The position numbers and the translations under genes are program-made. The notes beneath the pieces are model-generated. The model did not search any database. It was given only the letters and a program-made list of their open reading frames with translations, and had not been told where the DNA came from. Below, one piece after another: positions 1 through 64,000 of a stretch of 64,000 nucleotides of DNA. Each line of letters opens with the position of its first letter. Positions within the stretch are counted from its first letter, which is position 1. This DNA comes from Escherichia coli (GTDB lineage: Bacteria > Pseudomonadota > Gammaproteobacteria > Enterobacterales > Enterobacteriaceae): assembly GCF_003019035.1 (NCBI RefSeq), contig NZ_CP027447.1, one strand, 5' to 3'.

Positions 1-70
1 TTGGCAGTACGCGGAAGAGATCGTCTAATTTGAAGCCTCCGCCGCTGGTACGGCGGAGGACAATGTTGAG

Positions 71-298
71 TCAGGCTTTTTGAACGGTGATGCTCCACGC
101 TGCATCGCCAATCTGCTGATAATCGGTGATGGCATGTCCTTCTTCTGCCGCCCACTGTGGGATTGCTTCAGTTGCCTGGGTGCAATCAAACTCAATTACC
201 AACTCATCGCCGCTGGCCATTTCTGCCAGTGCTGCTTTTGCTTCTATGAGTGGAAACGGACAGACCTGCGTCACCACATCCAGCTTTTTAATCGCCAT
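71..298 (-). CDS. yeeD: TusA-like sulfur carrier protein YeeD
   Basis: 75-aa ORF with N-terminal CPxP motif (VCPFP) typical of the TusA family; sits immediately downstream of yeeE as in E. coli. Confidence 0.8.
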   Translation of the reverse strand: MAIKKLDVVTQVCPFPLIEAKAALAEMASGDELVIEFDCTQATEAIPQWAAEEGHAITDYQQIGDAAWSITVQKA

Positions 299-311
299 CT
301 TTACACCTTAC

Positions 312-1370
312 TTAATTTGCCGCAGCAGTTGCCAGTCGCGCCTTACGCTGCGGTCGAACATACACAAGCCAGGACGCAGTCCAGACTCCGAGAATCATAA
401 ATACAAGGCCAATCCAGCCCTGCCAGGTCATCATTGCAGTCATGACCAGTCCATTACCGATAGAGCAACCACCTGCAATGCTGGCACCGAAGCCCATCAG
501 TACACCACCTAACCCGCTACGTAATGTTGTTTGTGCATCAGCAGCACGAACGCGGAACTCACGGCTCGCTTTGGCGGCAATAAATGACCCCACGAAGATC
601 CCTAACACCAGGAAAACGCCCCAGTTAATGTATTTCACGTCACCCGCGACCAGAAATTGCAGAATATTGGCCGTTGGGGAAGTGATGCCTAACCCAAACA
701 TACGTCCGGTTGCTTCACTCAGGGGCCAGGCTAAAAGCGCAATCAAACCGATGAGTACAGCTGTGACAAAGGGATGCCAGCGTTTTTCAAACAGAATATG
801 AGCGATCCCGGTTCGGCGCGGCGGTAAGGTCGCGACTTTGAGTTTTGGCTTCTTCAACTCTTTCATCACCACCCAGAGCGTTATCACCAGCAAAACGGCA
901 ACCAACGGCCACACAGACAAATTAAAAGTATCAGCAATAGAGTTATGTTCAGTAGTGTAGTGCTGCAAGGTTTGATTTAAACCACTGGCGTGTGGAGAAC
1001 GCATCACCGCACTCATCACCATATAAGTGAAAAGCGCGATCCAACTGCCGATCAATCCCTCACCCGCGCGATACCAGGTCCCGGTGGCACATCCACCCGC
1101 CAGAACAATTCCCAGCCCGAAAAGATACCCACCTATAACAGTACCAAGCCACGGGAACGCCCCGGCTTCGTAAGTCAGTAGGCCCGCCTGAATTAACGCA
1201 AAAACCCCCACGCTTTGTACCGAAATTGCAATCAGCAAGGCGTAAAACATGCGATTATTTTTCGCGATATACATATCGCGAAAACCACCTGTCAGGCAAA
1301 AACGCCCACGCTGCATGACAAATCCCAGCAGAGCACCACAAATTAGCCCGCTTAATATCATTGAAAACAT
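312..1370 (-). CDS. yeeE: YeeE/YedE family thiosulfate transporter
   Basis: 352-aa highly hydrophobic multi-pass membrane protein; conserved neighbourhood with yeeD. Confidence 0.8.
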   Translation of the reverse strand: MFSMILSGLICGALLGFVMQRGRFCLTGGFRDMYIAKNNRMFYALLIAISVQSVGVFALIQAGLLTYEAGAFPWLGTVIGGYLFGLGIVLAGGCATGTWYRAGEGLIGSWIALFTYMVMSAVMRSPHASGLNQTLQHYTTEHNSIADTFNLSVWPLVAVLLVITLWVVMKELKKPKLKVATLPPRRTGIAHILFEKRWHPFVTAVLIGLIALLAWPLSEATGRMFGLGITSPTANILQFLVAGDVKYINWGVFLVLGIFVGSFIAAKASREFRVRAADAQTTLRSGLGGVLMGFGASIAGGCSIGNGLVMTAMMTWQGWIGLVFMILGVWTASWLVYVRPQRKARLATAAAN

Positions 1371-1492
1371 AAATTAATTAACCAGATGAATGTTAATAAG
1401 GAAATTATTCATGACTGGTGGAATGCAGACCAATAACCAAATTCTCTAAATTAGAACAAATGGTTATTAATGAGGATTTCGATAAAAAAGAA

Positions 1493-1528
1493 TAAAAAAA
1501 CCGGAGCCAAATATTCATTCGACTCCGG
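1493..1528 (-). terminator. putative rho-independent terminator downstream of plaP
   Basis: inverted repeat aaCCGGAG...CTCCGGtt followed on the minus strand by a T-run (A-run 1494-1500 on plus), about 20 nt after the plaP stop. Confidence 0.45.
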
Positions 1529-1548
1529 TTGATTATTAGAAAAGATGA

Positions 1549-2907
1549 TTATGCTACGTCTTCGTACTGCGGAACCGGGTTACGGAAGCTCTTGGTTACG
1601 CATGCCAGGTAAATCAGACCGATAGCAGCCCAGATCAGACCCAGAACCATTGAGCTTTCTTCCAGGTTAACCCACAGCGCACCAACGGTCAGCGCACCAC
1701 ACATCGGCAGGAACAGATACTGGAAGTGATCTTTCAGCGTCTTGTTACGCTTCTCACGGATCCAGAACTGCGAGATGACCGACAGGTTAACGAAGGTGAA
1801 CGCCACCAACGCACCAAAGTTAATCAGCGCCGTAGCCATTACCAGGTCGAAGTTGATTGCCAGCAGGGCAATCGCGCCAACCAGGATGATGTTCATCGCC
1901 GGAGTACGCCATTTCGGGTGTACATAACCGAAGAAGCTTTTCGGGAACACGCCGTCACGACCCATTACGTACATCAGACGCGCTACGCCTGCGTGCGCCG
2001 CCATACCGGACGCCAGTACGGTAATGGTGGAGAAGATCAGCGCGCCAACCTGGAACGCTTTACCCGCAACGTACAGCATGATTTCAGGCTGTGACGCATC
2101 CGGATCTTTAAAGCGAGAGATATCCGGGAAGTACAGCTGCAGGAAGTAAGTTGCAAAGATGAAGATCATGCCGCCAATCAGCGCGGTCAGGAAAATCGCA
2201 CGCGGGATCACGCGCTCTGCATCTTTGGTTTCTTCCGACAGATTGCTGATGCCGTCAAAGCCGGTAAAGGAGAAGCACAGGATTGTCGCCCCGGTAATCA
2301 TCGGGATAACATGCGCATCGCCAGACCAGAACGGACGAGTGCTCGCCAGCGTACCCGCGCCTTCACCTTCAAATACGCCATAAACAACCATGCCCAGAAT
2401 CACCGCGATCAGCACTACCTGCAACACGACGATTACAGTGTTGAAGTTCGCTACGGATTTCAGACTACGCAGGTTAAAGGCGGTCATAAAGGCCACCAGC
2501 GCCACCACAAACATCCACGATGGGATGGAAGGCACCAGAGCTTCAAAATAGATTTTCGCCAGCAGAATGTTGATCATCGGCGCGAACAGATAGTCGAGCA
2601 GAGAAGACCAACCCACCATAAAGCCGACAGTCGGGCTAATGGATTTCTGGGCGTAAGTGTATGCAGAGCCAGCAGAAGGATAGCGGCGAACCAGCTTCCC
2701 GTAGCTCAGAGCCGTAAACAGGATCGCAATCAATGCGAACGCATAGGCTGTCGGCACATGACCATCCGTGAGGCCTGAAACGATACCAAAAGTATCAAAC
2801 AGCGTCATCGGCTGCATATAGGCTAGACCCATCATTACAACCGGAACTAACGTAAGCGTTTTACGCAATTCCACGCGAGAGGTGTTTGGAGTAACGTTAT
2901 GCGACAT
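1549..2907 (-). CDS. plaP: APC-family amino acid/polyamine permease (putrescine importer PlaP/YeeF)
   Basis: ORF translation [16 protein letters not shown]..., 452 aa from the second in-frame Met; multi-pass permease; conserved position between yeeE and yeeY. Confidence 0.8.
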
Positions 2908-3054
2908 GGTCATTCTCCTTTACGATGATAACCGTCGCGTAAGCAAAAAATTGCCCCATTTTTTTGGATTCCTCAGCGACAACAACTGTCGATTTTTAGT
3001 AAATATCTATCCGGTACGAAGCCCGGCCTCTTGGTATGAATGATTGGTTTGAAG

Positions 3055-3092
3055 CAAAAAATAACCGACGCTGATGAAACGTCGGTTTTTAG
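3055..3092 (-). terminator. putative bidirectional rho-independent terminator downstream of yeeY
   Basis: palindrome AACCGACG-ctgatgaaa-CGTCGGTT flanked by an A-run upstream and a T-run downstream. Confidence 0.45.
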
Positions 3093-3173
3093 TCATTTTT
3101 TGACAGCGGCGCATTGTGCCTAAATGGGGGAGAAATGACAAGAGAATGAGAGGCTTGTCATAATAATTTTTCT

Positions 3174-4103
3174 TTAAATGGCTGATTTTCCGTCATCAGA
3201 TTTTGCATAAACACCGGCGATCGCACTATTTGCTAAAATTTCATCTCGCCACCAGCCGCTGGCAAGTCCTGCGGTCTGTTCATTCCAGCCAATCCAGACG
3301 GGTTCAAAGAGAGTTTGGGCGACCACTTTCTTCTCGATTAACGCGCCACTATCGAGAAAACGTTGCGCCAGATAACGGGGTAAATAGCCGCAGCCGAGGC
3401 CGCTAATTTGCAGCTCCAGCTTGGTTTTAAAATCGAAAACGGTAATGGCTTCTTGTTCGTCGAGAAGTTGCGAGGCCGTAGAAGCGCCGGCCTGCGCAGT
3501 ATCCCCTACCACAATCGCCCTATATTGCTTAATGATACGACGGTTTAACGGTTCTTCTTCCTGGGCTAACGGATGATGGGGCGCGACCGCAAAGACTTGT
3601 TCAAGATCGCCCAACCGCGAGAAACCAAACTCACTGGAAGATGGTGGCTCATGCATCGCGCCAACAATAATATCCGCTCGCCCCTGAGTCAGGGCATCCC
3701 AGGAACCACCGAGTACGCCATTGATAAACTTCAGGCGCGTCACGCTATGATGTTGATAAAAAGCTTCAATGAGTGGCGCGAGAAGAGAAAAAGGGAAGGT
3801 ATCGTCCACGCCAATCACCAGCTCGTTTTCCCAGCCTTCATGCAGTTTGATCGCCTGCTTTTCCAGTTCTCGCACGGTATGCAGAACTTCCCTCCCTTTC
3901 TCTAATAACATTTTTCCGGTGCGGGTGAATTTAGCGCGGTGTCCGCTACGATCAAGCAATTGAATATTAAGGTCGCTTTCCAGCTTGTGAACGGTGTAAC
4001 TCAGAGCGGACGGCGTCTTGTAGAGTTTGGCCGACGCCGCCGCAAAACTGCCCTCTTTTTCTAAGGCATCGAGGATCATCAACACATCCAGCAGTGGTTT
4101 CAT
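3174..4103 (-). CDS. yeeY: LysR-family transcriptional regulator YeeY
   Basis: N-terminal HTH region (MKPLLDVLMILDALEKEGSFAAASAKLYKTPSALSYTVHKLE) and LysR substrate-binding-like C-terminus; start taken at the internal Met giving 309 aa. Confidence 0.75.
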   Translation of the reverse strand: MKPLLDVLMILDALEKEGSFAAASAKLYKTPSALSYTVHKLESDLNIQLLDRSGHRAKFTRTGKMLLEKGREVLHTVRELEKQAIKLHEGWENELVIGVDDTFPFSLLAPLIEAFYQHHSVTRLKFINGVLGGSWDALTQGRADIIVGAMHEPPSSSEFGFSRLGDLEQVFAVAPHHPLAQEEEPLNRRIIKQYRAIVVGDTAQAGASTASQLLDEQEAITVFDFKTKLELQISGLGCGYLPRYLAQRFLDSGALIEKKVVAQTLFEPVWIGWNEQTAGLASGWWRDEILANSAIAGVYAKSDDGKSAI

Positions 4104-4148
4104 ACACGCCCCCTTGCAGTGCATGCGGCGTCCTGCTGGCGTGATCGT

Positions 4149-4973
4149 TTACTCCAGCGGCATTACCAGCGGATCGGGATACTGGTATTCAAATCCCAGT
4201 TCATTACAAATCCGACTGCCATCAATAATCTTACCTTTTCCGCTGTCCAGACTATTTCTGAACTGCGGAGGTTCCAGTCCCAGTAAACGGGCCATCTGCG
4301 GATAGAAAACATTACGCGCAGGGTGAGCTGGCGCACATATATTATAGATGTGTCCGCCTTTAGGTGCCTGTAACAACAGAGTGATAGCGCCAATAACATC
4401 TTCTAAATGGACTAAATTAACACCATGTTCACCATCAGGGGCGGTTTTTCCGGCAAAGAAACGTCCGGGATGACGTCCCGGTCCGACCAGGCCCGCAAGA
4501 CGTAGAATATCGACCGAAGTTCCGGGTAAATTGTGCAGCCAGTCTTCGAGTTCTTCTAATACTCGTCCACTGTTGGTTACCGGATTACGCGGGGTGGTTT
4601 CTTTCACCGTGCCTTGCGCGTCGCCATAGACAGATGTTGAGCTGGTAAAAATAATGCGGGGAATACGATGGGCCAGCGCGCTATCTACTAACTCTTGTAC
4701 CGCTTGTAAATAAAACTCATCGCCGGGGCCGCTACGACGTGCCGGAAGCGTAATGACCAGCGCATCGGCATCCATCAGGGCATCCAGATCGTCAGAATCG
4801 CAAACTAACTCAGGCTCCATGCGAAGCAGATAGCTATCAATGCCACTCATTCGGGCCGCTTCGACACCATCTTGTGTGGTTTTACTCCCGGTAACTTGCC
4901 AGCCTCGCGCTGAAAGTGACATCGCCAGCGGCATGCCTAACCACCCTAACCCGACAATTGCGACCTTTTTCAT
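4149..4973 (-). CDS. yeeZ: NAD(P)-binding Rossmann-fold protein YeeZ (epimerase/dehydratase-like)
   Basis: 274 aa, N-terminal GxGxxG-type motif (VAIVGLGWLG); conserved position upstream of the his operon. Confidence 0.75.
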   Translation of the reverse strand: MKKVAIVGLGWLGMPLAMSLSARGWQVTGSKTTQDGVEAARMSGIDSYLLRMEPELVCDSDDLDALMDADALVITLPARRSGPGDEFYLQAVQELVDSALAHRIPRIIFTSSTSVYGDAQGTVKETTPRNPVTNSGRVLEELEDWLHNLPGTSVDILRLAGLVGPGRHPGRFFAGKTAPDGEHGVNLVHLEDVIGAITLLLQAPKGGHIYNICAPAHPARNVFYPQMARLLGLEPPQFRNSLDSGKGKIIDGSRICNELGFEYQYPDPLVMPLE

Positions 4974-5077
4974 CCGTTATCTCCTGATACACCTTAGATC
5001 TATAAGGCTACGCTAGCGTATCAAAACTGACAATTCATTCTATGAATGAAATCGAAACTGTTAGCAAATATACAATT

Positions 5078-5177
5078 GCCTGATGCGCTCCGCTTATCAG
5101 TCCTACAAAAACATCAATATATTGAATTTAGGCAACATTTGTAGACCAGATAAGGCATTCACGCCGCATCCGGCAGG
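5078..5177. repeat. REP / BIME-like palindromic units (two inverted REP copies)
   Basis: gcctgatgcgctccgcttatcag..tcctaca and the inverted tgtagaccagataaggcattcacgccgcatccggcagg match the canonical E. coli REP consensus by eye. Confidence 0.55.
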
Positions 5178-5331
5178 AACAAAGCCCACTTTAGTTACAG
5201 AACACAATGTTCTTGAGGGTTTTAAAGACATATTTTCACGATTACTTTTTTAACGTAGCCACTCCTGGCCCCCTCCTTTCCCCGCTCATTCATTAAACAA
5301 ATCCATCGCCATAAAATATATAAAAAACCCC

Positions 5332-5361
5332 TTGCTTTCTAACGTGAAAGTGGTTTAGGTT
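5332..5361 (+). promoter_or_regulatory. his operon promoter (-35 TTGCTT, 18-bp spacer, -10 TAGGTT)
   Basis: hexamers read directly about 40-70 bp upstream of hisL; matches the textbook his promoter arrangement. Confidence 0.55.
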
Positions 5362-5399
5362 AAAAGACATCAGTTGAATAAACATTCACAGAGACTTTT

Positions 5400-5450
5400 A
5401 TGACACGCGTTCAATTTAAACACCACCATCATCACCATCATCCTGACTAG
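5400..5450 (+). CDS. hisL: his operon leader peptide
   Basis: 16-codon ORF MTRVQFKHHHHHHHPD with seven consecutive His codons. Confidence 0.9.
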   Translation: MTRVQFKHHHHHHHPD

Positions 5451-5513
5451 TCTTTCAGGCGATGTGTGCTGGAAGACATTCAGATCTTCCAGTGGTGCAT
5501 GAACGCATGAGAA

Positions 5514-5548
5514 AGCCCCCGGAAGATCATCTTCCGGGGGCTTTTTTA
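5514..5548 (+). terminator. his attenuator (rho-independent terminator hairpin)
   Basis: AGCCCCCGGAAGAT-CATC-TTCCGGGGGCT followed by TTTTTT, between hisL and hisG. Confidence 0.85.
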
Positions 5549-5595
5549 TTGCGCGGTTGATAACGGTTCAGACAGGTTTAAAGAGGAATAAGAAA

Positions 5596-6495
5596 ATGAC
5601 AGACAACTCTCGTTTACGCATAGCTATGCAGAAATCAGGCCGTTTAAGTGATGACTCACGCGAATTACTGGCGCGCTGTGGCATTAAAATCAATCTTCAC
5701 ACCCAGCGCCTGATTGCGATGGCAGAAAACATGCCGATTGATATTCTGCGCGTGCGTGACGATGACATTCCCGGTCTGGTAATGGACGGCGTGGTAGACC
5801 TTGGGATTATCGGCGAAAACGTGCTGGAAGAAGAGCTGCTTAACCGCCGCGCCCAGGGTGAAGATCCGCGCTACTTTACCCTGCGTCGTCTGGATTTCGG
5901 CGGCTGCCGCCTTTCGCTGGCAACGCCGGTTGATGAAGCCTGGGACGGTCCGCTCTCCTTAAACGGTAAACGTATCGCCACCTCTTATCCTCACCTGCTC
6001 AAGCGTTATCTCGACCAGAAAGGTATCTCTTTTAAATCCTGCTTACTGAACGGTTCTGTCGAAGTTGCGCCGCGTGCCGGACTGGCGGATGCGATTTGCG
6101 ATCTGGTTTCCACCGGTGCCACGCTGGAAGCTAACGGCCTGCGCGAAGTCGAAGTTATCTACCGCTCGAAAGCCTGCCTAATCCAGCGCGATGGCGAAAT
6201 GGAAGAATCCAAACAGCAACTGATCGACAAACTGCTGACCCGTATTCAGGGTGTTATCCAGGCGCGCGAATCAAAATACATCATGATGCACGCACCGACC
6301 GAACGCCTGGATGAAGTCATCGCCCTGCTGCCAGGTGCCGAACGCCCAACTATTCTGCCGCTGGCAGGTGACCAACAGCGCGTAGCGATGCACATGGTCA
6401 GCAGCGAAACCCTGTTCTGGGAAACGATGGAAAAACTGAAAGCGCTGGGTGCCAGTTCAATTCTGGTCCTGCCGATTGAGAAGATGATGGAGTGA
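5596..6495 (+). CDS. hisG: ATP phosphoribosyltransferase
   Basis: translation [29 protein letters not shown]..., 299 aa from the internal ATG preceded by AAGAGG SD. Confidence 0.9.
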
Positions 6496-6500
6496 TCGCC

Positions 6501-12017
<5,517 letters not shown>

Positions 12018-12024
<7 letters not shown>

Positions 12025-12629
12025 CAGAACAACAACGTCGCGAACTGGACTGGGAAAAAACCGACGGACTGCTGCCGGTGATTGTGCAACATGCGGTATC
12101 CGGCGAAGTGTTAATGCTGGGCTATATGAATCCAGAAGCCTTAGACAAAACCCTAGAAAGCGGCAAAGTCACCTTCTTCTCGCGCACTAAACAGCGACTG
12201 TGGACCAAAGGCGAAACGTCGGGCAATTTCCTCAACGTAGTGAGTATTGCGCCGGACTGCGACAACGACACGTTACTGGTGCTGGCGAATCCCATCGGGC
12301 CAACCTGCCACAAAGGCACCAGTAGCTGCTTCGGCAACACCGCTCACCAGTGGCTGTTCCTGTATCAACTGGAACAACTGCTCGCCGAACGTAAATCTGC
12401 CGACCCGAAAACCTCTTACACAGCCAAACTGTATGCCAGCGGCACCAAGCGCATTGCGCAAAAAGTGGGCGAAGAAGGCGTAGAAACCGCACTGGCAGCA
12501 ACGGTACATGACCGCTTTGAGCTGACCAACGAGGCATCTGACTTGATGTATCACCTGCTGGTATTGTTGCAGGATCAGGATCTGGATTTAACGACGGTAA
12601 TTGAGAACCTGCGTAAACGGCATCAGTGA
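12018..12629 (+). CDS. hisI: bifunctional phosphoribosyl-AMP cyclohydrolase / phosphoribosyl-ATP pyrophosphatase
   Basis: 203 aa; last gene of the his operon. Confidence 0.9.
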
Positions 12630-12641
12630 GTTGCGGGGTAA

Positions 12642-12706
12642 GCGGATGCGATGTTGTTGTCGCATCCGGCAAAATAAATATCCTCCGGCATAGCCGGAGG
12701 TTTTTC
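12642..12706. terminator. bidirectional terminator region after hisI (two hairpins)
   Basis: hairpin GCGGATGCGA..TCGCATCCGC, then hairpin CCTCCGGC-ata-GCCGGAGG followed by TTTTT on plus and a T-rich run on minus. Confidence 0.55.
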
Positions 12707-12729
12707 AAATGCGCCTATAAGGCTCTCTT

Positions 12730-13437
12730 ACCAGCCGCGCCCTAACAGGCGCACACGATCTGACATTTGCATCCAACTTCGTTACTTACGGCCCGTAAAC
12801 GGGCTGCCCGGATAGGGAATCGATAACTGCTCTCCCATTTTATCCTCTTCAAGCTGGTGCTTTATGTAATCCTGTATCTTCGCCGTGTTCTTACCCACCG
12901 TATCGACGTAATACCCTCTGCACCAGAACTCCCTGTTCCTGTATTTGAATTTCAAATCAACAAACTGCTCGTAAAGCATTAGACTGCTTTTCCCTTTCAG
13001 ATATCCCATAAAGCCGGATACGCTCATTTTGGGCGGGATCTCCACAAGCATATGGATATGATCTGCACAGCATTCAGCTTCCAGAATCCGTACACTTTTC
13101 CACTCACACAGCTTTCTCAAAATACAGCCTATTGCTCTACGCTTCTCTCTGTAGAACACCTGTCTTCGGTATTTTGGCGCAAATACTATGTGATATTTAC
13201 AGTTCCATCGGGTGTGCGCTAAGCTCTTTTCGTTCCCCATTGGGACCCCCTTTTGATTTCTTGTTTGACACTTGCAGTTGCCAGACCGCAAGGTGTTTTA
13301 ACAAATCAAAAGGGGTTTTAATAACTGGCTCAAAGCTGAAAGCTTTCCGGAACCCCCAGCCTAGCTGGGGGTTTTCTGTGCACAAAAAAACGGGCAAGGT
13401 GTCACCACCCTGCCCATTTTCTTTAAAACCGAAAAGA
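12730..13437 (-). mobile_element. IS200-family (IS200/IS605) insertion sequence, about 0.7 kb; ends approximate (+/- 15 bp)
   Basis: single Y1/HuH transposase gene plus the characteristic structured end (hairpins AACCCCCAGCCTAGCTGGGGGTT and GGGCAAGGTGTCACCACCCTGCCC at 13365-13430) upstream of tnpA; no terminal inverted repeats expected for this family. Confidence 0.7.
12782..13240 (-). CDS. tnpA: IS200-type Y1 (HuH) transposase TnpA
   Basis: 152 aa from MGNEKSLAHTRWNCKYHIVFAPKYRR...; HuH motif (HIHMLV) and C-terminal catalytic Tyr region (YIKHQ). Confidence 0.85.
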   Translation of the reverse strand: MGNEKSLAHTRWNCKYHIVFAPKYRRQVFYREKRRAIGCILRKLCEWKSVRILEAECCADHIHMLVEIPPKMSVSGFMGYLKGKSSLMLYEQFVDLKFKYRNREFWCRGYYVDTVGKNTAKIQDYIKHQLEEDKMGEQLSIPYPGSPFTGRK

Positions 13438-14421
13438 TTACTTCACGTTGTAATTACGCAGAGCGTTACGCCCCAACACAATCCCCGCGCCCACCATACC
13501 GCCCAGCAGCACTGCCAGAATCAAGGTGATTGCTTTCTTCGGGCTATCGCGACGAATTGGCAGTGTGGGTTTCATAACGTAACGGTAGGCATGAATATCA
13601 AGATCATCAACCTTCAGACTTTCGATATCCAGCAGGTTTTGACGAGTCTGATAATAGTTTGGCGAGAACACAAGCGGACGAGTCGCTTCGTGCTTAATCA
13701 TCGACCCCAGTGCTTCGCTACCTAACAAAAGCAACGTGTCCTGAGTAATATTTTCACCAGTCTGCTGAATCTGCGGCTTTGTTACCTGCGCCTGATTCGC
13801 ATACTGCAACGCTTCCTGAATCTGGCGGATACGCAGCGTTTTTTGCTCCTGAGCCACCACTTCCTGAGTTTTCAGGGAATCCTGCAATGTTTTCATGCCC
13901 AACGCAATATTATCCTTCAGGTCCTTTTCCAGCTCTTCATTCACTCGGTCATCAACTTGTTGAATGTATTCAGCCAGCTTTTTCTGTGCATCCGCCGCCG
14001 TTTTCCCAACATAAGAAACAGCTAACGGTAACGGCTGGTTTTTAACAGCGGGCTCGATGGTCAGTTTTTCGCGTTCTTCCTGATTATCCAGCGTTTCCGC
14101 TAATGCAGAGAAAGCGGAACTGAAGCGACCAATCAACGCCTCCTGTAAATCAGCTACTTTTGGCGCAGCCTGGCCATAAATTACATTCATGGCGTTGTTA
14201 TAGCCGGCAATTTGCCCCACATCAGGTTGAGTGACAATGGCTGTTGATGTCCATTGCTCTTTCGCTACTGCCAGGTATCCAATAGCCAACACGATAGCCA
14301 CAATGACTGTGGCGATAATGGTCATCTTACCGCGCCACAGTTGTACCAGTAAATCAATTAAATCAATCTGTTCCGGGTCATTGTTGTGCCCAGAAATATT
14401 ATTATTTTCAACTTTCATCAT
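13438..14421 (-). CDS. wzzB: O-antigen chain-length determinant (polysaccharide co-polymerase 1)
   Basis: 327 aa, N- and C-terminal TM segments flanking a long coiled periplasmic region; adjacent to ugd as in E. coli. Confidence 0.85.
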   Translation of the reverse strand: MMKVENNNISGHNNDPEQIDLIDLLVQLWRGKMTIIATVIVAIVLAIGYLAVAKEQWTSTAIVTQPDVGQIAGYNNAMNVIYGQAAPKVADLQEALIGRFSSAFSALAETLDNQEEREKLTIEPAVKNQPLPLAVSYVGKTAADAQKKLAEYIQQVDDRVNEELEKDLKDNIALGMKTLQDSLKTQEVVAQEQKTLRIRQIQEALQYANQAQVTKPQIQQTGENITQDTLLLLGSEALGSMIKHEATRPLVFSPNYYQTRQNLLDIESLKVDDLDIHAYRYVMKPTLPIRRDSPKKAITLILAVLLGGMVGAGIVLGRNALRNYNVK

Positions 14422-14562
14422 TACCCTAACAGACGGAAAATTTCAGGTCGCCATAGTTTAGCGATAATCTGTATGAATGCCATAGGATAAACAATAAATA
14501 TAATGAATTGTTACATGAACATAGATACCAACTACCGCCAAAAATCATCTGATTACAGATAG

Positions 14563-15729
14563 TTAGTCGCTACCGAAAAGATCGCGGGTGTAGACCTTGT
14601 CTGCTGCATCTTTAAGCTCTTCTGACATTCGATTAGAGATAATGACATCAGCCTGTTGCTTAAAAGTCGCGAGATCACGTTCCAGACGTGAATTGAAAAA
14701 CATTTCTTCCTTCATTACCGGTTCATAGATAATCACTTCTACCCCCTTAGCTTTGATACGCTTCATGATCCCCTGAATGGAAGACGCACGAAAGTTATCT
14801 GAACCGCTCTTCATAATTAGGCGATATATCCCTACGACTTTTGGTTTACGCGACAAGATAGCATCGGCAATAAAGTCTTTGCGGGTACGGTTAGCTTCAA
14901 CGATGGCAGAAATGATGTTATTTGGCACAGACTGGTAATTTGCCAGAAGCTGCTTGGTATCTTTCGGCAAACAGTAACCACCGTAACCAAATGATGGATT
15001 GTTGTAATGGTTGCCGATACGAGGATCAAGACAAACACCTTCAATGATTTGACGGGTGTTCAATCCTAGGCTTTCTGCATAACTGTCCAGCTCGTTAAAG
15101 TACGCCACGCGCATTGCAAGGTAAGTATTGGCAAACAGTTTAATGGCCTCTGCTTCTGTTGAATCAGTAAACAGAGTCGGGATATTTTGCTTAATCGCCC
15201 CTTCCTGTAATAACGCGGCAAAACGCTGTGCACGTTCAGAACGTTCGCCGATCACAATACGGGAAGGATGAAGGTTATCGTAAAGGGCTTTGCCTTCTCG
15301 GAGGAATTCAGGGGAGAAAATGATGTTCTCAGTCTTGAATTTTTTTTGCATTGCGGCCGTAAAACCTACCGGAACCGTGGACTTAATAATCATTACGGCA
15401 CAAGGATTTATTTCTGTAACATCTTTAATTACTGATTCTACGCTAGATGTATTGAAATAATTGGTTTTCGGATCATAGTCGGTCGGGGTTGCGATGATTA
15501 CATAATCAGCATTCCGGTAGGCTTCTTTTTTATCTAATGTGGCCTTAAAACGTATTTTGTCTGATTGCAAAAATTGCTGAATTTCTTTATCAACAATAGG
15601 AGATATCCGATCATTTAGCATTGCAACGCGAGATGGCAAAATATCTAATGCTACAACGTTATGATTTTGTGCGATTAATAGCCCATTAGACAGGCCAACA
15701 TAACCGGTTCCGGAAATGGTGATTTTCAT
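14563..15729 (-). CDS. ugd: UDP-glucose 6-dehydrogenase
   Basis: 388 aa, N-terminal NAD-binding GTGYVG motif and conserved catalytic Cys region (GGYCLPKD). Confidence 0.9.
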
Positions 15730-15918
15730 TTCATGCTCTCAGAATTAACTTAACTATGAATCATGATGTTTTAGCACCCTGATAAGAGTTAAAAGTTTTA
15801 ACGCCACGATGATGTCTAGTCAACGAAACGAAAAACATTTCAGATTTTCTTTATAAGAATAGCTGCTATTTATTAAGTTAGTATTAAGCAATGAAATTAA
15901 ATCAATAAGATTGATAGC

Positions 15919-15949
15919 AAAAAAAAGCCCGGCGATAAATGCCGGGCCT
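15919..15949 (-). terminator. rho-independent terminator downstream of gnd
   Basis: GCCCGGC-gataaat-GCCGGGC hairpin; on the minus strand it is followed by a run of 8 T. Confidence 0.6.
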
Positions 15950-15973
15950 TAGTTTATTACTGATTAAATCAGA

Positions 15974-17380
15974 TTAATCCAGCCATTCGGTGTGGAATAC
16001 ACCTTCTTTATCAATGCGCTTATAGGTATGTGCACCGAAATAGTCACGCTGCGCCTGGATCAAGTTTGCTGGCAGTACTGCGGCACGATAGCTGTCATAA
16101 TAAGCAACCGCTGCAGAGAAGGTAGGTACTGGAATGCCGTTCTGCACCGCATAAGCAAGAACATCACGCAGAGCTTGCTGGTAATCGTCGGCAATTTTCT
16201 TAAAGTACGGGGCTAACAGCAGGTTAGCGATCTTCGGATTTTCAGCGTAAGCATCAGTGATTTTCTGCAGGAACTGAGCGCGGATGATACAGCCAGCACG
16301 GAAGATCTTCGCGATTTCACCATAGTTCAGATCCCAGTTGTACTCTTCAGACGCGGCACGTAGCTGTGAGAAGCCCTGAGCGTAAGAAACAATCTTACCC
16401 AGATAAAGCGCACGACGAACTTTCTCAATGAACTCAGCTTTATCGCCTGCTGGTTGTGCTTGCGGACCGGACAGTACTTTAGACGCTGCAACACGCTGCT
16501 CTTTGAGAGAAGAGATGTAACGTGCAAACACTGATTCAGTGATCAGTGACAGAGGCTCACCGAGATCCAGTGCGCTCTGGCTAGTCCACTTACCAGTACC
16601 TTTGTTAGCTGCCTCATCCAGAATCACATCGACCAGGTAGTTACCGTCTTCATCTTTTTTGGTGAAGATATCTTTAGTGATGTCGATCAGGTAGCTGCTC
16701 AGTTCACCGTTGTTCCACTCGGTAAAGGTTTGTGCCAGTTCTTCGTTAGAGAGATTCAGACCACCTTTCAGCAGAGAATAGGCTTCAGCAATCAGTTGCA
16801 TATCACCGTATTCAATACCGTTGTGAACCATCTTCACATAGTGACCTGCGCCATCGGCACCAATATAGGTAACGCACGGTTCGCCATCTTCAGCCACGGC
16901 GGCGATTTTGGTCAGGATAGGTGCAACCAGTTCATAGGCTTCTTTCTGCCCACCAGGCATGATAGAAGGTCCTTTCAGCGCGCCCTCTTCACCACCGGAA
17001 ACACCCGTACCGATGAAGTTAAAGCCTTCTGCAGAAAGCTCCCGGTTACGACGAATAGTATCCTGGAAGAAGGTATTACCACCATCAATGATGATATCTC
17101 CTTTATCGAGATATGGTTTAAGGGAATCAATAGCAGCATCCGTGCCTGCACCTGCTTTCACCATTAACAGGATGCGACGAGGCGTTTCCAGAGATTCAAC
17201 GAACTCTTTCACCGTATAGTAAGGAACCAGTTTCTTGCCTGGATTTTCAGCAATCACTTCTTCCGTCTTTTCACGGGAACGGTTGAAAATAGAGACGGTA
17301 TAACCACGGCTTTCGATGTTGAGCGCGAGGTTGCGTCCCATCACTGCCATACCGACGACGCCGATCTGTTGCTTTGACAT
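15974..17380 (-). CDS. gnd: 6-phosphogluconate dehydrogenase (decarboxylating)
   Basis: 468 aa, [27 protein letters not shown]... Confidence 0.9.
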
Positions 17381-17573
17381 TGTTTACTCCTGTCAGGGGT
17401 GGTCACCGCGGGGTTGCGCGGCTTGAATATGAAACAGATGTTAACTCAAGTTACATGAATGTGTGTAGTGCTGAATTTCATTAATGCAACAAATACCGTT
17501 CATCTTCCTTTATACAGACATCCACTTGTAACCAAACCTACGCGCACATATAAGCGAAGATAAATCTATAACA

Positions 17574-18998
17574 TCAAGAAATTAAAGATATAATATTCCC
17601 AAGCACATTCGTAACATATTGCTTAGCCTGATTTTCATCACTGCCTTCAGCGTAACAACGGAGTTCAGGGGCATTTCCGGAAGGACGGAGATGTATAATA
17701 TCACCATTAGTTAAAATAAATCTTGCACCATCCGTTTCATCAATAGTGGAACAGGATAATGATTCATACCCTAATTTATTAAAGAAATTATTGGGTGATG
17801 AAATGGCATTTTTTATAATTTTCTGACTTGACTCTGAAGGAAAGTTTTTCACTCTATCTGACCAAGTGAATCGCTGTGGAAGATTATTAACCAGTTGAGA
17901 GATAGTACTATTGCGAGAAGCTATTAAGAGCATTAACGCTGGTAATACTGCATCTCGAGTAGGTAACGCATTTAATTCTTTGCCATTAATTTGTAAATCG
18001 GAGGCAAGCAGAAAACCGCCATTAGCTTCAAAACCAGCGACTGAATCAAATTGTTTAGCAAGTTCTGAAAACGCTGCAATCACATAAGGAGAGCCAATTT
18101 TAGTCCGTTGTATATTTGCAAATTTATGAGATTGTTCAATTGCTGTATTACAACTCACTGGAATAGCCAACGCCTTGATATTAAGTTCAATAGCCGTAAG
18201 TAATCCCAGAATATCGCCTCTTAGCCATTCACCATTTTCATCGGCAACTAAAGGGCGATCACCATCACCATCTGTTGAGAAAATTGCATCGAGATTGTAT
18301 TTTTTAGACCACTCTCTTGCAAGTAGACGATCTTCTTCGCTAACTGCTTCCGTATCAATAGGAACGAACTCATCACTTCTACCGAGGGAGATGACCTCAG
18401 CACCCAATTGATTAAAAAGTGGAGCATATAAATCTCGTCCTGCACTAGAATGTTCATAGATCCCAATTCTCTTCCCCTTTAAAATATCGGAATTAAAAAG
18501 AGAAACATAACGTTCCAGGTAGCAATCCGCACCTTGAGTACTTGTTTCAAGATGAGGTAATACATCTACAGGAGAAAAAACATATTCACTATTTACTATT
18601 GCTAACTCATCCTCTTTTGTGATTTCACCATCTGGACGGTAAAATTTCAAACCATTACGGTCAAAAGGTATGTGACTACCGGTAACCATTATGCAGGGGA
18701 TGTTTTTCTGTATGGAATAATGAGCTAATGCAGGGGTCGGAATTACACCATGATATTCAACAGCGAACCCATGTTGTTTGATAGCGAACGCGCATGCCTG
18801 AGCAATTTCATAACTACTCGGGCGGTTGTCAATGGCTAAAGCAACTTTATTAAAATTGTATTTGTCATCAATAACAGAAAGAAACGCATGACTGAAGGCT
18901 GCACAAACATCATGGGTAAAATCGATGACTAAACCACGAGCACCACTAGTGCCGAAAGCAATATTGCTATCGGTAATGATTTTGTTAGCATTTAACAT
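17574..18998 (-). CDS. alpha-D-phosphohexomutase (ManB-like phosphomannomutase candidate), O-antigen cluster copy
   Basis: 474 aa; phosphoserine-loop motif TGSHIPFDRNG; last gene of the AT-rich cluster; clearly different from the colanic acid CpsG. Confidence 0.65.
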   Translation of the reverse strand: MLNANKIITDSNIAFGTSGARGLVIDFTHDVCAAFSHAFLSVIDDKYNFNKVALAIDNRPSSYEIAQACAFAIKQHGFAVEYHGVIPTPALAHYSIQKNIPCIMVTGSHIPFDRNGLKFYRPDGEITKEDELAIVNSEYVFSPVDVLPHLETSTQGADCYLERYVSLFNSDILKGKRIGIYEHSSAGRDLYAPLFNQLGAEVISLGRSDEFVPIDTEAVSEEDRLLAREWSKKYNLDAIFSTDGDGDRPLVADENGEWLRGDILGLLTAIELNIKALAIPVSCNTAIEQSHKFANIQRTKIGSPYVIAAFSELAKQFDSVAGFEANGGFLLASDLQINGKELNALPTRDAVLPALMLLIASRNSTISQLVNNLPQRFTWSDRVKNFPSESSQKIIKNAISSPNNFFNKLGYESLSCSTIDETDGARFILTNGDIIHLRPSGNAPELRCYAEGSDENQAKQYVTNVLGNIISLIS

Positions 18999-19003
18999 GA
19001 TGA

Positions 19004-19750
19004 TTACTTCTTAATAAATTGAGGAAGTTTGGATAGATTTTTATACGCTAAAGCTATTGGCCAGATAATACCATTCTGTTTCATAGCGCGAATATCTTCC
19101 ATTGATTTATTGATCATGGAAGATACTGAGCGATTGCTAATTCCACCAACACGCATTTTCACTAATACTTTTGGTAAGTACGCTATTGAAATACGCTGTT
19201 TTAAAATATAACGTAATAATGAGTCATAATCAGCAGATATTCGGTAATCTAATGAAAAACAACCAAACTGACTATAACAATCGCGTTTCATATAAAATGA
19301 TGGGTGTGGCGGCATCCAACCTAGTTTCATCTTCAAACGGCTAAATGAGCCACTCTTCCATAATCTAATACGTTTAGTTGTATCATTTTTGGCAACATAC
19401 TCCAAATCACCATAAACAGCATCACACCCTGAACTTTCAAATGTTTTTACTATATCTGCAATAGCATCGTCATAAGCAAGTAAGTCATCAGAGTGCAAAA
19501 ATCCAATTATATCACCAGAAGCTGCTTGAATACCTTTATTCAGTGCATCATAAATGCCATTGTCGGGTTCGCAAATGATTGTTGAAACTCTTGTACATTT
19601 ACTCTTGATTAGCTCTATTGTATTATCTTTCGATGCCCCATCTACAACTATATATTCAATATCTGAATGTGTTTGTTTTTCCAGAGAGAGTAATGTATCA
19701 AGAAGCGTTTTTTCACTATTATAAGTTGCTGTGATAATTGAAATCCGCAT
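19004..19750 (-). CDS. family 2 glycosyltransferase (GT-A fold)
   Basis: 248 aa, N-terminal ISIITATYN...VVDGASKD pattern typical of GT2. Confidence 0.65.
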   Translation of the reverse strand: MRISIITATYNSEKTLLDTLLSLEKQTHSDIEYIVVDGASKDNTIELIKSKCTRVSTIICEPDNGIYDALNKGIQAASGDIIGFLHSDDLLAYDDAIADIVKTFESSGCDAVYGDLEYVAKNDTTKRIRLWKSGSFSRLKMKLGWMPPHPSFYMKRDCYSQFGCFSLDYRISADYDSLLRYILKQRISIAYLPKVLVKMRVGGISNRSVSSMINKSMEDIRAMKQNGIIWPIALAYKNLSKLPQFIKK

Positions 19751-21156
19751 TAGTATCCAACTCCAGAAGAAGAAACTCTTATAACATCATCCTCTTCCAA
19801 GTAGACTCCTGATCTAACCTCAATTATTTCAAGTGGGATCTTGCCAGGATTTTCAATGGCATGTGGAACACCAACAGGTATATATGTTGATTCATTTTCT
19901 GAAACAAGATAAGTTTTCTCCTCAAGATGAACTTTAGCTGTCCCCGAGACAACAATCCAATGTTCAGTACGATGGTAATGGATCTGCTTAGCGGTAATGT
20001 GACCCGGTAATACAATCACATGTTTAACCTGAAAGCGTTGCCCTTCAGCTATAGTGTCATGACTGCCCCAAGGACGAAAAATTTCCCGATGTTGTAAATA
20101 TTCTGTTCGATTATTCTTTTTAAGCTGAGCTACGATGTTTTTAACTTGCTGAACTTTATCTTTATGAGCAACTAATACTGCATCTTTCGTTTCAACGACA
20201 ACCAAATCCTTTACGCCCACGGCCCCAATAAGTCTATGCTGCGAATAAAGATAACTATCTGTAGCATCCTCAACCAAAACATCACCACGAATGGCATTGC
20301 CGCTTTGGTCTTTTGAACTTATTTCCCACAGCGCAGACCATGACCCAACATCACTCCATTGCGCATCCAATGGTACGACCACAGCTTCAGCTGTTTTTTC
20401 CATAACGGCATAGTCGATTGACTCTTCAGGGCAGCAAGAAAAAGAAGAGTTATCCAAGCGGATAAAATCTAAATCTTGAGTCGAGGAAGCTAAGGATTGC
20501 TGACAACTCTCTAGAATATCTGGACGGAATTTTTTTAGTTCATCGATGAATACAGATGCTCTGAACATAAACATTCCACTATTCCAAAGATAACCGCCAT
20601 CTGACAAATACCGCTGAGCTAATTCTAGCTCTGGCTTTTCAACAAAAGCTGCAACTTTATAACCTTGCCCACTAAGTGGATCACCTGACTTAATATAGCC
20701 ATACCCTGTCTCTGGAGCTGTTGGAACGATGCCAAATGTGACCAACTTACCTTGCTGCGCAAAGTCCTTCGCGGCCAAAACTGCTGTAATGAAACTATTC
20801 TCATCCTGAATTTCATGGTCAGCCGCAAGAACCAAAAGTATAGGATCCTCTCCACTTGCCGTTGCCTGAAGCGCTGCAAGGGCTACAGCAGGTGCCGTAT
20901 TGCGCCCAACAGGCTCAAGCAAAATCCCACTATGCTTTAAACCAACTTTACGTAATTGTTCAGCAACAATGAAACGATGTGATTCATTACAAATGATCAA
21001 AGCAGGATTGTGTTCAATCTTTTCTAGCCGTCGCAAAGTCTCTTGCAACATAGTTAAGCGGCTATTTAAAGACAGAAATTGTTTCGGATAAAGTGTACGT
21101 GAAAGAGGCCATAATCTGGTACCAGATCCACCGGCCATGACAACGGGAAGTAGCAT
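19750..21156 (-). CDS. manC: mannose-1-phosphate guanylyltransferase (ManC), O-antigen cluster copy
   Basis: 468 aa, close paralogue of CpsB further downstream ([15 protein letters not shown]... C-terminal cupin region). Confidence 0.85.
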   Translation of the reverse strand: MLLPVVMAGGSGTRLWPLSRTLYPKQFLSLNSRLTMLQETLRRLEKIEHNPALIICNESHRFIVAEQLRKVGLKHSGILLEPVGRNTAPAVALAALQATASGEDPILLVLAADHEIQDENSFITAVLAAKDFAQQGKLVTFGIVPTAPETGYGYIKSGDPLSGQGYKVAAFVEKPELELAQRYLSDGGYLWNSGMFMFRASVFIDELKKFRPDILESCQQSLASSTQDLDFIRLDNSSFSCCPEESIDYAVMEKTAEAVVVPLDAQWSDVGSWSALWEISSKDQSGNAIRGDVLVEDATDSYLYSQHRLIGAVGVKDLVVVETKDAVLVAHKDKVQQVKNIVAQLKKNNRTEYLQHREIFRPWGSHDTIAEGQRFQVKHVIVLPGHITAKQIHYHRTEHWIVVSGTAKVHLEEKTYLVSENESTYIPVGVPHAIENPGKIPLEIIEVRSGVYLEEDDVIRVSSSGVGY

Positions 21157-21161
21157 ATCTA

Positions 21162-21623
21162 TTACCTTGATATAAAATAATTTTTGGTATATTGATGAAC
21201 TGTAGTGCTATTAAGCAACGTTACTACATCAAACCACTTGTAGGAATTATGCTGAATCGTTGGTAGGCGAAGTTGCTGCGGATTAATTTGAATTTCATAT
21301 CCATGCACTACGTAGTGTGTAGAAAAATCTACTTCAGAAAAATTGTCATTGTAAAAGTGTTCATACACACCAAGAAATATGGCCTCACCAAGACTAGTTT
21401 GAACGCCTAACTCTTCAAATGTGATCCTTTTAAAAGCATCCTCGAATGACTCGTCCTTAAAAATTCGCCCTCCAGGCACAAACCAATAATTTTTTGCGGG
21501 GCGATTCAGGCGCTGCCCAAGCAGCGCCTCTCCTTTATCGTTTCTAATTACGAGGTCAATCGAGATTAGAGGAGTATGCTTGACTATTGTTTTAAATAAC
21601 TCATATTCTAATCTCTTTTTCAT
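21162..21623 (-). CDS. gmm: GDP-mannose mannosyl hydrolase (Nudix), O-antigen cluster copy
   Basis: 153 aa, alignable by eye with the colanic acid Gmm/WcaH ([20 protein letters not shown]). Confidence 0.75.
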   Translation of the reverse strand: MKKRLEYELFKTIVKHTPLISIDLVIRNDKGEALLGQRLNRPAKNYWFVPGGRIFKDESFEDAFKRITFEELGVQTSLGEAIFLGVYEHFYNDNFSEVDFSTHYVVHGYEIQINPQQLRLPTIQHNSYKWFDVVTLLNSTTVHQYTKNYFISR

Positions 21624-21625
21624 AA

Positions 21626-22591
21626 CTATCCCCGAAAAGAATCAATATTCTCAAGAAACCATTTATATGTTAATGATAGACCTTCATGTAAATTATAGCG
21701 ATGTTGCCAGCCCAAGTTTTTGAGTCGGGTAACGTCCATAAGTTTTCGCGGGGTGCCATCTGGTTTGGTCGCGTCAAAAACAATTTTTCCTTGATAACCC
21801 ACTACAGAAGCCATTGTTTCAGCCATTTCACGTATAGAACAATCCACCCCCGTACCTACATTAATATGAGATAACATTGGTTGTGTATTTTGTTGATAAA
21901 TTGCGTCCTCTAACTCCATCACATGAACCGAGGCAGCAGCCATATCATCAACATATAAAAACTCACGCATCGGCATTCCCGTGCCCCAGACAATAACTTC
22001 TTGTGCACCACTTTCTTTTGCCTCATGGAATCTACGCATAAGCGCCGGAATAACATGGGAGTTTTCAGGATGGAAGTTATCATTCGAACCATAAAGATTA
22101 GTAGGCATTACACTTCTATAATCGCGACCATATTGACGATTATAAGACTCACATAATTTTATGCCCGCAATCTTAGCAATTGCGTATGGCTCATTAGTTG
22201 GCTCAAGTATGCCCGTCAAAAGTGCAGACTCTTTCATCGGCTGCTCAGCAAATTTTGGATAAATACAGCTAGAGCCTAAAAAAAGTAATTTTTGAATTCC
22301 AACCTTGTGAGCTGAATGTATAATATTACTCTCAATCATGAGATTCTGATAAATGAATTCTGCTGGAAATGTATTATTGGCATAAATACCACCTACTTTT
22401 GCCGCAGCAAGATAAACCTGATCAACCCTCTCTCTCTCAAAAAATGCCTCAACATCCTTCTGCACGGTCAGATCGAGTTCTTTGTGTGTTTTAACCACTA
22501 ACTCGATATCATCACGCAGCGATAATTGTCGGCAAATAGCAGAGCCAACCATGCCCTGGTGCCCAGCAACATATACTCTTTTCTTTATCAT
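21626..22591 (-). CDS. fcl: GDP-L-fucose synthase, O-antigen cluster copy
   Basis: 321 aa; long identical stretches with the colanic acid Fcl ([40 protein letters not shown]). Confidence 0.85.
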
Positions 22592-22594
22592 GTA

Positions 22595-23728
22595 TTAACG
22601 CTCCAGAGAAACCGAAACATCATAACCATGGCTTTTAAGAAGTGCATGTTGTTTCGCTTTTAACAAATCGCTAGCAACCATTTCTGCACACATCTCTTCA
22701 ACTGTAATCTCTGGTTCCCAGCCTAATAGATTTTTTGCTTTTGCAGGGTCACCTAAGAGTGTTTCAACTTCAGCAGGACGGAAATAACGAGGATCAACCC
22801 GAACTATAACGTCTCCAACATTTACACCAATAGCACAATCGGAAATTTTATTAACTACTGTGGCTATCTCATCTACACCCTCACCAGAGAATTCAAGTTC
22901 AAGTCCGACTTCTTTAGCAGCCATACGGACAAATTCACGCACAGATATCTGTTTACCTGTGGCAATGACAAAATCCTCTGGATGATCTTGCTGAAGCATC
23001 ATCCATTGCATGCGAACATAATCTTTAGCGTGTCCCCAGTCACGCAACGAATCCAGATTACCCAAATATAAGCATTGTTCGATCCCCTGAGAAATATTAG
23101 CTATTGCACGAGTAATTTTACGGGTAACAAAAGTTTCTCCACGGCGTGGCGATTCATGGTTAAAAAGAATACCATTACAAGCATATATACCATAAGATTC
23201 ACGGTAGTTAACTGTTATCCAGTAAGCATACATCTTAGCTACAGCATAAGGCGAACGCGGGTAGAATGGAGTTGTTTCACGCTGAGGAATCTCTTGCACT
23301 AAACCAAAAAGTTCTGAAGTAGATGCTTGATAGAAACGTGTTTTTTTCTCCAGCCCACAGATTCGTATTGCTTCTAATAAACGTAATGTCCCTATTGCAT
23401 CTACATCTGCTGTATATTCTGGTGACTCGAATGACACTGCGACATGGGATTGTGCACCAAGGTTATAAATTTCATCCGGTTGAATTTCTTGGATTAAACG
23501 GATCAGATTCGATGTATCTGTTAAATCCCCATAGTGTAAAATAAAATTAGGCTCATCAACGAATCGTGATTGATATATATGATCAATTCTATCAGTGTTA
23601 AATGACGATGCTCGGCGTTTTATACCATGTACTTCATAACCTTTTTCAATAAGAAATTCTGCAAGATATGAACCATCTTGTCCAGTTACGCCTGTGATAA
23701 ATGCAACTTTTTTATTCATTTTAATCAT
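22595..23728 (-). CDS. gmd: GDP-mannose 4,6-dehydratase, O-antigen cluster copy
   Basis: 377 aa, [16 protein letters not shown] motif; paralogue of the colanic acid gmd; true start may be the internal Met (MNKKVAF). Confidence 0.85.
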
Positions 23729-23737
23729 GTTATGTTC

Positions 23738-24769
23738 CTAAATATTCAACTCATTATAAACTTTAATCGTTTCATTAACACATTTTGACCATGAAAATTT
23801 TTGCGCCTGCAGTAAACCTCTTTCGATCATAACATTTCTTTTTAAATTAACTAATTCTAAAGCTTCTTTTAACGTAAACTCATTAATATCATCAATATAA
23901 ATAGGCGCATTCCCCCCTACTTCCGGCAACGAGGATGTGTTTGCACAAATAACTGGACATCCGGCCTGCATAGCTTCTAGGACAGGTATTCCAAACCCCT
24001 CATAACTGGAAGGGTAAACAAGTGCATATGCAGTATTATACTGTATATTTAAATCTTCATTACTCAAAAATGTAAAATGTTCATATCTATTTTTTAAATA
24101 TTTTTCAAGGAGTTCTCTTTCATATTTTTTAAGCGAGCCTCCGCCTACAATTGTAAGCTTTAAGCCATGTAATTTCCCTACAGCTTTGACTGCAAGAACG
24201 AAATTTTTATAACCTTCTCTGGCACCGACAAACAAAACTGAATTATTTACTCTCATATCAGACATGTTAGAAATATGTTTATATGATGGGGATACACCAT
24301 TATAAATCACTCTAATTTTATCTTCGCTAATTGGACAGTACTTAAGTAAATCTCTAGCAGTGTTGTTTGAAATACAAATTACGATATCACTATTCTTGAT
24401 AGCATGATATTTTTGAAGAGAATGAATAAATTTTGACATTCCTCCCCTGTATTTTTCATAGGTGAAATCATGAACAGTTGTAACATTTTTCACATTCAAA
24501 TTAGGACTTTTATGAACTCGATAATAACTTGAGTGTAAAACCCTAGTTTTAATATCACTTACATTTCTATATCTTTCTAAAATTCTTGGCTTACGATATT
24601 GCAACTTTAAGTCGCTTGTATCAAACTCAAATTCTTTATTTTTATACAATAGAATTTCAGCTTGGTAATTTGATTTCACCATTCCTTGGATCAACTCATT
24701 AAAGTATACACTTATTCCACCAAATGATTGGAGATTATAAATAATCCCATCGATAGTTACCATTATCAT
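23738..24769 (-). CDS. GT-B fold glycosyltransferase (GT4-like)
   Basis: 343 aa; C-terminal region with EGFGIPVLEAM motif characteristic of GT4 retaining transferases. Confidence 0.65.
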   Translation of the reverse strand: MIMVTIDGIIYNLQSFGGISVYFNELIQGMVKSNYQAEILLYKNKEFEFDTSDLKLQYRKPRILERYRNVSDIKTRVLHSSYYRVHKSPNLNVKNVTTVHDFTYEKYRGGMSKFIHSLQKYHAIKNSDIVICISNNTARDLLKYCPISEDKIRVIYNGVSPSYKHISNMSDMRVNNSVLFVGAREGYKNFVLAVKAVGKLHGLKLTIVGGGSLKKYERELLEKYLKNRYEHFTFLSNEDLNIQYNTAYALVYPSSYEGFGIPVLEAMQAGCPVICANTSSLPEVGGNAPIYIDDINEFTLKEALELVNLKRNVMIERGLLQAQKFSWSKCVNETIKVYNELNI

Positions 24770-26022
24770 CGCCCTCGCAAGGTAATACGTTCGATTAGAA
24801 CGAACAATATCAAAAAGAAGATCAGTAACAATACATATGCCGGCCCAGCAAAATAAGTTCCAAATGAAGGTGAAATGAGAATTATAGAAAGCAAAAAAAA
24901 GGATGCAGAGTTCGTAATTACTTTTGCATTAAACATTTTAAGCTTAGCAAAAATATAGCCATAAAAGATATTCATAGGTGAAAGAAAAGTTAAAATGATC
25001 AGTCCAACATATCCATAATCAACAAAATTATCCATCCCTTTTGAAAAAGCAGGTGTATGCCCCGACTCTGCAGCTCCTGGATAATAGATTTCATTTACAT
25101 GCAGAAATCCATATACAAAAGGTTTATCAGGAAACAAACCTCTCGGTATATAAGACCAAAATTGGCTGAAATAGACTGTGCCATTGAAAAACTTAACCAC
25201 ACCTTTATCAATATCTTGTAGCAAATAAATACTGTTTTGATACTGGTCAAAATAAGACAATACTACATCGACATTCATATTTCCAATAGCTAAAAATAAA
25301 TTATAGAGAATGGCACACGCTGCCAGGGGTGTAACTAAAATCAGGCCAAATTTTAGAAATCTAGATTTATTAAGACTTAACACTGCAAGATAAAAAATCG
25401 CAAATGAAAGAATAAAGGTTTTCGATCCAAGAAAAAAAACCAAGGTACAATAGAATATCGCGCATAAAAATAATTTTATTTCCGAGCGTAAAGCCAACGC
25501 CCTGGAAAAATAAGATACCGAAAGCATACTTAAAGAAAAGGCATATAAAACACCATTACCTTCTCGATAGTTTTGATAACCATCCCTGGGATTCGTCAAC
25601 CATCCAGAAATACCTATTTCTGACTTTGAAGAAAGAAGAACAAATAATGTAATAAACAGAACCAATGTAATATTTGATATTCTTTTTAATTTTGTATGCG
25701 AAATTAAGCAAGTTAAATAGATCTCTCTATTTTTGAATGCTATATTAAAAATAAAATAAAAGAAAATTATAGATAAAACACCCACAAAAGAGTATATGTT
25801 ATATATAAATAAAGCCTCATTATAATATTGATTTAAAGCAAAGTCTGAACCGTAGAAAAGAGGAGCCAAAATATTTTCCAATAGAAAAACCGGAAATAAA
25901 ATAATGGCGTAAATGGTAAAGGGATTGATAATTGTAAGTCTTAGCGTTTTCGTCGCTAATAAAGAAAAAGAATAATATAGTACTATAGCTAGTGTAACAT
26001 TTAAACAATATATTATTACCAC
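24766..26022 (-). CDS. wzy: O-antigen polymerase candidate
   Basis: 418 aa, very hydrophobic multi-pass membrane protein with low-complexity AT-rich codon usage, located between glycosyltransferase genes; start codon uncertain. Confidence 0.55.
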   Translation of the reverse strand: MVIIYCLNVTLAIVLYYSFSLLATKTLRLTIINPFTIYAIILFPVFLLENILAPLFYGSDFALNQYYNEALFIYNIYSFVGVLSIIFFYFIFNIAFKNREIYLTCLISHTKLKRISNITLVLFITLFVLLSSKSEIGISGWLTNPRDGYQNYREGNGVLYAFSLSMLSVSYFSRALALRSEIKLFLCAIFYCTLVFFLGSKTFILSFAIFYLAVLSLNKSRFLKFGLILVTPLAACAILYNLFLAIGNMNVDVVLSYFDQYQNSIYLLQDIDKGVVKFFNGTVYFSQFWSYIPRGLFPDKPFVYGFLHVNEIYYPGAAESGHTPAFSKGMDNFVDYGYVGLIILTFLSPMNIFYGYIFAKLKMFNAKVITNSASFFLLSIILISPSFGTYFAGPAYVLLLIFFLILFVLIERITLRGR

Positions 26023-26032
26023 ATCCTCCCCC

Positions 26033-26842
26033 CTATCTTAAACCGAATAATTTGCGCTTAATTGATTTTGTTTTTTGATATAATGCTTGAGGAACAATCA
26101 CTTTAAATAAAACTTGCAATGAATTATAGACAGCAAATTTTATTTTATATGATAAGGGCATATGAATATTATTTTTAGCTAGAATATAAGCAATTTCTTT
26201 CTTGACTAATTTTTTATTAGATTCATTTGAACTTACACCCGAAGCATCCATTATGGATACAGGAAAATTCACATAATGCATCGTAGATGGATCTATTGTT
26301 CTTATCATAAAATCACTATCAGCAGCAATTTTTAGTGTTGTATCAAAGCGATTAGCATTATCTTTAAAAAAGCTAGAATGCTGGAAAGTACCCTGATGAG
26401 GAGGAAGTGAAGGCCGACCACATTCCCACTTTTTCTTTATTTTTCCGTAAACTCCAACTATATTATCTTCATCACTAAAATATACATCACCATATATAGT
26501 TGTTGCACTCATATTTTCGTGAATGGCATTTGCTATTTTTGAAAGAGTATTATTTTCATAGAATGTATCGCCAGCTCCCATAAAAATAACCCAATCGCCA
26601 TTTATGTGAGGAAGAGCTTTATTCCAAGCGTCGTATATTCCTTGATCAGATTCGCATAAAAAATAATCTATAATATCAATATATCTATAAATATATTCTA
26701 GTGTTGATTTGTTAGAGTTGCCGTCTATAACAATCCATTGAATATTACAATAATTTTGATTTTTAATAGATTCCGCAGTCTTGCAGAAATCTTCCTCACA
26801 ATTATACGTCGATGTTATTATAGTAATCTGTAAGCCATTCAT
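26033..26842 (-). CDS. family 2 glycosyltransferase
   Basis: 269 aa, N-terminal ITIITSTYN...VIDGNS pattern typical of GT2. Confidence 0.65.
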   Translation of the reverse strand: MNGLQITIITSTYNCEEDFCKTAESIKNQNYCNIQWIVIDGNSNKSTLEYIYRYIDIIDYFLCESDQGIYDAWNKALPHINGDWVIFMGAGDTFYENNTLSKIANAIHENMSATTIYGDVYFSDEDNIVGVYGKIKKKWECGRPSLPPHQGTFQHSSFFKDNANRFDTTLKIAADSDFMIRTIDPSTMHYVNFPVSIMDASGVSSNESNKKLVKKEIAYILAKNNIHMPLSYKIKFAVYNSLQVLFKVIVPQALYQKTKSIKRKLFGLR

Positions 26843-26848
26843 CTTAAC

Positions 26849-27559
26849 TCACTTATTTTTCATGGCAATATATTTTAATCTTAATTCTTTAATTAAGGTC
26901 TTTACTTTACTATCAGTGGAATACTCAATATTAAACGTGCCAGAGACTCCTCTTATTTTGGGAATAGTTGTTCCAATAACTCCTTTTAATTTATTATTTT
27001 TAATTTGCTCAAAAAAAATGTGTTCTAAATAAACACCATCAAGGTCACGCACAGATTTATAAGAATTAGCAAAAAAGTCCCAATATATTTTTTTATTTAC
27101 AACATAAAACCTTGTATCAATCATATTTTCATTCAGAAAAGGAACTGGTATAAAAAAAGCTTTACCATTGAATGCTTTTATACATTGCTTATAATTATCG
27201 ACGTATAGTTTTGATGTTATTTTTGCGAAACTTTCAGCATTAGACAAATAGCGACTATTCATTAATGCATACTCAATTATTTCACCCTCTCCGTAACCTT
27301 TACCATAAGATTTAACACTTTCTGTATCATTTTTGAAATGTATTATCTCGATCGAATCTTTATTAAGTATTTGTTTATCATTATGAATATCTTTCGTCAA
27401 ATCATAATCACTACCATCACATATTACTATAGAATCAGCATTCTTAGACAATTCTCTTATCGCTTTCAATGTATGTAATAATCTTGAATTTTCATCAGAA
27501 AGATTTGTAAGAGGAGCATTAGGTGAGATACAAGAAGTCACTAATACTGGGATTTTCAT
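26849..27559 (-). CDS. hypothetical protein in O-antigen cluster (possible unclassified glycosyltransferase)
   Basis: 236 aa from the ATG at 27559 (MKIPVLVTSCISP...), start overlapping the wzx stop as ATGA; the longer 282-aa reading would overlap wzx by about 140 nt; no family recognisable by eye. Confidence 0.45.
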   Translation of the reverse strand: MKIPVLVTSCISPNAPLTNLSDENSRLLHTLKAIRELSKNADSIVICDGSDYDLTKDIHNDKQILNKDSIEIIHFKNDTESVKSYGKGYGEGEIIEYALMNSRYLSNAESFAKITSKLYVDNYKQCIKAFNGKAFFIPVPFLNENMIDTRFYVVNKKIYWDFFANSYKSVRDLDGVYLEHIFFEQIKNNKLKGVIGTTIPKIRGVSGTFNIEYSTDSKVKTLIKELRLKYIAMKNK

Positions 27560-28800
27560 TTTTTCTTTTCCAGCCTCAACGAAATTAACATTAGTATAAA
27601 ATAATCGGCGGTGACTCTTGCGCTCCAGGCATAAGCCACACCTGCTACAGAAAAATACATAATTGAAAAATATAAAACTAGCAGATATGGAATACATTCA
27701 ACAAGATGAATGAGACCCGTAATTTTTGCATAACCTTTCGATTGGATTTGAGCAAATGGAACTTGAGCAAGAGAGTTGAATACAAAACCTACTAATAATA
27801 TTTGAAATATATAAGGACTCTCAGCGCTATATTGTTTTCCAAGCCATAAAGTTATAATATCACTAGCCTTCAAAGAAAACATAATAGATATAACTATACT
27901 AGTTACACTTATTAATAACGTAGCCTCTTTTATTATTTTTTTTCGCTCATTTTTTGTATTATTCTTGCATAGAGCAGGAAAAATTGTCCTTGCTATAGTT
28001 GTCGGTAATATAAGTAACTTTGAAATTGCATCCGCAGGAGCAATATATAACGAAGCTTTAGCAGGGCCAACTGCATTTGATAAGATAAATCGGTCAATAT
28101 TTGTAAGCAATGGGTTAATTATACTACTAATACTCGCCCATCCTCCAAAACTTAATAGTGCTTTTGTTTTACTTAGACTAAAATCCATTGTAAGCCTATT
28201 ATTTCTAAAAACAAAGAACACGCTTAAAAGAGCACCAGTTATTCTCGCAATCACCAATCCCAAAGTAGCATTAAGCAAACCAACATTTCCATGAATGAAA
28301 ATAACTGGTAGTAGCGCAGTTAACACACCTGTAATTGTTTTTTGTACATTTAATAATTTGAATTTTTCATATCCTTCTAATATCCCCCAACAAACCATAT
28401 TAAGAAGATAAAATGGCAGACAGTAGGATAAAACACTTATAGCATATGCAACACTTTCAGTTTGTTCCGGACCACTAATTAAGGATGCAATCTTATGGTT
28501 GCAGTAATAAAAAATTACGGATACAACAACACCAATAGATAATGTTAATAAAAATGATGTTGTAATTATTTGACTGATTGCCTTTTTGTCGTTTTTATTT
28601 AATGATATTTCACGTACAACGGCTCGCGAAAGTCCGAGATCAAATATACTTGCGTATCCAACTATTGTAAAAAACATTAAAAAAAAGCCAAAGTTAGTTA
28701 TTCCTAACTCCCTTGCCAAATACCCCATCGCAGGTATTGACAATAAAGTTGGGATTGCATACCCAGCCAAATTTATTAAACTATTTATTTTAATACTCAT
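27556..28800 (-). CDS. wzx: O-antigen flippase
   Basis: 414 aa, multi-pass membrane protein of polysaccharide-transporter type immediately downstream of rfbC. Confidence 0.7.
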   Translation of the reverse strand: MSIKINSLINLAGYAIPTLLSIPAMGYLARELGITNFGFFLMFFTIVGYASIFDLGLSRAVVREISLNKNDKKAISQIITTSFLLTLSIGVVVSVIFYYCNHKIASLISGPEQTESVAYAISVLSYCLPFYLLNMVCWGILEGYEKFKLLNVQKTITGVLTALLPVIFIHGNVGLLNATLGLVIARITGALLSVFFVFRNNRLTMDFSLSKTKALLSFGGWASISSIINPLLTNIDRFILSNAVGPAKASLYIAPADAISKLLILPTTIARTIFPALCKNNTKNERKKIIKEATLLISVTSIVISIMFSLKASDIITLWLGKQYSAESPYIFQILLVGFVFNSLAQVPFAQIQSKGYAKITGLIHLVECIPYLLVLYFSIMYFSVAGVAYAWSARVTADYFILMLISLRLEKKK

Positions 28801-28816
28801 TTTTAATTATCTTTTG

Positions 28817-29359
28817 TCAATAATTATTTTGTATAAATGGAGTACCCAAACAATCTTTTTGTGATATAAGAGGTTCTTTGTATAATTGCCAATCTATGTT
28901 AAGTAAAGCATCATTCCAAATAATACATTTCTCATGTTCTTTTGAGTAAAAATTATTGGTCTTATACAATATTTCTGAACCTTCTTCTTTTACATAAAAA
29001 CCATGCGCAAACCCTTCCGGGATCCACAACTGGCGCTTATTCTCAGCAGACAAATTCACTCCAACCCATTTCCCAAATGTAGGTGACGATTTACGAATAT
29101 CAACCGCAACATCAAAAACTTCACCAACAACACAGCGCACCAGTTTTCCTTGAGCATAAGGTTCTAACTGATAATGCAACCCTCGTAAAACACCTTTTCT
29201 GGACTTAGAATGATTGTCCTGAACAAACTCAACCTTACGCCCTACAACCTCTTCGAAAACTTTCTGATTAAAGCTTTCCATAAAGAAGCCACGTTCATCC
29301 CCAAAAACTTTTGGTTCAAAAATCAGCACATCAGGAATTTCAGTTTTAATTACGTTCAT
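28817..29359 (-). CDS. rfbC: dTDP-4-dehydrorhamnose 3,5-epimerase
   Basis: 180 aa, cupin-fold RmlC-like sequence (FGDERGFFMESF..., GLHYQ). Confidence 0.85.
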   Translation of the reverse strand: MNVIKTEIPDVLIFEPKVFGDERGFFMESFNQKVFEEVVGRKVEFVQDNHSKSRKGVLRGLHYQLEPYAQGKLVRCVVGEVFDVAVDIRKSSPTFGKWVGVNLSAENKRQLWIPEGFAHGFYVKEEGSEILYKTNNFYSKEHEKCIIWNDALLNIDWQLYKEPLISQKDCLGTPFIQNNY

Positions 29360-29363
29360 CTTA

Positions 29364-30242
29364 TTAATAACCTTTAATCATTTTGAGCAGATACTGACCA
29401 TAAGCATTTTTCTTCAACGGTTCGGCTAATACTTTTACCTGCTCAGCATCAATAAACCCTTTACGATAAGCAATTTCTTCCGGACAGGAAACCTTTAGTC
29501 CCTGGCGCTCTTCAATGGTGGCAATGAAGTTGCTTGCTTCAATAAGACTTTGATGCGTCCCTGTATCCAGCCATGCATAGCCACGCCCCATCATAGCGAC
29601 AGACAAACGTCCTTGTTCCATATAAATACGGTTAATATCGGTAATTTCCAGTTCACCTCGGGCAGAAGGCTTAAGGTTTTTCGCCATTTCCACAACGTCA
29701 TTGTCATAGAAATAAAGCCCAGTAACCGCATAGTTACTTTTTGGTTCCAGCGGTTTTTCTTCCAGGCTAATTGCAGTACCGTTATTATCAAACTCCACGA
29801 CACCATAGCGTTCAGGATCATTAACGTGATAAGCAAATACCGTTGCACCGATTTCTTTGTTAACAGCAGCTTCCATTAATTTTGGCAAGTCGTGTCCATA
29901 GAAGATATTATCACCAAGCACAAGTGCACAATCATCACCTCCAATAAAGTCTTCACCAATGATAAACGCTTGCGCCAGGCCATCCGGACTCGGTTGTACT
30001 TTATACTGTAGATTAAGCCCCCATTGGCTCCCGTCCCCCAACAAATGTTGGAAACGCGGTGTATCCTGTGGAGTACTGATAATAAGAATATCGCGAATAC
30101 CCGCTAACATAAGCGTTGAAAGCGGATAATAAATCATAGGTTTATCATAAATCGGCAACAGTTGTTTACTCACGGCCATAGTCACAGGATAAAGACGAGT
30201 GCCGGAACCACCAGCTAAAATAATACCTTTACGCGTTTTCAT
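29364..30242 (-). CDS. rfbA: glucose-1-phosphate thymidylyltransferase
   Basis: 292 aa, [21 protein letters not shown]... Confidence 0.9.
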
Positions 30243-30300
30243 TTCACCATTCCTTTTAATTCATCCCGCTCTGGCATCATAAGCGAGATGCAAAAATTTG

Positions 30301-31200
30301 TTAAATTGCCGTAGTCGTAAATAATTCGTTGAGCATTCGTTTCACACCCACCTGCCAGTCAGGCAAGACAAGCGCAAAGTTCTGCTGAAACTTTTCTGTA
30401 TTGAGGCGAGAGTTATGGGGTCGACGGGCTGGTGTGGGATAGGCCGTTGTTGGCACGGCGTTAAGTTTGTTAAGAGCAAGGTTAATCCCTGCTTTGCGCG
30501 CTTCTTCAAATACCAGAGCGGCATAATCGTGCCAGGTTGTTGTACCGCCAGCAACCAGATGGTACAAACCAGCAACTTCTGGTTTGTCTACTGCTACGCG
30601 AATGGCATGAGCGGTGCAATCAGCCAGCAATTCGGCACCTGTTGGTGCGCCAAACTGATCGTTTATCACAGCCAGTTCTTCGCGCTCTTTTGCCAGACGC
30701 AACATTGTTTTGGCGAAGTTATTTCCTTTACCTGCATATACCCAGCTGGTACGGAAAATAATATGCTTCGCGCAATGTTTCTGTAACGCTTTTTCTCCGG
30801 CTAGTTTAGTTTCACCATAAACATTCAAAGGTGCTGTAGCATCCGTCTCCTGCCACGGTATTTCACCGGTTCCCGGAAATACGTAGTCAGTAGAGTAGTG
30901 AATAACCCAAGCGCCGACTTCATTAGCTGCTTTTGCAATCGCTTCGACACTTGTCGCGTTAAGTAATTGTGCAAATTCCGGTTCTGATTCCGCTTTGTCT
31001 ACTGCAGTGTGAGCAGCCGCATTAACAATAACATCAGGGCGAATTTTTTTGACAGTTTCAGCTACACCTTCGGGATTACTAAAATCACCACAATAATCAG
31101 TGGAGTGAACATCAAGAGCAATCAGATTACCCAGCGGTGCCAGAGCACGCTGCAGTTCCCAACCTACCTGCCCTGTTTTGCCGAATAGGAGGATATTCAT
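30301..31200 (-). CDS. rfbD: dTDP-4-dehydrorhamnose reductase
   Basis: 299 aa, [20 protein letters not shown]... Confidence 0.9.
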   Translation of the reverse strand: MNILLFGKTGQVGWELQRALAPLGNLIALDVHSTDYCGDFSNPEGVAETVKKIRPDVIVNAAAHTAVDKAESEPEFAQLLNATSVEAIAKAANEVGAWVIHYSTDYVFPGTGEIPWQETDATAPLNVYGETKLAGEKALQKHCAKHIIFRTSWVYAGKGNNFAKTMLRLAKEREELAVINDQFGAPTGAELLADCTAHAIRVAVDKPEVAGLYHLVAGGTTTWHDYAALVFEEARKAGINLALNKLNAVPTTAYPTPARRPHNSRLNTEKFQQNFALVLPDWQVGVKRMLNELFTTTAI

Positions 31201-32285
31201 TACTGGCGGCCCTCATAGTTCTGTTCAATCCACGACTGATAAGCACCGCTTTTCACATTCTCAACCCAATTTGTATTAGCCAGATACCATTCCACCGTTT
31301 TACGAATACCGCTCTCAAACGTTTCTTGCGGTTTCCAGCCCAATTCGCGGCTAATTTTATCGGCATCAATTGCATAACGGCGATCATGCCCTGGGCGATC
31401 AGCAACATAGGTAATTTGCTCACGATAAGATTTCTCTTTCGGGACTATCTCATCCAACAAATCACAAATAGTGAACACTACGTCGATGTTTTTCTTTTCG
31501 TTGTGTCCACCAATGTTATAAGTTTCGCCTGCTTTACCTTCGGTTACGACGGTATATAACGCTCGAGCATGATCCTCTACATACAACCAGTCGCGGATCT
31601 GATCTCCTTTGCCATAAATAGGTAATGCCTTACCTTCCAGTGCATTAAGAATAACCAGTGGAATAAGCTTTTCCGGGAAATGATAAGGACCATAGTTGTT
31701 CGAGCAATTAGTCACAATGGTCGGTAAACCATAAGTACGTTTCCATGCGCGAACCAAATGATCGCTGGAAGCTTTAGAAGCAGAATATGGACTACTTGGC
31801 GCGTATGCTGTCGTTTCCGTAAATAGCGGCAACGTTTCATTGCTATTTACTTCATCCGGATGGGGTAAGTCACCATACACCTCATCAGTAGAAATATGAT
31901 GAAAACGGAAGTTTTTTTTCTTTTCATCATCCAGACCAGACCAATAATTGCGCGCCGCTTCTAAAAGAACATAAGTACCCACAATATTGGTTTCAATAAA
32001 TGCCGCAGGGCCAGTTATTGAGCGGTCAACGTGGCTCTCTGCTGCCAGGTGCATCACCGCGTCTGGCTGGTGCTGTGCGAAAATACGAGCCATCGCTTCG
32101 GCATCGCAGATATCTGCATGCTCAAATGAATAACGTTCAGAATCAGAAATTTCAGCGAGTGATTCCAGGTTTCCGGCGTATGTTAATTTATCGACATTAA
32201 CAACACTATCTTGCGTATTATTTATTATGTGACGAACAACAGCAGAACCAATAAATCCTGCGCCACCAGTAACAAGTATCTTCAC
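31200..32285 (-). CDS. rfbB: dTDP-glucose 4,6-dehydratase
   Basis: 361 aa from a GTG start ([21 protein letters not shown]); the ORF-track 384-aa reading is an upstream over-extension. Confidence 0.9.
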
Positions 32286-32359
32286 TTTTTTATTCCATAT
32301 AGCCAGAGAGCATGCTGTGAAATAGACTGCTCCAGATTTGATTAATAGATGCATTAATG

Positions 32360-32398
32360 CACGCTACCGCCCCTGGCTTAACAGCTACCAGAGCACTG
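32360..32398 (-). promoter_or_regulatory. JUMPstart element with ops site (GGCGGTAG) in the rfb 5' leader
   Basis: minus-strand sequence CAGTGCTCTGGTAGCTGTTAAGCCAGGGGCGGTAGCGTG; ops octamer at 32364-32371. Confidence 0.75.
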
Positions 32399-32657
32399 CG
32401 TACATTTCCACGATGTGACGAGCGTAACCCACTCGTGCCAAATCCGAAAAATTCAAACGCTAATTGTCTTACCAAACAGCTGTAGAAACAAGGAAAATCC
32501 TGGAAAAATTTGAACTATGATTGCAAGCTAACATGCTGTTTTTATTGTACTTATAAAAAAGACAACGGCAGTGAGATTCAATGAGCAAAACTTATGCTAT
32601 GAATCTTCACTGCCGTTTTTAATTACTTACTGACCGACACTTCCAGTCAGGAATTTG

Positions 32658-33551
32658 TTACTCGCTTAACAGCTTCTCAATCCCTTTACGGAACTTCGCC
32701 CCTTCTTTGAGGTTGCGTAGTCCATACTTCACAAATGCCTGCATATACCCCATTTTTTTACCGCAGTCGTAGCTGTCACCTGTCATCAGCATGGCATCAA
32801 CGGACTGTTTTTTCGCCAGTTCAGCGATGGCATCAGTCAGCTGAATACGCCCCCATGCACCAGGCTGAGTGCGTTCAAGTTCCGGCCAAATATCTGCAGA
32901 AAGCACATAGCGACCAACGGCCATGATGTCTGAGTCCAGCGTCTGCGGCTGATCCGGTTTTTCGATGAATTCAACAATGCGGCTGACTTTACCTTCGCGG
33001 TCCAGCGGCTCTTTGGTCTGGATGACAGAGTATTCAGAGAGGTCACCCGGCATACGTTTTGCCAGCACCTGGCTGCGGCCCGTTTCGTTGAAGCGCGCAA
33101 TCATGGCAGCAAGGTTGTAGCGCAGCGGGTCGGCGCTGGCGTCGTCGATCACAACGTCTGGCAGCACCACGACAAATGGATTGTCACCAATGGCAGGTCG
33201 TGCACATAAAATGGAGTGGCCCAAACCTAAAGGTTCGCCCTGACGCACGTTCATAATTGTCACGCCCGGCGGGCAAATGGACTGTACTTCCGCCAGCAGT
33301 TGACGCTTCACGCGCTGTTCAAGGAGAGATTCTAATTCATAAGAGGTGTCGAAGTGGTTTTCGACCGCGTTCTTGGAAGCGTGAGTTACCAGGAGGATTT
33401 CTTTGATCCCTGCAGCCACAATCTCGTCAACAATGTACTGAATCATTGGCTTGTCGACGATCGGTAGCATCTCTTTGGGAATCGCCTTAGTGGCAGGCAA
33501 CATATGCATCCCTAGACCCGCTACAGGAATAACTGCTTTTAAATTCGTCAT
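32658..33551 (-). CDS. galF: UTP-glucose-1-phosphate uridylyltransferase homologue GalF
   Basis: 297 aa from the ATG at 33551 ([39 protein letters not shown]). Confidence 0.85.
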
Positions 33552-33725
33552 TATTTCATCCACCTGTAAAATGGTTGCTGAATTATAGCTTGTTCGATTT
33601 TTTTCGCCAGCATCAATTACCCTGAATTGATTACTGAATTACTTGTGATGTTACGCCGCTTCGTTGTGGATTGCAGTAGCATTGTTCCTAAGTATGACTC
33701 CATTTTTCCAGGAATGGTCGCAAAT

Positions 33726-35120
33726 CTACTCTCTCCGTTCCGGCAATCTAAAGTTAATCTTTTCCACATTAACAATATGGTGATTAATCCTGTCGATATC
33801 GACGGAGCTTTGTCCTTTTTCATTCACCGCATGAACATTTGCAAGAGACAGCAGTGTTTCTTTTTTCGCCATAAACACGCCGCGAACGTCTTTGCGCATG
33901 TCAAAGTTCATGCTCAATGCTGGTCCAACTGAGGATTCCTGCATCACCTTGATATTACGCATAAAAAGATGTTGCGGCTTGTTGTGTAACTCCAATGACG
34001 CACGCTTCATCTCAATGTTAGTCAGCGCCACAAAGGAGACAGCATTCCCGGCGGAGATTTGGATGCCGCGCAATTTATAAGCAAGGTGAGTGTTATCCAG
34101 TTGAATATTATTCACTCGGAAATTTTGCGGTATCGAGAGATATTTGCCTTTAATTACCCCATAGCCGATTAACATCCCGGCACTATTAATCATTTCAATA
34201 TTATCAATTACAAAGTTGTCACAACCATAAATAGCAACTGTGGCGTTATCAATACCTGCTTTCTTACTGAAATCTGGCGTGATATTACGAGCTTTGATAT
34301 TACGGATAACAAAATGTTTACCATTTTCAACATGGATCAGTTGCCGACAATCCGATCCCGTGATATTCGCCACAACAAAGTTTTTCACTGCCTGGTCTTC
34401 CGGGTAGTTGTTATCATAAGTGCTTCCCGCAAGACCTATGCCAATGCCCCAGTTGATTTTGCCGTTAGTACAGTTGATGCGCTCGATGACATGGTCAGAT
34501 ATCAAAATATCACGGTCGTTAATCGCCACGTTCCATTCAATAGCGTCGCCCTGTAAGTCACTGAACTTACAGTTGGTGATGTTGGCACCGATAATCTGAT
34601 TATGAAATCCCTGGCGTAAGATGGCGTAGTTAGCGTGGCTAACGGTGAGGTTATCGATGGTCAGGTTGCGCATGACCCGTTTGTTTTTGCCGCCGATATA
34701 GATCTGCGTCACCGGGCCAAAGCCGCTCATCACCAGCCCTTTGATGGTGCAGTCAGAACCACGCACATCCAGGGTGATGTTATGTATACTGCCGCCCTCC
34801 CCCCCTGTCACCTGGCTGCCGTCCTGTAAGACAAATCGCCCTCTGCCGTTGCCGCGCAGGCTTCCAAGGATGTGTAACGTTTTACCTGCAGGAATGAAGA
34901 TGCCGGTGTTGATATTGTCGCAAACCAATCCGGCGGGCACGACGACCGTTTGCCCTTCGCTGAAGGCTTGTTTAAATGAGGCGATCCAGTCGTGAGGGTT
35001 GTAGTCGTTAATGTTAACGCTTTGCCGGGCAGGAAGTGCACGGGCGAAAGGGGTATGGAGGAAGGCAAGCGCCGAGCTTGCCGTCAGGAAGGTGCGTCGG
35101 GAGAGTTTTTTAAATGGCAT
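33726..35120 (-). CDS. wcaM: colanic acid biosynthesis protein WcaM
   Basis: 464 aa with Tat-like signal ([15 protein letters not shown]); last gene of the colanic acid operon, next to galF. Confidence 0.85.
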
Positions 35121-35130
35121 GCGTTCTCCT

Positions 35131-36351
35131 CTATAAAGCCTGCAGCAAGCTGGCGAGTTCTCGATTAATCACCTGCTGGTTAAAATCGTGTTCGACTTTT
35201 TCGCGAGCACGTTTGACGACCGGAGCCAGTTCGTCGGTGTCCAGTTGGCTAAACGCCGCCAGTCGTTGCGCCAGTGCTCGAGCATCGTTCTCAGGCACCA
35301 GCCAGCCGGATTTGTCGGCCTCCACCAGTTCCGGTATTCCGCTATGCAGAGTAGAAACCACCGGAATGCCGACCGCCATTGCTTCCATCAGCGCCACCGG
35401 AATGCCTTCCATATCGCCGTCAGCACCCGTTACCGATGGCAACAGAAAGACATCCGCGTCGTCGAGCATCGCCTTCACTTCGTGGCTCGGTTTAAAGCCC
35501 GGCATCTCTACCACATCTTCCAGTTGATATTGTTCTATGAGGGTGCGCAGGCGTCGTTCCCACGGGCCAATGCCGAGGATGCGATAACGAAATGCCACGC
35601 CCTGCTCTTTCAACTGACGGCAGGCTTCGATCGCCACGTGCAGGCCTTTTTTCTCGGTTAAGCGTGCGACGGAAATGATTTCCAGCGGCGTTGCGGGCGC
35701 TTTCACCGGACGCGGGCTAAAACGCGTCATGTCCACGCCCATGCGCGATACGGCAATTTTTTCCCTCGGGCAGCCCATTTTTTGCAGCCTTCCGGCCCAC
35801 AGTTCGCTAATCGGTAACATCAAATCGCCACGACGAAACAGTTGTTGATATTCGGGAGTGTAATGGTTGAGCACTTCCCGACTGGAGATATCAATGCCGT
35901 GGAAGATAGTGGCAATTTTGCCGCGAATGACACCCAGTTCCCGTAGTTTTGCTGCGGTTACCCCCGCAGGGCCAAAATGTGCGATAAAGACATCGGCATA
36001 AAATGGTATTGCGACCTGACCACAAATGGCAGACAAAATCAGGTTCCGCGACTCTGCACCATAGCGTTTGAGGTTAAGCGCCTGCCAGGTATTTTTACGA
36101 TGAATACCGCGCAACGTCTGGCTGGCGCGGTGGCGCAGTTTCGCCACTTTGCCTTGTGGCTCGTCCTGTAACCAGCGGGTTCTGGCGGCAAGGTTATATT
36201 TTGTCCATGCCGCGTGGGTGTTTTGTGTGTCGCCTTTTTGCAGCGCGACAATCTCCACCTCAAAGCCCATATCAATAAACGCGGTAATTTGATTGAGGAC
36301 GAAGGTTTCCGACGACAGTGGAAATTTCAGTAAAAAGAAGCCGACCTTCAT
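35131..36351 (-). CDS. wcaL: colanic acid biosynthesis glycosyltransferase WcaL
   Basis: 406 aa, GT-B (GT4-like) sequence; conserved order. Confidence 0.85.
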
Positions 36352-37628
36352 TTCGCCTCCCCGATGCGTTCAAGCACAGATTTCACCATCTGCATTCCCG
36401 TCTGACGTTCGCGGCTGACGGCTTCGTTAAGTCGCGTGTTCAGTGCCGGAAGCTGGCCTAAGGTATCCGCAACCATCGCTTGCAGGCTGCCGTCTAATAA
36501 ATGACGGATATCAATTGCCATCTCTGGTAGCCCCAGTTGTTGCATGATCCCGGCGGATTTATGTTCATAGTTGATGGCAATTGCCGGAGTGGCAAAGTTC
36601 ATCGAGATAATAGCCGAGTGCAGGCGCGTACCGACGGTGAGTTCACAGGCACCGAGAATTTTGCCCATTTCCAGATCGTTGAGTTCATCCATCACTACGT
36701 GATAACGGGCAGGATCGCTGATGTGCTGACGCAGGTTGAGCGCCACCATGCGGTCGTCTTTGTTATAGCTGTCGATGCCCGTACAGGTGGAGAGCGCAAT
36801 CACCTGATACCCTTCATCGAGAATGCGATTGACCACCCCGGCAAAGGCTTTTTCATACGCTTGTTGAGTGGTGCCGAGACGTTTGTCGAACGGTGCCAGT
36901 TCGCGCAGGGTAATTGCCACCGTTTTCTGTTGTGCGGCAACGTCCAGCCAGTGTTGAACGGCATAGCTGGCGGTGAAATCTTCTGTGTGGTGATCGACCA
37001 GCCATGCGGTATCGACCCCATGTTCGACTTTTGCGGTAGTGATATTGCTGTGTTTCATTAGTTCCAGGCTGACCGATTCGCGCAGGATCAGCGCGTCGCA
37101 GTGACCGAATACGTAGTTCGCCAGTTGGTTAAATTGCTCATCCTGGAACGGGCCGACGCTGTGACCAATCATAAACAGCGGCTTTTTCGCCATAAACGTG
37201 CAAAGCGCGTGTTCAAACTGCGGCACGCCGTAGAGATCAACAAAAAACGAACCGCCGACCTGGATAATGGCATCGTAACCTGAAAGCAGGCGCACAAAGT
37301 CAGTAAATCCCTGGGCAATGGCGATATTACGCAGCTTGCCAGTGTCGGTGACGCGTGAGAGCAATACCTGGTGCTGGTAGCGGCGACGGAGGACTTTTTT
37401 TACGCGCCCGACAACGCCCGCCGCGCTGTTGTGTTGTTTCATTTGCAGGAACAGCGGATCGCCCATTACCGGACGGTTGAGCAGCCAGGAAGAACTGACC
37501 GGATAGCGGCTCATTACGTCCACTTCGGCGTGTGGATTGAGGATGTTGATGGCATCAAGTAAGCCGCGCAAGATGGCGCTGTCGCCGCGATTGCCGCAAG
37601 TGTGGTTGCCCAGAATCAGTAATTTCAT
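36348..37628 (-). CDS. wcaK: colanic acid biosynthesis pyruvyl transferase WcaK
   Basis: 426 aa; conserved order. Confidence 0.85.
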   Translation of the reverse strand: MKLLILGNHTCGNRGDSAILRGLLDAINILNPHAEVDVMSRYPVSSSWLLNRPVMGDPLFLQMKQHNSAAGVVGRVKKVLRRRYQHQVLLSRVTDTGKLRNIAIAQGFTDFVRLLSGYDAIIQVGGSFFVDLYGVPQFEHALCTFMAKKPLFMIGHSVGPFQDEQFNQLANYVFGHCDALILRESVSLELMKHSNITTAKVEHGVDTAWLVDHHTEDFTASYAVQHWLDVAAQQKTVAITLRELAPFDKRLGTTQQAYEKAFAGVVNRILDEGYQVIALSTCTGIDSYNKDDRMVALNLRQHISDPARYHVVMDELNDLEMGKILGACELTVGTRLHSAIISMNFATPAIAINYEHKSAGIMQQLGLPEMAIDIRHLLDGSLQAMVADTLGQLPALNTRLNEAVSRERQTGMQMVKSVLERIGEAK

Positions 37629-37699
37629 TTTTTCCTCATAAATTTGATGCCAGGTGAGGTTATGTTGTTGTTTTTATTGCCGGTGCCTAAAACAACAAC

Positions 37700-39178
37700 T
37701 CACCCCGCCCGTAAAAGCATTTTCATTTTTTCGCTGCGACAAAACTGACGCTTCACTTCCACCACCAGCGGATGGCGCGACAACACAATCATCACCACAA
37801 ACGCCAGCACGCCTGCGGCTATTTGCACCGCCAGCAGCATCCCCAGCGCCAGTTGCCCTTTCAGCACAATGCCCAGCGCATAACTAACCACCAGCGTCGG
37901 CAGCGAGAGATAAAACGGCAGCCATAAACTCAGGATGTACTGGCGATAACTGGAACCGAGCACCGGTTTAATCATCACGAAATAGCTCAGAATGGTGTTG
38001 ATAATCTGCACCAGCAGGAAGCCGAGCGTGACGCCGATTGCGCCCGCCATCTGCCCACCAATAACAATCGCCGGAATAAACAGAAATGTTTTGAATACGT
38101 TGAATTTAAAGCTGATATCGACCCGCGCTTTCGCCATCAGCAGCGAACCAATCGGGTTCCCCACTGAGCGCAGCAGCCCCACCACACACAGCAATTGCAG
38201 CACCGGAATAATGCTGCTCCACTTCTCACCAAAGACCAGCGGTACAAAGTTATTCGACACCACCATCAGCCCCAGCAGCGCCGGAAAGTTGATAATCCCC
38301 ACCACCGACAGCAGCTTGTAGAAGTTGACGCGCAGCTTTTCGGTGTCGTCCTGAATTTTGGCAAACGCCGGAAACAACACGCGCGTGATGATTGGGTTCA
38401 GCTTCATCGGCGGCACAACGGCCACGTTGTACGCCAGGTTGTATCCCCCAGCTACGCCCGCGCCGAGAATACGCGCCAGCACCAGCGTTGAAAGGTTGGT
38501 ATTGAGATAGTTGATGATGCTGTCCGCCGTCAGCCAGGCACCAAAACGTAAGTTTGGTGCCACCGACGCCAGCGAGAAGTGCAGACCGGGGCGATAAATT
38601 TTGCGACCAAAGTAGCCAAACAGCAGCGTTCTTACCGCACTATTGACCAGATAACCGAGGATCGCGGTCATCGCCAGTGGCCAGAAATGGGCGCTAACCA
38701 CCGTAAAAGTGAAGCCCGCCAGCACCGCGCTGGTTTCGATCATGCCGATTTTGTTGAACTCCAGCTCTTTTTGCATCAACGCGCGGAACTGCTGCCCGTG
38801 GGGGATCACCACAAACGCCAGCGACAATGTTTTAATCAACGGTGCCAGGTCCGGATTATTCAGCATGTCGCCAATGGCATCACTCAACAAAAACACCGCC
38901 ACACACACCACAAGCCCCAGCCCAACGTTCAGCCAGTACAGCGTGGTGAGTTCAAGGTGGCTGATTTCTTTTCGCTGAATAATCGAGTTAGCGATACCGA
39001 AGTCAGAAAGCGTATCTGCCAGCGCGATGATCACCAGCGACACGGTAAGCAAACCGAACTGGTGGTTGTCGATAATCCGCGCCAGCACGGTCATCTGCAC
39101 CAGCCCGAGGCCGATGATGATCACCGTGGCAATCGCCGACCACTTCGCGCCGCTGATGGTTTTTTCACGTAAGCTCAT
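37700..39178 (-). CDS. wzxC: colanic acid repeat-unit flippase
   Basis: 492 aa, multi-pass membrane protein. Confidence 0.85.
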   Translation of the reverse strand: MSLREKTISGAKWSAIATVIIIGLGLVQMTVLARIIDNHQFGLLTVSLVIIALADTLSDFGIANSIIQRKEISHLELTTLYWLNVGLGLVVCVAVFLLSDAIGDMLNNPDLAPLIKTLSLAFVVIPHGQQFRALMQKELEFNKIGMIETSAVLAGFTFTVVSAHFWPLAMTAILGYLVNSAVRTLLFGYFGRKIYRPGLHFSLASVAPNLRFGAWLTADSIINYLNTNLSTLVLARILGAGVAGGYNLAYNVAVVPPMKLNPIITRVLFPAFAKIQDDTEKLRVNFYKLLSVVGIINFPALLGLMVVSNNFVPLVFGEKWSSIIPVLQLLCVVGLLRSVGNPIGSLLMAKARVDISFKFNVFKTFLFIPAIVIGGQMAGAIGVTLGFLLVQIINTILSYFVMIKPVLGSSYRQYILSLWLPFYLSLPTLVVSYALGIVLKGQLALGMLLAVQIAAGVLAFVVMIVLSRHPLVVEVKRQFCRSEKMKMLLRAG

Positions 39179-39179
39179 A

Positions 39180-40574
39180 TCAATATGCCGCTTTGTTAAC
39201 GAAGCCTTTGAATACCGTCAGGAAAACGATTTTGATATCGAACCAGACGCTCCATTCGCGGATGTACTCAAGGTCGAACTCGACGCGTTTTTCCATTTTC
39301 TCCAGCGTGTCGGTTTCGCCGCGCCAGCCGTTAATCTGCGCCCAGCCGGTAATGCCCGGTTTCACTTTATGGCGCAGCATGTAGCCTTCAATGAGCTGGC
39401 GATACTGTTCGTTATGCGCCACCGCATGCGGACGCGGACCGACAATCGACATCCCGCCAGTCAGCACATTGATAAACTGCGGCAATTCGTCCAGCGAGGT
39501 GCGGCGCAGAAAGTTCCCCACTTTGGTGACGCGCGGATCGTTCTGCGTCGCCTGAGTCACCACTTTGTCGTTCTCCATCACTTTCATCGAACGGAACTTC
39601 CACACTTTGATCGGCTTGCCATCCATGCCGTAGCGAGTCTGGCGAAAAATAACCGGCCCCGGTGAGCTCAGTTTCACCGCTAGCGCAATGCAGCACAGCA
39701 CCGGGGAGATCAGCAGCAGGATAAGCGTCGCCAGCACAATGTCTTCCGCACGTTTGAGCAGGCGGTTAACCCCGGAAAGCGGCGTGTCATACAGCGGCAC
39801 CACCGGTACGCCATTCATCTCTTCGAGGCGTGAATGGAGAATGTTGAAGGTAAAGACATCGGGGATCAGCAGCACCGAACAGGTGGTGTCCGCCAGTTGA
39901 TGGACCAGTTTTTTCACTCGCGCGCCGTCGCACATCTGCATCGCGATATAGACGTTATGAATCTTGCCCGCTTTCGCATCCTCGACCAGCTGTTGCAGAT
40001 TACCCGCCCAGTCGTTAGAAACGCCACCCGGTTTCGGGTCGTGGTAAACGCCCACCACTTCAAACCCTAACCACGGCTGATTACGGAAGCTCTCCATCAG
40101 CATTTGTCCGGCGGCTAAATCCCCCGCCACCGCGACCATGCGCTTGTTATAGCCATGATTACGCAGCCAGCCCGCCCCAATACGAATACATGAACGGCAA
40201 ACCACCAGTCCGATGCTGGTCAGCCCATACCACGCCAGCCAGATTTTCAGTTGCGTGTCGAAATCATTATTGAACGCCACCAGTCCGGCGCTGAAAATCA
40301 CGCTTAAGGTCCAGTTTTGTAGCAGCAGGGCAAATTCTGTCGCTGCCCGAACACCGCGCCATGAGCGATAAAAATCGGTGATGCCACCCAGCATCTGGAA
40401 CACCACCAGCGTAATCAGCGCCACCAACAGGTGCATGTAGAGGAATGACAGGCCGCTCACTTCGCAAACCAGCCATAGTCCGGCAAACATGATGGTGATA
40501 TCTGAAAAGCGTTGCACCATAGAGATTAACGATGCATTGGTTTTCGCTCGCTCGCGCTTTTTTAGATTTGTCAT
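39180..40574 (-). CDS. wcaJ: undecaprenyl-phosphate glucose phosphotransferase
   Basis: 464 aa, N-terminal TM helices and C-terminal sugar-phosphotransferase domain. Confidence 0.85.
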   Translation of the reverse strand: MTNLKKRERAKTNASLISMVQRFSDITIMFAGLWLVCEVSGLSFLYMHLLVALITLVVFQMLGGITDFYRSWRGVRAATEFALLLQNWTLSVIFSAGLVAFNNDFDTQLKIWLAWYGLTSIGLVVCRSCIRIGAGWLRNHGYNKRMVAVAGDLAAGQMLMESFRNQPWLGFEVVGVYHDPKPGGVSNDWAGNLQQLVEDAKAGKIHNVYIAMQMCDGARVKKLVHQLADTTCSVLLIPDVFTFNILHSRLEEMNGVPVVPLYDTPLSGVNRLLKRAEDIVLATLILLLISPVLCCIALAVKLSSPGPVIFRQTRYGMDGKPIKVWKFRSMKVMENDKVVTQATQNDPRVTKVGNFLRRTSLDELPQFINVLTGGMSIVGPRPHAVAHNEQYRQLIEGYMLRHKVKPGITGWAQINGWRGETDTLEKMEKRVEFDLEYIREWSVWFDIKIVFLTVFKGFVNKAAY

Positions 40575-40628
40575 CGTTGTTCCTGTTTTTAACCCCTTAC
40601 CCGCAGTGGGGTAAGGGAAGATCCGACA

Positions 40629-41999
40629 TTACTCGTTCAGCAACGTCAGCAGAGTTCGCGTTCGCGCTTCCATCAGCGGCACATCACCGCGCGATTCCAC
40701 ATTCAACCGCACCACCGGTTCGGTGTTGGAGGAGCGCAGGTTAAAGCGCCAGTCGGCAAAGGTCATGCTGATGCCATCGGTGCGATCCACCGCCAGCGCC
40801 TCACGGCTAAAATGCTGTTCCACGCGGTTAATCGCCTCAACGGGTTGCGCCAGTTTGCTGTTGATCTCACCGCTTGCCGGAAACGCTGCCATCCGGTCGC
40901 GCACCAGTTCGCCCAGCGTTTTTCCTTTCAGGCACACCAGTTCGGCGACCAGCAGCCACGGGATCATGCCGCTGTCGCAGTAAGCGAAATCACGGAAATA
41001 GTGGTGGGCGCTCATTTCGCCACCGTAGATGGCGTCTTCCTTGCGCATACGTTCTTTAATAAAGGCGTGTCCGGTTTTCGACATTACCGGGGTGCCGCCT
41101 GCGGCAGTCACCACATCAACGGTGTTCCAGGAGAGACGTGGATCGTGGATGATCTTCGCGCCGGGATTTTTTTCGAGGAACGCTTCTGCCAGCAGGCCGA
41201 CAATGTAGTAGCCCTCAATAAACTGCCCTTTTTCGTCAAACAGGAAACAGCGGTCAAAATCGCCATCAAAAGCAATGCCCATATCCGCGCCGTGTTTAAT
41301 GACCGCATTGCGGGTGTCGTCGCGACATTCCGGCAGCAACGGGTTAGGAATACCGTTGGGGAAATTGCCGTCCGGCGTGTTATGCACTTTGATTAACTCC
41401 ACCGGTGCGCCGAGGGCTTTAAAGCGGGCTTCGATGGCGTCCACCACCGGACCCGCTGCGCCGTTCCCGGAGTTGATCACCAGCTTGAGCGGCGTAAGGT
41501 TTTTGATATTGATATAACCGAACAGGTGATCAACGTATGCATCACGCAGGTTGATTTGCTGATAGCGACCGCGTTTGGTTTCATCAACGGGAGGAAAGTC
41601 GTTGGCTTCTGCCAGACGCTGGACGTCGCGCAGTCCGGTATCGCCGCTGATCGGGCGAGCCCCTTCGCGCACCAGCTTCATGCCGTTGTAATCCATCGGG
41701 TTATGGCTGGCGGTAACTTCGATGCCGCCATCCACGCCGAGATGGAACGTGGCGAAATAGATTTCTTCGGTGCCGGACATACCGATATCCAGCACATCGA
41801 CGCCCGCATCCTGTAAACCTTTCGCCAGCGCCAGTTTTAAGGTTTCGCTGGTGAGGCGGACATCACCGCCTAACACAATGGTTTTCGGTTTGAGAAATTC
41901 GCCATAGGCGCGACCAATGCGCCAGGCGATATCTTCATTCAGTTCTTCGCCTAATTTCCCGCGAATATCATAGGCTTTAAAGCAGGTTAATTTTTTCAT
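40629..41999 (-). CDS. cpsG: phosphomannomutase, colanic acid copy
   Basis: 456 aa from [14 protein letters not shown]; TASHNP phosphoserine motif. Confidence 0.9.
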
Positions 42000-42099
42000 G
42001 TCGTTACCCTTTTTCAGGCAATAGTTGGCCCTGACCGAAACGGCCAATTTTGTTTTTTCGTTATTTACCGGAGAATTAATCCGGTTGATTATTCAACGG

Positions 42100-43536
42100 C
42101 TACACCCGTCCGTAGCGATCCGCGAAGCGCACCACATCATCCTCTTCGAGATAAGAGCCGGAGCGCACTTCAATTAAATCGAGCGGAATTTTCCCCGGGT
42201 TTTCCAGGCAGTGCGTCGCCCCCAGCGGAATATAAATGGACTCGTTTTCACCAAGCAGTTTGATATCACCGTCAATGGTGACTTTTGCCGTTCCCGCGAC
42301 CACTACCCAGTGTTCCGCGCGGTGATGGTGCATCTGTACCGACAAGCCCTCGCCCGGTTTCACGGTGATGCGTTTCACCTGGTAGCGATCGCCCGCGTCG
42401 ATAGAGTCATATTTGCCCCACGGGCGATACACTTCGCGATGCACCCGATGCTCATGGCGACCATCGGCTTTGATCTGCTCGACCACTTTTTTCACATCCT
42501 GAACCGCGTTACGGTCGGCAATCAGCACCGCATCTTTGGTCTGCACTACCACCAAATCTTTCACCCCGACGGTGGTGACCAGGCCAGATTCGGCATACAC
42601 ATAGCTGTTTTCGGTTTTGTGATTAATCACATCACCGTGGCAAACGTTGCCCTCGGCGGTGTGGGCGCTGATCTCCCATAAAGAGGACCAGGAGCCGACA
42701 TCGCTCCAGCCTGCATCCATCGGCACCACAACGGCATCTGCCGTTCGTTCCATGACCGCGTAATCCACCGACTCTTCCGGGCAGGCCAGAAACGCTTCTT
42801 CATCCACACGAATAAAATCGAGATCCGGATCGACGGCGCTCATCGCTTTTTCACAGGCGTCGAGAATATCCGGGCGATATTTTTTCAGTTCTTCGAGATA
42901 GCATCCGGCGCGGAACAGGAACATGCCGCTGTTCCAGTAATATTCGCCGCTTGCTACATAGGCCTGGGCGGTTTCCAGATTCGGTTTTTCGACAAACTGC
43001 GCCACTTCAAAGGCCACCGTATCCTGCTCACCCGCAGACACTTCACCGCGACGAATATAGCCATATCCGGTTTCAGGTAGATCCGGCACAATGCCGAAGG
43101 TCACCAGCTTGCCCGCTTCGGCATATGGCATGGCATTACGCACGGCGGCACGGAACGCGTCTTCATCGGCAATCACATGATCCGCCGCCAAGACCAGCAT
43201 TAACGGGTCGCTCTCCGGGCTATGACGTTTTGCCGCCAGCGCCGCCAGCGCAATGGCAGGTGCAGTGTTACGCCCTGCCGGTTCGAGAATAATGTTCTCG
43301 GTGAGTTTATTCAGTTGACGCAGCTGTTCCGCGACAATAAAGCGGTGCTGCTCATTGCAAATCACCACCGGGCTTTCGCACTCCACGCCGTTCAGGCGGC
43401 AGATGGTGGTTTGCAGCATGGTGAGATCGCCTTTCAGGCATAAAAACTGCTTGGGATAAAGTACGCGGGAAAGCGGCCATAAGCGGCTACCGGAGCCACC
43501 TGCCATCACAACTGGATAGAGTTTCGACTGCGCCAT
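42100..43536 (-). CDS. cpsB: mannose-1-phosphate guanylyltransferase, colanic acid copy
   Basis: 478 aa, [24 protein letters not shown]... Confidence 0.9.
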
Positions 43537-43538
43537 AA

Positions 43539-44762
43539 TTATCCCCGAATATCATTTATAAATTGACGTAACACGTTCTCTTTATCGAGCGTGCGTTCGG
43601 CATATTCACGTGCCACCGTGTTGTGTTTGGGCAGCAGGAGCGCCTGACGGATCCCCGCCACCAGCGCCTCGACCGATTCCGGTTCTACGCAAACCGCAAT
43701 GCCCGGAAAGGTTTCGCAAAGCTGTCCCAGTTCTGTGTGGGCTTCAGCAGTAATCACCGCGTTACCGCCTACCGCCAGAATATTGGTCAGTTTCGACGGC
43801 AATACGGCATCTGCCGCGCCGCGTTTTTGCACCACCAGATGGCAATCCCCCATCTTCAGCAGTGCGGGTAAAGCGTCATACGATTGCAGCGGGAAAAATT
43901 GCATGTTGCGCAGTCCACGCTGCTGCGCCATTTTTTCCAGCCGCGCTTTGCCGCCGCCCTGCCCGACAATGGCAAAAATCAGCGGTTCATCGCGCAGACG
44001 ATCGGCAGCTTCAATAACGTTTTCCAGCCCCTGCTTTTCACCAATATTGCCGGAGTAAAGAATGATTTTTTTGTTATCCGGCAGGTCAAGCTGGTTACGA
44101 AGGGCGTCAACATCGGCATCTGCAACATGCTGAAAACGGGCAATTTCCGACCAGTTGGGGAAGAAGATGACGTTTTCCGCCGCCACGCCTTTTTCGATGG
44201 CTTTATTCATCATCGAACGCGAAATCGTGGAGACGTTATCGACGTTATTCAGTCCGCTACGTTCGAACGCCGTTGCCAGCTGTGCCACTTTGCCGCCTTT
44301 GCCTTTTCCGGCAAGGCCCAGCCCCAGCATGGCGTCCACTTCGTAATCCTGAATATGTAGCACCGTGCGCGCACCAGACAGTTTCGCCAGCAGGCGCATT
44401 CCCGGCGTGCAAAACAGCGTTGGTACCACGCCGATAATGCGATCCGGCTTCCAGCGACGTTGCGCCATCAGCGGAAAGAAACTGCTGGCGGCAAAACTGC
44501 CGAGATGCAACAGGCGTTTCAGGGTGCTCGGCTGTTTTGGTACGTACAGCGGGCAGCGCCACACCGTGGCGGCCCCCTCTTCTCGTTTGTACCGCCAGGC
44601 GGAATAGTTCTCGCCCACCTGCCATTGCGGGTAGTAAGGCGGTGCGGTAATAACCCGCACCTCATGACCTTGTGCCGCCAGCCATTCCACCATCTCGCCG
44701 GTGTACTTGCCGATGCCGGTTAACTCCGGCGAGTAGTTAATGCCGTAGACCAGTATTTTCAT
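43539..44762 (-). CDS. wcaI: colanic acid biosynthesis glycosyltransferase WcaI
   Basis: 407 aa; conserved order. Confidence 0.85.
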
Positions 44763-45238
44763 AATCCGGGTACTCCGGCACGCTTCTCAGCGAGAAAATA
44801 GGCGCGGCTGTTAGCGTGAACATTGTCACTGGCGAGCAACGCGTCCGGCGTCAGCCAGCGGTAATCGTCATGCTGCTCATCCGGCAGTAACAGCTCTTCT
44901 TCCGCTACTCTGATGCGAAAACCGAGCACCACATAGTGAGTGGTAAAATCCGAGCCGGAGAAGTTATCGTCATAAAAGTGCTGCCAGACACCGTAAAACT
45001 GGCCTGCTGTTATCGGCAGACGCAACCCCAGTTCCGCAAGCGTCAGCCGCTCAAATGCGGCTTCCAGCGTTTCGTCTTTCTGCACGCGCCCTCCCGGCAC
45101 AAACCAGTAACCCTGCGCCGGGCGGTTGGTTCTTTTGCCAAGCAGAAACTCGCCGCGACTGTTCTCGACAATAAAGTCGAGAGAGACAAGCGGTGTGGAG
45201 CGCACTACCGTGGCAAAGTCTTCCTGACGTAAAAACAT
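44759..45238 (-). CDS. gmm: GDP-mannose mannosyl hydrolase (Nudix), colanic acid copy
   Basis: 159 aa from [12 protein letters not shown]... Confidence 0.85.
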
Positions 45239-45240
45239 CA

Positions 45241-46206
45241 TTACCCCCGAAAGCGGTCTTGATTCTCAAGGAACCACTGGTAAGTGCTGGCAAGCCCCGC
45301 TTCCAGTGAGATTTCGTGATACCAGCCAAGCTGATGCAGGCGCGTCACATCCAGCAGTTTGCGCGGCGTACCATCCGGTTTACTGGCATCAAAAACCACC
45401 CGACCTTTGTAACCCACCACTTTGGCGATGGTTTGCGCCAGCTCGCGGATAGTGCAGTCAACGCCCGTGCCGACGTTAATGTGCGACAGCATCGGTTGGG
45501 TGTTCTCCAGCCAGACTTCGTGCGCCAGCTCCATCACATGAATGCTTGCCGCCGCCATATCATCGACATGCAGAAATTCACGCATCGGTGTACCGCTGCC
45601 CCATACCACCACGTCCGGCGCATTCTGTGCCGTCGCCTCGTGGAAGCGACGCAGCAATGCAGGGATCACATGCGAATTACTCGGGTGGAAGTTGTCATGC
45701 GGGCCATACAGGTTGGTCGGCATGACAGAGCGGTAATCGCGTCCGTACTGGCGGTTGTAAGATTCGCACAGTTTGATCCCGGCGATTTTGGCAATGGCGT
45801 ATGGCTCGTTGGTCGGCTCCAGCGTGCCCTGTAACAGCTCGCTTTCTGCCATCGGCTGTTTTGCCAGTTTTGGGTAGATACAGGACGATCCGAGAAACAG
45901 CAGTTTGTTGACGTCGTTCTGATGCGCGGCGTGAATGATGTTGCTCTCAATCATCATGTTCTGGTAGATGAAATCTGCCGGATATGTGTTGTTGGCAACA
46001 ATGCCGCCCACTTTCGCCGCCGCCAGATAGACCTGGTCAATGCGTTCGCTGGCAAAGAAATCATGCACGGCGCGGCTGTCCAGCAGGTTCAGCTCGTCGC
46101 GGGTACGTAATACCAGTTCCACATCACCGCGCTGTTCGAGCTGACGGGTGATAGCGGAACCGACCATCCCGCGATGACCAGCAATAAAAATGCGTTGTTT
46201 ACTCAT
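45241..46206 (-). CDS. fcl: GDP-L-fucose synthase, colanic acid copy
   Basis: 321 aa, [19 protein letters not shown]... Confidence 0.9.
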
Positions 46207-46208
46207 GC

Positions 46209-47330
46209 TTATGACTCCAGCGCGATCGCCACGTCGTAGCCGTGAGATTTCAGCAGAGAGTGTTTTTTCGCCGCTTCGAGGTCATTAGCCACCATTTCAG
46301 ACACCATCTCTCTGAGGGTGATTTCCGGTTTCCAGCCCAGTTTTTCGTGCGCTTTGGTCGGGTCGCCGAGCAGCGTTTCAACTTCTGCCGGACGGAAGTA
46401 ACGCGGGTCAACGGCGATAATCACATCGCCCGGTTTAACGCCCGGCGCGTCATGCCCGGTGACGGAAACCACAATGCCCTTCTCTTCAACGCCCGTGCCT
46501 TCAAAGCGCAGTTTGATGCCCAGCTGTGCCGCCGCCATTTCCACGAACTGACGCACGGAGTACTGAACGCCGGTAGCGATAACAAAATCTTCCGGTTGTT
46601 CCTGTTGCAGCATCATCCACTGCATTTTTACGTAGTCTTTGGCGTGGCCCCAGTCACGCAGGGAATCCATATTGCCGAGATACAGGCACGACTCCAGCCC
46701 CTGGGCGATATTGGCGATTGCGCGGGTGATTTTGCGAGTGACGAAGGTTTCGCCACGGCGCGGGGATTCATGGTTGAAGAGAATACCGTTGCAGGCGTAC
46801 ATGCCGTAGGATTCGCGGTAGTTAACGGTGATCCAGTAGGCGTACAGTTTGGCGACCGCATACGGAGATCGCGGGTAGAATGGCGTGGTTTCTTTCTGCG
46901 GAATTTCCTGCACCAGACCGTACAGTTCAGAAGTGGAAGCCTGATAGAAACGGGTTTTCTTTTCCAGGCCGAGGAAGCGGATCGCCTCGAGCAGGCGCAG
47001 CGTACCCATCGCATCAACGTCTGCGGTATATTCCGGCGACTCAAAAGAAACCGCAACGTGGCTCATTGCCCCCAGGTTGTACACTTCATCCGGCTGTACT
47101 TCACGCAAAATGCGCGTCAGGTTGGAGGTATCACTCAGGTCGCCATAATGCAGATGGAATTTCGGGTTGCAGGTGTGCGGATCCTGATAAATGTGATCCA
47201 CGCGCTCGGTGTTGAATGACGATGCACGACGCTTAATACCATGCACCTCGTAACCTTTTTCCAGCAGAAACTCTGCCAGGTAAGAACCGTCTTGTCCGGT
47301 TACACCGGTGATGAGAGCGACTTTTGACAT
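46209..47330 (-). CDS. gmd: GDP-mannose 4,6-dehydratase, colanic acid copy
   Basis: 373 aa, [22 protein letters not shown]... Confidence 0.9.
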
Positions 47331-47356
47331 GTCTTATTCCTCTGTATTTTTTGAAT

Positions 47357-47905
47357 TTATTCAGTTTCAACGCGTTCGCGTATCACCACTGCGGGATTCC
47401 CCCGGCAAACCACATTTGCCGGAAGCGATTTAAAAACACTGCTTCGCGCACCCACGACGGTGCCGTTGCCGATCGTGACGCCAGGGGCAACAAAAACATC
47501 TGTCGCCAGCCAGCATTTCTCGCCAATCACAATAGGCGTGGCGTTAATGGTGAAATGTTGACTTGCATGGTCGTGGCTCCCGGTGCATAAATAACTTTTT
47601 TGCGATATCACCGAATGTGCGCCAATGGTTATTTCACCGAGGGTATATAAATTGACCTCATCACCGACCCACGCGTAATCACCTAAAGTTAATTTCCACG
47701 GATAGGTAATTTTTACTGACGGACGAATAACTACGTTTTTTCCTATTTTTGCCCCGAATAAACGTAATAAAAAAGCCCGCCAGCGATACAATACTTGTGG
47801 CGACCAGGAAAATAATGTTGCCTGTACTGCCCACCACAATTGCACTTTAATAGCGTTGCCGCCCCGGAACCCTTTCGGCACCGAGAAACCGCTTAAATCT
47901 TGCAT
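47357..47905 (-). CDS. wcaF: colanic acid biosynthesis acetyltransferase WcaF
   Basis: 182 aa, left-handed beta-helix (hexapeptide-repeat) acetyltransferase sequence. Confidence 0.85.
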   Translation of the reverse strand: MQDLSGFSVPKGFRGGNAIKVQLWWAVQATLFSWSPQVLYRWRAFLLRLFGAKIGKNVVIRPSVKITYPWKLTLGDYAWVGDEVNLYTLGEITIGAHSVISQKSYLCTGSHDHASQHFTINATPIVIGEKCWLATDVFVAPGVTIGNGTVVGARSSVFKSLPANVVCRGNPAVVIRERVETE

Positions 47906-47920
47906 CATTTTCCCTTATAT

Positions 47921-48667
47921 TCAGCTTTTGTTATATAAGGCTTTCGTCTTTGAGGTAGTACGCTGGCGTAAATGCCAGGATAATTCTGCCCAGAAGCCAG
48001 GTACATGTAATATTTGCCGTTGGACTTTTTTCGCGTCAGCACACAATTCCATATTATTGGTGGTAGATACCCCACCCATGGAAAATTCAGACACCAGGCC
48101 ATTGAGTTTTCTAAATGCATAACCAGCTTTATACATTTTGGCTGCCAGCGCGTAATCGGAAGAAACTTTATATTCCAGGTCATAACGCCATTTTTTCAAG
48201 CCGGATACCGGAAAAAATATCGCCTGATGACTGGCGGGCAGGCTGTGATAAATATACCAGCCCGGTTTGGCGCTACGTTTAATTTTATGACCGTCGCCAA
48301 AATCCAGCAGCGCATCGCCGGTGATCATCACGTTATCTTTTTGCATTTTTAACTTACGGACAAAATTTGCGGCATCCTGATGAAAAATATCGCCCGAGTT
48401 GAGAAACAACGCGAACTTGCCTTGTGCCATCGCAATGCCTTTATTCATGGCATCGTAGATACCGTTATCTGGCTCGCTGACAAAGCGTAGGTTATAGATA
48501 CCATTGAGATTTTCCAGATACTCACGGGTACCGTCATTGGAACCGCCATCGACAACAATCCATTCGAAGCTGATATCGTCAGCCTGCGCCAGATGCGCCA
48601 ACGAGGCATGTGTTTTGACTATCCCTGCGAGGTTACGAAACGCGACAGTGATTATGCTAAGCAACAT
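47921..48667 (-). CDS. wcaE: colanic acid biosynthesis glycosyltransferase WcaE
   Basis: 248 aa GT2-like sequence. Confidence 0.85.
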
Positions 48668-48677
48668 GTTCTTATTC

Positions 48678-49895
48678 TTACCTCGTAATATTTAACGCTT
48701 TTCGCAAAATAAACGGACAGACGATTAAAAATGCATATTCCGGGCTAAATATCGAACCGGTAAAAAACAGCGATACCGGAGTAAAAAGATATAATTGCAC
48801 GCGAAAATTGCGGTTATCACCAAAAGCGTTGATCATCATTTTTATCACTTTCCCCATGTACCACAGTGATAAAAACACCGCGAACCAGGAAAAATAAATA
48901 ATCAGCAGATACAAACCATTGTCTATGGTTTTTCCGACATCCGCACCGTTAAATATTCCGAATGATGCGACATATTCATAAAGTGAGCCAAATCTGACTA
49001 CACCGTCAATATGGGTCAAAGAATAACCGACCATCACCAGCGGACCGACAATACGATAATATGATGACGATCCTTCTGTACCTAAATCGCCCAGACGGGT
49101 GGAAATATAAGGAAATGCAATTACCACACCAACCAGGAATACAGCCAGAGAAATCAATGCTAACGGTAACTTTTTCTTAATCGCCTCTTTATTCAGATAT
49201 TGAAATGCCCACTCCAGCAAATAAAACAGGATAAAGGTCATAACCCCTGAAAACGATCCGGATAATATTATCCCTGCGAGAATCATAGCATCGGTTTTAG
49301 GTGTTTTGATACCAAACTGTTTGATGCTGAGCCAAATTGAGATTAATGCCAGAGCGAAAAATGCCGGTTCGAAATAAAGTGCTGTCGTGCGCTTGCCGCC
49401 GAATTTGATGAAATTCAGCACATAGCTGTTGCTGTAAATCAGATATTTCGAAATCGACTCCATAATACTGCTGCCACCGGTGAGGATAATTTGCGCCATC
49501 TCCACTGCCGCCAGCGCCACCACCAGCCCGACCACCAGATAAAAGAAACGTAATATCTTGCGATGGTTGTGTGGCGAAATTGTTTTAAAACGAATACTCC
49601 ACACCATGCCAATAATGATCACAATATAGACAAACAGCATGGTTGAAGTGACGTATTTACTGGCATCCAACGACTGACCAAACAGGTAGTTAAACGCCGT
49701 GAGTCCCGCGCCAATCCCTAAGGCAATCATCAATTTTTTAATGCTGATGCGTTCTAAAAACAGCAGTAACAAGACAGGTAAAAAAGTGACGATGGTGATG
49801 GGGAAACTTTCGCCAAGCTGGGCGATTTTGACGTTAACCAACAGGTAAATCAGCGGCAGCAGCAGGTAGCTACAGATTCTGATAGAAGTTGACAT
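48678..49895 (-). CDS. wcaD: colanic acid polymerase WcaD
   Basis: 405 aa from [13 protein letters not shown]...; multi-pass membrane protein; 5' end overlaps the wcaC 3' end. Confidence 0.8.
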
Positions 49896-51087
49896 ACTCC
49901 TCCAGCATCTGTTGTCCACTGTAGGCGGCGCGGCTGCGTTGGCTGAACTCAGCCAGCGTGGTACTAAATATCGCCTGCGCGATTTCCGGTTTGCTTAACT
50001 GCACCAGTTTCAGCACCTCTTCTTCGCTGACGGTTTTACCGCCGGATTTTTGCAGCACTTCCCGCGCCGCATCGCTATGGGTGGCAATCACCGGCACGCC
50101 AATTGATAGCGCCTCACACAAAATCAGTGGGTAGTTATCGACGCGAGAACTGAATACCAGCGCATCCATCTGATTGAGCGCGCTCATCAACTTGCGCTTG
50201 TCAGTTTCAAAGCCGTGATTAACCACGTTGCCAGCGGTGAACGGCGAGAACTTACCAAAGGTATGCAGTTCAATTTTGTCGCCCAGCGCCATCATCTCAC
50301 GCACCAGTTGCTGGTTAGTTTTGCCGTCGTAACGCAGATCATGCGCCACCACCGCGATTTTCGGCTTGCCCTGGGTTTCGCGCACCGGAGGCAAGTCCGC
50401 CAGAATCGCTTCGGTTGCCATATCAATGCCATTATTGATAATCCGGCAACGCCCTGGACCGTACAGACTATTGAAAGCATCAGCCACATGCTGGCTGGGG
50501 GAAATAAACTGACAGCCCAGCGCCAGCATCTCACGGAATAACTGGCGTTTGCCCGCCACCAGCTGGTGTGCGCGATCAATCTTCACCGGCGGATAGTTAT
50601 TTAAGGTCGGGCATTTCTGGCAGCCCGTTTTCCAGCCTTCGCAACCGTCGGTAAAGGCGCAGCGCCCGGTAACGCTCCAGTGGTCGTGCAGCGTCCAGAC
50701 CAGAGTGACATCCGGTTTGTGGTTTTTCACCTTTTCGCAAAAGCGCACCACGCTCTTAAGATTTAGCCAGTAGCTGTGCAGCACATGAAAATGCAGGACC
50801 ACCGGACCCGGTGTGCGAGTAATGGTGCGATATAACTCATTGAAATTGCCAAACAGATCGCGATTAAACAGACGAAACAGGGCAATGTTCGCCATCGCGG
50901 TCATCCGCGGCGTATGTTTGATGACATGCGGATAGTTTTGATGGCTGACGCTCTCTTTGCCGCCTTTGCCGTAGCCGTAGACAAAATGTGACGCCAGCCC
51001 CTGTTGCAGCGCACGCTGGTGGAGATCTAACGCCACACCTGCTGCCCCGCCTTCCGCCAGTCGCACATTGAATTGCAGAATATTCAT
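49870..51087 (-). CDS. wcaC: colanic acid biosynthesis glycosyltransferase WcaC
   Basis: 405 aa; conserved order. Confidence 0.85.
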   Translation of the reverse strand: MNILQFNVRLAEGGAAGVALDLHQRALQQGLASHFVYGYGKGGKESVSHQNYPHVIKHTPRMTAMANIALFRLFNRDLFGNFNELYRTITRTPGPVVLHFHVLHSYWLNLKSVVRFCEKVKNHKPDVTLVWTLHDHWSVTGRCAFTDGCEGWKTGCQKCPTLNNYPPVKIDRAHQLVAGKRQLFREMLALGCQFISPSQHVADAFNSLYGPGRCRIINNGIDMATEAILADLPPVRETQGKPKIAVVAHDLRYDGKTNQQLVREMMALGDKIELHTFGKFSPFTAGNVVNHGFETDKRKLMSALNQMDALVFSSRVDNYPLILCEALSIGVPVIATHSDAAREVLQKSGGKTVSEEEVLKLVQLSKPEIAQAIFSTTLAEFSQRSRAAYSGQQMLEEYVNFYQNL

Positions 51088-51572
51088 TTAATTACCTTCA
51101 CTCGCGCTTTTTCTCCCACCACCAGCGCGTTGTCCGGGACAGAGTCGAGCACCACGCTGCCCGCGCCCACGGTGACGTTGTTACCAAGCGTGATATCACC
51201 AAGAATAATGACGTTGGCACCGAGTTCGACGCCGTTGCCAATGTGTGGACATGCCATGTTATCGGCACCACGATTGCCGATAGTGACGCCGTGACGAATG
51301 GTGAAATCATCCCCCGCGACCACGTTTTTATTGATCACCACGGCGTAACCGTGATGGATAGTAAAGCGTCGGCCTATGGTCGCGGCGGCCTGGATTTCAT
51401 AACCGAAAAAGCATTCGGTGATAATGCGATACAGCACCAGCAGCGGGGCCGCCCACAGATTGTTGAGGACGTTCTTTTTGCGCCACACCGAACAAAAATG
51501 AGCGACGCGATAGGCAAGAACCATGCAGCACGGACGTAAACTCCAGCTGTTGGCGCGCAGATCTTCCAGCAT
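51084..51572 (-). CDS. wcaB: colanic acid biosynthesis acetyltransferase WcaB
   Basis: 162 aa, serine-acetyltransferase-like hexapeptide repeats. Confidence 0.85.
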   Translation of the reverse strand: MLEDLRANSWSLRPCCMVLAYRVAHFCSVWRKKNVLNNLWAAPLLVLYRIITECFFGYEIQAAATIGRRFTIHHGYAVVINKNVVAGDDFTIRHGVTIGNRGADNMACPHIGNGVELGANVIILGDITLGNNVTVGAGSVVLDSVPDNALVVGEKARVKVIK

Positions 51573-51574
51573 CT

Positions 51575-52414
51575 TTAGCGCCCCCGAATACCATCAGCCA
51601 GACGTTTGCCGTTACGCACCGACAGCAGCGTCAGCAAAGTGCGCCAGGTCATGCGTTTATTGCGGATCTGGTAGAGGGTAAACAGCTGATATTTTTTGCT
51701 GGCGCGGTCGAATTTGTCTTTGTGCTTGCGGTAAAAGTGGAAGTATCCGGAGAATTTTTTCGGTGACGAGGTGATCTGCATTTCACCATGATTGATATGC
51801 AGGATCTGCGTCGCCTCTTCCACTTTCCACGGTTCGCCGTACTCCACCACCATCCGCAGGAAGATGTCGTAATCCTGTGCCGCTTTCAGTTTGGTATCGA
51901 ACAAGCACTCTTTGAAACGCCACGCCCAGGTAAAGACCTGATTGCCAATGATATTGCGTTTGTAGAACAGGCGGCGTGAATACGGCGATTTGGGATACAG
52001 CGGCAAGCTTGCCGGTTGGGAATAGACTTCGCCCTGGCAAACGTAGTCGTTAGCGTACAAAAAGGCGTGAGTGACCAGTTGCTGTTTATGGGCGAGGAAG
52101 ACGCTCAGGCGGTTGGGTGTCCATTCATCATCATCATCGATCCCGGTGATGTATTCCCCTTGCGCCAGCATAATCGCCTGGTTACGTACCGCGCACGCCC
52201 CGCTGTTAATGTCGTTGTGAATGTAAGTGATACGCGGATCGTTGAGGGCGGTGACGTACTGTTGTAGTTGTTCCCAGGAGGTGGAGCAATCATCCACGAT
52301 GATCATCTCCCAGTTACTGTAGTCCTGGCGCAGGACCGATTTTATCGCCCGAATCGCCAGTTGTTGACGGTTCCAGGTCGGCATATAGATTGAAATCAGC
52401 GGATTGTCTTTCAT
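51575..52414 (-). CDS. wcaA: colanic acid biosynthesis glycosyltransferase WcaA
   Basis: 279 aa GT2-like sequence (ISIYMPTWNR...IVDDCS). Confidence 0.85.
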   Translation of the reverse strand: MKDNPLISIYMPTWNRQQLAIRAIKSVLRQDYSNWEMIIVDDCSTSWEQLQQYVTALNDPRITYIHNDINSGACAVRNQAIMLAQGEYITGIDDDDEWTPNRLSVFLAHKQQLVTHAFLYANDYVCQGEVYSQPASLPLYPKSPYSRRLFYKRNIIGNQVFTWAWRFKECLFDTKLKAAQDYDIFLRMVVEYGEPWKVEEATQILHINHGEMQITSSPKKFSGYFHFYRKHKDKFDRASKKYQLFTLYQIRNKRMTWRTLLTLLSVRNGKRLADGIRGR

Positions 52415-52448
52415 AGGTTGTTCTCCCGGCTTATGAGCTGGTTTGCTT

Positions 52449-52482
52449 GCCGGATGCGGCGTGAACGCCTTATCCGGCCTAC
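52449..52482. repeat. REP (repetitive extragenic palindrome) element between wzc and wcaA
   Basis: GCCGGATGCGGCGTGAACGCCTTATCCGGCCTAC matches the E. coli REP consensus by eye. Confidence 0.5.
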
Positions 52483-52506
52483 GGGGCGGTGCGAATGCAG
52501 GCGTCG

Positions 52507-54669
52507 TTATTTCGCATCCGACTTATATTCGTATTCGTAATAGCCATAATCCTGATACGCGCTGGCGCGGCGGAAGATGGAGTTCAGAATCACCCCTTTC
52601 ACCGGAATACCGTTTTGCTCAAAGCGGCTCAGACTGGTTTCCACTTCTTTCAATGTGTTGACCGCATAACGCGCCACCATTAACGTGGTTCCGACATGAC
52701 GACCAACAATTGCCGCATCGGTCACTGCCAGAATCGGCGGCGTATCAATCAACACCAGGTCGTAGTTTTTACTCGCCCAGTTCACCAGTTCGGCAAAGCG
52801 TTCGCTCATCAACAGTTCAGAAGGATTTGGCGGCACCTGACCGCGCGGGATCAGGTCAAATTTGGCAATAGAGGTCGGTTTAGCAGCGGTAGTAATATCG
52901 CCCTGTCCAATCAGAATTTCCGACAGGCCATTAACGTTATTAGTGCCCAACAGCTCGTGGGTGTAGCCTTTGCGCATATCGCAGTCGATCAACAACACCC
53001 GTTTATTGGTCTGGCTAATCACCGCCGCCAGGTTGGCGCAGACAAAGGTTTTACCGATTGACGGGCTAACCCCGGTCATCATCAACACATTGTTCTGCGC
53101 CTGCATCATCGCGAAGTGCAGACTGGTACGCAGACTACGGATGGCTTCAATCGCCAGATCGGTTGGATTCCCCACCGCCAGTAGCTGGCTCTGTTTATAG
53201 CGTTTAATCCCTTTGATGGTTTTGACGCTATCGCGCGCTTTCTGCCATTCCGACAACGGGATGCTGGCATAGACACTGATACCGTGTTCTTCCAGCACCT
53301 GCGGGCTTTCGATGCCGCGATTAAACAACGAGCGCAGCAGCACACCCACGATAGAGAGCATCAGGCCAAGGATAATCGCGCCGAGGATAATCAGCCCTTT
53401 CTTCGGTTTTAGCACGCCAGGCTGGGTGATTGCCGGGTCAACAATGCGCACATCGCCGACGGTGCTGGCTTCGGTGATTTTCAGCTCCTGCTCTTTATTC
53501 AGCAGTTGCATATAGACCTGTTGACCAGACTCGACATCGCGGGTCAGACGGACAATTTCCTGCTGGGTTTTCGGCATCGCCGTTACGCGACCGTTAAGTT
53601 TGGCTTTTTCGTCTTCCAGCGCCTGCCGTTTCTCCAGCAGCGTGCGGTACGCCGGGTGAACTTTGGTGTACAGCTTGGAGATTTCCGCCTCTTTAAAGGT
53701 CAGTTCGTTCAACTGCGCGTCGATGTTCACCATTGAATCAAGCACCGCTTTCGCTTCCAGCGGCAGATCAACAGAATCTTTATCCTGACGGAAGGCATTC
53801 AGTTTGTTTTCGGCAACATCAAGGCGGCTACGTACTTCCGGTAACTGTTGCGCGAGGAAGGCGAGGCTTTTCGACGCTTCCGCCGATTTGCGCTCAATAT
53901 TTTGCTCCTGATAGTTACGGGCGATACTGTTAAGAATGTCGCGGATCTGTTCGCGATCTTCACCGGTATAAGTCAGGCTCAGTACGCCTGCGTCTTTGCC
54001 GTTCTCCGTTACCGTCAGGCTGTTTTGCAGTTGGTTGATCATCCCCAGCGTGGAGTATTTGGTGACGGTAAACTCACTGCCCGGGCTGGCGTGAATGGCT
54101 TCAACCATCAGCGTGACGCCTTCTTTTTTCAGCATCTGGCCCGCTTGCCCACGGGCGCTAAAGCCGCCATCGCTGCTCAGAGTGTAGTTTTTATCGTCCA
54201 GCACATTAAGCGTAAACACCTGATCCGCCATCTCTTTCGGGCGGTTAAAGATGGTCACTTTTACCGTCTCGTTCTGGCGTCCCATCAGGCGATCCCAGCC
54301 CGCACCGAAAATCGGGAACGTGTTTTTGCTCACTGCAATATCGAGGTCGAGATCGTCCACCGTTTTACCAAGCACCAGACGCGAACGAATCAACTGGATC
54401 TCGGCGTCCGATGCTGGCGGTTTGTTGGCTAATGCCGAACCAATGTCCTGCACTAACGAATTGCCGCTGTTTTGCTCGATTTGTACCAGTGCGTCGGCAC
54501 TATAAATCGGCGTGGCGAAGAAGGTGTAAACCACGGCACAGAGGGCAAATACGGCGGTGATGCCAATTACCCACCAGCGCGCTTCAATGACGGTGCCGAC
54601 CAGGCGACCAATATCGATTTCATCACTGCCCGTTACCGGAGCGGCATGTTGTTTTACTTTTTCTGTCAT
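52507..54669 (-). CDS. wzc: tyrosine autokinase (BY-kinase / PCP-2a co-polymerase)
   Basis: 720 aa from MTEKVKQHAAPV...; Walker A (GVSPSIGKT) and C-terminal Tyr-rich tail (YQDYGYYEYEYKSDAK). Confidence 0.9.
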   Translation of the reverse strand: MTEKVKQHAAPVTGSDEIDIGRLVGTVIEARWWVIGITAVFALCAVVYTFFATPIYSADALVQIEQNSGNSLVQDIGSALANKPPASDAEIQLIRSRLVLGKTVDDLDLDIAVSKNTFPIFGAGWDRLMGRQNETVKVTIFNRPKEMADQVFTLNVLDDKNYTLSSDGGFSARGQAGQMLKKEGVTLMVEAIHASPGSEFTVTKYSTLGMINQLQNSLTVTENGKDAGVLSLTYTGEDREQIRDILNSIARNYQEQNIERKSAEASKSLAFLAQQLPEVRSRLDVAENKLNAFRQDKDSVDLPLEAKAVLDSMVNIDAQLNELTFKEAEISKLYTKVHPAYRTLLEKRQALEDEKAKLNGRVTAMPKTQQEIVRLTRDVESGQQVYMQLLNKEQELKITEASTVGDVRIVDPAITQPGVLKPKKGLIILGAIILGLMLSIVGVLLRSLFNRGIESPQVLEEHGISVYASIPLSEWQKARDSVKTIKGIKRYKQSQLLAVGNPTDLAIEAIRSLRTSLHFAMMQAQNNVLMMTGVSPSIGKTFVCANLAAVISQTNKRVLLIDCDMRKGYTHELLGTNNVNGLSEILIGQGDITTAAKPTSIAKFDLIPRGQVPPNPSELLMSERFAELVNWASKNYDLVLIDTPPILAVTDAAIVGRHVGTTLMVARYAVNTLKEVETSLSRFEQNGIPVKGVILNSIFRRASAYQDYGYYEYEYKSDAK

Positions 54670-54671
54670 TC

Positions 54672-55115
54672 TTATACCTGCTCTGCGTTCAATGCCTGCG
54701 CCCACTGGCGGGCAGACCGTTCAAGTAATGTGTACACCGCTGCAAACGTTTCCCGGCTTTTGCGATACGGATCGGGGATTTCACATTCGTTATCCCAGTG
54801 ACCAAACAGCATCACTTTGCCGCGCATCTCAGGTGCCATCTCGCATAAGCGTTCGATATGGCGCTTTTCCATGGTCAAAATCAGGTCGTAGTTGCGACAC
54901 AGGCGACGGCTGATTTGCCGTGCACAGTGACCTTCCAGAGACAGTTGATGTTCTGCGGCGACGCTGATAGCAGTAGGGTCAGCGCCCTTACCGACCAGCG
55001 CGCCGAGTCCAGCGGACTCCACTTTCAGCTCCGGGTGATAACGTTGCAGTAAGCGTTCCGCCGTCGGGGAACGGCAAATATTGCCGACACAGACAACTAA
55101 GATGTTGTTAAACAT
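54672..55115 (-). CDS. wzb: low-molecular-weight protein-tyrosine phosphatase
   Basis: 147 aa, N-terminal CVGNICRSP P-loop. Confidence 0.9.
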   Translation of the reverse strand: MFNNILVVCVGNICRSPTAERLLQRYHPELKVESAGLGALVGKGADPTAISVAAEHQLSLEGHCARQISRRLCRNYDLILTMEKRHIERLCEMAPEMRGKVMLFGHWDNECEIPDPYRKSRETFAAVYTLLERSARQWAQALNAEQV

Positions 55116-55120
55116 GACGA

Positions 55121-56260
55121 TTACCAGTTATGAATGTCGCTGGCTGTATCCGTCATGTAACGGACACCGCTAATAGTTGGCAGCAACTGATTGATCAGAC
55201 GGTTCCAGCGGGATACCGGTGCGGTGGTGACATACACCACGTCATAAGGTTGCAGGCGGAATTCTGTCGCCATCACCAGCGACGTGGCATCGGACATATC
55301 CAGCTGGTAGATATTGGCAATCTTGCCGTTACGCCCGCCCTCGCCTTTCAACGGACGAATGACAAAGATGCCGCTGGCGTTGGAGGTGGTCATGTCGATG
55401 CCTTCAGCATTACCCAGGGCTTCAGTCAGGGTCATGCCGCTAAAGTCCATTTTCAGGGTGCTCTGTTTCTTCACTTCACCCATCACAAACACTTTCAGAT
55501 CATCATTACGCGGCACGTAGAGAATATCGCCGGGGTAAAGCAGTCGGTTCTGATTGAGGTCGCCGTTTTGCATCAGCGCCTGCAAAGAAATGCGCTCTTC
55601 ACGACCATTGTGTGTTAGCACCACGTTGCGCCAGTCAGCGGTGTCGGTCAGGCCACCTGCGGCGTTGATGGCGTCGAGAATGGTCAGTGGCACGTTGGTG
55701 ATCGCCTGTTGACCGGATTTATTCACCTGACCGGAGATATAGGCTTTTTGCGAGCGGAAGGCGGCGATATTAACGTCCACCTGCGGGTCAGCGATGTACG
55801 TCGCTAAGCGCCCGGTAATATCACTGCGGATTTCAGCGAGCGTTTTCCCCACCACGTGAACTTTGCCGATATACGGGTAGAACATGGTGCCGTCAGGCTG
55901 TACCCAGTTGCCGGTGTCGCTGGAGCTGCGGTACTGACCGGCTGGCGTGGTGAGTTCCGGGTGATCCCAGACGGTGACATTAAGAACGTCTCCCGGCCCG
56001 ACGCGATACTGATAATTCGCGATCTCACTTTCCAGCGTCATATTGGGGCGCGCTACATTCGGGCGTGGGCGTAATTGGTCAATCAGGCGCGGGGTCAGCG
56101 GATAAACATTCACCATTTTGTCGAGATCGAAATCAGCGTCCTGCTGTTTGATGACGTCTTTCCCCATCGTCGACATATTGCTGCCCGGAAGTACTGTGCA
56201 ACCGCTTATCAAGGTTACTGACACCAATAATGGCATCAATTTCATTTTGGATTTCATCAT
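55121..56260 (-). CDS. wza: outer-membrane polysaccharide export lipoprotein (OPX)
   Basis: 379 aa, lipoprotein signal ending in lipobox LISGC. Confidence 0.9.
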
Positions 56261-56438
56261 TGTTTATTTATCACTTTGGCAGAGTAATTATCCTGTGCAC
56301 TATTAATAGCAATGTCGCCATGCACATTTACCTTGCAGTTAATTGAATAAAAATTTAACTGGCATCAGTCCTAAAAAAATTGATTTCATCCGCAGGCTAT
56401 TGACAGAATAATTCAGACTGGTCTTTCAGGCATCCAGA

Positions 56439-56477
56439 CACGCTACCGCCCCTGGCTTTTTAGCTACCAATACACTG
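56439..56477 (-). promoter_or_regulatory. JUMPstart-like element with ops site (GGCGGTAG) in the colanic acid operon leader
   Basis: CACGCTACCGCCCCTGGCTT on plus, i.e. AAGCCAGGGGCGGTAGCGTG on minus, about 185 bp upstream of the wza start; ops at 56443-56450. Confidence 0.7.
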
Positions 56478-56918
56478 ATTTAGCTTAATTTTTAAAACCC
56501 TCTCAACATACAGTCGTTGATGAGAAAGGGTTATTGCGGAAATTAACTTCCGAATATAAGGTGACATTATGGTAATTGAATATTGGCTCTCCAATAATGC
56601 AGGAGGAAGTGTTACAGCTAACGGAATAGCAGGCAAGGTAACAATTCGGCAATTGGCTATTTTTAAGAATTATATTAAGTGTCATTCAATATGGTTTTTA
56701 GGAGTTTCTTTAGGTTGACAATATTTAATATAGTGTCTCCACATGCGATATTTCTTAAATAATGTTTTATTATTACCACTTTTAATTCAGGGATAATGTG
56801 AGGTTATAAACCTCAAATAATATGAGATAAATAGTGCTGCAACATTGCATTTTTGCCCCGATTTATCCATGATCGAATTGTGACATTTGTCATACAACGA
56901 ATAGGTTTTGTACTTACT

Positions 56919-58502
56919 ATGGAATGGATTGCCGATCCGTCTATCTGGGCCGGGTTAATCACGCTGATTGTGATCGAACTGGTCCTCGGCATTGATAACC
57001 TGGTCTTTATTGCCATCCTCGCCGAAAAACTACCGCCGAAGCAGCGCGACCGCGCACGGGTTACCGGGCTCCTGCTGGCGATGTTAATGCGCCTGTTACT
57101 GCTGGCGTCAATCTCCTGGCTGGTCACCCTGACTCAACCGCTGTTCAGCTTCCGCTCGTTTACCTTTAGCGCCCGCGACTTAATCATGCTGTTTGGTGGT
57201 TTCTTCCTGCTGTTCAAAGCCACGATGGAGCTGAACGAACGGCTGGAGGGGAAAGACAGCAATAACCCCACGCAACGCAAAGGTGCGAAGTTCTGGGGGG
57301 TGGTGACACAAATTGTGGTACTGGACGCCATCTTCTCACTCGACTCGGTGATTACCGCCGTCGGGATGGTCGACCATTTACTGGTCATGATGGCCGCCGT
57401 CGTTATCGCTATTAGCCTGATGTTGATGGCCAGCAAGCCCTTAACGCAATTTGTTAACAGTCACCCGACGATCGTTATTCTCTGCTTAAGCTTCCTGTTG
57501 ATGATTGGCTTTAGCCTGGTGGCAGAAGGTTTCGGCTTCGTCATACCGAAAGGCTACCTGTACGCTGCTATTGGTTTCTCGGTGATGATCGAGGCGCTCA
57601 ATCAGTTGGCTATCTTTAACCGGCGACGTTTTCTTTCCGCTAACCAGACACTGCGCCAGCGGACTACCGAAGCGGTAATGCGCCTGCTTAGCGGGCAAAA
57701 AGAAGATGCGGAACTGGACGCCGAAACCGCGTCCATGCTGGTGGATCATGGTAACCAGCAGATCTTTAATCCGCAGGAACGGCGGATGATTGAGCGGGTA
57801 CTTAATCTTAACCAGCGTACCGTCAGCAGCATTATGACGTCGCGCCACGATATTGAGCATATCGATCTCAACGCGCCGGAAGAAGAAATCCGCCAGTTGC
57901 TGGAGCGAAATCAGCATACGCGGCTGGTGGTTACCGACGGTGATGACGCAGAAGATTTGCTCGGTGTTGTTCACGTTATCGACCTGCTACAACAGTCTCT
58001 GCGCGGCGAACCGCTCAACCTGCGGGTGTTGATTCGCCAGCCGCTGGTGTTCCCGGAAACCTTGCCGTTGTTACCTGCCCTGGAGCAGTTCCGTAATGCC
58101 CGCACGCACTTTGCTTTTGTAGTGGATGAGTTTGGCTCGGTGGAAGGGATTGTGACATTAAGTGACGTCACTGAAACCATTGCCGGTAACTTGCCGAACG
58201 AAGTGGAAGAGATCGACGCCCGCCATGATATTCAGAAAAATGCGGACGGTTCCTGGACGGCGAATGGTCATATGCCGCTGGAAGATCTGGTGCAATATGT
58301 GCCGCTGCCGCTGGATGAAAAACGTGAATATCACACCATTGCCGGGCTATTGATGGAATATTTGCAGCGTATTCCAAAACCTGGCGAAGAAGTTCAGGTG
58401 GGGGATTATTTGCTTAAAACGTTGCAGGTGGAAAGCCATCGCGTGCAGAAGGTGCAAATTATTCCGCTACGTAAGGATGGCGAGATGGAGTACGAGGTGT
58501 GA
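56919..58502 (+). CDS. yegH: TerC-family membrane protein with CBS pair and CorC/HlyC transporter-associated domain
   Basis: 527 aa from [16 protein letters not shown]...; N-terminal multi-pass region, C-terminal CBS/CorC-like region. Confidence 0.8.
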
Positions 58503-58510
58503 TAAAACAT

Positions 58511-58545
58511 CAAATGCGCAGGTTCAAACTGCGCATTTGATTTAT
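58511..58545 (+). terminator. rho-independent terminator downstream of yegH
   Basis: CAAATGCGCAG-gttcaaa-CTGCGCATTTG followed by ATTT. Confidence 0.55.
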
Positions 58546-58576
58546 ACAAAATTTAGTATAATCTAAGGATGGAGTA

Positions 58577-58915
58577 ATGAGAAAAAAGCTGGCTTTTCTT
58601 GATACCAGTCTTGACGATTTACGCGCATTTCCAGAATCGTCTCGACAGGAAATTGGCTATCAACTCGACAGGTTCCAACAAGGGTTAAACCCATACGACT
58701 GGAAACCTTTTTCAACTATCGGCCCTGGTGTGCGAGAGATTCGTACTCGCGATGCTGATGGGATCTATCGCGTCATGTATATCGCAAAATTTGAAGAAGC
58801 GGTTTACGTATTGCATTGTTTTCAAAAGAAAACACAGACTACCAGTCAATCGGATGTTGATTTAGCCAAACGACGCTATAAAGAACTTGTTCAGGAGCGG
58901 AAAAATGAAAATTGA
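58577..58915 (+). CDS. type II toxin candidate, RelE/HigB superfamily (phage Gp49-like)
   Basis: 112 aa; upstream-toxin/downstream-antitoxin order; SD AAGGATGGAG and a TATAAT hexamer at 58557-58562; 3' end overlaps the next ORF. Confidence 0.6.
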   Translation: MRKKLAFLDTSLDDLRAFPESSRQEIGYQLDRFQQGLNPYDWKPFSTIGPGVREIRTRDADGIYRVMYIAKFEEAVYVLHCFQKKTQTTSQSDVDLAKRRYKELVQERKNEN

Positions 58916-59195
58916 AACCTTTGATAGTGTGTGGGATGCGGTGAGTGACACCCCTGAACAAGCGGAAAATATGCGGATCCGTGCCGAACTTGTAACGATC
59001 ATTAATAACTGGATTGAACAACAAGGGTTTAGCCAGGCCCAGGCAGCGTCTGCTTTAGGGGTCACTCAACCTCGCATATCTGAACTTGCCAGAGGTAAGA
59101 TCCAGATCTTTAGTATCGATAAATTGATCACCATGATGGCTCATGCAGGATTGCATATTCAACGTATTGAAATTCAATATCCACATGCTGCTTAG
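58905..59195 (+). CDS. XRE-family HTH antitoxin candidate (HigA-like)
   Basis: 96 aa from MKIETFDSVWDAV...; helix-turn-helix segment QAQAASALGVTQPRISELARGK; start overlaps the toxin stop by 11 nt. Confidence 0.6.
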   Translation: MKIETFDSVWDAVSDTPEQAENMRIRAELVTIINNWIEQQGFSQAQAASALGVTQPRISELARGKIQIFSIDKLITMMAHAGLHIQRIEIQYPHAA

Positions 59196-59204
59196 TGCTA
59201 TAAA

Positions 59205-59237
59205 TACAGATGGCGACAAATTGACGCCGCCATCTGC
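59205..59237. terminator. putative bidirectional terminator between the antitoxin gene and asmA
   Basis: palindrome AGATGGCG..CGCCATCT between convergent genes. Confidence 0.4.
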
Positions 59238-59247
59238 ATAACTTGTC

Positions 59248-61101
59248 TTACATCTTCTCCAGCAACTTCTTCACATCTTTGCCATTGCGGGAATCTTTAT
59301 TCCGCTCGGCCCAGTCATTCAGGCGACGTTTCGCTTCGTCCTGTAGATGTTTGCGCAGTAACTGATCCACTTGCAGGCTGTAATTGAGTTGCTGCCAGTT
59401 GCCATAAACCCGCAGCGGTACTGGCGTTTCTTTGAGGAAATCAATCAGTTTGCTTTCTCCGTTCCAGCCACCAATCACACGAATGTCAAACTGGGTGTCG
59501 CAGGTTTGATCTGCCAGATTCAACATGCCTTCCCCTGTCAGCGCCAGCACTGGCGATTGACCTTGCATGTCGTTTAACGTCACGACGCCATCCTTCAACG
59601 TCAAATCGGTGGTAAAGCGGTCAAGACGCGTTACGTTATCGAAGTTTTCAGCGGCCTTCACATCACCACCATTACGTTCTACCGCTTGCTGAATCATCTG
59701 CTGGAAGTTCATCCCTTCCATGCGTGTGTCGGTCATTTCGACATGTGCCTGTCCTTGCCAGTTGTGGCGGAATGCGTCGGCATCTATGTCAGCACCGGAG
59801 AAATCACCAGCCAGTGACATCTTTCCAGTCAACGAAATCGGATAGTTAAACGCCTTCAGAATGGTGCCAATCTCAACGTTTTCCAGCCGTGGCTGGAAGT
59901 TTATCCGCGGATTTATTGATGTCGCGTCCAGCGTGCCCGGCAGCGAAACCTGTCCACCGTTAAGCTTGCCCTGCAGTTGAGTAATTTCCAGCAAACCCGA
60001 CTTGTTGGTCATTTGCGTGGAAACATCTGTAAAATTCATTCCGCGCCAGCGCACGTTACTGGCCTGCAACAAAATATCAGCCGTAAAGCCTTGCAATCCC
60101 TGATAGGCCGGTTCATCAATACGCGAAGAAATGACCGGGCGCGGCAACGTGGATTGGCTCTGCCCTTGCTGCGCGGCACCGTTTTCACCGTTCGCTGTTT
60201 CTTTAAGCGGGATGAGGTTGTCAAGATTCAGTTGCGGGAATTGCAGTCTCAGCTGCCATTCCGGTTTCTCTGTCAGCGTGACCTGTGCTTGCCCGCTCAG
60301 CGTACTGTCATTGGCGGTCAAACTAATTTGGTTAAATGAAAGGCGTTTATGTGACTCCTGCCACTGGGCCTGGAAACTCCCCTGCCCCTGAATACCTTGT
60401 TTTGGTAAATCTGCACCCTGCAACTGCCAGTTAATTTGTTCAATAGCCGCCGTTAAATCATGCGGATAATCAGAAGCATCTACCGTACCGTTAAGGGATA
60501 TCGTGAGGTCGCGCTGATCGCGATTAACCCGCCCGGAGAACTCAAATGAGCCACGATGTTGGGGATCTTGTTCCATTTGCAGGCGGATATTGCGGATTGT
60601 CACCTGCTCGTCATCTTCATGCTGGAACACCAGCACGCTGTCCGCCATCTTAAGACTGGATATATCAAACGACCATCCGCGATCGTCTGACAGATCCGGC
60701 AAGGTATTGTCGCGCGGTGCAACCGGAGCGTCTTCACTGCGCACCGCTTCCGTCTGCGGCGTCAGTTGGATCACTGCCCCTTTTAGCATCACCTGCTTAA
60801 CGCTCAGTTGATGACTCAGTAGTGGTAAAAGCGCCACGTCCAGACGCATGTTGTCGGCGCGAACCAGTGGCTGGCTCGCGCCCTGGGCGGTGAGAGACAT
60901 TCGCCCGGAGAGGATACTAAGCTGCGGCCAGACGTGCCAACGCAGTGGCCCGTCGAGCTGCAATTGATAACCGCTACGTGCAGCAACTTGCTTGACCATA
61001 TAGTCGCGGAAATCATTCGGATTCACCAGCAACACTAACGCAGATAACCCGGCCACCAGCACGACCAGGAGTATCATCAGCGTCGTCAGAAATCGTCTCA
61101 T
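59248..61101 (-). CDS. asmA: AsmA (outer-membrane assembly / AsmA-family protein)
   Basis: 617 aa, N-terminal signal-anchor (MRRFLTTLMILLVVLVAGLSALVL). Confidence 0.85.
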   Translation of the reverse strand: MRRFLTTLMILLVVLVAGLSALVLLVNPNDFRDYMVKQVAARSGYQLQLDGPLRWHVWPQLSILSGRMSLTAQGASQPLVRADNMRLDVALLPLLSHQLSVKQVMLKGAVIQLTPQTEAVRSEDAPVAPRDNTLPDLSDDRGWSFDISSLKMADSVLVFQHEDDEQVTIRNIRLQMEQDPQHRGSFEFSGRVNRDQRDLTISLNGTVDASDYPHDLTAAIEQINWQLQGADLPKQGIQGQGSFQAQWQESHKRLSFNQISLTANDSTLSGQAQVTLTEKPEWQLRLQFPQLNLDNLIPLKETANGENGAAQQGQSQSTLPRPVISSRIDEPAYQGLQGFTADILLQASNVRWRGMNFTDVSTQMTNKSGLLEITQLQGKLNGGQVSLPGTLDATSINPRINFQPRLENVEIGTILKAFNYPISLTGKMSLAGDFSGADIDADAFRHNWQGQAHVEMTDTRMEGMNFQQMIQQAVERNGGDVKAAENFDNVTRLDRFTTDLTLKDGVVTLNDMQGQSPVLALTGEGMLNLADQTCDTQFDIRVIGGWNGESKLIDFLKETPVPLRVYGNWQQLNYSLQVDQLLRKHLQDEAKRRLNDWAERNKDSRNGKDVKKLLEKM

Positions 61102-61122
61102 GGTATCCTCAATGGGCCTGAA

Positions 61123-61704
61123 TTAGTCTTTATCGATTCGGCTGGCTACCGCGCCCTGCTGGTTGCGATATTTCGCATCTTCACGGCGGTTGTAAGGTCG
61201 CGCCGCCGGGCCGGAAAGCGGCTCAAAGCTCAGCGCACCAATTAACATGCCCGGACGCAGCGCCAGCGGCAGCTTACCGGAGTTGTAGAACTCCAGCACA
61301 ATGCAGCCAGACCAGCCCGGATCGATACGGTGCGCGGTGACGTGCACCATCAGCCCCAGACGCGCCAGTGAAGAACGCCCGTCCAGCCAGCCCACCAGAT
61401 CGGCTGGCAGCGTCACCGACTCCAGCGTCACCGCCAGCGCCAGCTCTCCTGGGTGAAGATAGAACGCCTCGCTTTCATCGAGAACGATCTCATCGCTCAT
61501 CACGCGGTCAAGCGCGGCGCTCACTTCATCTTTGGGACCGCTCAGATCGATAAACGCTGCCGTGTGACCACGGAAGGTACGAAATTTATTGCCCAGGCGC
61601 ACATCCACCGTCGCGCCGTTAATACGCTCCACTGGCGGACGTGGGTTGATCGACAAACGGCCTTCATCAAGCCAGGCTTCAATATCTCGGTCACACAGAC
61701 GCAT
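61123..61704 (-). CDS. dcd: dCTP deaminase
   Basis: 193 aa, [19 protein letters not shown]... Confidence 0.9.
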
Positions 61705-61795
61705 GGCATTTTCTCCTTTCGCGCATCACTCCCTTAACGCCAATTACGTCAAGGGCATACCAGGTTATCACTGAACGGTACACAATTTATCAAGC

Positions 61796-62437
61796 TTATT
61801 CAAAGAACTGACTTATTTTCGCTTTCAATATATCGATGGCGATGCGGTTTTTCCCGCCGCGCGGCACGATAATGTCCGCATATTGTTTAGAAGGCTCAAT
61901 GAATTGCAGGAACATCGGACGCACGGTTTTTTGATATTGCGCCATCACTGAATCCATTGAACGCCCACGCTCGTTAACGTCACGCTTAATGCGGCGCATC
62001 AGGCAGATATCCAGCGGGGTATCAACGAAAATGGAGAAGTTAAGTTCGTCACGCAAACGCGCATCTGTCAGCAACAAAATGCCTTCGAGAATGATGACCT
62101 TCTTCGGCTCAACCGTCACCGTTTCTTTCATACGCGTATGTTCAACATAGCTGTAAACCGGCAGGTCAATTGCCGAGCCGCGTTTCAACGCTTGTAAATG
62201 CTCAAGCAGCAGGCTGTGATCCATCGCGCTGGGATGGTCGTAGTTGGTCTTAACGCGTTCTTCCATCGACAGATGGCTTTGATCTTTGTAATAGCAGTCT
62301 TCGGGAATTACGCCGATGTGTTCATCACCGACTTGCTCACGTAATTCACGATAAAGGGTACTGGCAATAAGACTCTTGCCGGAAGCCGATGCGCCAGCGA
62401 TACCGATAATGACGCACTGATGAGACTGATCAGTCAT
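61796..62437 (-). CDS. udk: uridine/cytidine kinase
   Basis: 213 aa from [22 protein letters not shown] (Walker A). Confidence 0.9.
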
Positions 62438-62754
62438 ATATTTAGCGACCTGATTAACCTGGATGTTAGGAAGGGGGCGACGAAGCGCCAAACGCGGCAA
62501 TTATAGGGATTTCATCCGCCTGATACCAGTCGAATAGCGTTGCCGCGCGCTCAGAGTTAATTGTTGACGAAGAATTCCCGGTGGCAAATTACGTTGATCA
62601 GTTTTATACAAGGTAAAAATTGTTATACGCAGTTGCGCAAATTATCCGCCTTTACGTCACTTTATGAGCAATTCGCATATAAAATGTAAAACTTTTGTAC
62701 TAGCATAAACACAGAAACGAATACTGGCGACCTGGCCTTGCGGATAAAGCGGTA

Positions 62755-64000
62755 ATGAGCAAACAATCACAGCATGTATTAATTGCCCTGCCCCACCCGC
62801 TGCTTCACCTGGTCAGTTTAGGTTTAGTCTCGTTTATCTTCACCCTTTTCTCACTTGAGCTTTCGCAGTTTGGCACCCAACTCGCCCCACTGTGGTTCCC
62901 GACGTCCATCATGATGGTGGCGTTTTATCGCCATGCCGGGCGCATGTGGCCGGGGATTGCGCTGAGCTGCTCGCTGGGAAATATCGCCGCATCCATCCTG
63001 CTTTTTTCCACCAGCTCGCTGAACATGACCTGGACGACCATCAATATTGTTGAAGCCGTGGTCGGGGCAGTGCTACTGCGTAAATTGCTGCCGTGGTATA
63101 ACCCATTGCAAAATCTGGCTGACTGGCTGCGTCTGGCACTCGGCAGCGCCATTGTTCCACCTCTGTTAGGGGGTGTTCTGGTTATCCTGCTGACGCCCGG
63201 AGACGATCCTCTCAGGGCATTTTTGATATGGGTACTGTCAGAATCCATCGGCGCACTGGCACTGGTGCCGCTGGGATTGTTATTTAAACCACACTATCTG
63301 CTGCGCCATCGCAACCCACGGTTGCTTTTTGAGTCGCTGCTCACGTTAGCCATCACACTGACGTTAAGCTGGCTTTCGATGCTGTATCTGCCGTGGCCTT
63401 TTACTTTCATTATTGTGCTGTTGATGTGGAGCGCCGTGCGCCTGCCACGAATGGAAGCCTTTTTGATCTTCCTTACCACGGTGATGATGGTGTCACTGAT
63501 GATGGCCGCGGATCCCTCCCTGCTTGCTACGCCGCGTACATACCTGATGAGCCATATGCCGTGGCTACCGTTTTTGCTGATCCTGCTGCCCGCCAACATC
63601 ATGACCATGGTGATGTATGCCTTTCGTGCGGAACGCAAACACATTTCCGAAAGCGAAACCCGTTTTCGTAACGCCATGGAATATTCCGCCATCGGCATGG
63701 CATTAGTGGGCACCGAGGGGCAATGGCTGCAATCCAACAAAGCACTCTGCCAGTTTCTCGGTTACAGTCAGGAAGAGCTGCGCGGACTCACCTTTCAGCA
63801 ACTGACCTGGCCGGAGGATCTCAATAAAGATCTGCAACAGGTTGAAAAGCTGATCAGCGGTGAAATAAACACCTATTCAATGGAAAAACGCTACTACAAC
63901 CGCAATGGCGATGTTGTCTGGGCGTTGCTTGCCGTCTCACTGGTGCGCCACACCGATGGTACGCCGCTCTATTTTATCGCTCAGATTGAAGACATTAACG
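62755..64000 (+). CDS. dgcE: diguanylate cyclase DgcE (YegE), 5' portion only (MASE1 membrane domain plus start of PAS); runs off the window end
   Basis: open frame from the ATG at 62755 (MSKQSQHVLIALPHPLLHLV...) with no stop to 64000; absent from the ORF track only because it is not terminated in the window. Confidence 0.8.
   Translation, partial: MSKQSQHVLIALPHPLLHLVSLGLVSFIFTLFSLELSQFGTQLAPLWFPTSIMMVAFYRHAGRMWPGIALSCSLGNIAASILLFSTSSLNMTWTTINIVEAVVGAVLLRKLLPWYNPLQNLADWLRLALGSAIVPPLLGGVLVILLTPGDDPLRAFLIWVLSESIGALALVPLGLLFKPHYLLRHRNPRLLFESLLTLAITLTLSWLSMLYLPWPFTFIIVLLMWSAVRLPRMEAFLIFLTTVMMVSLMMAADPSLLATPRTYLMSHMPWLPFLLILLPANIMTMVMYAFRAERKHISESETRFRNAMEYSAIGMALVGTEGQWLQSNKALCQFLGYSQEELRGLTFQQLTWPEDLNKDLQQVEKLISGEINTYSMEKRYYNRNGDVVWALLAVSLVRHTDGTPLYFIAQIEDIN

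Follow-up and report, generated by a model that had tools for sequence, protein, structure and literature searches.

Two sets of genes for the route from mannose-6-P through GDP-mannose to GDP-L-fucose are present in the window, i.e. the whole stretch of 64,000 nucleotides of Escherichia coli DNA that was analysed. Judging from the genes observed, how far they have diverged, their synteny, the topology of a tree and the protein families to which they belong, the two sets are very probably functionally equivalent, anciently diverged and independently acquired, the set of the O-antigen cluster being derived from a cassette gained horizontally. The window is laid out as his, gnd, the O36 O-antigen cluster, galF and the colanic acid (CA) genes. 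Over 11.8 kb (17574-29359) the sequence matches, with 100% identity, RefSeq genomes in which wzx and wzy carry the label "O36 family", and both these serogroup-specific genes and the gene order from galF to gnd are those of the E. coli O36 O-antigen cluster. This cluster and the principle of a second GDP-fucose set are already known. Both the structure of the O36 antigen and its gene cluster are in print (Perepelov et al. 2014, Carbohydr Res 390:46, as cited in PMC7685785), and the two-copy arrangement of GDP-L-fucose genes (O antigen plus colanic acid) is ordinary and has been published.

An earlier note on this DNA had reported two copies each of gmd, fcl, gmm and manC, one set at 19750-23728 and the other at 42100-47330, and intact minus-strand ORFs were indeed found at these coordinates (Table 1). 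The extent given for the first set is right for these four genes but too short for the unit, which runs on to 17574 and includes wfeY and manB. The O cassette comprises six genes in the order gmd-fcl-gmm-manC-wfeY-manB (17574-23728), which are separated by gaps of at most 5 bp or overlap by one base. Within the O36 O-antigen operon, whose head is marked by a JUMPStart element, it occupies the end nearest to gnd. The RefSeq start of the O copy of gmd (23719) shows a minor difference from that of the ORF (23728).

Table 1. Features of the two GDP-L-fucose gene sets and of their operon heads in the window (model scores are given against the model cutoff).
Feature	Position	Strand	Basis	GC3
manB, O copy, predicted phosphomannomutase, not CpsG-like	17574-18998	minus	PDB 4hjh match; 25% aa identity to CpsG	
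wfeY, GT2 glycosyltransferase between manC and manB	19004-19750	minus	RefSeq "glycosyltransferase family 2"	
manC, O copy (bifunctional GMP/PMI)	19750-21156	minus	TIGR01479 744 vs 373	
gmm, O copy (GDP-mannose mannosyl hydrolase, Nudix)	21162-21623	minus	NCBIfam NF011963 201.9 vs 146	
fcl, O copy (GDP-L-fucose synthase)	21626-22591	minus	NCBIfam NF047922 546.7 vs 500	
gmd, O copy (GDP-mannose 4,6-dehydratase)	22595-23728	minus	TIGR01472 581.4 vs 415	0.25
JUMPStart, 39 nt, with ops, upstream of rmlB	32360-32398	minus	reads cagtgctctggtagctgttaagccaggggcggtagcgtg; ops GGCGGTAG at 32364-32371	
cpsG/manB, CA copy	40629-41999	minus	NF011943 1057 vs 801	
cpsB/manC, CA copy	42100-43536	minus	NF012004 1113 vs 859; TIGR01479 810 vs 373	
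wcaI, CA glycosyltransferase within CA copy	43539-44762	minus	TIGR04007 894 vs 800	
gmm (nudD/wcaH), CA copy	44759-45241	minus	NF011963 323 vs 146	
fcl, CA copy	45241-46206	minus	NF047922 553.6 vs 500	0.66
gmd, CA copy	46209-47330	minus	TIGR01472 587 vs 415	0.64
JUMPStart/ops upstream of wza, head of colanic acid operon	56439-56477	minus	reads cagtgtattggtagctaaaaagccaggggcggtagcgtg	

Gmd, Fcl, Gmm and ManC of either set score above the respective NCBIfam cutoffs; the CpsB, CpsG and WcaI equivalogs are passed by the CA set only, WcaI being named in RefSeq colanic acid biosynthesis fucosyltransferase WcaI. O ManC stays under the CpsB-specific NF012004 cutoff (673 vs 859) and O ManB has no NF011943 match at E<=1e-5, so that the O copies do not belong to the colanic acid type. 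O ManB, a candidate phosphomannomutase of the alpha-D-phosphohexomutase superfamily, matches PDB entry 4hjh ("Phosphomannomutase") with E=3e-109 over residues 10-460; with respect to phosphoserine, metal-binding and phosphate-binding loops, its translation contains the motifs GSH, DGDGDR and RPSGN, and it passes no NCBIfam equivalog cutoff. Catalytic motifs are kept in both copies of Gmd (STSE and YAVAK), with residue roles as for E. coli Gmd (SDR Thr/Glu and Tyr-x3-Lys), and in both copies of Fcl (SSC at 107 and YAIAK at 136, i.e. Ser107/Cys109 and Tyr136-x3-Lys140).

The common gene order gmd-fcl-gmm...manC...manB would agree with a recent intragenomic copying of the colanic acid genes into the O cluster, or with recent gene conversion, and so would the long runs of identical protein. 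The 40 aa peptide quoted in the earlier note was recovered in both Fcl copies (aa 129-168; 22088-22207 and 45703-45822), where it is the longest identical run; the longest in Gmd is 31 aa. The DNA encoding the Fcl peptide is identical at 88 of 120 positions, but at only 12 of the 40 third positions. Pairwise alignment of the O and CA copies gives 78% aa and 67.5% nt identity for Gmd, 73% and 64.8% for Fcl, 58% and 57.7% for ManC (CpsB in the CA set), and 48% and 50.4% for Gmm. High nucleotide identity of the paralogues, named in the note as the sign of recent duplication or conversion, was looked for, and the values do not exceed this range of 50-68%. manB is also duplicated, but with an amino acid identity of only 25% between O ManB and CpsG. 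The many synonymous differences that the note had described extend to full randomisation of the synonymous sites: pS between the sets is 0.86-0.93, i.e. saturated, and the same codon is used at identical residues in 288 cases against 266.9 expected by chance (z=1.67), the expectation being that of independent draws from each set's own codon usage. Megablast gave no match between the sets, the best blastn HSP being 67.7% over 2014 nt, and the longest exact word common to both in any register is 14 nt. A sliding-window search for conversion tracts found none, with a maximum identity of 0.82 per 60 nt and 0.77 per 300 nt. The embedded transferases also differ in place and family (wcaI between gmm and manC; the GT2 gene wfeY between manC and manB), and the tree described below sets other orders between the two copies. 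Recent copying is already refuted because of the measured divergence: on these comparisons, recent duplication and gene conversion are excluded, as the note had argued, and the probability left to them is vanishingly small.

Outside E. coli, all six genes occur in this order in Vibrio ezurae, Aeromonas bestiarum, Grimontia hollisae and Pectobacterium brasiliense; in Yersinia nurmii the order is the same up to wfeY, with no manB detected in the stretch of the locus that was examined. Plasmids carry the six-gene cassette as well, among them an IncF/IncR NDM-5 plasmid with IS26 nearby. The nearest non-E. coli proteins are only 77-87% identical for Gmd and Fcl and 55-71% for Gmm and ManC, and no donor lineage was identified among these relatives. 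O ManB shares 58-63% identity with its counterparts in the cassettes of Vibrio, Aeromonas and Grimontia. In a concatenated neighbour-joining tree of 22 taxa, chosen for closeness to O-type Fcl and thus leaving the colanic acid orthologues of other Enterobacteriaceae outside the sample, the E. coli O-type copies form one clade (200/200), which joins Aeromonas and Yersinia (191/200), and a bipartition parts the O-type copies from the CA copy (195/200). The cassette is very probably orthologous to the same-order cassettes of Vibrionaceae, Aeromonas, Pectobacterium and, up to wfeY, Yersinia, and does not come from the colanic acid copy. Its entry into E. coli would have been by horizontal transfer within an exchange of O-antigen clusters, with a divergent gnd allele linked to it; we infer the direction and timing of this transfer, as we do regulation and enzyme activities.

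The O set, described as AT-rich in the earlier note, has a GC of 0.37-0.42 and a GC3 of 0.25-0.35, vs 0.55-0.56 and 0.62-0.66 for the CA set. The note had proposed acquisition from a lower-GC donor. The independent origin is supported, but a low-GC donor is only plausible. The cassette is AT-rich relative to the host in Yersinia and Pectobacterium too, and intermediate in Aeromonas; a low GC may thus be typical of loci of this kind and not the fingerprint of a donor. AT-richness could be a trait kept at surface-polysaccharide loci whatever the host, either through a shared low-GC mobile pool or through selection on expression or silencing, and we regard this as a possibility to be taken seriously, although a tentative one. 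The genomes of E. coli, Yersinia nurmii, Pectobacterium brasiliense and the Aeromonas hosts have about 47-60% GC. Cassette GC3 is 0.20-0.37 in the first three and 0.30-0.65 in two Aeromonas genomes; the E. coli cassette alleles are 11-24% apart in DNA with GC3 unchanged, and the O36 values are near those of the adjoining wzx, wzy and GT genes (0.21-0.26). The same data, however, agree equally with repeated import out of low-GC donors, and the copies of Vibrionaceae, whose hosts have about 43-50% GC, have a composition that would suit a donor.

The set gmd-fcl-gmm-wcaI-cpsB-cpsG belongs to the colanic acid operon, which has a host-like GC; the K-12 wca/gmd/fcl operon is in the RcsB regulon list (PMC2731931). 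A search upstream of wza with an RcsAB-box consensus gave no match. The O cassette is predicted to supply GDP-Man and GDP-L-Fuc, and O units could in this way be assembled even while the colanic acid operon is switched off. The gene that lies between manC and manB has been named wfeY and linked to alpha-L-Fuc-(1->3)-D-GlcNAc in O36, O41, O156, O159 and O168 (PMC10606467). The best PDB match of WfeY is the GT2 fucosyltransferase WrtF (9OMH, E=9e-23, residues 3-215), and its best NCBIfam match is WcaE, weak and under the cutoff (67 vs 369). WfeY is on these grounds a putative alpha-1,3-fucosyltransferase acting on GlcNAc, and the cassette would in this way also provide for the addition of alpha-L-Fuc-(1->3) to GlcNAc.

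The earlier note had further suggested that two sets about 25 kb apart could serve as substrates for homologous recombination, deleting the DNA between them. The mechanism is real at the same locus in other strains. In the LTEE, about 23 kb were lost through recombination between manB and cpsG; the manB–cpsG region was deleted in 10 of the 12 populations, and manB and cpsG themselves were the partners in 7 rearrangements (PMC4173774). In the O14 type strain, manB–cpsG recombination took out the O cluster (PMC7685785), and the manB of O157 was converted by cpsG (PMC3158064). The manB and cpsG copies behind the LTEE and O14 deletions are about 96% identical. The suggestion did not hold for the copies in the window. 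The MEPS ranges from 25 to 90 bp and recombination collapses at 2-10% divergence (PMC9650840). A RecA substrate, i.e. an identical segment of at least about 25 bp together with low overall divergence, was not found between the sets: the 14-nt word is far under the MEPS range, and gmd, fcl, gmm and manC, at most 68% identical, have diverged by 32-50%. The O36 manB is of the cassette's own type and has no detectable DNA similarity to cpsG. All eight complete genomes that hold the cluster at at least 98% identity cover the whole 17574-29359 query. A deletion of the intervening 25 kb or so by recombination between these copies is highly improbable.

The same cassette in O43 and in strain 165 contains a cpsG-like manB, 96-97% identical over 1333 nt to the cpsG of the window; such a manB is not present in O36. 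With middling confidence, we propose that the six-gene unit is a self-contained, horizontally circulating module that makes GDP-fucose and attaches the first fucose, and that it keeps its order and AT-richness across Enterobacterales, Vibrionales and Aeromonadales. O36, with its native manB, would represent the ancestral state, and serogroups like O43, strain 165 and O157 would have secondarily taken a cpsG copy. If this is true, the manB–cpsG deletion hotspot would be a product of the swap of cpsG into the latter cassettes.

The cluster was also compared with known systems. Nothing substantive distinguishes it from the E. coli O36 cluster in RefSeq, which has the same locus and the same gene order (rmlBDAC-wzx-...-wzy-GT4-gmd-fcl-gmm-manC-wfeY-manB); wzzB is intact in the window strain and carries IS insertions in the best-matching RefSeq genome. 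The colanic acid GDP-L-fucose genes of K-12 (gmd, fcl/wcaG, gmm/wcaH/nudD, cpsB and cpsG) have the same enzymatic steps, families, NCBIfam models and catalytic motifs as the O36 cassette, but differ from it in operon, embedded transferase, ManB subfamily and GC3. Of the GT2 (GT-A fold) fucosyltransferases WrtF (R. tropici), WbdO (O157) and WcaE, WfeY has WrtF as its best PDB match and WcaE as a weak NCBIfam match; its alpha-1,3 linkage to GlcNAc is deduced solely from the correlation of structure and genes. The wfeY cassettes of O41, O156, O159, O168 and strain SD2019180 (PMC10606467) share the six-gene order of O36, with wfeY between manC and manB. The alleles of these serogroups diverge by 11-13% in DNA, and the genes upstream of gmd (GTs, wzy, wzx) are all unrelated, rmlBDAC being extra in O36. 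O41 and O36 have the stretch from gnd through gmd in common (window 15921-23713, 88.6% nt identity); the homology stops at the gmd start codon. The manB/cpsG hotspot of E. coli B (LTEE), O14 and O157 lies in the same neighbourhood, with duplicated GDP-mannose genes flanking about 23-25 kb; its copies are 95-97% identical, whereas O36 keeps the cassette's own manB.

The genes of the window form a minus-strand array, drawn up from the ORF listing and from composition (Table). In a megablast search of 5,426 complete E. coli genomes, the whole of 17574-29359 was covered in 8 genomes at 98.4-100% identity, and wzx and wzy are annotated as 'O36 family' in all eight. The RefSeq order of the O cluster in the best match is rfbB-rfbD-rfbA-rfbC-wzx-hyp-GT2-wzy-GT4-gmd-fcl-gmm-manC-GT2-manB, then gnd. 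This annotation and gene order identify the window locus as the E. coli O36 O-antigen locus, already published (Perepelov et al. 2014, cited in PMC7685785); the O36 repeat unit has, according to PMC7685785, a two-residue side branch.

Table. Positions of the features discussed. O set and CA set: gmd, fcl, gmm and manC of the O-antigen and colanic acid clusters
Feature	Position	Strand	Basis or remark
wzzB	13438-14421	-	ORF listing; then ugd
ops-like octamer	14532-14539	-	ugd–wzzB intergenic
gnd	15974-17380	-	ORF listing
low-GC block	17574-32354	-	ORF listing and composition; between gnd and galF
O-cluster manB	17574-18998		
GT2 gene	19004-19750		
O set	19750-23728		
wzy	24766-26022		
hypothetical gene, longest ORF	26849-27697		
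wzx	27556-28800		
canonical 39-nt JUMPStart + ops	32360-32398	-	upstream of rmlB
galF, then colanic acid (wca) cluster as far as wza	wza 55121-56260	-	ORF listing
wcaK–wzxC intergenic	37629-37699		
wcaJ–cpsG intergenic	40575-40628		
cpsG–cpsB intergenic	42000-42099		
CA set	42100-47330		
ops-like octamer	43769-43776		within wcaI
wcaF, wcaE, wcaD	47357-49895		
second JUMPStart + ops	56439-56477	-	upstream of wza
ops-like octamer	57030-57037		
asmA, dcd, udk	beyond wza		ORF listing

Several details of the locus were compared with RefSeq and with the O36 genome GPEC60-12-649. In the window wzy is a single unbroken ORF of 418 aa with a GTG start; RefSeq labels it a 'frameshifted' pseudogene in GPEC60-12-649, where it is 100% identical to the window, and this label stems from an annotation artefact or else from a lesion common to both, relative to the family model. 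wzzB is intact in the window; in GPEC60-12-649 (L001, 12871-15845), a strain otherwise identical at O36, it is split by ISVsa5, with IS200C adjoining. In its longest ORF the hypothetical gene shares 142 nt with the 3' end of wzx, as against just 4 nt for the shorter RefSeq version (711 nt). The wcaK–wzxC, wcaJ–cpsG and cpsG–cpsB intergenic regions are about 80-200 bp shorter than in GPEC60-12-649, which fits, for the first and the last, the REP-element indels known at these two sites (PMC3158064). Finally, wcaF, wcaE and wcaD have a GC of 0.48, 0.45 and 0.42 (GC3 0.47-0.49) and the rest of the colanic acid cluster 54-56%; this cluster is therefore itself a compositional mosaic.

As the earlier note had claimed, gmd, fcl, gmm and manC occur twice, exactly at the positions it gave, and every ORF is intact. 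The O-side unit is wider than noted: it reaches 17574, and includes a GT2 gene and a manB whose product is only 25% identical to CpsG. Over whole genes, protein and DNA identities between the sets are 78% and 67.5% for gmd, 73% and 64.8% for fcl, 58% and 57.7% for manC, and 48% and 50.4% for gmm. The long run reported in both Fcl copies is a 40-residue peptide (aa 129-168), and no identical run is longer; the DNA coding for it agrees at 88 of 120 positions, and at only 12 of 40 third positions. Synonymous sites differ between the sets in a proportion of 0.86-0.93, past saturation, and GC3 lies at 0.25-0.35 for the O set versus 0.62-0.66 for the CA set. The O and colanic acid regions give no megablast match; the best sensitive-blastn HSP reaches 67.7% over 2014 nt, across gmd and fcl, and exact words common to both sets, whatever the register, reach at most 14 nt. 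At the 837 positions where both proteins have the same degenerate residue, the two sets agree in codon 288 times, when 266.9 are expected from independent draws from each set's own codon usage (z=1.67); this amounts to full randomisation of synonymous sites between the sets. No conversion tract, even a partial one, was found with sliding windows of 60, 150 and 300 nt, in which identity peaked at 0.82 (60 nt) and 0.77 (300 nt). There is no trace of recent common ancestry between the sets, and the claim of an independent origin, rather than recent duplication or conversion, is borne out by the missing megablast match, chance-level codon sharing and lack of conversion tracts.

In NCBIfam, the curated cutoffs of the Gmd, Fcl, Gmm and ManC models are reached by both sets, and those of the CpsB, CpsG and WcaI models by the CA set only. 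O-type ManC falls below the CpsB equivalog cutoff (673 versus 859); O-type ManB reaches no NCBIfam equivalog cutoff, and matches the solved phosphomannomutase 4hjh with E=3e-109. Annotation pipelines should keep both sets apart and label each correctly; neither O-type ManC nor O-type ManB passes the corresponding model, CpsB or CpsG. That O-antigen clusters hold duplicate nucleotide-sugar genes of low GC, beside the colanic acid set, is textbook knowledge. The O36 cluster, the presence of GDP-fucose genes in both the O-antigen and the colanic acid locus, the low GC and the horizontal origin are already established; the two-set observation is real, rightly described and ordinary, and of small value as a discovery. 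The only mildly new angle is that the whole six-gene cassette (gmd-fcl-gmm-manC-wfeY-manB, 17574-23728) is kept across orders and occurs on plasmids.

Among complete E. coli genomes, 155 bear the cassette. Relatives were sought with O-type Fcl in 100,044 species, each represented by a single genome. No Fcl closer than 80% was found outside E. coli in this collection, the nearest being those of Vibrio ezurae (80%), two Aeromonas (78%), Vibrio hibernica (78%), Yersinia nurmii (77%) and Grimontia hollisae (77%). With the six O36 proteins as tblastn queries, the full order gmd-fcl-gmm-manC-GT2-manB was recovered as an unbroken single-strand block in V. ezurae, A. bestiarum, G. hollisae and Pectobacterium brasiliense; Y. 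nurmii has the same order up to the GT2 gene, and manB was not detected within the locus examined. O36 ManB shares 58-63% identity with its counterparts in those and related loci, versus 25% with the CpsG of its own genome. In a neighbour-joining tree of concatenated Gmd, Fcl, Gmm and ManC (1402 columns, 22 taxa, Kimura distance, 200 bootstraps, computed in numpy), the E. coli O-type copies form one clade (200/200), joined to Aeromonas and Yersinia (191/200), and the CA copy lies on the opposite side with Alteromonadales, Amphritea and Marinobacterium (bipartition 195/200).

Complete cassettes, at 74.3% nucleotide identity, are also borne by plasmids of the IncFIA/FIC/R NDM-5 type: pdm277c_NDM5 (NZ_CP096176.1, 8932-20277) and the Citrobacter portucalensis plasmids NZ_AP022396.1 and NZ_AP022515.1. 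The neighbours there are a GT4, an EpsG-family protein, other GT fragments and a flippase, with an IS26 copy near. Plasmids of Proteus terrae and Enterobacter hormaechei carry copies at about 67%. Conservation across orders and presence on resistance plasmids show the spread of fucose-containing surface glycans.

The low GC3 of the O set makes acquisition from a lower-GC donor, as proposed earlier and as conventionally read, plausible. The AT-richness of the cassette fits equally well a maintained state of a circulating gene pool: low cassette GC3 is common to E. coli (0.25-0.35), Y. nurmii (0.29-0.37) and P. brasiliense (0.20-0.26), and alleles of E. coli serogroups, 11-24% apart in DNA (identity 88.6% for O41, 82% for strain 165 and 76% for O43), are unchanged in composition. 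In two Aeromonas genomes cassette GC3 goes from 0.30 to 0.65. Given this low GC3 across hosts, the stable composition of the alleles and the fact that no donor genome was found among the 100,044 species, the donor reading is plausible but unproven.

The cassette genes are spaced by at most 5 bp or overlap by one base. Between 17200 and 33800, promoter-like sites (63, versus 56±6 expected) and terminator-like sites (15, versus 11.5±3.5) are not in excess around the cassette, and thus give no evidence of an internal promoter or terminator. From the JUMPStart and ops elements upstream of rmlB and of wza, each pathway copy belongs to an operon of its own, with an ops element on each operon. A third exact ops-like octamer, GGCGGTAG, lies between ugd and wzzB, and two further ones bring the matches in the window to 5, versus 1.1 expected. 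Envelope stress and low temperature are the main conditions in which colanic acid is produced, and we infer from this a regulatory rationale for the cassette: a fucose-containing O antigen would need its own, constitutively co-expressed GDP-fucose supply. The RcsAB box consensus, which we take to be TAAGAATATTCCTA, has 4 matches with at most 3 mismatches, versus 5 expected, and none upstream of wza; Rcs control therefore rests on the literature, where the K-12 orthologues of the CA set are members of the RcsB regulon (PMC2731931).

O36, O41, O156, O159 and O168 all have alpha-L-Fuc-(1->3)-D-GlcNAc, and all share the glycosyltransferase gene wfeY, located between manC and manB (PMC10606467); the GT2 gene of the window is wfeY. 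The closest solved relative of WfeY is WrtF (9OMH, E=9e-23), the first structurally characterised GT2 fucosyltransferase, and its best NCBIfam match, WcaE, is weak and under the cutoff. Going by the correlation of wfeY with the linkage and by the likeness to WrtF, the cassette would, besides making the donor, code for the enzyme that adds the first fucose. The embedded transferase of the CA set, wcaI, differs from wfeY both in family and in position (between gmm and manC), a further sign of independent assembly.

The gnd allele is unusual for E. coli: it matches at 99% or more in 6 complete genomes, at 95-99% in 68, at 90-95% in 4391 and at 80-90% in 889. This atypical allele and the homology block with O41, continuous from gnd to gmd at 88.6% identity, suggest that gnd travelled along with the O cluster by hitch-hiking.

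The remaining claim, that the copies could recombine and cause deletion, has strong precedent at the same locus in other strains. In the LTEE, recombination between manB and cpsG (96% identical) removed about 23 kb, and the manB–cpsG region was lost in 10 of 12 populations (PMC4173774); the same process cost the O14 type strain its O cluster (PMC7685785), and the manB of O157 was converted by cpsG (PMC3158064). The O43 strain STEC434 (L082, 4764-6134) and strain 165 (L084, 4722-6092) have the same gmd-fcl-gmm-manC cassette, with a GT2 whose identity to WfeY is no more than about 50%; in the place of manB they have a cpsG-like gene, 96-97% identical to the window cpsG over 1333 nt, which would be a genuine recombination substrate. 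Such a gene is absent from O36. The native manB is without DNA similarity to cpsG, and the identical segments of the other four gene pairs never exceed 14 nt, compared with the MEPS of 25-90 bp for homologous recombination (PMC9650840); the hazard is therefore not supported for the window. Whereas a manB/cpsG repeat destabilises the O-antigen region in E. coli B, O14, O157 and O43-like strains, O36 keeps the cassette's own manB and is without this repeat, so that its O-antigen region should be structurally more stable.

Follow-up and report, generated by a model that had tools for sequence, protein, structure and literature searches.

The window analyzed here, a 64,000-nucleotide stretch of Escherichia coli DNA (contig NZ_CP027447.1), contains on its minus strand the core of an O-antigen gene cluster, which nucleotide comparison identifies as that of E. 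coli O36. Among 5,426 complete genomes, 8 match the core at 98.3–100% identity and carry O36 annotations; the RefSeq gene tables of these genomes agree, naming wzx and wzy there as 'O36 family', and galF and gnd flank the cluster. The elements are arranged in the order galF, JUMPstart, rfbBDAC, wzx, orf236, GT2, wzy, GT4, gmd, fcl, gmm, manC, GT2, manB, gnd. The E. coli O36 O-antigen and gene cluster are reportedly the subject of a 2014 paper by Perepelov et al. (Carbohydr Res 390:46). The deposited O36 cluster (Iguchi et al., 2015, PMC4379981) has the same gene order and is again 98.3–100% identical at the nucleotide level. The O36 cluster has thus been sequenced before, and the 236-aa and 341-aa gene starts discussed below are already in RefSeq. 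All features described below are located on the minus strand.

A JUMPstart element (positions 32360–32398) is located upstream of rfbB, where it identifies the O-antigen operon's 5' leader; it matches Rfam RF01707 with 61.1 bits (gathering score 35; E = 4e-12). Within this leader, the ops sequence GGCGGTAGCGTG (32371–32360) is an exact match to GGCGGTAG, for which the chance expectation is 0.01. All 15 cluster genes are co-directional; of their 14 junctions, 13 have gaps no longer than 18 nt, 10 belong to the −8 to +6 class, and none has a gap above 58 nt. The sole strong terminator is found downstream of gnd, with no strong intrinsic terminator earlier. The JUMPstart/ops element together with the short gaps backs the single operon proposed in a sequence-only reading of this DNA, and a single RfaH/ops-dependent mRNA presumably extends from rfbB to manB.

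The flippase gene wzx (27556–28800; 414 aa) matches Pfam Polysacc_synt and Polysacc_synt_3 and is named 'O36 family O-antigen flippase' in RefSeq. Its 3' end reads AAG AAA AAA TGA, and an ATG at 27559–27557 overlaps the TGA stop at 27558–27556, generating the ATGA at 27556–27559 exactly as the sequence-only reading had described it. This ATG begins orf236, an unnamed ORF of 236 aa (26849–27559). The same ATGA with wzx is kept in the orthologues from locus L005 (88% identity) and Buttiauxella (52% identity). A GT2-family glycosyltransferase gene of 269 aa (26033–26842; Pfam PF00535, E = 6e-19) begins 6 nt past orf236.

ATG 27559 is in frame with a longer, 282-aa ORF, whose first ATG at 27697 lies 46 codons upstream. 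If the protein truly began there, the gene would overlap wzx by 142 nt, and the extra codons (27560–27697) would be read in another frame of the wzx 3' end. Such a protein is annotated in one old GenBank record (ENF51745.1), and the 46 codons with their ATG are kept open in the E. coli alleles and L005. However, no homologue covers the extension: the 25 aligned homologues all have their first residue opposite Met47 of the query and cover at most 84% of it (= 236/282). A library-wide profile search gave 2,475 hits at E ≤ 0.001; among the matches listed, most begin within the first ~10 residues of a protein of ~240–260 aa. The extension frame is closed by stops in Buttiauxella, where an in-frame stop 2 codons ahead of the ATGA leaves no other start possible. 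Substitutions in the extension region follow the wzx frame alone; the 16 differences from L005 are distributed 5, 1 and 10 over the three wzx codon positions, richest at the third; read in the extension frame they alter 11 of 47 residues, and read in that of wzx, 3 of 46. ATG 27697 is without a Shine-Dalgarno sequence (−2.2 kcal/mol versus −6.2 kcal/mol at ATG 27559), and RefSeq annotates orf236 as 236 aa, a form present in more than 800 contigs. Because these five independent lines (homologue N-termini, the Buttiauxella stop, the wzx-frame substitutions, the missing Shine-Dalgarno and RefSeq) agree, the 282-aa reading, which the overlap had been taken to argue against, can be rejected with near certainty. 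By these comparisons the unnamed ORF is 236 aa long, beginning at ATG 27559, and the longer version is an artefact, produced where the wzx 3' end by chance lacks stops in another frame.

A different connection between the two genes would be a −1 ribosomal frameshift on the A-run in AAG AAA AAA TGA that fuses Wzx to the orf236 product. The orf236 frame is indeed −1 with respect to that of wzx, six consecutive A residues abut the stop, and a 647-aa Wzx::orf236-family fusion is encoded on one metagenomic contig. Frameshifting is nonetheless extremely improbable: the run does not fit the canonical X XXY YYZ heptamer, no stimulatory structure accompanies it (z = −0.42), and it is missing in Buttiauxella, where the junction reads CTG AAA GAA GAT GA. 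An error of assembly or gene calling could account for the single 647-aa fusion.

At the GT2/wzy junction (26022–26033) the TAG stop runs into GGGGGGAGG, a Shine-Dalgarno sequence forming an anti-Shine-Dalgarno duplex of −11.3 kcal/mol, followed by the wzy GTG start at 26022; the gap is 10 nt, and the GTG is kept in Buttiauxella. The O36 polymerase gene wzy (24766–26022; 418 aa) ends in tandem stops, TGA TAA, and GenBank names the exact protein O36 polymerase. RefSeq O36 annotation flags wzy as 'frameshifted', yet the 418-aa ORF is intact in the window, as in H1 and H7, and residues 1–403 of 418 align with Buttiauxella Wzy at 61% identity over 407 aligned columns. Real frameshifts, several in T-runs, were found only in assemblies H3 and H5.

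The wzy 3' end reads CGA TGA TAA and contains two candidate starts for the downstream GT4-family glycosyltransferase gene (Pfam Glycos_transf_1 and Glyco_transf_4). In ATGATAATG (24761–24769), a first ATG at 24769–24767 overlaps the TGA at 24768–24766, and a second, in-frame ATG at 24763–24761 overlaps the tandem TAA by one base. The sequence-only reading had reported a 4-nt overlap of the two genes at 24766–24769. The ATGA is present at these positions, and a start on it, giving 343 aa, corresponds to the original O36 cluster annotation (BAQ00831.1); the Buttiauxella wzy and GT4 genes also overlap by 4 nt, as TTGA, and a terminating ribosome would be placed directly on top of the ATG. However, the Shine-Dalgarno sequence GAGGG is only 2 nt upstream of ATG 24769, as compared with 8 nt for ATG 24763; the forced TTG start of the Buttiauxella GT4 aligns with the second E. 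coli ATG (Met3); and RefSeq gives 341 aa in every genome whose annotation was read. The 341-aa form is also present in hundreds of GenBank contigs. On the basis of Shine-Dalgarno spacing, the Buttiauxella alignment and RefSeq, we favor ATG 24763, and a start at ATG 24769 is a possibility to which we give less weight. GT4 thus most likely spans 23738–24763 and begins 2 nt past the wzy TGA, without overlapping wzy, although both ATGs may be used.

Two further junctions are overlapped by a single base. At 19748–19752, manC ends and the second GT2 gene begins within TAATG, with the common base at 19750 that had been reported earlier and is borne out by the RefSeq coordinates. The rfbB/rfbD junction, absent from the sequence-only reading, is a fourth overlapping junction, again TAATG, with its one common base at 31200. 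Both are ATGA (−4) in Buttiauxella, and for the second GT2 and rfbD the RefSeq and Buttiauxella starts agree with the overlapping start. Overlapping co-directional pairs, defined by a 4-nt ATGA or a 1-nt TAATG or TGATG, are therefore found at wzx/orf236, manC/GT2 and rfbB/rfbD, and at wzy/GT4 only with the less likely ATG 24769. For gmd and rfbB, homology and RefSeq favor starts later than the first ATG of the ORF. That overlaps help to choose start codons, as had been suggested, held for the 236-aa form of orf236 but failed for GT4, where the overlap selects the less likely ATG. Inspection of Shine-Dalgarno sequences and start codons, the check proposed alongside that suggestion, likewise supported ATG 27559 of orf236 (−6.2 versus −2.2 kcal/mol) but not ATG 24769 of GT4, given the 2-nt spacing of GAGGG. 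Taking the overlapping ATG as the start is thus a fallible rule, which probably mis-assigns GT4 by two codons.

In the annotated region, 18 of 19 TGA stops are preceded by A, G or T, and just 5 of the 10 stops followed by TG coincide with an annotated gene start; an ATGA-type motif by itself carries little evidential weight. Nor was any enrichment found relative to the his and colanic-acid (wca) operons of the same window, where −4 and −1 overlaps are present at hisD/C, hisC/B, hisB/H, hisH/A, wcaK/L, gmm/wcaI and wcaB/C: overlaps are of the same kind in both settings and, if anything, fewer in the O36 cluster (10 of 26 junctions there; here 3 of 14, Fisher p = 0.32, or 4 of 14 if GT4 starts at ATG 24769, p = 0.73). 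Overlaps of −4 and −1 are the commonest configurations in E. coli (PMC6728339, PMC10666635). The O36 stop/start overlaps are real, yet E. coli operons have no commoner type of gene junction, and nothing about these overlaps is unusual.

Two things do exceed chance: the overlapping ATG falls on the conserved N-terminus of the protein encoded downstream, and the four junctions overlap in Buttiauxella as well. The O36-like cluster of Buttiauxella noackiae (L003, L004) shares the gene order from rmlB to manB and the wzy GTG, and overlaps are found at the same four junctions, the other ten having none (Fisher p = 0.001 or 0.011). It differs from the E. coli cluster in that the central proteins are only 50–58% identical, all four overlaps are −4, the orf239/GT2 gap is 43 nt, and GT4 begins with TTG.

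These observations bear on whether the overlaps simply reflect neutral packing of the genes, with each downstream gene initiated independently through its own Shine-Dalgarno sequence and no functional coupling. Every overlapped E. coli start has a usable Shine-Dalgarno-like sequence (about −6 kcal/mol) from which it could be initiated on its own; overlaps are as frequent as in the neighboring operons; the overlap type varies at two junctions, −1 in E. coli versus −4 in Buttiauxella; and among five native E. coli ATGA pairs, one, bioBF, is initiated independently (PMC6728339). On the other hand, the other four pairs are coupled (PMC6728339), and the Buttiauxella overlaps recur at the same four junctions and no others despite the divergence of the central genes. 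The Buttiauxella orf239 start, moreover, has essentially no Shine-Dalgarno sequence (−1.5 kcal/mol, background), and the overlap is therefore its only obvious route to initiation. Weighing both sides, we consider neutral packing unlikely, though a good deal less so than the frameshift or the 282-aa ORF.

Coupled translation across the overlaps is instead a plausible inference. In termination-reinitiation, ribosomes ending at the wzx TGA would most likely reinitiate at the overlapping ATG, and a modest upstream GAGG may aid orf236 initiation in E. coli. The same would probably apply at rfbB/rfbD and manC/GT2. Coupling drops steeply with distance and is nearly lost at gaps as short as about 20 nt (PMC6728339, PMC10666635); ATG 24763 of GT4, 2 nt past the TGA, would still be within the range of efficient reinitiation. 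No mRNA structure masking a start was predicted in seven junction windows of 100–106 nt, which folded no better than shuffled sequences (z −1.9 to +1.0). [quoted passage not shown] Overlaps are enriched among genes for subunits of one complex, and the O36 products are not known as such subunits. Taken as a whole, the account that we hold to be very probably correct is one of ordinary operon junctions, in which orf236 begins at 27559, GT4 begins at 24763, and termination-reinitiation is the most likely mode of translating the overlapped genes.

The 236-aa protein is confidently assigned a GT-A / nucleotide-diphospho-sugar transferase fold. Its sequence identity to the GT-A glycosyltransferases K4CP (2z86), WrtF fucosyltransferase (9omh), hyaluronan synthase (8smm) and SpsA (1h7l) is only 6–14%, and the nucleotidyltransferases GlmU and IspD score as well in fold matching as the glycosyltransferases do. 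The protein falls outside Pfam GT2 (PF00535, Glycos_transf_2; 13 bits versus a cut-off of 23.3), has no NCBIfam match and has no PDB match by sequence-profile search, and none of 88 family members matched any GT model. Invariant residues of the family include C47, D48, G49, S50, E91, K113, D148 and T149, and the alignment contains no clear DXD motif. Clustered at 50% identity, the family falls into about 2,500 groups, and neither Pfam nor NCBIfam has a model for it. GDP-fucose or fucosyltransferase genes accompanied a family member in 6 of 10 contexts sampled. A 'hypothetical protein' encoded after the flippase gene in E. coli ST2747 was considered as a relative and is not homologous. The O36 O-unit reportedly bears two side-branch residues. 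We regard the orf236 product as the putative fourth glycosyltransferase of the cluster.

The overlap with wzx raises the question of whether the orf236 protein is made in a fixed ratio with the Wzx flippase and works physically alongside it; for example, it could perform the final glycosylation that licenses the O-unit for flipping. In favor of this idea, the ATGA is kept at ~50% protein divergence, the Buttiauxella start lacks a Shine-Dalgarno sequence, a family member again directly follows wzx in a Shewanella cluster, and the 647-aa fusion joins the two proteins. Nevertheless, such a partnership is very improbable, since wzx was adjacent or fused to a family member in just 4 of the 10 sampled contexts.

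The value of these results lies mainly in annotation hygiene: the 236-aa start in RefSeq is right and the single 282-aa GenBank annotation is wrong. Incidental to this, and the sole part of wider value, is the recognition of a sizeable, unmodelled GT-A-fold family tied to fucosylated polysaccharide loci, whose member orf236 is a reasonable candidate for an O36 glycosyltransferase beyond the three recognized glycosyltransferase genes.

The region studied lies in the central part of an O-antigen gene cluster on the minus strand and has about 30% G+C. Positions 23738-28800 are matched over their full length at 98.3-100% identity in 8 of 5,426 complete E. coli genomes (megablast), and the flippase and polymerase carry the RefSeq label 'O36 family' in all eight. 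In the RefSeq tables of two matching genomes the gene order is galF, rfbB, rfbD, rfbA, rfbC, wzx, hypothetical protein, GT2, wzy, GT4, gmd, fcl, gmm, manC, GT2, manB, gnd and ugd, and the gene coordinates match those of the window between about 14 and 32 kb. The sequence of this cluster was available before, and its existing annotation uses these same start codons. A JUMPstart element with an exact ops match is located upstream of rfbB (32360-32398, minus strand; Rfam RF01707, 61 bits), the genes downstream of it are packed co-directionally, and gnd is followed by the sole strong intrinsic terminator on the minus strand. With RefSeq starts, the 14 junction gaps from rfbB to manB are -4, -1, -1, 2, 2, 3, 4, 5, 5, 6, 10, 16, 18 and 58 nt. 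The colanic-acid operon is headed by a second exact ops/JUMPstart core, GGCGGTAGCGTG, at 56439-56450 (minus strand), upstream of wza.

Other genomes show variation around this cluster. The window carries an intact wzzB ORF of 327 aa (13438-14421, minus strand). The gene is interrupted by ISVsa5 in NZ_CM160084.1, a genome with 100% identity across the core of the finding, and in that genome IS200C lies between his and wzzB. E. coli ST2747 (NZ_CP007393.1, locus L013) carries a different O-antigen cluster that has the O36 flanks in common at about 89% identity, namely rfbBDAC and gmd, fcl, gmm, manC, GT2 and manB, including an identical manC/GT2 TAATG junction. The wzx-to-GT block in the middle of that cluster is unrelated to the O36 counterpart, and an unrelated block between common flanks suggests that the serotype-specific core was replaced by recombination.

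The sequence-only reading had taken three stop/start overlaps as evidence for a single operon and for translational coupling, and as a guide to start codons. The overlaps are present as described. wzx ends in AAG AAA AAA TGA, and the ATG at 27559-27557, which opens an unnamed 236-aa ORF (orf236; 26849-27559, minus strand), runs across the TGA at 27558-27556. wzy ends in CGA TGA TAA, with an ATG at 24769-24767 across the TGA, and the manC TAA and the ATG of the following GT2 gene have base 19750 in common. A fourth overlap, missing from that list, is the rfbB/rfbD junction TAATG at 31200 (minus strand). A -1 frameshift at the A-run that precedes the wzx stop was also weighed and discarded, since Buttiauxella lacks the run.

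By itself, the overlap motif carries little evidential weight. A, G or T precedes 18 of the 19 TGA stops in the annotated region, and an annotated gene starts at only half of the 10 stops with TG next. Overlapping junctions number 3 of 14 in the O36 cluster, or 4 of 14 if GT4 is given its long start, which does not exceed the 10 of 26 counted for the window's his and colanic-acid operons (Fisher p=0.32 and 0.73). This frequency agrees with a survey of E. coli co-directional pairs, in which -4 (ATGA) is the most frequent configuration, with -1 next in frequency, and 24% of the pairs fall within -8 to +6 (PMC10666635). The overlapping ATGs do fall on conserved protein N-termini, above chance. 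In the syntenic cluster of Buttiauxella noackiae (L003, L004), whose central proteins are just 50-58% identical, overlaps occur at the same four junctions as in E. coli and at none of the ten others, again above chance (Fisher p=0.001, or 0.011 if GT4 is given its short start).

At such junctions a ribosome that ends at the upstream stop would reinitiate at the overlapping start. Four of five native E. coli ATGA pairs that were assayed proved to be coupled (PMC6728339), and coupling breaks down once the gap reaches ~20 nt (PMC6728339, PMC10666635). Independent initiation at each start is possible in E. coli, where the overlapped starts have usable Shine-Dalgarno sequences. The Buttiauxella counterpart of orf236, orf239, has none at its start (-1.5 kcal/mol), which argues that the wzx/orf239 junction there would depend on reinitiation. 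No unusual mRNA structure was found when 100-106 nt around seven starts were folded (z-scores -1.9 to +1.0), and thus there is no sign of structure-mediated coupling at these starts.

The overlap had also been used to argue against a 282-aa reading of orf236 beginning at ATG 27697, and here the argument was correct: five independent lines support ATG 27559, and the 282-aa ORF is ruled out. First, a 282-aa query gave 159 matches among 5.8 billion proteins, whose query coverage reached 84% (236/282) at most, and in an alignment of 25 of the 159 every N-terminal Met fell at Met47. A library-wide profile search returned 2,475 representatives of the family, and the best 150 of these are mostly proteins of ~240-260 aa, with match onset mostly in the first ten or so residues. 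Second, an in-frame stop two codons before the ATGA rules out any longer reading in Buttiauxella. Third, an 88% identical orthologue (L005) differs from the window by 16 substitutions in the 141 nt upstream of the orf236 start; over the three codon positions these are spread 5, 1, 10 when read in the wzx frame, where they alter 3 amino acids, and 10, 5, 1 when read in the extension frame, where they alter 11, a pattern that points to selection on wzx only in this segment. Fourth, the anti-Shine-Dalgarno duplex is -6.2 kcal/mol for ATG 27559 versus -2.2 kcal/mol, a background value, for ATG 27697. Fifth, RefSeq gives orf236 as 236 aa in all genomes whose annotation was compared; more than 800 contigs carry the 236-aa protein, and the 282-aa form is one old record.

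As a rule for picking starts, the overlap holds for orf236 and probably fails for GT4. The wzy/GT4 junction reads GAGGGCG ATG ATA ATG G. The first ATG (24769, 343 aa) has GAGGG 2 nt upstream; for the second (24763, 341 aa), which overlaps the tandem in-frame TAA by one base, the distance is 8 nt. The sole possible GT4 start in Buttiauxella is a TTG overlapping the wzy stop (TTGA), and its product, (M)ITIDGIIYNLQ, aligns with E. coli GT4 from Met3, MVTIDGIIYNLQ. RefSeq gives 341 aa, from the second ATG, and the original O36 deposit 343 aa. Shine-Dalgarno spacing, Buttiauxella and RefSeq make the second ATG the likelier start, with the first a real but lesser prospect. With the second, wzy and GT4 would be 2 nt apart and would not overlap; the spacing is tight enough for reinitiation with either. 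The nine bases ATGATAATG (24761-24769, minus strand), spanning the tandem wzy stops TGA TAA, hold ATGA and TAATG, the two canonical overlap motifs, one per candidate start.

Other starts in the cluster were also of note. wzy (24766-26022, minus strand) carries the RefSeq label of a 'frameshifted' pseudogene in each of the four annotated O36 genomes compared (H1, H3, H5, H7). Its 418-aa ORF is intact in the window, H1 and H7 and was aligned to Buttiauxella Wzy over residues 1-403; genuine frameshifts are confined to assemblies H3 and H5, where several fall in T-runs (T5, T8), and T8 runs lie at about 25446-25439 and 24905-24898 of the window. The wzy start (26016-26035, minus strand) is a GTG, kept in Buttiauxella, with a very strong G-rich Shine-Dalgarno, GGGGGGAGG (-11.3 kcal/mol), just 2 nt upstream and an overlapping out-of-frame mini-ORF, ATG TGG TAA; this arrangement may be a way to hold Wzy expression low. 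rfbB appears to be a further case in which the first ORF start is wrong (32285-32354, minus strand): the longest ORF, 384 aa, begins at ATG 32354 directly 3' of JUMPstart/ops, and RefSeq and Buttiauxella use GTG 32285 (361 aa). For gmd there are two candidate ATGs (23719-23728, minus strand), with products of 377 or 374 aa. AGGA is better placed for the upstream one, which would leave a GT4/gmd gap of 9 nt; the downstream one is favored by homology (Buttiauxella MNNKIAL) and RefSeq, with a gap of 18 nt.

No Pfam or NCBIfam model matched orf236 or 87 relatives, and a PDB search with the family profile gave no sequence match. The AlphaFold2 model from the 88-sequence alignment reached pLDDT 95.7 and pTM 0.93, and the 'hypothetical protein' is confidently predicted to have a GT-A fold. 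Among the invariant residues of the family are a GKGYGEGE loop and the motif CDGS, which stands in place of the DDGS of GT2 enzymes. At 50% identity, the family comprises about 2,475 clusters lacking a Pfam/NCBIfam model. Ten sampled contexts are usually polysaccharide loci; gmd/fcl and/or GT10 or GT11 fucosyltransferase genes are present in six, and wzx adjoins the family gene in four, one of them a fusion (loci tied to this observation: L003, L010, L011, L014, L017, L018, L019). The putative fusion, on a metagenomic contig (L014), joins an orf236-family member and a Wzx flippase in one 647-aa protein.

O36 has two side-branch residues, and GT genes per cluster normally equal the number of sugars minus one (PMC7685785). 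With a backbone of at least three residues, four or more GTs are implied; three GT genes are recognized in the cluster, and orf236 is therefore a reasonable but unproven candidate for the fourth. Taken together, the junctions are textbook cases of the commonest E. coli operon configuration, and the only mildly novel part would be an uncharacterized family, predicted to have a GT-A fold, that is recurrently linked to wzx and fucosylation genes.

What the first reader, a model, noticed from the sequence alone, without database searches (positions are those of the whole stretch)
26849..27559. Unassignable 236-aa ORF inside the O-antigen cluster, translationally coupled to wzx
The ORF between wzx and a GT2 gene starts at an ATG that overlaps the wzx stop codon (ATGA), so it is almost certainly expressed with the cluster. 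I cannot place its sequence in any glycosyltransferase or modification-enzyme family by eye (no hexapeptide repeats, no obvious GT-A or GT-B signature; only an acidic D-G-S-D-Y-D stretch that could be a DxD-like motif). Since a fucose-containing O-unit needs a fucosyltransferase and none of the other three transferases is obviously one, this is the best candidate for an uncharacterised transferase.
Basis: inference. Interest (0 to 1): 0.6.

Follow-up and report, generated by a model that had tools for sequence, protein, structure and literature searches.

The report
Unclassified fourth O36 O-antigen glycosyltransferase
The unassigned 236-aa gene next to the flippase in the E. coli O36 O-antigen cluster is most likely the missing fourth sugar-adding enzyme, from a large unnamed family with a glycosyltransferase-type fold and an unusual active site; it is probably not the fucose-adding enzyme.

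Summary
A 236-aa ORF lies on the minus strand at 26849-27559, and its ATG overlaps the wzx stop codon (ATGA). It has no significant Pfam, NCBIfam or PDB sequence match. The window is the E. coli O36 O-antigen cluster.

The fucosyltransferase interpretation is not supported. The literature assigns the O36 alpha-L-Fuc-(1->3)-GlcNAc linkage to wfeY, the GT2 gene between manC and manB. Both annotated GT2 proteins have the solved fucosyltransferase WrtF as their best PDB match.

The 'uncharacterised transferase' part is supported:
- Residual profile similarity points to GT2, not to nucleotidyltransferases.
- O36 has a pentasaccharide unit, which needs four non-initiating transferases, and only three canonical GTs are present.
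- The gene is conserved in a syntenic Buttiauxella cluster and belongs to a family of about 1,200 clusters across at least six phyla, always in glycan loci and sometimes fused to flippase- or polymerase-type membrane proteins.

The family lacks DxD (T-x-K sits at that position) and has invariant basic and acidic residues. Donor sugar and linkage remain unknown. Interest is moderate.

The parts
26849..27559 (-). 236-aa ORF (stop at 26849-26851): soluble GT-A-fold protein, proposed fourth glycosyltransferase of the O36 unit
27556..27559 (-). ATGA junction: the ORF's start codon overlaps the wzx stop codon; also present in the Buttiauxella ortholog
27410..27421 (-). C47-D48-G49-S50 motif at the end of strand beta2; aligns with the GT2 'VDDGS' nucleotide-binding motif (C 100%, D/E 100%, S 93% in 104 sequences).
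27281..27304 (-). G86-K-G-Y-G-E-G-E93 signature; G86, G88, G90, E91, G92 and E93 are invariant. It occupies the position of the Gly-rich loop and helix after beta3 in GT-A/NTase folds
27209..27223 (-). K113-I-T115-S-K117: end of beta4 plus the loop where GT-A enzymes carry DxD. No acidic residue here; K113 is 100% conserved, T115 97%, position 117 always K or R
   Evidence: DxD location defined
27107..27118 (-). D148-T149-R150-F151 on strand 147-155 (D 94%, T 98%); candidate acceptor-side motif
27020..27028 (-). L178-E179-H180 at the N-terminus of helix 178-188; E179 is invariant and is the candidate catalytic base
   Evidence: role inferred
26852..26908 (-). C-terminal basic helix (residues 218-236); residues 217-236 carry 7 K/R and 1 D/E. 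Possible membrane-association helix
   Evidence: role inferred
27556..28800 (-). wzx (O36-family MOP flippase), immediately upstream and overlapping
26033..26842 (-). 269-aa WcaE/WrtF-like GT2, 6 bp downstream; a gene of this type is the recurrent downstream partner of the family in several phyla
24766..26022 (-). wzy (O36-family O-antigen polymerase)
23738..24769 (-). 343-aa GT4-family (GT-B) glycosyltransferase
19004..19750 (-). wfeY: 248-aa GT2 between manC and manB; the published candidate for the alpha-L-Fuc-(1->3)-D-GlcNAc linkage

Best explanation
The ORF encodes a soluble, cytoplasmic, sugar-nucleotide-dependent glycosyltransferase with a GT-A-type fold. It is the fourth non-initiating transferase needed to build the O36 pentasaccharide on undecaprenyl-diphosphate before Wzx flips the unit.

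Shown by the evidence: the fold, family-wide conservation, exclusive location in glycan clusters, and the transferase count.

Inferred: the N-terminal half binds the nucleotide as in GT2, through D48 of the CDGS motif. The diphosphate is held by conserved basic residues (K113, K/R117, K/R87, R26) instead of a DxD-bound metal. E179, and possibly D148, activates the acceptor hydroxyl. The basic C-terminal helix keeps the enzyme at the membrane.

It does not make the Fuc-(1->3)-GlcNAc bond, which is assigned to WfeY. Its donor and linkage are unresolved. [quoted passage not shown] So it may add the last residue of the unit, for example the tip of the two-sugar side branch. It represents a distinct GT2-like family with no existing family model.
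For: Fold:
- The AlphaFold2 model has mean pLDDT 95.2 and pTM 0.92.

Sequence signal:
- The weak Pfam Glycos_transf_2 hit covers residues 23-78.
- hhalign of a 104-sequence family profile against the WcaE-like GT2 profile gives P=8e-4 over residues 18-88 and aligns CDGS with VDGxS.
- Among 21 unrelated neighbour families, the only two GT2 families rank first and second (P 0.004 and 0.011), while RmlA-type nucleotidyltransferases score P 0.38.

Chemistry:
- O36 has a two-residue side branch and is not among the two-residue-backbone serogroups (PMC7685785).
- Its repeat unit is a pentasaccharide (title of Mandal 2015, cited in PMC12706787).
- Only three canonical GTs are present.

Conservation:
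- The whole cluster is syntenic in Buttiauxella noackiae (ORF 50-53% identity, same ATGA overlap).
- All 8 O36 complete genomes carry an intact copy at 98.6% identity or more.
- Two alleles differ by 7 synonymous and 3 non-synonymous changes, none at a conserved position.
- 15 columns are invariant across several phyla.

Context:
- All loci whose gene content was listed are polysaccharide or LPS clusters, and the recurrent neighbour families in the 80 genome loci are of the same kind.
- The domain is fused to a MOP flippase, to a polymerase-like domain with many predicted membrane spans, and to a WecA/MraY-like segment.
- The protein has no predicted membrane segment.

Gene order: GT genes often run in reverse order of action, and WfeY, the last GT gene, makes the first linkage.
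Against: - No family HMM reaches significance.
- The canonical DxD motif is absent.
- The O36 structure paper (Perepelov 2014) could not be read. The pentasaccharide count therefore rests on a paper title and a review sentence, and a transferase encoded outside the cluster cannot be formally excluded.
- The roles of K113, K117 and E179 are inferred from secondary-structure order, not from a superposition.
- No biochemical data exist for any family member.
Confidence: 0.68

Rival explanations
1. It is the (or a second) L-fucosyltransferase of the O36 unit. It would use GDP-beta-L-fucose on a GT-A scaffold without DxD, much as WrtF does.
For: - gmd/fcl lie within 10 kb of the homolog in about 15 of about 70 loci and in 5 of 8 contexts at 40% identity or more.
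- The full composition of the pentasaccharide was not available, so a second fucose cannot be excluded.
Against: - The Fuc-(1->3)-GlcNAc linkage is assigned to WfeY.
- WfeY and the adjacent GT2 both match WrtF and WcaE by sequence, and the ORF does not (versus 4, 5, 14).
- Where gmd/fcl accompany a close homolog, a recognised fucosyltransferase-family gene is also present: WfeY, GT11 or GT10.
- Most family loci have no gmd/fcl nearby.
- The Vibrio cyclitrophicus locus has rml genes but no gmd/fcl in the 15 kb held.
Confidence: 0.1
2. It is not a glycosyltransferase. It would be a nucleotidyltransferase-like enzyme of the same superfamily, activating a phosphorylated precursor as TarI or IspD do, or another nucleotide-dependent group-transfer enzyme that adds a non-sugar substituent.
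For: - Foldseek's best PDB matches are ribitol-5-phosphate and MEP cytidylyltransferases and HddC (E about 1e-6).
- The beta1-alpha1 loop is long (13 residues), as in nucleotidyltransferases.
- There is no DxD.
Against: - TM-scores are below 0.52.
- The G-x-G-x-R/K signature loop is absent; positions 8-26 show conserved T8, S9, D22 and R26 but no conserved glycine.
- There is no Pfam NTP_transferase hit in any of 40 members.
- Profile similarity to the RmlA family is nil (P 0.38), while the GT2 families rank on top.
- The precursor pathways encoded in the cluster (dTDP-Rha, GDP-Man/Fuc) are complete, so there is no orphan activation step. A fourth transferase, by contrast, is missing.
- Fusions to flippase- and polymerase-type membrane proteins suit an enzyme that acts on lipid-linked intermediates.
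Confidence: 0.1
3. It is a non-catalytic GT-A-like accessory subunit. It would act as an adaptor that partners the adjacent WcaE-like GT2, or that docks the finished unit onto the exporter (Wzx or ABC transporter).
For: - The DxD motif is lost.
- A WcaE-like GT2 is directly downstream in 10 of 60 dereplicated loci across three phyla.
- The gene is directly downstream of the exporter gene in all 8 contexts at 40% identity or more.
- Fusions to the flippase exist.
Against: - Fifteen invariant positions, including charged residues clustered at canonical active-site positions (R26, E71, E91, E93, K113, E179; D48 is always D or E), are typical of a catalyst.
- AlphaFold of the linked ORF plus GT2 pair, with a paired alignment, gave pTM 0.61, so there is no confident fixed interface.
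- Most family loci lack the GT2 partner or an adjacent flippase.
- Wzx and the ORF do not co-diverge beyond Enterobacterales (Spearman 0.17, p 0.14).
- O36 would still be one transferase short.
Confidence: 0.07

Closest known systems
CAZy GT2 / Pfam PF00535 inverting GT-A glycosyltransferases (SpsA, K4CP, TarP, WrtF)
WfeY / WcaE / WrtF-type GT2 L-fucosyltransferases
   Same: GT-A fold; no canonical DxD (WrtF has GADD, others N(A/S)GD); O-antigen and exopolysaccharide clusters. A gene of this type sits directly downstream of the ORF here and in many other genomes.
   Different: The ORF has no detectable sequence similarity to WrtF or WcaE. No equivalent of the conserved WrtF residues (D66, H142-N143, D167) could be aligned reliably. 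WrtF uses neither metal nor basic residues, whereas this family has invariant lysines at and near the DxD position.
Metal-independent GT-A glycosyltransferases (GT6 BoGT6a, GT14 C2GnT-L)
   Same: GT-A fold without a functional DxD. Basic side chains are proposed to neutralise the donor diphosphate (described in PMC12595478). This family has an invariant K113, always-basic positions 87 and 117, and an invariant R26.
   Different: No sequence relationship. The analogy is mechanistic and inferred, not tested. Those enzymes place their basic pair in the C-terminal region, whereas here the basic residues flank beta4.
IspD / TarI / HddC-type nucleotidyltransferases (same structural superfamily)
   Different: The glycine-rich G-x-G-x-R/K loop is absent. 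No Pfam or profile similarity. The cluster has no orphan precursor needing activation. The domain is fused to lipid-linked-glycan membrane proteins.

Membership tests
GT-A / nucleotide-diphospho-sugar transferase fold superfamily | Single alpha/beta/alpha Rossmann-like domain superimposable on solved GT-A or NTase structures | tested here: met
CAZy GT2 / Pfam Glycos_transf_2 (PF00535) | Significant match to the family profile | tested here: not met
   E=0.17 over residues 23-78 only. None of 40 family members reaches E<=0.1 for PF00535. No NCBIfam GT model matches.
CAZy GT2 / Pfam Glycos_transf_2 (PF00535) | Acidic nucleotide-binding motif at the end of beta2 ('DDGS'-like) | tested here: met
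   C47-D48-G49-S50. Position 48 is D or E in 104 of 104 sequences. It aligns with VDGxS of WcaE-like GT2 profiles and falls within the Pfam partial match.
CAZy GT2 / Pfam Glycos_transf_2 (PF00535) | DxD metal-binding motif in the loop after strand beta4 | tested here: not met
   Strand 110-115 is followed by S116-K117 and then strand 118-120. Residues 113-120 read KITSKLYV, and the family consensus is K-x-T-x-K/R-L-W-V with no acidic residue. The motif's location is defined in PMC12595478 and PMC11231755.
CAZy GT2 / Pfam Glycos_transf_2 (PF00535) | Catalytic Asp/Glu general base on the helix following the antiparallel strand | tested here: inconclusive
   E179 is invariant and sits at the N-terminus of helix 178-188, 31 residues after D148-T149 on strand 147-155. 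This matches the element order in WrtF (HN142-143, then D167). No residue-level superposition was available.
Sugar / polyol-phosphate nucleotidyltransferases (PF00483, PF12804; RmlA, IspD, TarI) | Glycine-rich G-x-G-x-R/K loop after beta1 (definition from general knowledge of the family) | tested here: not met
   Positions 8-26 have conserved T8, S9, D22 and R26 but no conserved glycine.
Sugar / polyol-phosphate nucleotidyltransferases (PF00483, PF12804; RmlA, IspD, TarI) | Sequence or profile similarity to the family | tested here: not met
   No Pfam hit in 40 members. hhalign against the RmlA family gives P 0.38, against 0.004 and 0.011 for the two GT2 families. Structural similarity exists only at superfamily level (TM 0.41-0.51).
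WrtF / WcaE / WfeY-type GT2 fucosyltransferases | Sequence homology to WrtF or WcaE | tested here: not met
   No PDB or NCBIfam hit for the ORF or its profile. In contrast, WfeY (E 9e-23) and the 269-aa GT2 (E 6e-10) match WrtF, and both match WcaE.
GT10 / GT11 fucosyltransferases | GT-B fold and match to PF00852 or PF01531 | tested here: not met
   The model is a single GT-A-type domain with no Pfam match. Genuine GT11 and GT10 genes sit beside homologs elsewhere.
Glycosyltransferase (functional class) | Catalyses transfer of a sugar from an activated donor to the Und-PP-linked O-unit | not testable with these tools
   Supported only indirectly, by the pentasaccharide versus three-GT count and by genomic context.

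The most novel reading that the evidence does not exclude
The ORF is a founding, uncharacterised member of a new CAZy-level family of GT-A glycosyltransferases, with about 1,200 clusters at 50% identity across Proteobacteria, Chlorobi, Bacteroidota, Firmicutes and Cyanobacteria. In this reading the family has replaced the DxD-metal site with a lysine-based diphosphate clamp (K113, K/R117). It acts as the last, 'capping' transferase, physically or kinetically coupled to the exporter. That would explain why the gene lies directly downstream of wzx or the ABC-transporter gene in its closest clade, why it is translationally coupled to wzx, and why it is sometimes fused to flippase or polymerase proteins. 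Only completed units would then be handed over for export.
Probability: 0.2. Interest if true: 0.6.

Novelty: new variant of a known kind. Interest (0 to 1): 0.4.

Why it matters
O-antigen and capsule clusters often contain one 'hypothetical' gene while appearing to be one transferase short. This case shows that such a gene can be a very divergent GT-A enzyme that family HMMs miss.

The family is large, phylogenetically broad, has no Pfam or NCBIfam model, and has no characterised member. One biochemical characterisation would therefore annotate more than a thousand protein clusters and would probably define a new glycosyltransferase family.

Its T-x-K in place of DxD, together with invariant lysines, makes it a candidate for a further, still rare, metal-independent GT-A mechanism.

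For O36 itself, the result corrects the tempting assignment of this gene as the fucosyltransferase. It leaves a clear, testable gap: which of the four linkages does it make?

Tried and rejected
- **Spurious single-sequence hits.** Pfam CK_II_beta (E 0.0027, matched by no other family member), PDB flavoprotein 390 (E 0.041), and the profile hit to Duffy-binding protein (E 0.14) were dismissed as noise.
- **Uninformative hhalign runs.** Comparing the family profile with single GT2 sequences, and running in global mode, gave nothing useful. Only local profile-profile comparison gave a weak N-terminal signal.
- **Donor sugar from co-occurrence.** rml genes accompany 5 of 8 close homologs and gmd/fcl also 5 of 8. 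Most distant loci have neither within 10 kb, so no donor can be assigned.
- **ORF and downstream GT2 as an obligate heterodimer.** AlphaFold of a linker-joined pair with a paired alignment gave pTM 0.61, which does not support it.
- **Co-inheritance of wzx and the ORF as a unit.** This is clear only within Enterobacterales and not significant overall.
- **Other E. coli serogroups.** No copy was detectable at DNA level; 8 of 5,426 genomes carry the gene and all are O36.
- **Literature.** Perepelov 2014 is not held and the review's supplements are not held. Searches for the motif and for the accession found nothing. The recently defined GT137 is an unrelated GT-B-like Kdo transferase.
- **Fusion partner of P0255.** It has no Pfam domain. 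It was judged a membrane protein from its sequence and a crude hydropathy count only.

Full report
**1. The observation.** The window around the finding is the O-antigen gene cluster of E. coli serogroup O36, read on the minus strand. The order is galF, rmlB-D-A-C, wzx, the ORF, a 269-aa GT2, wzy, a GT4, gmd, fcl, gmm, manC, a 248-aa GT2, manB, then gnd, ugd and wzz. The ORF occupies 27559 to 26849 on the minus strand and encodes 236 aa. Bases 27556-27559 read ATGA on the coding strand, so its start codon overlaps the wzx stop codon. Only 6 bp separate its stop codon from the next start codon. No minus-strand terminator-like site and no excess of promoter-like sites interrupt this stretch. A longer 282-aa reading exists and is used in one deposit. 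RefSeq and all homologs begin at the 236-aa start, and the Buttiauxella ortholog repeats the ATGA overlap. No NCBIfam model, no significant Pfam model and no PDB sequence matches it.

**2. It is a real, conserved gene.** The protein has 243 relatives in the 90%-clustered collection and 1,204 representatives in the 50%-clustered collection. Nearly all are 235-265 aa, labelled 'hypothetical', and lack any precomputed Pfam domain.
- In a 104-sequence alignment spanning Gamma-, Beta- and Alphaproteobacteria, Chlorobi, Bacteroidota, Lachnospiraceae and Synechococcus, fifteen positions are invariant: R26, C47, E71, G86, G88, G90, E91, G92, E93, S102, K113, N122, E179, G204 and G207.
- Positions 48 (D/E), 87 (K/R) and 117 (K/R) are chemically invariant.
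- In E. coli the gene occurs only in O36 genomes, 8 of 5,426 complete genomes, always full-length.
- The two most divergent alleles differ by 7 synonymous and 3 non-synonymous substitutions, none at a conserved position.

**3. Fold.** AlphaFold2 with a 40-sequence alignment gives a very confident model (pLDDT 95.2, pTM 0.92).
- Foldseek against the PDB prefers cytidylyltransferases, but with TM-scores of only 0.41-0.51.
- The fold therefore fixes the superfamily. It fixes neither the family nor the choice between glycosyltransferase and nucleotidyltransferase.
- Foldseek against AFDB50 finds family members that UniProt auto-labels either 'Glycosyltransferase family 2 protein' or 'Uncharacterized'. 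The first label includes the 99%-identical E. coli entry.

**4. Glycosyltransferase or nucleotidyltransferase?** Four independent lines favour a glycosyltransferase.
- *(a) Residual sequence signal.* The sub-threshold Pfam GT2 hit covers residues 23-78. Local profile-profile alignment with WcaE-like GT2 proteins gives P=8e-4 and aligns CDGS with the GT2 VDGxS motif. In an unbiased comparison with 21 recurrent neighbour families, the only two GT2 families rank first and second (P 0.004 and 0.011). The RmlA nucleotidyltransferase family shows nothing (P 0.38).
- *(b) Signature.* The glycine-rich G-x-G-x-R/K loop of nucleotidyltransferases is absent.
- *(c) Chemistry and bookkeeping.* O36 has a two-residue side branch and is not one of the two-residue-backbone serogroups (PMC7685785). 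Its repeat is a pentasaccharide (title of Mandal 2015, cited in PMC12706787). The usual rule is one GT gene fewer than sugars, because WecA adds the first GlcNAc (PMC10606467). Only three canonical GTs are present. The precursor pathways encoded in the cluster (dTDP-Rha, GDP-Man/Fuc) are complete, so no orphan activation step is apparent.
- *(d) Context.* All loci whose gene content was listed are polysaccharide or LPS clusters, and the recurrent neighbour families in the 80 genome loci are of the same kind. The soluble domain has no predicted membrane segment. It is found fused to the C-terminus of a complete MOP flippase, of a polymerase-like domain of about 370 aa with many predicted membrane spans (recurrent in Lachnospiraceae), and of a WecA/MraY-like segment. 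This fits an enzyme that works on undecaprenyl-linked intermediates at the cytoplasmic face of the membrane.

**5. It is not the fucosyltransferase.** PMC10606467 states that the alpha-L-Fuc-(1->3)-D-GlcNAc disaccharide is shared by O36, O41, O156, O159 and O168, and that these serogroups share wfeY, the GT gene between manC and manB. Here that gene is the 248-aa GT2 at 19004-19750.
- Its best solved relative is WrtF, a GT2-family GT-A fucosyltransferase (E 9e-23 over the whole catalytic domain).
- The 269-aa GT2 next to the ORF also matches WrtF (E 6e-10). Both have the colanic-acid enzyme WcaE as best NCBIfam hit.
- GT2-family fucosyltransferases lacking a canonical DxD are an established class.
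- In clusters where a close homolog of the ORF co-occurs with gmd/fcl, a recognised fucosyltransferase-family gene is also present. These are WfeY in Buttiauxella, GT11 in an enterobacterial-type cluster (L090) and in Shewanella, and GT10 in Chlorobiaceae.
- The premise that 'none of the other three transferases is obviously one' therefore fails.
- The DGSDYD stretch is the nucleotide-binding motif after beta2, not a DxD motif.

**6. How it probably works (inferred).** The order of secondary-structure elements in the model follows the GT-A plan.
- D48 at the end of beta2 would contact the nucleotide, as in GT2.
- The invariant GKGYGEGE segment sits where GT-A and NTase folds have their Gly-rich base- and sugar-contacting segment.
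- The loop after beta4 is where GT2 enzymes 'always' carry DxD (PMC11231755; PMC12595478). Here it reads T115-S116-K117, flanked by the invariant K113. Known metal-independent GT-A enzymes neutralise the diphosphate with a pair of basic residues, so a lysine-based, metal-independent donor site is the simplest reading.
- E179, invariant and at the N-terminus of a helix downstream of the D148-T149 strand, sits where inverting GT2 enzymes place their catalytic base.
- The basic C-terminal helix (7 K/R against 1 D/E in residues 217-236) may tether the enzyme to the membrane.
- None of these residue roles was tested.

**7. Which linkage?** This is unresolved. Co-occurrence does not single out a donor. 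rml genes accompany 5 of 8 homologs at 40% identity or more, gmd/fcl also 5 of 8, and most distant loci have neither within 10 kb.
- Gene order gives a weak hint. GT genes often run in reverse order of action (39% of clusters). WfeY, the last GT gene, makes the first linkage. The ORF is the first GT gene.
- In all eight close contexts it lies directly downstream of the exporter gene: wzx in seven and an ABC-transporter ATPase in one.
- It may therefore add the last residue, for example the tip of the disaccharide side branch.

**8. Side hypotheses tested.**
- A WcaE-like GT2 lies directly downstream in 10 of 60 dereplicated loci from three phyla and within four genes in 24 of 64. An AlphaFold model of the linked pair, built with a paired alignment, gave pTM 0.61. 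This does not support a fixed heterodimer.
- Wzx and the ORF co-diverge within Enterobacterales (Wzx 55% and 39% identity for ORF 53% and 48%), but not detectably beyond (Spearman 0.17, p 0.14).

**9. Verdict.** 'Uncharacterised transferase' is supported, and 'fucosyltransferase' is not. The ORF is best described as a very divergent GT2-like GT-A glycosyltransferase with no DxD. It represents a large family without a Pfam or NCBIfam model or a characterised member, and it fills the fourth transferase slot of the O36 pentasaccharide. Confidence that it is a glycosyltransferase is about 0.7. It counts as a new variant of a known kind, of moderate interest. Its value lies in annotation reach, a possible new CAZy family, and a possible further metal-independent GT-A mechanism.

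Noticed in passing
window 24766-26022 (minus strand); L001 6921-8174; L087 6918-8174: RefSeq flags wzx's neighbour wzy ('O36 family O-antigen polymerase') as a frameshifted pseudogene in two O36 genomes. Yet it reads through 418 codons in the window and in strain 06-00048. Strain SCU-301 is identical to the window across the cluster genes compared, except for 7 mismatches and 4 gaps in wzy. The flag may reflect the reference model or assembly indels and not a true lesion.
   Followed up: partly
window 28817-32285 versus 19004-28800: Between O36 strains, rmlB, rmlD and rmlA are only about 88% identical and rmlC 92%, whereas wzx through wfeY are 98-99% identical. This indicates a recombination boundary near rmlC/wzx.
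   Followed up: no
window 26033-27559; loci L002, L026, L048, L055, L058, L062, L067, L069, L076, L077, L086: The gene pair 'this family, then a WcaE-like GT2' recurs directly adjacent and on the same strand in Enterobacterales, Bacteroidota and Lachnospiraceae: 10 of 60 dereplicated loci, and within four genes in 24 of 64. It may be a two-enzyme module. AlphaFold of the linked pair gave pTM 0.61.
   Followed up: partly
P0134 / L088 8001-9944; P0255 / L089 860-2701; L058, L067, L083; P0196: The domain occurs fused to the C-terminus of a MOP flippase, of a polymerase-like protein of about 370 aa with many predicted membrane spans and no Pfam hit, and of a WecA/MraY-like membrane segment.
   Followed up: partly
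L090 (GCA_032248775.1, CP135147.1) 1-17555: A second enterobacterial-type O-antigen cluster (rmlBDA, gmd, fcl, gmm, manC, manB, rmlC, wzx, 48%-identical homolog, EpsG-type wzy, GT11, GT2, GT4, epimerase, gnd) again places the homolog overlapping the end of wzx. Comparing its O-antigen structure with O36 could assign the shared linkage.
   Followed up: no
L040 164-1051; L006 8976-9986 and 10809-11570: Three further recurrent neighbour families (about 297 aa upstream in Betaproteobacteria; about 336 aa and about 254 aa flanking the gene in Chlorobiaceae) also lack any NCBIfam match. They may be additional unannotated families of polysaccharide clusters.
   Followed up: no
Betaproteobacterial loci, e.g. 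L016, L019, L021, L050: In Polynucleobacter, Rhodoferax and Gallionella the homolog sits beside a convergent protein of about 485 aa with many predicted membrane spans, which looks like a repeat-unit polymerase or O-antigen ligase. It is near or next to msbA; a true MsbA equivalog is adjacent in L019. This suggests a role in LPS core or O-antigen attachment regions there.
   Followed up: partly
window 24000-29000: The serogroup-specific block from wzx to the GT4 gene is about 30% G+C, against 40-55% in the flanking sugar-pathway and housekeeping genes. This is the usual signature of horizontally acquired O-antigen processing genes.
   Followed up: no
window 27560-27697: An in-frame upstream ATG at 27697 gives a 282-aa reading that overlaps the 3' end of wzx. 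One GenBank deposit uses it (P0262), but no homolog conserves it.
   Followed up: yes

Follow-up and report, generated by a model that had tools for sequence, protein, structure and literature searches.

The minus-strand element that precedes the O-antigen (rfb) genes in this Escherichia coli genome is the standard, already-known JUMPstart/ops element in its standard position, and we consider it very likely that it acts as the leader signal of an O36-type rfb operon, with RfaH loading at ops and transcription reading through the operon. The locus teaches nothing new about how JUMPstart, ops or RfaH work. Its value lies in annotation: the element delimits the O-antigen operon at its 5′ end and identifies its regulatory leader, and it leads to the prediction that the O36 antigen needs RfaH, an antiterminator with a known association with virulence, for its expression.

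Results

An exact JUMPstart element with an intact ops site

Throughout, the window is the whole 64,000-nucleotide stretch of DNA that we analysed, and all coordinates refer to it (Table 1). The initial annotation had placed a canonical 39-bp JUMPstart on the minus strand about 75 bp upstream of the GTG start codon of rfbB, and a search of the window for the 39-mer CAGTGCTCTGGTAGCTGTTAAGCCAGGGGCGGTAGCGTG returned that copy once, without mismatches, at a counted distance of 74 nt from the GTG. In 100 shuffles, the 39-mer gave no matches with up to three mismatches permitted. The Rfam covariance model for JUMPstart (RF01707) recovered the same coordinates at 61.1 bits (gathering score, 35), and the match was full-length (model positions 1–38 of 38), with an E-value of 1.3e-11 for the whole window. 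The element also has the location typical of its family, in the 5′ leader and in the same orientation as the 15 O-antigen genes that begin with rfbB. Within the 39-mer, the direct repeat GGTAGC-N15-GGTAGC occupies positions 9–14 and 30–35, and the same repeat is present in the second JUMPstart of the window. Leeds and Welch (1997) reportedly treated this GGTAGC direct repeat as defining the JUMPstart family, and the element itself is said to have been the subject of work by Hobbs and Reeves (1994).

The downstream part of the element is ops, which, like all 15 O-antigen genes, lies on the minus strand, the non-template strand of the transcription unit. Bases 3–8 of ops, which are needed for RfaH recruitment to a site that is read as non-template DNA while polymerase pauses at U11 (PMC5995543), are intact in the rfb copy. 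With U11 taken as position −1, G2 falls at −10 and G12 at +1, so that the sequence, as we read it, fits the consensus pause G-10/Y-1/G+1, in keeping with the consensus elemental pause context described at ops (PMC5995543). The octamer had been read correctly as GGCGGTAG in the initial annotation, and its identification as part of an ops site stands, but the functional signal for RfaH recruitment is now defined as the 12-nt ops rather than the octamer alone.

Table 1. Features of the rfb leader, its operon and the second JUMPstart, in window coordinates.
Feature	Position	Strand	Evidence or remarks
39-bp JUMPstart	32360-32398	minus	exact match; Rfam RF01707; longest invariant spacer block
12-nt ops, GGCGGTAGCGTG	32371-32360	minus	all 12 bases as in the wild-type ops of PMC5995543
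Octamer, GGCGGTAG	32364-32371	minus	within 12-nt ops
Predicted pause position U11	32361	minus	G12 at 32360
Upstream GGTAGC copy	32384-32389	minus	direct repeat
Downstream GGTAGC copy	32363-32368	minus	inside ops
Stem-loop	32373-32391	minus	CUGGU 32391-32387, loop AGCUGUUAA 32386-32378, GCCAG 32377-32373; Rfam consensus structure
galF terminator hairpin and U-run	32555-32617	minus	RNA fold −30.8 kcal/mol, z = −7.4
Putative rfb promoter	32463-32491	minus	−35 TTGTTT 32491-32486, 17-nt spacer, −10 GACAAT 32468-32463
Post-ops leader	32286-32359	minus	74 nt between ops and rfbB
rfbB (dTDP-glucose 4,6-dehydratase)	31200-32285	minus	NF007490, 795 bits, 1-361/361; first operon gene
O36-type O-antigen operon	17574-32285	minus	15 genes, 14,712 bp; 99.9% identical to SCU-301
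Second JUMPstart, with 12-nt ops	56439-56477	minus	Rfam 57.3 bits; upstream of wza
wza	55121-56260	minus	NF011658, 729 bits; first gene of the colanic-acid cluster

The rfb leader lies between the galF terminator and rfbB

Upstream of the JUMPstart, galF ends in a terminator hairpin that none of 200 shuffles equalled in stability and whose stem is maintained by differing sequences in divergent loci. Because this terminator (32617–32555) is strong, the rfb unit requires its own promoter, which should lie between about 32555 and 32398. A second conserved block of the spacer, TCCTTGTTTC...TTTGGTAAGACAATTAGCG, fits the −35 and −10 elements of a promoter, and in our alignment its CTTGT and GACAAT are kept, at constant spacing, in nine galF-linked loci. 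We base the promoter assignment on this conservation, since a consensus promoter scan of 32200–32760 called no minus-strand site above threshold. From the position of the putative promoter, transcription is predicted to start near 32459, giving a leader of ~174 nt in which ops would span about +88 to +100. The ops site is intergenic and downstream of both the galF terminator and the promoter-like block TTGTTT-17-GACAAT, the promoter itself being putative.

Folding of the leader added little to this arrangement. As RNA, the 188-nt leader was unremarkable (z = −1.55); a hairpin of the form ACGAGUG-GGUUA-CGCUCGU at 32417–32437 (minus strand), between the putative start site and the JUMPstart, appeared in both the minimum-free-energy and centroid folds and was conserved among close relatives in the alignment. 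Folded as DNA, the 39-mer and the 12-mer gave weak structures only. Because the isolated ops 12-mer formed a weak hairpin (−0.9 kcal/mol) with pairing unlike that of the crystal structure, DNA folding adds nothing on the ops hairpin.

At the downstream end of the leader, the rfbB GTG (32285–32283) has a weak Shine-Dalgarno sequence only (GGAA at −11 to −8), and RefSeq annotates the same codon as the start where the leader is 100% identical. We rejected as a start codon the in-frame ATG at 32352–32354 (minus strand), which is absent in K-12 (ATTAATACC); the protein profile is complete from the GTG. That ATG lies 5 nt past the 12-nt ops with no stop before rfbB and would add 23 residues, and because of it the list of open reading frames gives 384 amino acids for rfbB.

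The operon downstream of ops

The minus strand of the window carries, in order, the colanic-acid cluster (wza to wcaM), galF, the O-antigen cluster, gnd, ugd and wzzB, and the his operon lies on the plus strand in convergent orientation. The genes of the O-antigen operon are rfbBDAC, wzx, a hypothetical gene, a GT2 gene, wzy, a GT4 gene, gmd, fcl, gmm, manC, a second GT2 gene and manB (phosphomannomutase), and the wzx and wzy of the near-identical strain SCU-301 are annotated as O36 family. All are co-directional, with intergenic gaps of −4 to +58 nt. The operon has a GC content of 37% (0.371) compared with 48% for the window, falling to about 30% across 24–29 kb. Inside the operon we found no convincing intrinsic terminator on the minus strand, the first lying at 15950–15924, after gnd. 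Promoter-like sites inside the operon occurred at the chance rate (64 found, 62.9 expected), and internal promoters are possible. The wzy reading frame (O36 family) at 24766–26022 (minus strand) is intact, with 418 codons and a GTG start; in SCU-301, which is 99.9% identical, the annotation lists wzy as a pseudogene with a frameshift and an internal stop.

Predicted loading of RfaH at ops

The ops/RfaH operon-polarity-suppressor system was reportedly described by Bailey (1997) and by Artsimovitch and Landick (2002). The rfaH gene sits elsewhere on the E. coli chromosome, outside the 64-kb window. For the present locus, our own analysis supplies the sequence, strand and position of the element, its conservation and the architecture of the operon, and the recruitment mechanism and in vivo effect are drawn from the literature on this system (PMC5995543, PMC11001881, PMC9765446; see also Zuber 2018, Zuber 2024 and Hustmyer 2022).

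In the mechanism that we favor, transcription would start at the putative promoter between the galF terminator and the JUMPstart, and RNA polymerase would run into ops and pause at U11. The exposed non-template ops DNA would then fold into a small hairpin presenting G5 and a flipped-out T6, as in the reported ops hairpin, which has a C3:G8 closing pair and in which T6 is flipped into a pocket of RfaH (PMC5995543). RfaH, a paralog of NusG, would bind this hairpin, refold its KOW domain and ride the polymerase for the whole unit; the ops-paused complex is known to be swivelled and pre-translocated and to be hyper-stabilised by RfaH during KOW refolding (PMC11001881). Polymerase modified in this way would exclude NusG, would resist pausing, Rho-dependent termination and elongation silencing by H-NS/StpA, and would couple to the ribosome, with the net effect of read-through of the 14.7-kb, AT-rich, 15-gene operon.

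The closest experimental parallel comes from strain CFT073, in which the RfaH ChIP-seq signal begins at the ops of the homologous galF-to-O-antigen leader and persists through the unit (PMC9765446). In a ΔrfaH derivative of that strain, RNA polymerase occupancy was near background distally, with a travelling-ratio quotient of 0.1–0.34 or less (PMC9765446). All RfaH targets in CFT073 were covered by H-NS/StpA, and ops-like sites in coding regions were unbound (PMC9765446). Our locus shares with the known ops/RfaH systems the identical 12-nt ops on the non-template strand, its place in the predicted leader of a long AT-rich cell-envelope operon, and a first gene with a weak Shine-Dalgarno sequence and a GTG start. 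It differs from them in that RfaH binding and effect are known there by experiment, whereas here they are predicted from sequence. The initial annotation had gone further than the element itself in predicting RfaH-dependent antitermination of the whole O-antigen operon; the sequence features of the leader and the behavior of the homologous CFT073 leader both agree with that prediction, which reaches this O36 operon by homology to other leaders, and we infer RfaH dependence of the operon on that basis.

A positioned hairpin upstream of ops

The 5′ half of the JUMPstart is predicted to form a stem-loop, of a kind previously reported for this motif by Weinberg et al. 2010 (PMC2864571), with a 5-bp stem, a 9-nt loop and one spacer G (32372) before ops. 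The JUMPstart hairpin is not discussed in the recent RfaH papers that we cite here, in which the 12-nt ops counts as sufficient (PMC5995543, PMC11001881, PMC11685472). We scanned 100,044 species genomes for GGGGCGGTAGCGTG, a pattern that fixes the outermost 3′ base of the stem only, and obtained at least 120 loci. Taxonomy served as a criterion independent of the stem, gammaproteobacteria being the class in which RfaH/ops operates, and the control was the 62 listed matches from other phyla, in GC-rich non-gammaproteobacteria, which make up about half of the listed loci and are presumed to be chance matches. Among the matches listed, a stem of at least 5 bp at the exact position was found in 42 of 59 gammaproteobacterial sites but in 14 of the 62 others (Fisher p = 8e-8), and sliding the anchor 1–6 nt upstream left a stem in only 1–9 of the 59 listed gammaproteobacterial sites.

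The stems themselves varied widely, with 23 distinct ones among the matches listed, for instance CTGGT/GCCAG and CAGGT/GCCTG in enterics, CAGGA/TCCTG and CAAGA/TCTTG in Pseudomonas, CACTGG/TCGGTG in Marinobacter and TGATGG/CCGTCG in Nitrincola. G·U pairs were frequent in the stems and give the structure its sense-strand specificity. We also aligned 26 JUMPstart-type sequences picked by their CAGTG box and loop rather than by their stem, and in this alignment pairing held in 99.2% of stem cells, compared with 90.1 ± 1.3% in shuffles (0 of 500 as high) and 21–61% with slid partners. Two of the five stem pairs showed compensatory double changes.

These observations bear on the idea that the element is a structured RNA that binds a factor or ligand independently of RfaH, Rfam listing it as a cis-regulatory RNA motif. 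Covariation and sense-specific G·U pairs back the stem-loop that such a switch would need, and Weinberg et al. left the 'switch' status of the motif open (PMC2864571). The most invariant part of the element, however, is the unpaired ops, and because of this we regard an RfaH-independent switch as highly improbable; in addition, RfaH reads ops as non-template DNA (PMC5995543), and with 5 bp in its stem and 9 nt in its loop the hairpin is probably too small for a typical ligand-binding aptamer.

The base of the JUMPstart stem lies 12 nt from the RNA 3′ end at U11, and in hairpin-stabilised pauses the hairpin base lies 11–12 nt from the RNA 3′ end (PMC4227799). The JUMPstart hairpin thus resembles the small hairpin of a his-type pause in its placement, but the ops pause is described as biochemically distinct, since it is pre-translocated and prone to backtracking (PMC11001881). 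The structure of the ops-paused complex resolved no RNA beyond the exit channel (PMC11001881). A second likeness is to the opsX/UpxY sites of Bacteroides, at which a NusG paralog likewise controls polysaccharide operons and a leader element of ~40 bp combines a nascent-RNA hairpin, a non-template DNA hairpin (with a GCG..AGC stem) and a pause (PMC11685472). Those sites differ in belonging to another phylum and another factor, and for the E. coli hairpin a role is only hypothesised. We can imagine, as a speculation that we think rather unlikely to be right, that the JUMPstart is a bipartite signal of ~39 bp in which the nascent-RNA hairpin tunes the lifetime or backtracking of the ops pause and hence the loading of RfaH or the ribosome in vivo. 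Were the hairpin to influence the pause or the loading of RfaH, the picture for E. coli would come nearer to that of the multipartite Bacteroides sites.

A further regularity was found just downstream of ops, where, among the matches listed, 20 of the 59 gammaproteobacterial sites and none of the 62 others carried YCTG directly after the 12-nt site (p = 8e-8). In the transcript, YCUG(G) could base-pair with CCAGG where the 3′ stem strand meets the spacer, and the alternative hairpin so formed would enclose ops and could provide an 'escape' pairing. The hairpin and YCTG observations are a property of the whole family and not of the rfb locus.

Conservation of the element among E. coli loci

Of 5,426 complete E. 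coli genomes, 4,555 carried some version of the galF–rfb spacer. Where the loci diverged most, the alignment shrank to positions 293–330 of the 333-nt query (window 32398–32358), which is essentially the JUMPstart, and many other spacer alignments ended at its 3′ edge. By megablast, the exact 39-mer was found in at least 791 E. coli genomes, a lower bound since variants with one mismatch lack the 28-nt word that megablast needs. Many E. coli genomes had a leader with 100% identity, and strains of other serogroups, an O7:H15 strain among them, matched the 471-bp leader region without a difference. When we aligned ten spacers that lead into different genes (rfbB, wzx of O6 and O87, a glycosyltransferase gene, and the group 1 capsule gene wzi), the longest invariant block was the JUMPstart, and homology stopped right after the 12-nt ops.

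Experimental work on the sequence-identical O7 leader is said to have been published by Marolda and Valvano (1998), who, judging by the title, studied its stem-loop. The galF–rfb leaders of K-12, O7 and CFT073 (O6) share the genomic position, the GGTAGC-N15-GGTAGC repeat and the stem-loop with the leader in the window, and the distance to rfbB in known strains is similar (74–75 nt). The K-12 JUMPstart has one mismatch to the window copy (TGTTAAG versus TGTAAAG). The element itself is the same in the known leaders; only the serogroup-specific genes downstream, here O36-type, differ.

Because homology between serogroups stops at the 3′ edge of the 12-nt ops, the JUMPstart, judged from these alignments, lies at the recombination boundary upstream of the variable cluster. 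Conservation of the 39-bp block could in principle be explained mainly by this junction, which would serve the exchange of whole clusters and leave any regulatory role incidental, and the sharing of one leader by the O36 and O7 clusters fits such exchange. The element also occurs, however, upstream of wza in the window and before the wzi capsule locus of another E. coli genome, and ops with its positioned hairpin recurs across gammaproteobacteria in unrelated contexts; moreover, ChIP and mutational data show a direct function in RfaH recruitment (PMC9765446, PMC5995543). We therefore consider it extremely unlikely that the block is conserved mainly as a junction. The junction and regulatory roles are compatible, and it is the junction as sole explanation that is unlikely.

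Other copies of the octamer and of the JUMPstart in the window

By itself the bare octamer is weak evidence, because the window contains five copies where 1.08 would be expected, each of them on the minus strand. Only two of the five have the 12-nt ops and JUMPstart context, and the remaining three lack both the trailing ..TG and that context. The second complete element lies upstream of wza, and it is identical to the rfb copy at 33 of 39 bases, with the same 12-nt ops, the same repeat and a stem that is kept through a C-to-U change (giving a U·G pair). Its distance to the first gene is larger, 178 nt to the wza ATG compared with 74 nt for the rfb copy, and it is followed by TCTG (56435–56438), a form of the YCTG motif, where the rfb ops is followed by CATT. 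In CFT073, the wza leader was bound by RfaH only once H-NS and StpA had been removed, and the locus is silenced at initiation by H-NS (PMC9765446).

We rejected each of the three remaining octamers as an RfaH site and consider them probably fortuitous. The copy at 14532–14539, in the ugd–wzzB spacer, reads GGCGGTAGTTGG and lacks JUMPstart context; it lies on the non-template strand for wzzB, and the O36 relative SCU-301 has it too, but the same spacer of an O7 strain does not. The copy at 43769–43776 is inside the wcaI coding sequence, a class of site that was unbound in CFT073 (PMC9765446); this copy is conserved in the O7 strain. The third, at 57030–57037, falls within an unannotated reading frame of the plus strand (56853–58502), to which it is antisense. 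Although these fortuitous-looking octamers might suggest that the rfb element likewise matches by chance, or is a remnant that has decayed and lost its function, its shuffle and Rfam statistics and its conservation in E. coli exclude chance, and with all 12 ops bases intact the probability of either is negligible.

Elsewhere in the window we noted several features outside the two JUMPstart loci. An IS200-type insertion at 12782–13373 (minus strand), between wzzB and hisI, comprises a match to Rfam STnc490 (13250–13373, 146 bits) and a transposase-sized reading frame (12782–13291), and the same insertion is annotated in SCU-301 (IS200C tnpA). Three further Rfam matches exceeded their gathering scores: an algC RNA motif just upstream of cpsG (42004–42053, minus strand, 78 bits), the histidine operon leader (5426–5549, plus strand, 133 bits) and the sRNA STnc240 (3054–3128, minus strand, 68 bits).

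Follow-up and report, generated by a model that had tools for sequence, protein, structure and literature searches.

A conserved intra-operon hairpin at the cpsG-wcaJ boundary of the Escherichia coli colanic-acid operon and its probable relation to BoxC repeats

The window, i.e., the whole 64,000-nucleotide stretch of Escherichia coli DNA analysed here, carries wcaJ (39180..40574) and cpsG (ending at 40629) on its minus strand, both names being those of RefSeq. The spacer between them lies in the wza...wcaM mRNA, in which the block for soluble GDP-sugar enzymes ends with cpsG and the distal block for membrane proteins (wcaJ, wzxC, wcaK-M) starts with wcaJ. Two hairpins, designated HP1 and HP2, are located here. 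Our full-text searches found no description of a cpsG-wcaJ hairpin in the literature. The features are the following.

40575..40628, minus strand: cpsG-wcaJ intercistronic spacer, 54 nt, corresponding to K-12 MG1655 2121555-2121608, where no feature is annotated
40623..40649, minus strand: HP1, an 11-bp hairpin across the cpsG stop codon, from RNAalifold and alignment pairing
40629..40631, minus strand: cpsG stop codon UAA, within the 3′ arm of HP1
40619..40622, minus strand: single-stranded 4-nt linker AUCU from HP1 to HP2, variable in sequence (divergence 0.41)
40593..40618, minus strand: HP2, 10 pairs (a 9-bp perfect stem plus a closing U·G) and a 6-nt loop
40618..40609, minus strand: HP2 5′ arm, U+CCCUUACCC
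40608..40603, minus strand: HP2 loop, CACUGC
40602..40593, minus strand: HP2 3′ arm, GGGUAAGGG+G, its last base corresponding to about 2121574 in K-12
40585..40592, minus strand: A/U-rich unpaired linker UUAAAAAC from HP2 to the wcaJ Shine-Dalgarno, without a U-tract
40572..40584, minus strand: wcaJ ribosome-binding site, with Shine-Dalgarno AGGA (40584..40581), spacer ACAACG and ATG (40574..40572)

On the plus strand, HP2 reads CCCTTACCC-GCAGTG-GGGTAAGGG (40594-40617), and the mRNA-strand reading is U-CCCUUACCC-CACUGC-GGGUAAGGG-G. The first-pass annotation had reported a 9-bp perfect stem with a 6-nt loop in this spacer, and the structure is present exactly as claimed. Folding of 30 nt supported it as well (ΔG about -17 kcal/mol, z = -3.3). 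The HP2 sequence is perfectly palindromic, and the two strands fold equally well. In its 74-nt spacer context, however, the single sequence reached only z = -1.6. By chance, perfect 9-bp inverted repeats with short loops should arise about once per 64 kb (an estimate, 64000 x 6 / 4^9), and the 10 kb around HP2 contain three. Therefore, the single sequence is only suggestive, and the reality of HP2 rests on its placement in the 54-nt spacer and on comparative evidence.

HP1, which RNAalifold predicted independently, is built from the final cpsG codons as the 5′ arm (CUGACGUUGCU) and from the cpsG stop codon plus the initial 6 nt of the spacer as the 3′ arm (AGUAAUGUCGG). Owing to three G·U pairs, it folds on the sense strand only. 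The sense strand with HP1 and HP2 has a folding energy of -31.5 kcal/mol (z = -5.9), against -19.9 kcal/mol for the antisense strand, from which HP1 is absent. In Escherichia/Salmonella/Citrobacter, HP1 pairing was 96.4%, one pair being compensated (A-U/G-C/G·U) and five varying on one side. The first paired base of HP2 lies 10 nt from the stop codon UAA. On the other side of HP2, the A/U-rich linker (divergence 0.36) has the version CUAAUAAC in K-12, and the wcaJ ribosome-binding site is unpaired when HP2 is folded; this block is nearly invariant (divergence 0.056). A switch that sequesters the Shine-Dalgarno was also considered. Conserved alternative pairing with the 5′ flank of HP2 was sought in MFE folds and was too weak, amounting to UUCC/GGAA plus a possible Citrobacter-specific extension, and this candidate was rejected.

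Covariation was analysed in 15 Escherichia/Salmonella/Citrobacter sequences using two alignments, A1 and A2. Conservation, proposed in the first-pass annotation as a check on the hairpin, proved positive, compensatory changes included: 97.3% of HP2 cells were paired across the 15 sequences, and two to three pairs carried two-sided changes. One pair is A-U in some and G-C in other sequences (7 versus 8), another exchanges C-G for U-A (3 cells in A1, 5 in A2), and a single U-A to C-G change was seen in A1 only. By our count, this makes about 3-4 compensatory events in the clade. None of 500 shuffles reached the covariation score of HP2. The species counted in these comparisons are phylogenetically related, so that p-values overstate independence. 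When the register was slid as a control, pairing dropped to 44-65%, and RNAalifold also recovered the HP2 fold. Pairwise divergence rose from 0.16 for stem positions through 0.39 for four-fold sites in the flanking genes to 0.54 for the loop. In other words, the stem evolves 2.4 times slower than four-fold sites, and the loop is free to vary. Variants within E. coli show the same pattern, with loop changes or new G·U pairs and a retained stem. Compensated pairing with variable unpaired parts is the generic mark of a conserved cis-acting mRNA structure, and HP2 has both. Taken together, these sequence comparisons indicate that the HP2 stem is kept by selection for pairing.

The hairpin is also widespread in Enterobacteriaceae. 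Among 74 spacers (73 Enterobacteriaceae genomes and the window), 73 had a single hairpin of -12 kcal/mol or lower at the cpsG-wcaJ site. The mean z of these spacers was -3.8, with z < -2 in 60/74, and the sense strand was more stable than the antisense in 50/74 cases. In the same genomes, such a hairpin was present in 63/64 cpsG-wcaJ spacers versus 20/64 neighbouring wzxC-wcaK spacers, which argues that the site is more than a passive landing pad. The first strong helix follows the stop codon at a median distance of 7 nt; this distance is at most 15 nt in 61/74 spacers and longer in 13/74. Furthermore, the distance from the 3′ edge of the hairpin to the wcaJ ATG has a median of 21 nt (IQR 18-23) over the 74 spacers. 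The hairpin has been lost in one species, Citrobacter sp. MGH106, and is thus dispensable at least there.

HP2 is not a terminator. Downstream of it, the mRNA strand reads UUAAAAAC and the plus strand AAGAUCC, with a U-tract on neither strand, which makes an intrinsic terminator unlikely. A terminator scan of 36000-44000 did not flag HP2, and promoter-like sites numbered 0 in the 8 kb scanned. With the scans blank at HP2, an internal promoter or terminator reading was dropped. An FlhDC SELEX peak near wcaJ/cpsG was set aside as irrelevant; it lies elsewhere in older coordinates. A cmscan against Rfam 15 (36000-46000, E <= 10) returned no family at 40575-40650. The first-pass annotation had likewise judged a terminator unlikely for want of an adjacent T-run; this judgement stands, and the probable BoxC/PIT relatives of HP2 are also inactive in this respect. 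According to a summary of the work of Hoyne and Maher in PMC4666352, BoxC/PIT elements have no promoter or terminator activity and leave RNA polymerase unaffected.

The first-pass annotation had also entertained a REP-like structure, and this part did not hold. The HP2 sequence CCCTTACCCCACTGCGGGTAAGGG is unlike the REP consensus of the GCCGGATG...CGCCTTATCCGGCCTAC type. REP/BIME elements are dispersed in hundreds of copies per genome, whereas HP2 has one. Thus, REP/BIME membership of HP2 was rejected on both sequence and copy number. The operon does have a genuine REP (GCCGGAUAAGGCGUUCACGCCGCAUCCGGC), in its wzc-wcaA spacer. REPs have been described in three other spacers of the cluster, the cpsG-wcaJ spacer not being among them (PMC3158064).

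The probable relatives of HP2 are found instead among BoxC, PIT (potential intrastrand triplex) and TMECO elements, which are repeats of E. coli and other Enterobacteriaceae (PMC4666352). A full element of about 37 nt has one pyrimidine block and after it two purine blocks, the second of which provides the third strand. The names connected with the BoxC/PIT literature are reportedly Bergler/Bachellier and Hoyne & Maher (2000, 2002). The site is occupied in about 30 species, and likewise in 509 E. coli genomes, by CCCTCTCCC-loop-GGGAGAGGG-TTA/CCG-GGGTGAGGG, elements that fit the description of TMECO in PMC4666352. The E. coli spacer is dimorphic, with the simple allele in 4129 genomes and a BoxC allele in 509 (about 11%). 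This alternative allele, carried for instance by strains 2003-3014 and E69, is an inverted BoxC pair, and other genera have a single or double BoxC. TMECO has 23 copies in MG1655, and its loci are rearrangement-prone (PMC4666352). For a site element from Enterobacter, E. coli genomes gave 22 matching places each (median); in contrast, a 40-nt HP2 query matched a single place (median 1, maximum 2) in the 4129 E. coli genomes and once within the window.

In a global alignment of the K-12 spacer with the BoxC allele, the hairpin matched the right-hand TMECO across a deletion of the middle purine block. This alignment scored 76.3 as against 58.1 +/- 4.2 for shuffles, none of 500 reaching it, although the blocks are short and of low complexity, and convergence is possible. 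HP2 shares with BoxC a C-rich arm followed by a G-rich arm, in blocks of 9-10 nt (CCCTTACCC compared with CCCTCACCC / CCCTCGCCCC). It is intergenic as BoxC is, and it takes the exact position that a full BoxC or inverted BoxC pairs take elsewhere, an equivalence that holds over the 74 spacers. Since HP2 aligns to TMECO minus one purine block, it is probably a BoxC derivative, in which the pyrimidine block and one of the two purine blocks are left. Membership in BoxC itself was rejected, as HP2 has two blocks only and is single-copy. Its central bases have been altered via compensated changes, and it is at best a derivative. A search of the window with the BoxC pattern, allowing 3 mismatches, gave 0 matches, and the cpsG-wcaJ spacer contains no third G-rich block; lacking this third purine block, HP2 has no intrastrand triplex potential.

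As to function, we tentatively favour, at a little under an even chance, a decay barrier or boundary element in the polycistronic colanic-acid mRNA, akin to the REP stabilisers. RNA polymerase would read through HP2. In the transcript, the stem (about -17 kcal/mol) and the adjoining HP1 would physically block the way in the manner of REP "stabiliser" hairpins and would halt 3′-to-5′ exonucleases (PNPase, RNase II) entering from cleavages in the distal genes or from premature ends. The segment upstream would then survive longer than the wcaJ-distal segment, leading to unequal expression of the two operon halves. After its BoxC origin, the element would have evolved as a single-copy hairpin selected for pairing. 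Because the stem alone matters in such a barrier, its sequence could drift by compensation. A BoxC element or an inverted BoxC pair could also take its place, as in other genera and in about 11% of E. coli genomes.

This reading draws by analogy on REP hairpins, which are reported to stop exonucleolytic decay and so to stabilise the mRNA upstream of them (Newbury 1987; Khemici & Carpousis 2004, as relayed in PMC12306157). HP2 has the corresponding structure, a stable non-terminating stem-loop between co-oriented genes 54 nt apart. Like the REP stabilisers, e.g., in malE-malF, it is a GC-rich stem-loop without a U-tract that is transcribed between cistrons of one operon; in contrast to them, it lacks the REP consensus and is unrepeated in the genome, and the stabiliser role is here a putative one. 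The suggestion in the first-pass annotation of an element that would modulate mRNA stability, processing or distal gene expression is plausible by analogy. The colanic-acid operon is barely expressed in standard culture. Therefore, it says little that the Term-seq supplements (Adams et al. 2021) have no entries for cpsG/wcaJ 3′ ends. The RepRanger supplements likewise have no entry for the cpsG-wcaJ site. The decay barrier alone leaves two features unexplained, namely the proximity to the stop codon (median 7 nt) and the spacing of about 21 nt to the ATG. Both fit rival models equally well or better.

The proximity to the stop codon recalls a roadblock, in which HP2 would hinder ribosomes at the cpsG stop and cause stalling, mRNA cleavage and trans-translation. 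CpsG output would be lowered, and the RNA ends so made would divide the operon halves. Such a mechanism has been reported for REPs whose distance to a stop codon is <16 nt (Liang, Rudd & Deutscher 2015, via PMC12306157). HP2 begins 10 nt past the cpsG stop in the window, and 61 of the 74 spacers keep the helix within 15 nt; its stability is comparable to that of REPs, and HP1 buries the cpsG stop codon in a helix. However, the short distance may just reflect a minimal spacer, 13 of the 74 spacers exceed 15 nt, and there is no evident need to down-tune CpsG in every species. Besides, the effect was demonstrated for REPs only, and HP2 is not a REP. By this analogy, a roadblock is conceivable, though unlikely.

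The spacing to the ATG, on the other hand, would be accounted for if HP2 serves wcaJ, which we regard as quite unlikely. It could do so as an insulator or uncoupler: the SD-like and anti-SD-like C-rich and G-rich spacer would be locked in a local helix, leaving the wcaJ site single-stranded, and ribosomes terminating at cpsG would be barred from sliding on and re-initiating, so that the level of WcaJ synthesis would depend on the ribosome-binding site of wcaJ itself. Alternatively, HP2 could act as a 5′ stem-loop that protects the wcaJ-distal RNA following endonucleolytic cleavage in the spacer, although a cleavage site there is not known. WcaJ is the initiating, undecaprenyl-phosphate-consuming enzyme, and a separate control of its dosage is plausible. 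The near-constant distance from the last helix to the ATG is kept with simple hairpins upstream as well as with a 100-nt BoxC pair, and the ribosome-binding block ACAGGAACAACGATG hardly varies and is unpaired throughout. This constancy, however, could arise as the conserved ribosome-binding block abuts whatever is upstream, and the UUCC/GGAA pairing is too weak to pass for a convincingly conserved fold occluding the Shine-Dalgarno.

HP2 could also be a functionless, neutral relic of an old BoxC insertion decaying in a tolerant spacer, where hairpins would last since nested palindromes shrink to smaller ones and G/C-rich stems mutate slowly. The alignment to TMECO minus one purine block accords with this, as do the abundance of BoxC, REP and other palindromes in the operon spacers (also PMC3158064), the loss of the hairpin in one lineage and the lack of a demonstrated BoxC function (PMC4666352). 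Nor did Holder et al. (2015, PMC4666352) see any pattern, positional or functional, that ties BoxC/PIT to gene expression. Yet gene conversion from other copies cannot maintain HP2, since it is single-copy, and despite this, its stem evolves 2.4 times slower than four-fold sites and its loop faster. Furthermore, the stem changes are mostly compensated or G·U, and the spacer next to it, itself a target of repeats of the same kinds, has a hairpin in 20/64 genomes rather than 63/64. We regard a functionless relic as quite unlikely.

Two further explanations have very little in their favour. Attenuation or pausing, i.e., partial or Rho-assisted termination that would lower wcaJ-wcaM unless an RfaH-modified polymerase reads through, is highly improbable. 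The stem is stable and GC-rich, and the operon depends on RfaH/JUMPstart antitermination; however, the U-tract is absent from both strands. REP/BIME-associated attenuation is on record (Espeli 2001, cited in PMC12306157), but PMC4666352 credits PIT/BoxC with neither terminator activity nor an effect on RNA polymerase. The missing 3′ end in the Term-seq supplements also speaks against attenuation, weakly, as expression is low. A DNA-level role is just as remote, be it as a cruciform, an ssDNA hairpin, a former triplex site (replication/recombination), or a protein-binding palindrome, perhaps at a recombination junction in the hypervariable cps/O-antigen region: the equal folding of both strands of a perfect palindrome, the rearrangements reported at TMECO loci (PMC4666352) and the dimorphism of the spacer (4129 simple versus 509 BoxC genomes) would suit it, but an intrastrand triplex is beyond the two-block HP2, the sense strand tolerates variation in the form of G·U, HP1 is sense-specific, and no constraint is seen in the loop, the part whose sequence a protein or recombinase would be expected to recognise.

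A broader and rather speculative proposal, which we consider improbable, is that the cpsG/wcaJ boundary needs some hairpin and that BoxC/PIT elements are interchangeable domesticated cassettes for it, the cassette and HP1 together setting the enzyme/WcaJ ratio. Most E. coli would use the two-block hairpin, 11% the inverted BoxC pair, and other genera a single or double BoxC. The ratio of the GDP-sugar enzymes to WcaJ, which commits undecaprenyl phosphate, would be adjusted via ribosome stalling or uncoupling, or via differently stable mRNA halves. If true, this would be the first locus with a demonstrable selected role of BoxC at the RNA level, after some 30 years, and the two alleles that occur naturally in E. 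coli would allow a direct test.

HP2 is an ordinary kind of intra-operon RNA structure, newly recognised at cpsG-wcaJ, and the practical consequence is accordingly small. Since WcaJ is the committing enzyme on a shared undecaprenyl-phosphate pool, HP2 is nonetheless a plausible tuning point for capsule and envelope stress. The locus also offers a clean natural experiment on small palindromic repeats in mRNAs: the hairpin is near-universal here and sporadic next door, with compensation in one clade and replacement by BoxC within one species.

Other structures occur in the same operon. The only real Rfam match in 36000-46000 was the algC RNA motif (RF02929) at 42004..42053. Like HP2, this motif is a conserved structured RNA in an intercistronic spacer, one gene upstream, but the two are unrelated in sequence and structure. 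A stem-loop 3′ of wzc in colanic-acid/group 1 capsule clusters is said to be a transcriptional attenuator, reportedly from work by Stevenson in 1996 and by Rahn and Whitfield in 2003. It resembles HP2 in being a hairpin within an operon of the same cluster kind, thought to grade expression along the operon. It differs in its junction, wzc-wcaA, and corresponds to a REP in this window; HP2, in contrast, lacks a tract supporting termination. More generally, the spacers of this operon are strewn with BoxC, REP and other palindromes, as seen in our analysis and in PMC3158064.

The colanic-acid (wca/cps) cluster lies on the window's minus strand; the window is an E. coli chromosome segment. The stem-loop that the first-pass annotation placed in one of its spacers, CCCTTACCC-GCAGTG-GGGTAAGGG at 40594-40617, matches the window sequence exactly. 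The features of this junction, with gene names per the RefSeq annotation of identical DNA, are:

39180..40574, minus strand, wcaJ
40575..40628, cpsG-wcaJ spacer, 54 nt
end at 40629, minus strand, cpsG
40593..40618, minus strand, HP2, the reported GC-rich hairpin
40623..40649, minus strand, HP1, an 11-bp hairpin at the cpsG stop codon, found by RNAalifold

On the mRNA strand HP2 reads 5'-U CCCUUACCC CACUGC GGGUAAGGG G-3' and forms 10 pairs, closed by U·G (ΔG about -17 kcal/mol; z = -3.3 for the 30-mer). Its 3' flank, UUAAAAAC-AGGA-ACAACG-AUG, holds the Shine-Dalgarno sequence and start codon of wcaJ, and this ribosome-binding site stays unpaired beside the hairpin. The earlier view that a terminator was unlikely holds: a U-tract is absent on both strands, HP2 is not among the terminator-scan results, and it is not a terminator. 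By our own estimate, a 64-kb sequence should contain about one perfect 9-bp inverted repeat, and three are present in the surrounding 10 kb; the 74-nt context of HP2 gives a z of only -1.6. Since such a repeat is unremarkable alone, the reality of HP2 is argued from comparative data.

Of 80 species genomes in which a WcaJ orthologue was found, 73 allowed the cpsG-wcaJ spacer to be delimited, giving 74 spacers with the window. In 73/74 of these Enterobacteriaceae spacers there is a single hairpin reaching -12 kcal/mol or better. In every spacer the 5' arm on the mRNA is C/U-rich and the 3' arm G/A-rich; z-scores average -3.8 and fall below -2 in 60/74. The sole exception, Citrobacter sp. MGH106 (locus L024, 2955-2994), is a natural knock-out, with the hairpin deleted, a spacer of 39 nt, a best hairpin of -7.5 kcal/mol and an intact wcaJ ribosome-binding site. 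For a control, the same genomes were analysed at wzxC-wcaK, the operon's next sizeable spacer. In most of them this spacer is short and lacks structure, its best hairpin being weaker than -5 kcal/mol in 47/71, and REP or BoxC elements occur there only sporadically. Hairpins at or below -12 kcal/mol were found in 20/64 genomes at wzxC-wcaK versus 63/64 at cpsG-wcaJ, these genomes being phylogenetically related rather than independent samples. The same kinds of palindromic repeat enter both spacers, and only at cpsG-wcaJ is a hairpin always kept (63/64).

HP2 could be aligned across 15 sequences from Escherichia, Salmonella and Citrobacter (alignments A1 and A2), where standard pairs fill 97.3% of cells. 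Pair 44-57 is A-U in seven sequences and G-C in eight; pair 41-62 exchanges C-G and U-A (three cells in A1, five in A2); and a U-A to C-G change in one sequence is seen in A1 only, the cell lying on a gap and unscored in A2. The six loop columns vary freely. None of 500 column shuffles equalled the covariation score, pairing fell to 44-65% when the 3' partner was shifted by 1-3 columns, and RNAalifold independently returned the same helix. At the flanking genes' four-fold degenerate sites mean pairwise divergence was 0.39; for the stem it was 0.16, for the loop 0.54, for the linkers 0.36-0.41 and for the SD-to-ATG block 0.056. With a 40-nt probe centred on HP2, 4129 E. coli genomes gave a median of one place each (maximum 2). 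HP2 is therefore not a dispersed repeat and, because it is single-copy, gene conversion from other copies offers no explanation. We conclude that HP2 pairing is under purifying selection, a conclusion tempered by the count of only ~3-4 independent compensatory events, versus ~3 uncompensated ones, in a small clade.

The second hairpin, HP1, takes its 5' arm from the last cpsG codons; its 3' arm includes the UAA stop codon as well as the six bases that open the spacer. Pairing stands at 96.4%; one pair is compensated (A-U/G-C/G·U), and five vary on a single side, mainly from G·U to A-U or G-C. HP1 is kept in Escherichia, Salmonella and Citrobacter and absent outside that clade. Because of its three G·U pairs, HP1 folds on the sense strand only. 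Together the two hairpins reach -31.5 kcal/mol (z = -5.9) on the sense strand, versus -19.9 kcal/mol for the antisense strand, where HP2 forms alone. Furthermore, sense-strand stability exceeds that of the antisense strand in 50/74 spacers, by a mean of 1.8 kcal/mol. These observations suggest that selection acts on the RNA and not on duplex DNA, an argument that is weaker for HP2 alone because it is a perfect palindrome.

The first-pass suggestion of a REP-like structure does not stand: HP2 is not a REP, and it has no Rfam match. According to Iguchi et al., three of the cluster's spacers contain REPs, cpsG-wcaJ not among them (PMC3158064). A genuine REP lies instead in the wzc-wcaA spacer (52415..52506, minus strand), where a canonical copy (GCCGGAUAAGGCGUUCACGCCGCAUCCGGC) at ~52448..52480 forms the stem-loop after wzc; a REP at wcaA-wzc is reported as conserved in every strain compared in PMC3158064.

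The relationship probably lies with another repeat family. The cpsG-wcaJ junction was found in 4639/5426 complete E. coli genomes. K-12 MG1655 carries an identical HP2 (spacer 2121555-2121608, no feature annotated there), and the sampled E. coli variants, with a C inserted in the loop, an altered loop or a stem base changed to give U·G, all keep the stem. An alternative allele of 127-135 nt occurs in 509/5426 complete genomes, such as 2003-3014 (L081, 333-467) and E69 (L001), between coding sequences 99-100% identical to those of the common allele. It holds an inverted BoxC/TMECO pair, the left copy degenerate and the right an intact type B (CCG). At the same position, ~30 other species and this minority allele carry CCCTCTCCC-loop-GGGAGAGGG-TTA/CCG-GGGTGAGGG elements, as single copies, perfect four-block palindromes or inverted pairs. 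These are the BoxC/PIT/TMECO repeats of Holder et al., with 23 copies in MG1655, always intergenic and often in inverted type A + type B pairs (PMC4666352); that paper describes them as having no terminator or promoter activity. Searched with the Enterobacter copy, E. coli genomes gave a median of 22 places each. In ~20 further species there is a simple hairpin with the BoxC core blocks only (CCCCTCTCCC/GGGGAGGGG).

When K-12 HP2 is aligned with the E. coli BoxC allele, it falls on the right-hand TMECO and lacks the middle purine block (CCCTCGCCCC...[deleted]...CGGGGTGAGGGG against CCCTTACCCC...CGGGTAAGGGG; upstream, CGGAACTT/CGGATCTT matches too); 0/500 shuffles equalled the score. Since the TMECO purine blocks are 10-nt direct repeats 3 nt apart, slippage could readily delete one and so turn BoxC into a two-block hairpin. 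HP2 is probably a BoxC derivative. As a present-day member it was rejected, having two blocks, no triplex potential and a single copy. In four Enterobacter/Lelliottia loci (L020, L022, L027, L049; upstream of 3001), inverted BoxC pairs form near-perfect helices 35-48 bp long, with energies of -80 to -96 kcal/mol and z as low as -9.7. Their length would suffice for RNase III substrates, whereas the E. coli hairpin has only 10 bp.

The structure of HP2 is selected, the sense strand is favoured, and its sequence is replaceable by other hairpins. Our favoured reading, still tentative, is a decay-barrier or boundary element, an analogy drawn from the literature on REP stabilisers that PMC12306157 summarises. 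HP2 would then set the stability of the wza...cpsG segment apart from that of the wcaJ...wcaM segment. The distance from the cpsG stop to the first strong helix has a median of 7 nt (≤15 nt in 61/74), and that from the end of the last strong helix to the wcaJ ATG a median of 21 nt (IQR 18-23; 74 spacers). This geometry fits equally well a ribosome roadblock near the cpsG stop codon, of the type of Liang 2015 as quoted in PMC12306157, which we hold to be less probable. It fits just as well a hairpin that insulates or uncouples the wcaJ ribosome-binding site, or that protects the distal RNA at its 5' end, a reading somewhat less probable again. A functionless relic, about as unlikely, is disfavoured by hairpin retention across species, set against wzxC-wcaK, and by the covariation. 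A part in transcription attenuation seems very remote, and so do DNA-level roles. The Term-seq supplements examined contain no 3' end at the HP2 site, which says little because expression of the colanic-acid operon is very low unless Rcs is induced.

As a GC-rich hairpin between cistrons with kinship to a known enterobacterial palindromic repeat, HP2 represents a well-known kind of element; no published description of HP2 was found in the searchable literature, the original cluster paper (Stevenson 1996) lying outside that search. The more interesting reading, as yet unproven, would have BoxC repeats serve at this site as hairpin cassettes that are functional and interchangeable, and it is testable because a natural E. 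coli allele pair exists.

Some variation was also seen around these elements. In Citrobacter youngae CCUG 30791 (L009) and Citrobacter sp. Cu233 (L011), at 2800-3000, cpsG is mostly gone and its last ~60 nt are joined to unrelated sequence; HP1, HP2 and the wcaJ ribosome-binding site are all intact despite this loss. The wzxC-wcaK spacer of the window (37629..37699, minus strand; z = -3.6) has a perfect 11-bp AU-rich hairpin, GUUGUUGUUUU/AAAACAACAAC, at 37664..37699. E. coli E69 and E. whittamii (L002) have one or two REPs inserted in the loop between the same arms, and in other genera the spacer is 14-40 nt without structure, or bears BoxC. This hairpin/REP/BoxC variation parallels the hairpin/BoxC dimorphism at cpsG-wcaJ. 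One gene upstream of HP2, the cpsB-cpsG spacer of 100 nt, immediately upstream of cpsG, holds a strong match to the algC RNA motif (Rfam RF02929; 42004..42053, minus strand; 78 bits against a gathering threshold of 33.8, E = 1.7e-16), a known candidate cis-regulatory RNA.

Follow-up and report, generated by a model that had tools for sequence, protein, structure and literature searches.

A JUMPstart element with an ops site in the leader of the Escherichia coli colanic acid operon

Colanic acid synthesis is treated in the literature as RfaH-regulated. The copy of JUMPstart in the cps leader was reportedly first noted by Stout and by Stevenson in 1996, with which later citations agree, and the title of a 2014 paper by Navasa in FEBS Lett concerns the dependence of the colanic acid genes on RfaH for their expression. 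The two closest described systems are the JUMPstart element (Hobbs & Reeves 1994; RF01707; cps copy Stout 1996), from which the element described here shows no material difference, being the same 39-bp element in the same place, and the ops/RfaH regulon (Bailey, Hughes & Koronakis 1997; Zuber 2018; Hustmyer 2022), in which the wza site is among the eight RfaH-bound ops sites of strain CFT073. A 2023 paper traces a JUMPstart-RfaH mechanism for the colanic acid operon to Stout 1996 and to Hobbs & Reeves 1994, and genes downstream of wzc have been reported to need RfaH, in that study's own wording 'presumably cps' (PMC3673037).

How RfaH recognises ops has been worked out at the atomic level. The ops site is a consensus pause at which the non-template strand forms a hairpin in the transcription bubble, with a C3:G8 pair, that flips out T6 (PMC5995543). 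RfaH is no longer recruited after the substitutions G4C, G5A, A7T or G8C, and the pause is driven by T11-G12; it is as non-template DNA that ops acts, and both in vitro and in reporter constructs the 12-mer alone is enough to recruit RfaH (PMC5995543). A genome-wide catalogue of ops sites was obtained by RfaH ChIP-seq in CFT073 in 2022 (PMC9765446; Hustmyer 2022), with RfaH bound at only 8 of 42 ops-like sites, those in operon leaders, and intragenic sites unbound. Data set S2 of that study lists wza with the ops sequence GGCGGTAGCGTG starting 190 nt before the first gene and the RfaH signal 'Y', the site being in the untranslated leader on the non-template strand. In wild-type cells in rich medium wza was untranscribed, initiation being silenced by H-NS; in a strain lacking hns and stpA, RfaH was present on wza-wcaM, the signal was gone in an rfaH deletion, and a sigma-70 peak was found upstream of wza once silencing was lifted (PMC9765446). 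The same authors present Rho-dependent and H-NS-dependent blocks as general targets of RfaH. The colanic acid operon differs from rfb, waaQ, kps and hly in being silent in rich medium and, compared with other RfaH operons, its occupancy has been seen only after deletion of hns and stpA, while the role of RfaH under natural Rcs induction is less well documented.

Element identity and genomic setting

The window, meaning the whole stretch of 64,000 nucleotides of E. coli DNA that was analysed, carries the 39-bp JUMPstart on its minus strand from 56477 to 56439, in the wza-yegH intergenic region (Table 1). The covariance model RF01707 (JUMPstart; curated gathering threshold 35 bits) matched this interval end to end, at model positions 1-38 of 38, with a score of 57.3 bits and E=1.6e-10 over the 64-kb window. 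The initial annotation, made from the sequence without database searches, had drawn exactly these boundaries and had called the element 'JUMPstart-like'; its identity as JUMPstart stands and the '-like' falls away, the element being a full JUMPstart. Within it the ops core carries C3, G4, G5, T6, A7, G8, T11 and G12, all the bases that mutagenesis identified as important (PMC5995543), and both the sequence and the -190 offset of the core are identical to those of the CFT073 site (PMC9765446).

The JUMPstart ends 179 nt before the wza ATG (56260) and the ops core starts 190 nt before it, which makes the earlier estimate of about 185 bp a fair one. According to RefSeq and the ORF calls, wza is followed by wzb and wzc, and yegH is transcribed divergently from 56919 on the plus strand, leaving a wza-yegH gap of 658 bp (56261-56918). 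The GC content of the leader is 31-39%, versus 50-60% in the flanking genes, and such an AT-rich leader fits H-NS binding. In the five best-matching E. coli genomes no RefSeq feature lies under the 39-mer. The JUMPstart is on the coding strand, 5' of a polysaccharide-synthesis operon, an arrangement also seen in 11 other taxa.

The end-to-end RF01707 match and the perfect ops 12-mer bear out the proposal that the colanic acid leader holds an ops/JUMPstart element with a partner at rfb, and the RfaH dependence that this proposal implied agrees with the coincidence of the site with the wza ops site that was RfaH ChIP-positive in CFT073 lacking hns and stpA. We are therefore highly confident that 56439-56477(-) is a true loading site for RfaH in the colanic acid operon, kept by selection and already known. 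The JUMPstart before wza is not new, since published work covers the element and its family as well as the mechanism and the binding of RfaH at this site.

Table 1 Features of the window discussed in the text (conserved blocks refer to the alignment of 12 orthologous wza leaders)
Feature	Position	Strand	Sequence or evidence
JUMPstart of the colanic acid (wza-wcaM) operon leader	56439..56477	-	CAGTGTATTGGTAGCTAAAAAGCCAGGGGCGGTAGCGTG; Rfam RF01707, 57.3 bits
ops core	56439..56450	-	GGCGGTAGCGTG; exact match to GGCGGTAGnnTG; non-template strand of wza
JUMPstart stem-loop half	56452..56470	-	UUGGU/GCCAG, 5 pairs, 9-nt loop; Rfam consensus structure line
wza, first gene of the operon	55121..56260	-	ORF; RefSeq: polysaccharide export protein Wza
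Block A	56730-56695	-	conserved in 12-leader alignment
Candidate RcsAB box A	56699..56712	-	TAAAGAAACTCCTA; 10/14 to TaAGaatatTCctA by eye; exact TCCTA half-site; in block A
Block B	56680-56661	-	conserved in 12-leader alignment
Candidate RcsAB box B	56664..56677	-	TAATATAATTCTTA; 10/14 to consensus by eye; in block B
Block C	56645-56603	-	conserved in 12-leader alignment
Candidate core promoter, block C	56603..56645	-	-35 TTGCCT 56636-56631, 17-nt spacer, -10 AACACT 56613-56608
Block E, wza 5' UTR downstream of ops	56380-56345	-	TTTTTAGGAcTGATGCCAGTTAAATT; strongly conserved in 12 leaders
Block F, into wza ATG	56300-56261	-	GCACAGGATAATTACTCTGCCAAAGTGATAAATAAtCA; strongly conserved in 12 leaders
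REP-type hairpin, wzc-wcaA gap	52449..52478	-	GCCGGATAAGGCGTTCACGCCGCATCCGGC; sequence and fold; without U-tract
Sister JUMPstart/ops, O-antigen rfb leader between galF and rmlB	32360..32398	-	RF01707, 61.1 bits
STnc490 Hfq-binding sRNA	13250-13373	-	Rfam, 146 bits
STnc240 sRNA	3054-3128	-	Rfam, 68 bits
Histidine operon leader	5426-5549	+	Rfam, 133 bits

Other Rfam matches above threshold in the window, those to STnc490, STnc240 and the his leader, fit the his-gnd-rfb-cps region of E. coli. An algC RNA motif (RF02929) was also matched within the colanic acid cluster, at 42004-42053(-), with 78.2 bits against a threshold of 33.8. It overlaps the first bases of an ORF at 40629-42047(-), whose predicted TTG start need not be real and which, judging by its place in the cluster, is presumably the phosphomannomutase gene cpsG/manB.

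Comparison with the rfb copy and conservation

The window holds two exact copies of the 20-mer AAGCCAGGGGCGGTAGCGTG, one at 56439-56458(-) and the other at 32360-32379(-), where chance would yield 0 copies, and no further match to it at up to three mismatches was found in the 64-kb window or in 100 shuffles. The exact GGCGGTAGnnTG pattern likewise has two copies in the window, one in the wza leader and one in the rfb leader. The initial annotation was thus correct on the 20-bp core common to the two copies, exact at both sites, and on two elements in the same direction within 25 kb, the ops cores being 24,079 bp apart and both on the minus strand. The alignment of the two elements that it had proposed as a check gives 33 identical positions out of 39, with the ops core identical throughout and the flanks unrelated; the six differences comprise three bases 5' of the hairpin and three loop bases. 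The rfb copy has the loop TGTTA where wza has TAAAA, a first stem pair C-G rather than U-G, a more stable stem (-5.6 vs -2.7 kcal/mol) and a shorter distance to its first gene (74 nt, to the rmlB start at 32285, vs 179 nt), and it serves an operon that, unlike the colanic acid operon, is constitutively transcribed.

The 20-bp identity of the cps and rfb leaders might be put down to a recent duplication, or to gene conversion from one leader to the other, given that the copies share the exact 20-mer and one more 8-mer and lie on the same strand about 24 kb apart. The loop variants, however, sort by operon type, with TAAAA, TAATGA, TGAA and similar loops in colanic-type wza leaders, TGTTA, TGTTG, TGTCG and similar loops in rmlB leaders, and no overlap between the two sets across 41 elements. 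As the loops group by operon type and not by genome, the cps and rfb copies are inherited separately. With the flanks of the two copies unrelated and the same core present in many genera and in Aeromonas, recent copying is extremely improbable, and the shared 20-mer reflects selection on each copy.

Three more GGCGGTAG cores were noted on the minus strand of the window, at 14528-14539, 43765-43776 and 57026-57037 (listed at 14532, 43769 and 57030). They were dismissed as ops sites for want of the T11-G12 pause dinucleotide; moreover, the 43769 core lies in the ORF at 43539-44762 and the 57030 core inside yegH, and such intragenic ops sites are unbound by RfaH in vivo (PMC9765446). The core at 43765-43776 reads GGCGGTAGGCGG and has the same orientation as the colanic acid gene in which it lies (ORF 43539-44762). 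All three are probably inert.

One kilobase of the window was tested against the complete E. coli genomes, and the stretch was present in 4,839 of 5,426. The 39-mer was identical in 4,140 of the 5,426 and had one mismatch in 437, while the whole 658-bp gap was found at ≥95% identity in 4,820 genomes and at ≥99% in only 991; within E. coli the JUMPstart is more uniform than its surroundings, the genomes not being independent samples. Across genera, species-representative genomes were scanned with the pattern GGTAGCN{3,6}AGCCAGGGGCGGTAG, which returned at least 120 loci, including Citrobacter, Salmonella, Enterobacter, Pantoea, Erwinia, Serratia, Rahnella and Aeromonas; the pattern requires the element, and the scan therefore cannot show how often wza leaders are without JUMPstart. 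The 2.5 kb downstream of each scanned element was probed for genes. Among the matches listed, about 20 elements (19 scored) lie ~180 nt before a colanic-type wza of 88-100% protein identity, 22 directly 5' of rmlB and 12 before more distant wza homologues.

In an alignment of 12 orthologous wza leaders the ops-to-ATG spacing is 177-184 nt throughout (including Citrobacter, Salmonella arizonae and Atlantibacter), and the JUMPstart, at 56480-56439, stands out as a conserved island between unconserved stretches, with no invariant columns at 56600-56511 and almost none until ~56490. Conservation at 56468-56443 is forced by the search pattern and is circular there; the unforced bases, namely the 5' CAGTG and ops bases 9-12, are conserved as well. 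Among the matches listed (119 elements of all operon types), C9 is conserved in 99%, G10 in 82%, T11 in 96% and G12 in 77%. In these 119 listed elements the 5' border of the 39-mer coincides exactly with a rise in information content from ~0 to 0.7-1.9 bits, and past ops position 12 the value is back to background.

This conservation bears on whether the wza copy might be an inert relic, with colanic acid expression set entirely by Rcs-dependent initiation. Such a reading draws on the silence of the operon under standard conditions and the dominance of RcsAB and H-NS in its control. Against it, published ChIP shows RfaH physically recruited at wza once the promoter is active, the element is conserved perfectly from genus to genus next to leader sequence that has fully diverged, and the 39-mer is nearly invariant within E. 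coli. An inert relic is very improbable, because an inert 39-mer would have drifted like its flanks.

Two further observations came from the scan. The four Aeromonas elements have a 3-nt loop, GAC, and read CAAT or CAAC, not CGTG, at ops positions 9-12, so that they keep the recognition core without the T11-G12 pause dinucleotide. A perfect enterobacterial-type JUMPstart was also found on short contigs assigned to Arthrobacter sp. (three loci) and to Erysipelotrichia, Peptococcaceae and Opitutaceae MAGs (one locus each), that of the Peptococcaceae MAG being followed by an rmlB 95% identical to E. coli rmlB. These occurrences in Gram-positive or unrelated assemblies are most likely contaminating enterobacterial contigs.

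Promoter, leader and stem-loop

Promoter-like and RcsAB-like conserved blocks lie 125-270 nt upstream of the JUMPstart. Block C contains a candidate core promoter whose -10 hexamer is AACACT here and AACAAT in most other genera, and from its position we infer a wza transcription start near 56601; the leader would then be ~340 nt long and the JUMPstart would occupy roughly +125 to +163. The only consensus match of a sigma-70 scan, TGGAGA-16-CATAAT at 56593-56566, is disfavoured, lying in DNA unconserved across genera. A leader of roughly 590 bp, as the initial annotation had described it, is unlikely, because transcription would then start almost at yegH and the 658-bp gap must also house the cps promoter, its activator sites and the yegH promoter. 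Every candidate promoter is upstream of the JUMPstart, in agreement with published ChIP. A wza start downstream of the element is contradicted by the RfaH ChIP signal there, since RfaH loads only on polymerase transcribing through ops, and also by the sigma-70 ChIP peak upstream of wza.

A search with the published RcsAB consensus, TaAGaatatTCctA (PMC3950696), at up to three mismatches gave no match in the wza leader; the boxes in blocks A and B, aligned by eye, are put forward as candidate RcsAB sites. A 49-aa 'hypothetical protein' that RefSeq/PGAP places across the cps promoter region in the reverse orientation, at 56569-56718(+), is probably a spurious call because it lies partly in DNA without cross-genus conservation. 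Nearer to yegH, some 50 nt 5' of where that gene begins, a conserved palindrome reads TGACAAATGTCA at ~56866-56877(-) (TGACAATTGTCA in other genera). The block around it is shared by 10 of the 12 taxa, and the palindrome has the look of an operator or a promoter sequence serving the divergent gene.

Between ops and wza, the 12 leaders gave a consensus fold of -3.8 kcal/mol with compensatory changes in 0 of 15 pairs, and hence no evidence of a structured RNA in this region. No obvious Shine-Dalgarno sequence precedes wza. Blocks E and F could be protein or sRNA sites, or could serve RfaH-assisted ribosome loading.

In Rfam, JUMPstart is classed among the cis-regulatory RNAs and given a conserved stem of 5 pairs; the authors who discovered it likened it to the EAR/epsC RNA of Bacillus. 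The main active part might accordingly be the RNA stem-loop ('JUMPstart RNA'), which could bind a factor or modify the elongation complex in the manner of the EAR/epsC antitermination RNA, with the DNA-level ops secondary. Consistent with such a role, the stem is kept in the wza and rfb copies while the loop differs; the single stem position left free by the search pattern is C or T, both of which pair with G, in 114 of 120 elements among the matches listed; and the 27 conserved bases 5' of ops are unexplained by RfaH recognition. The stem at wza (pairs U-G, U-A, G-C, G-C and U-G) is nevertheless weak, with a computed energy of -2.7 kcal/mol, and the JUMPstart region folds no more stably than shuffled sequence (z = -0.73, not significant), its minimum-energy fold lacking the Rfam stem. 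Double-sided compensatory changes are unscorable, most stem bases being fixed by the search pattern, and ops has been shown to act as non-template DNA, with the 12-mer alone sufficing (PMC5995543). A mainly RNA-level action is therefore improbable. Like JUMPstart, EAR is found at the 5' end of long polysaccharide operons and renders polymerase resistant to termination, but it is a structured RNA of unrelated sequence that is independent of RfaH, whereas JUMPstart/ops works through the non-template strand and a paralogue of NusG. The two are alike in function only, and JUMPstart is not in the EAR family.

The geometry of the stem allows one further reading, in which DNA-level recognition of ops by RfaH is retained. 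In the wza copy the base of the stem lies 12 nt before ops U11. Hairpin-stabilised pauses, of which the his leader pause is an example, typically have a spacing of 12 nt between the hairpin and the RNA 3' end. JUMPstart could then be a composite pause, in which a nascent-RNA hairpin encoded by the 27 bases 5' of ops and the backtrack-type ops together hold polymerase longer, giving scarce RfaH time to load. The geometry and the conservation are seen here and the function is speculation, and we hold this reading to be rather unlikely; if true, it would explain why 39 bp are conserved though 12 bp suffice in reporters.

Proposed mechanism and relevance

For an RfaH loading site acting through the non-template strand, the following course of events is proposed, the strand, position and conservation of the element being given here by the sequence and RfaH occupancy and ops recognition by the literature. 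RcsA-RcsB would activate the upstream promoter, and RNA polymerase would enter the leader and pause at ops (GGCGGTAGCGTG), where, in the open bubble, the non-template strand would fold into a tiny hairpin exposing G5 and T6. RfaH would recognise G5 and T6, bind polymerase in place of NusG and remain bound, and the polymerase so modified would resist pausing, Rho-dependent termination and H-NS blocks to the end of the ~23-kb wza-wcaM operon. RfaH may also aid ribosome loading on wza, which is without an obvious Shine-Dalgarno sequence.

As to the internal signals that such a polymerase would read through, we infer one candidate in the 92-nt wzc-wcaA gap (52415-52506). The REP-type hairpin at 52449-52478(-) may be an internal attenuator, read through by RfaH-modified polymerase, or else an mRNA-stability element. 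It may also be the barrier behind the RfaH need of the genes downstream of wzc (PMC3673037).

The value of identifying the JUMPstart before wza lies in correct annotation. It places the 23-kb colanic acid operon under two layers of control, initiation (RcsAB, H-NS) and elongation (RfaH), which is of use for engineering colanic acid production and for interpreting the phenotypes of rfaH mutants.
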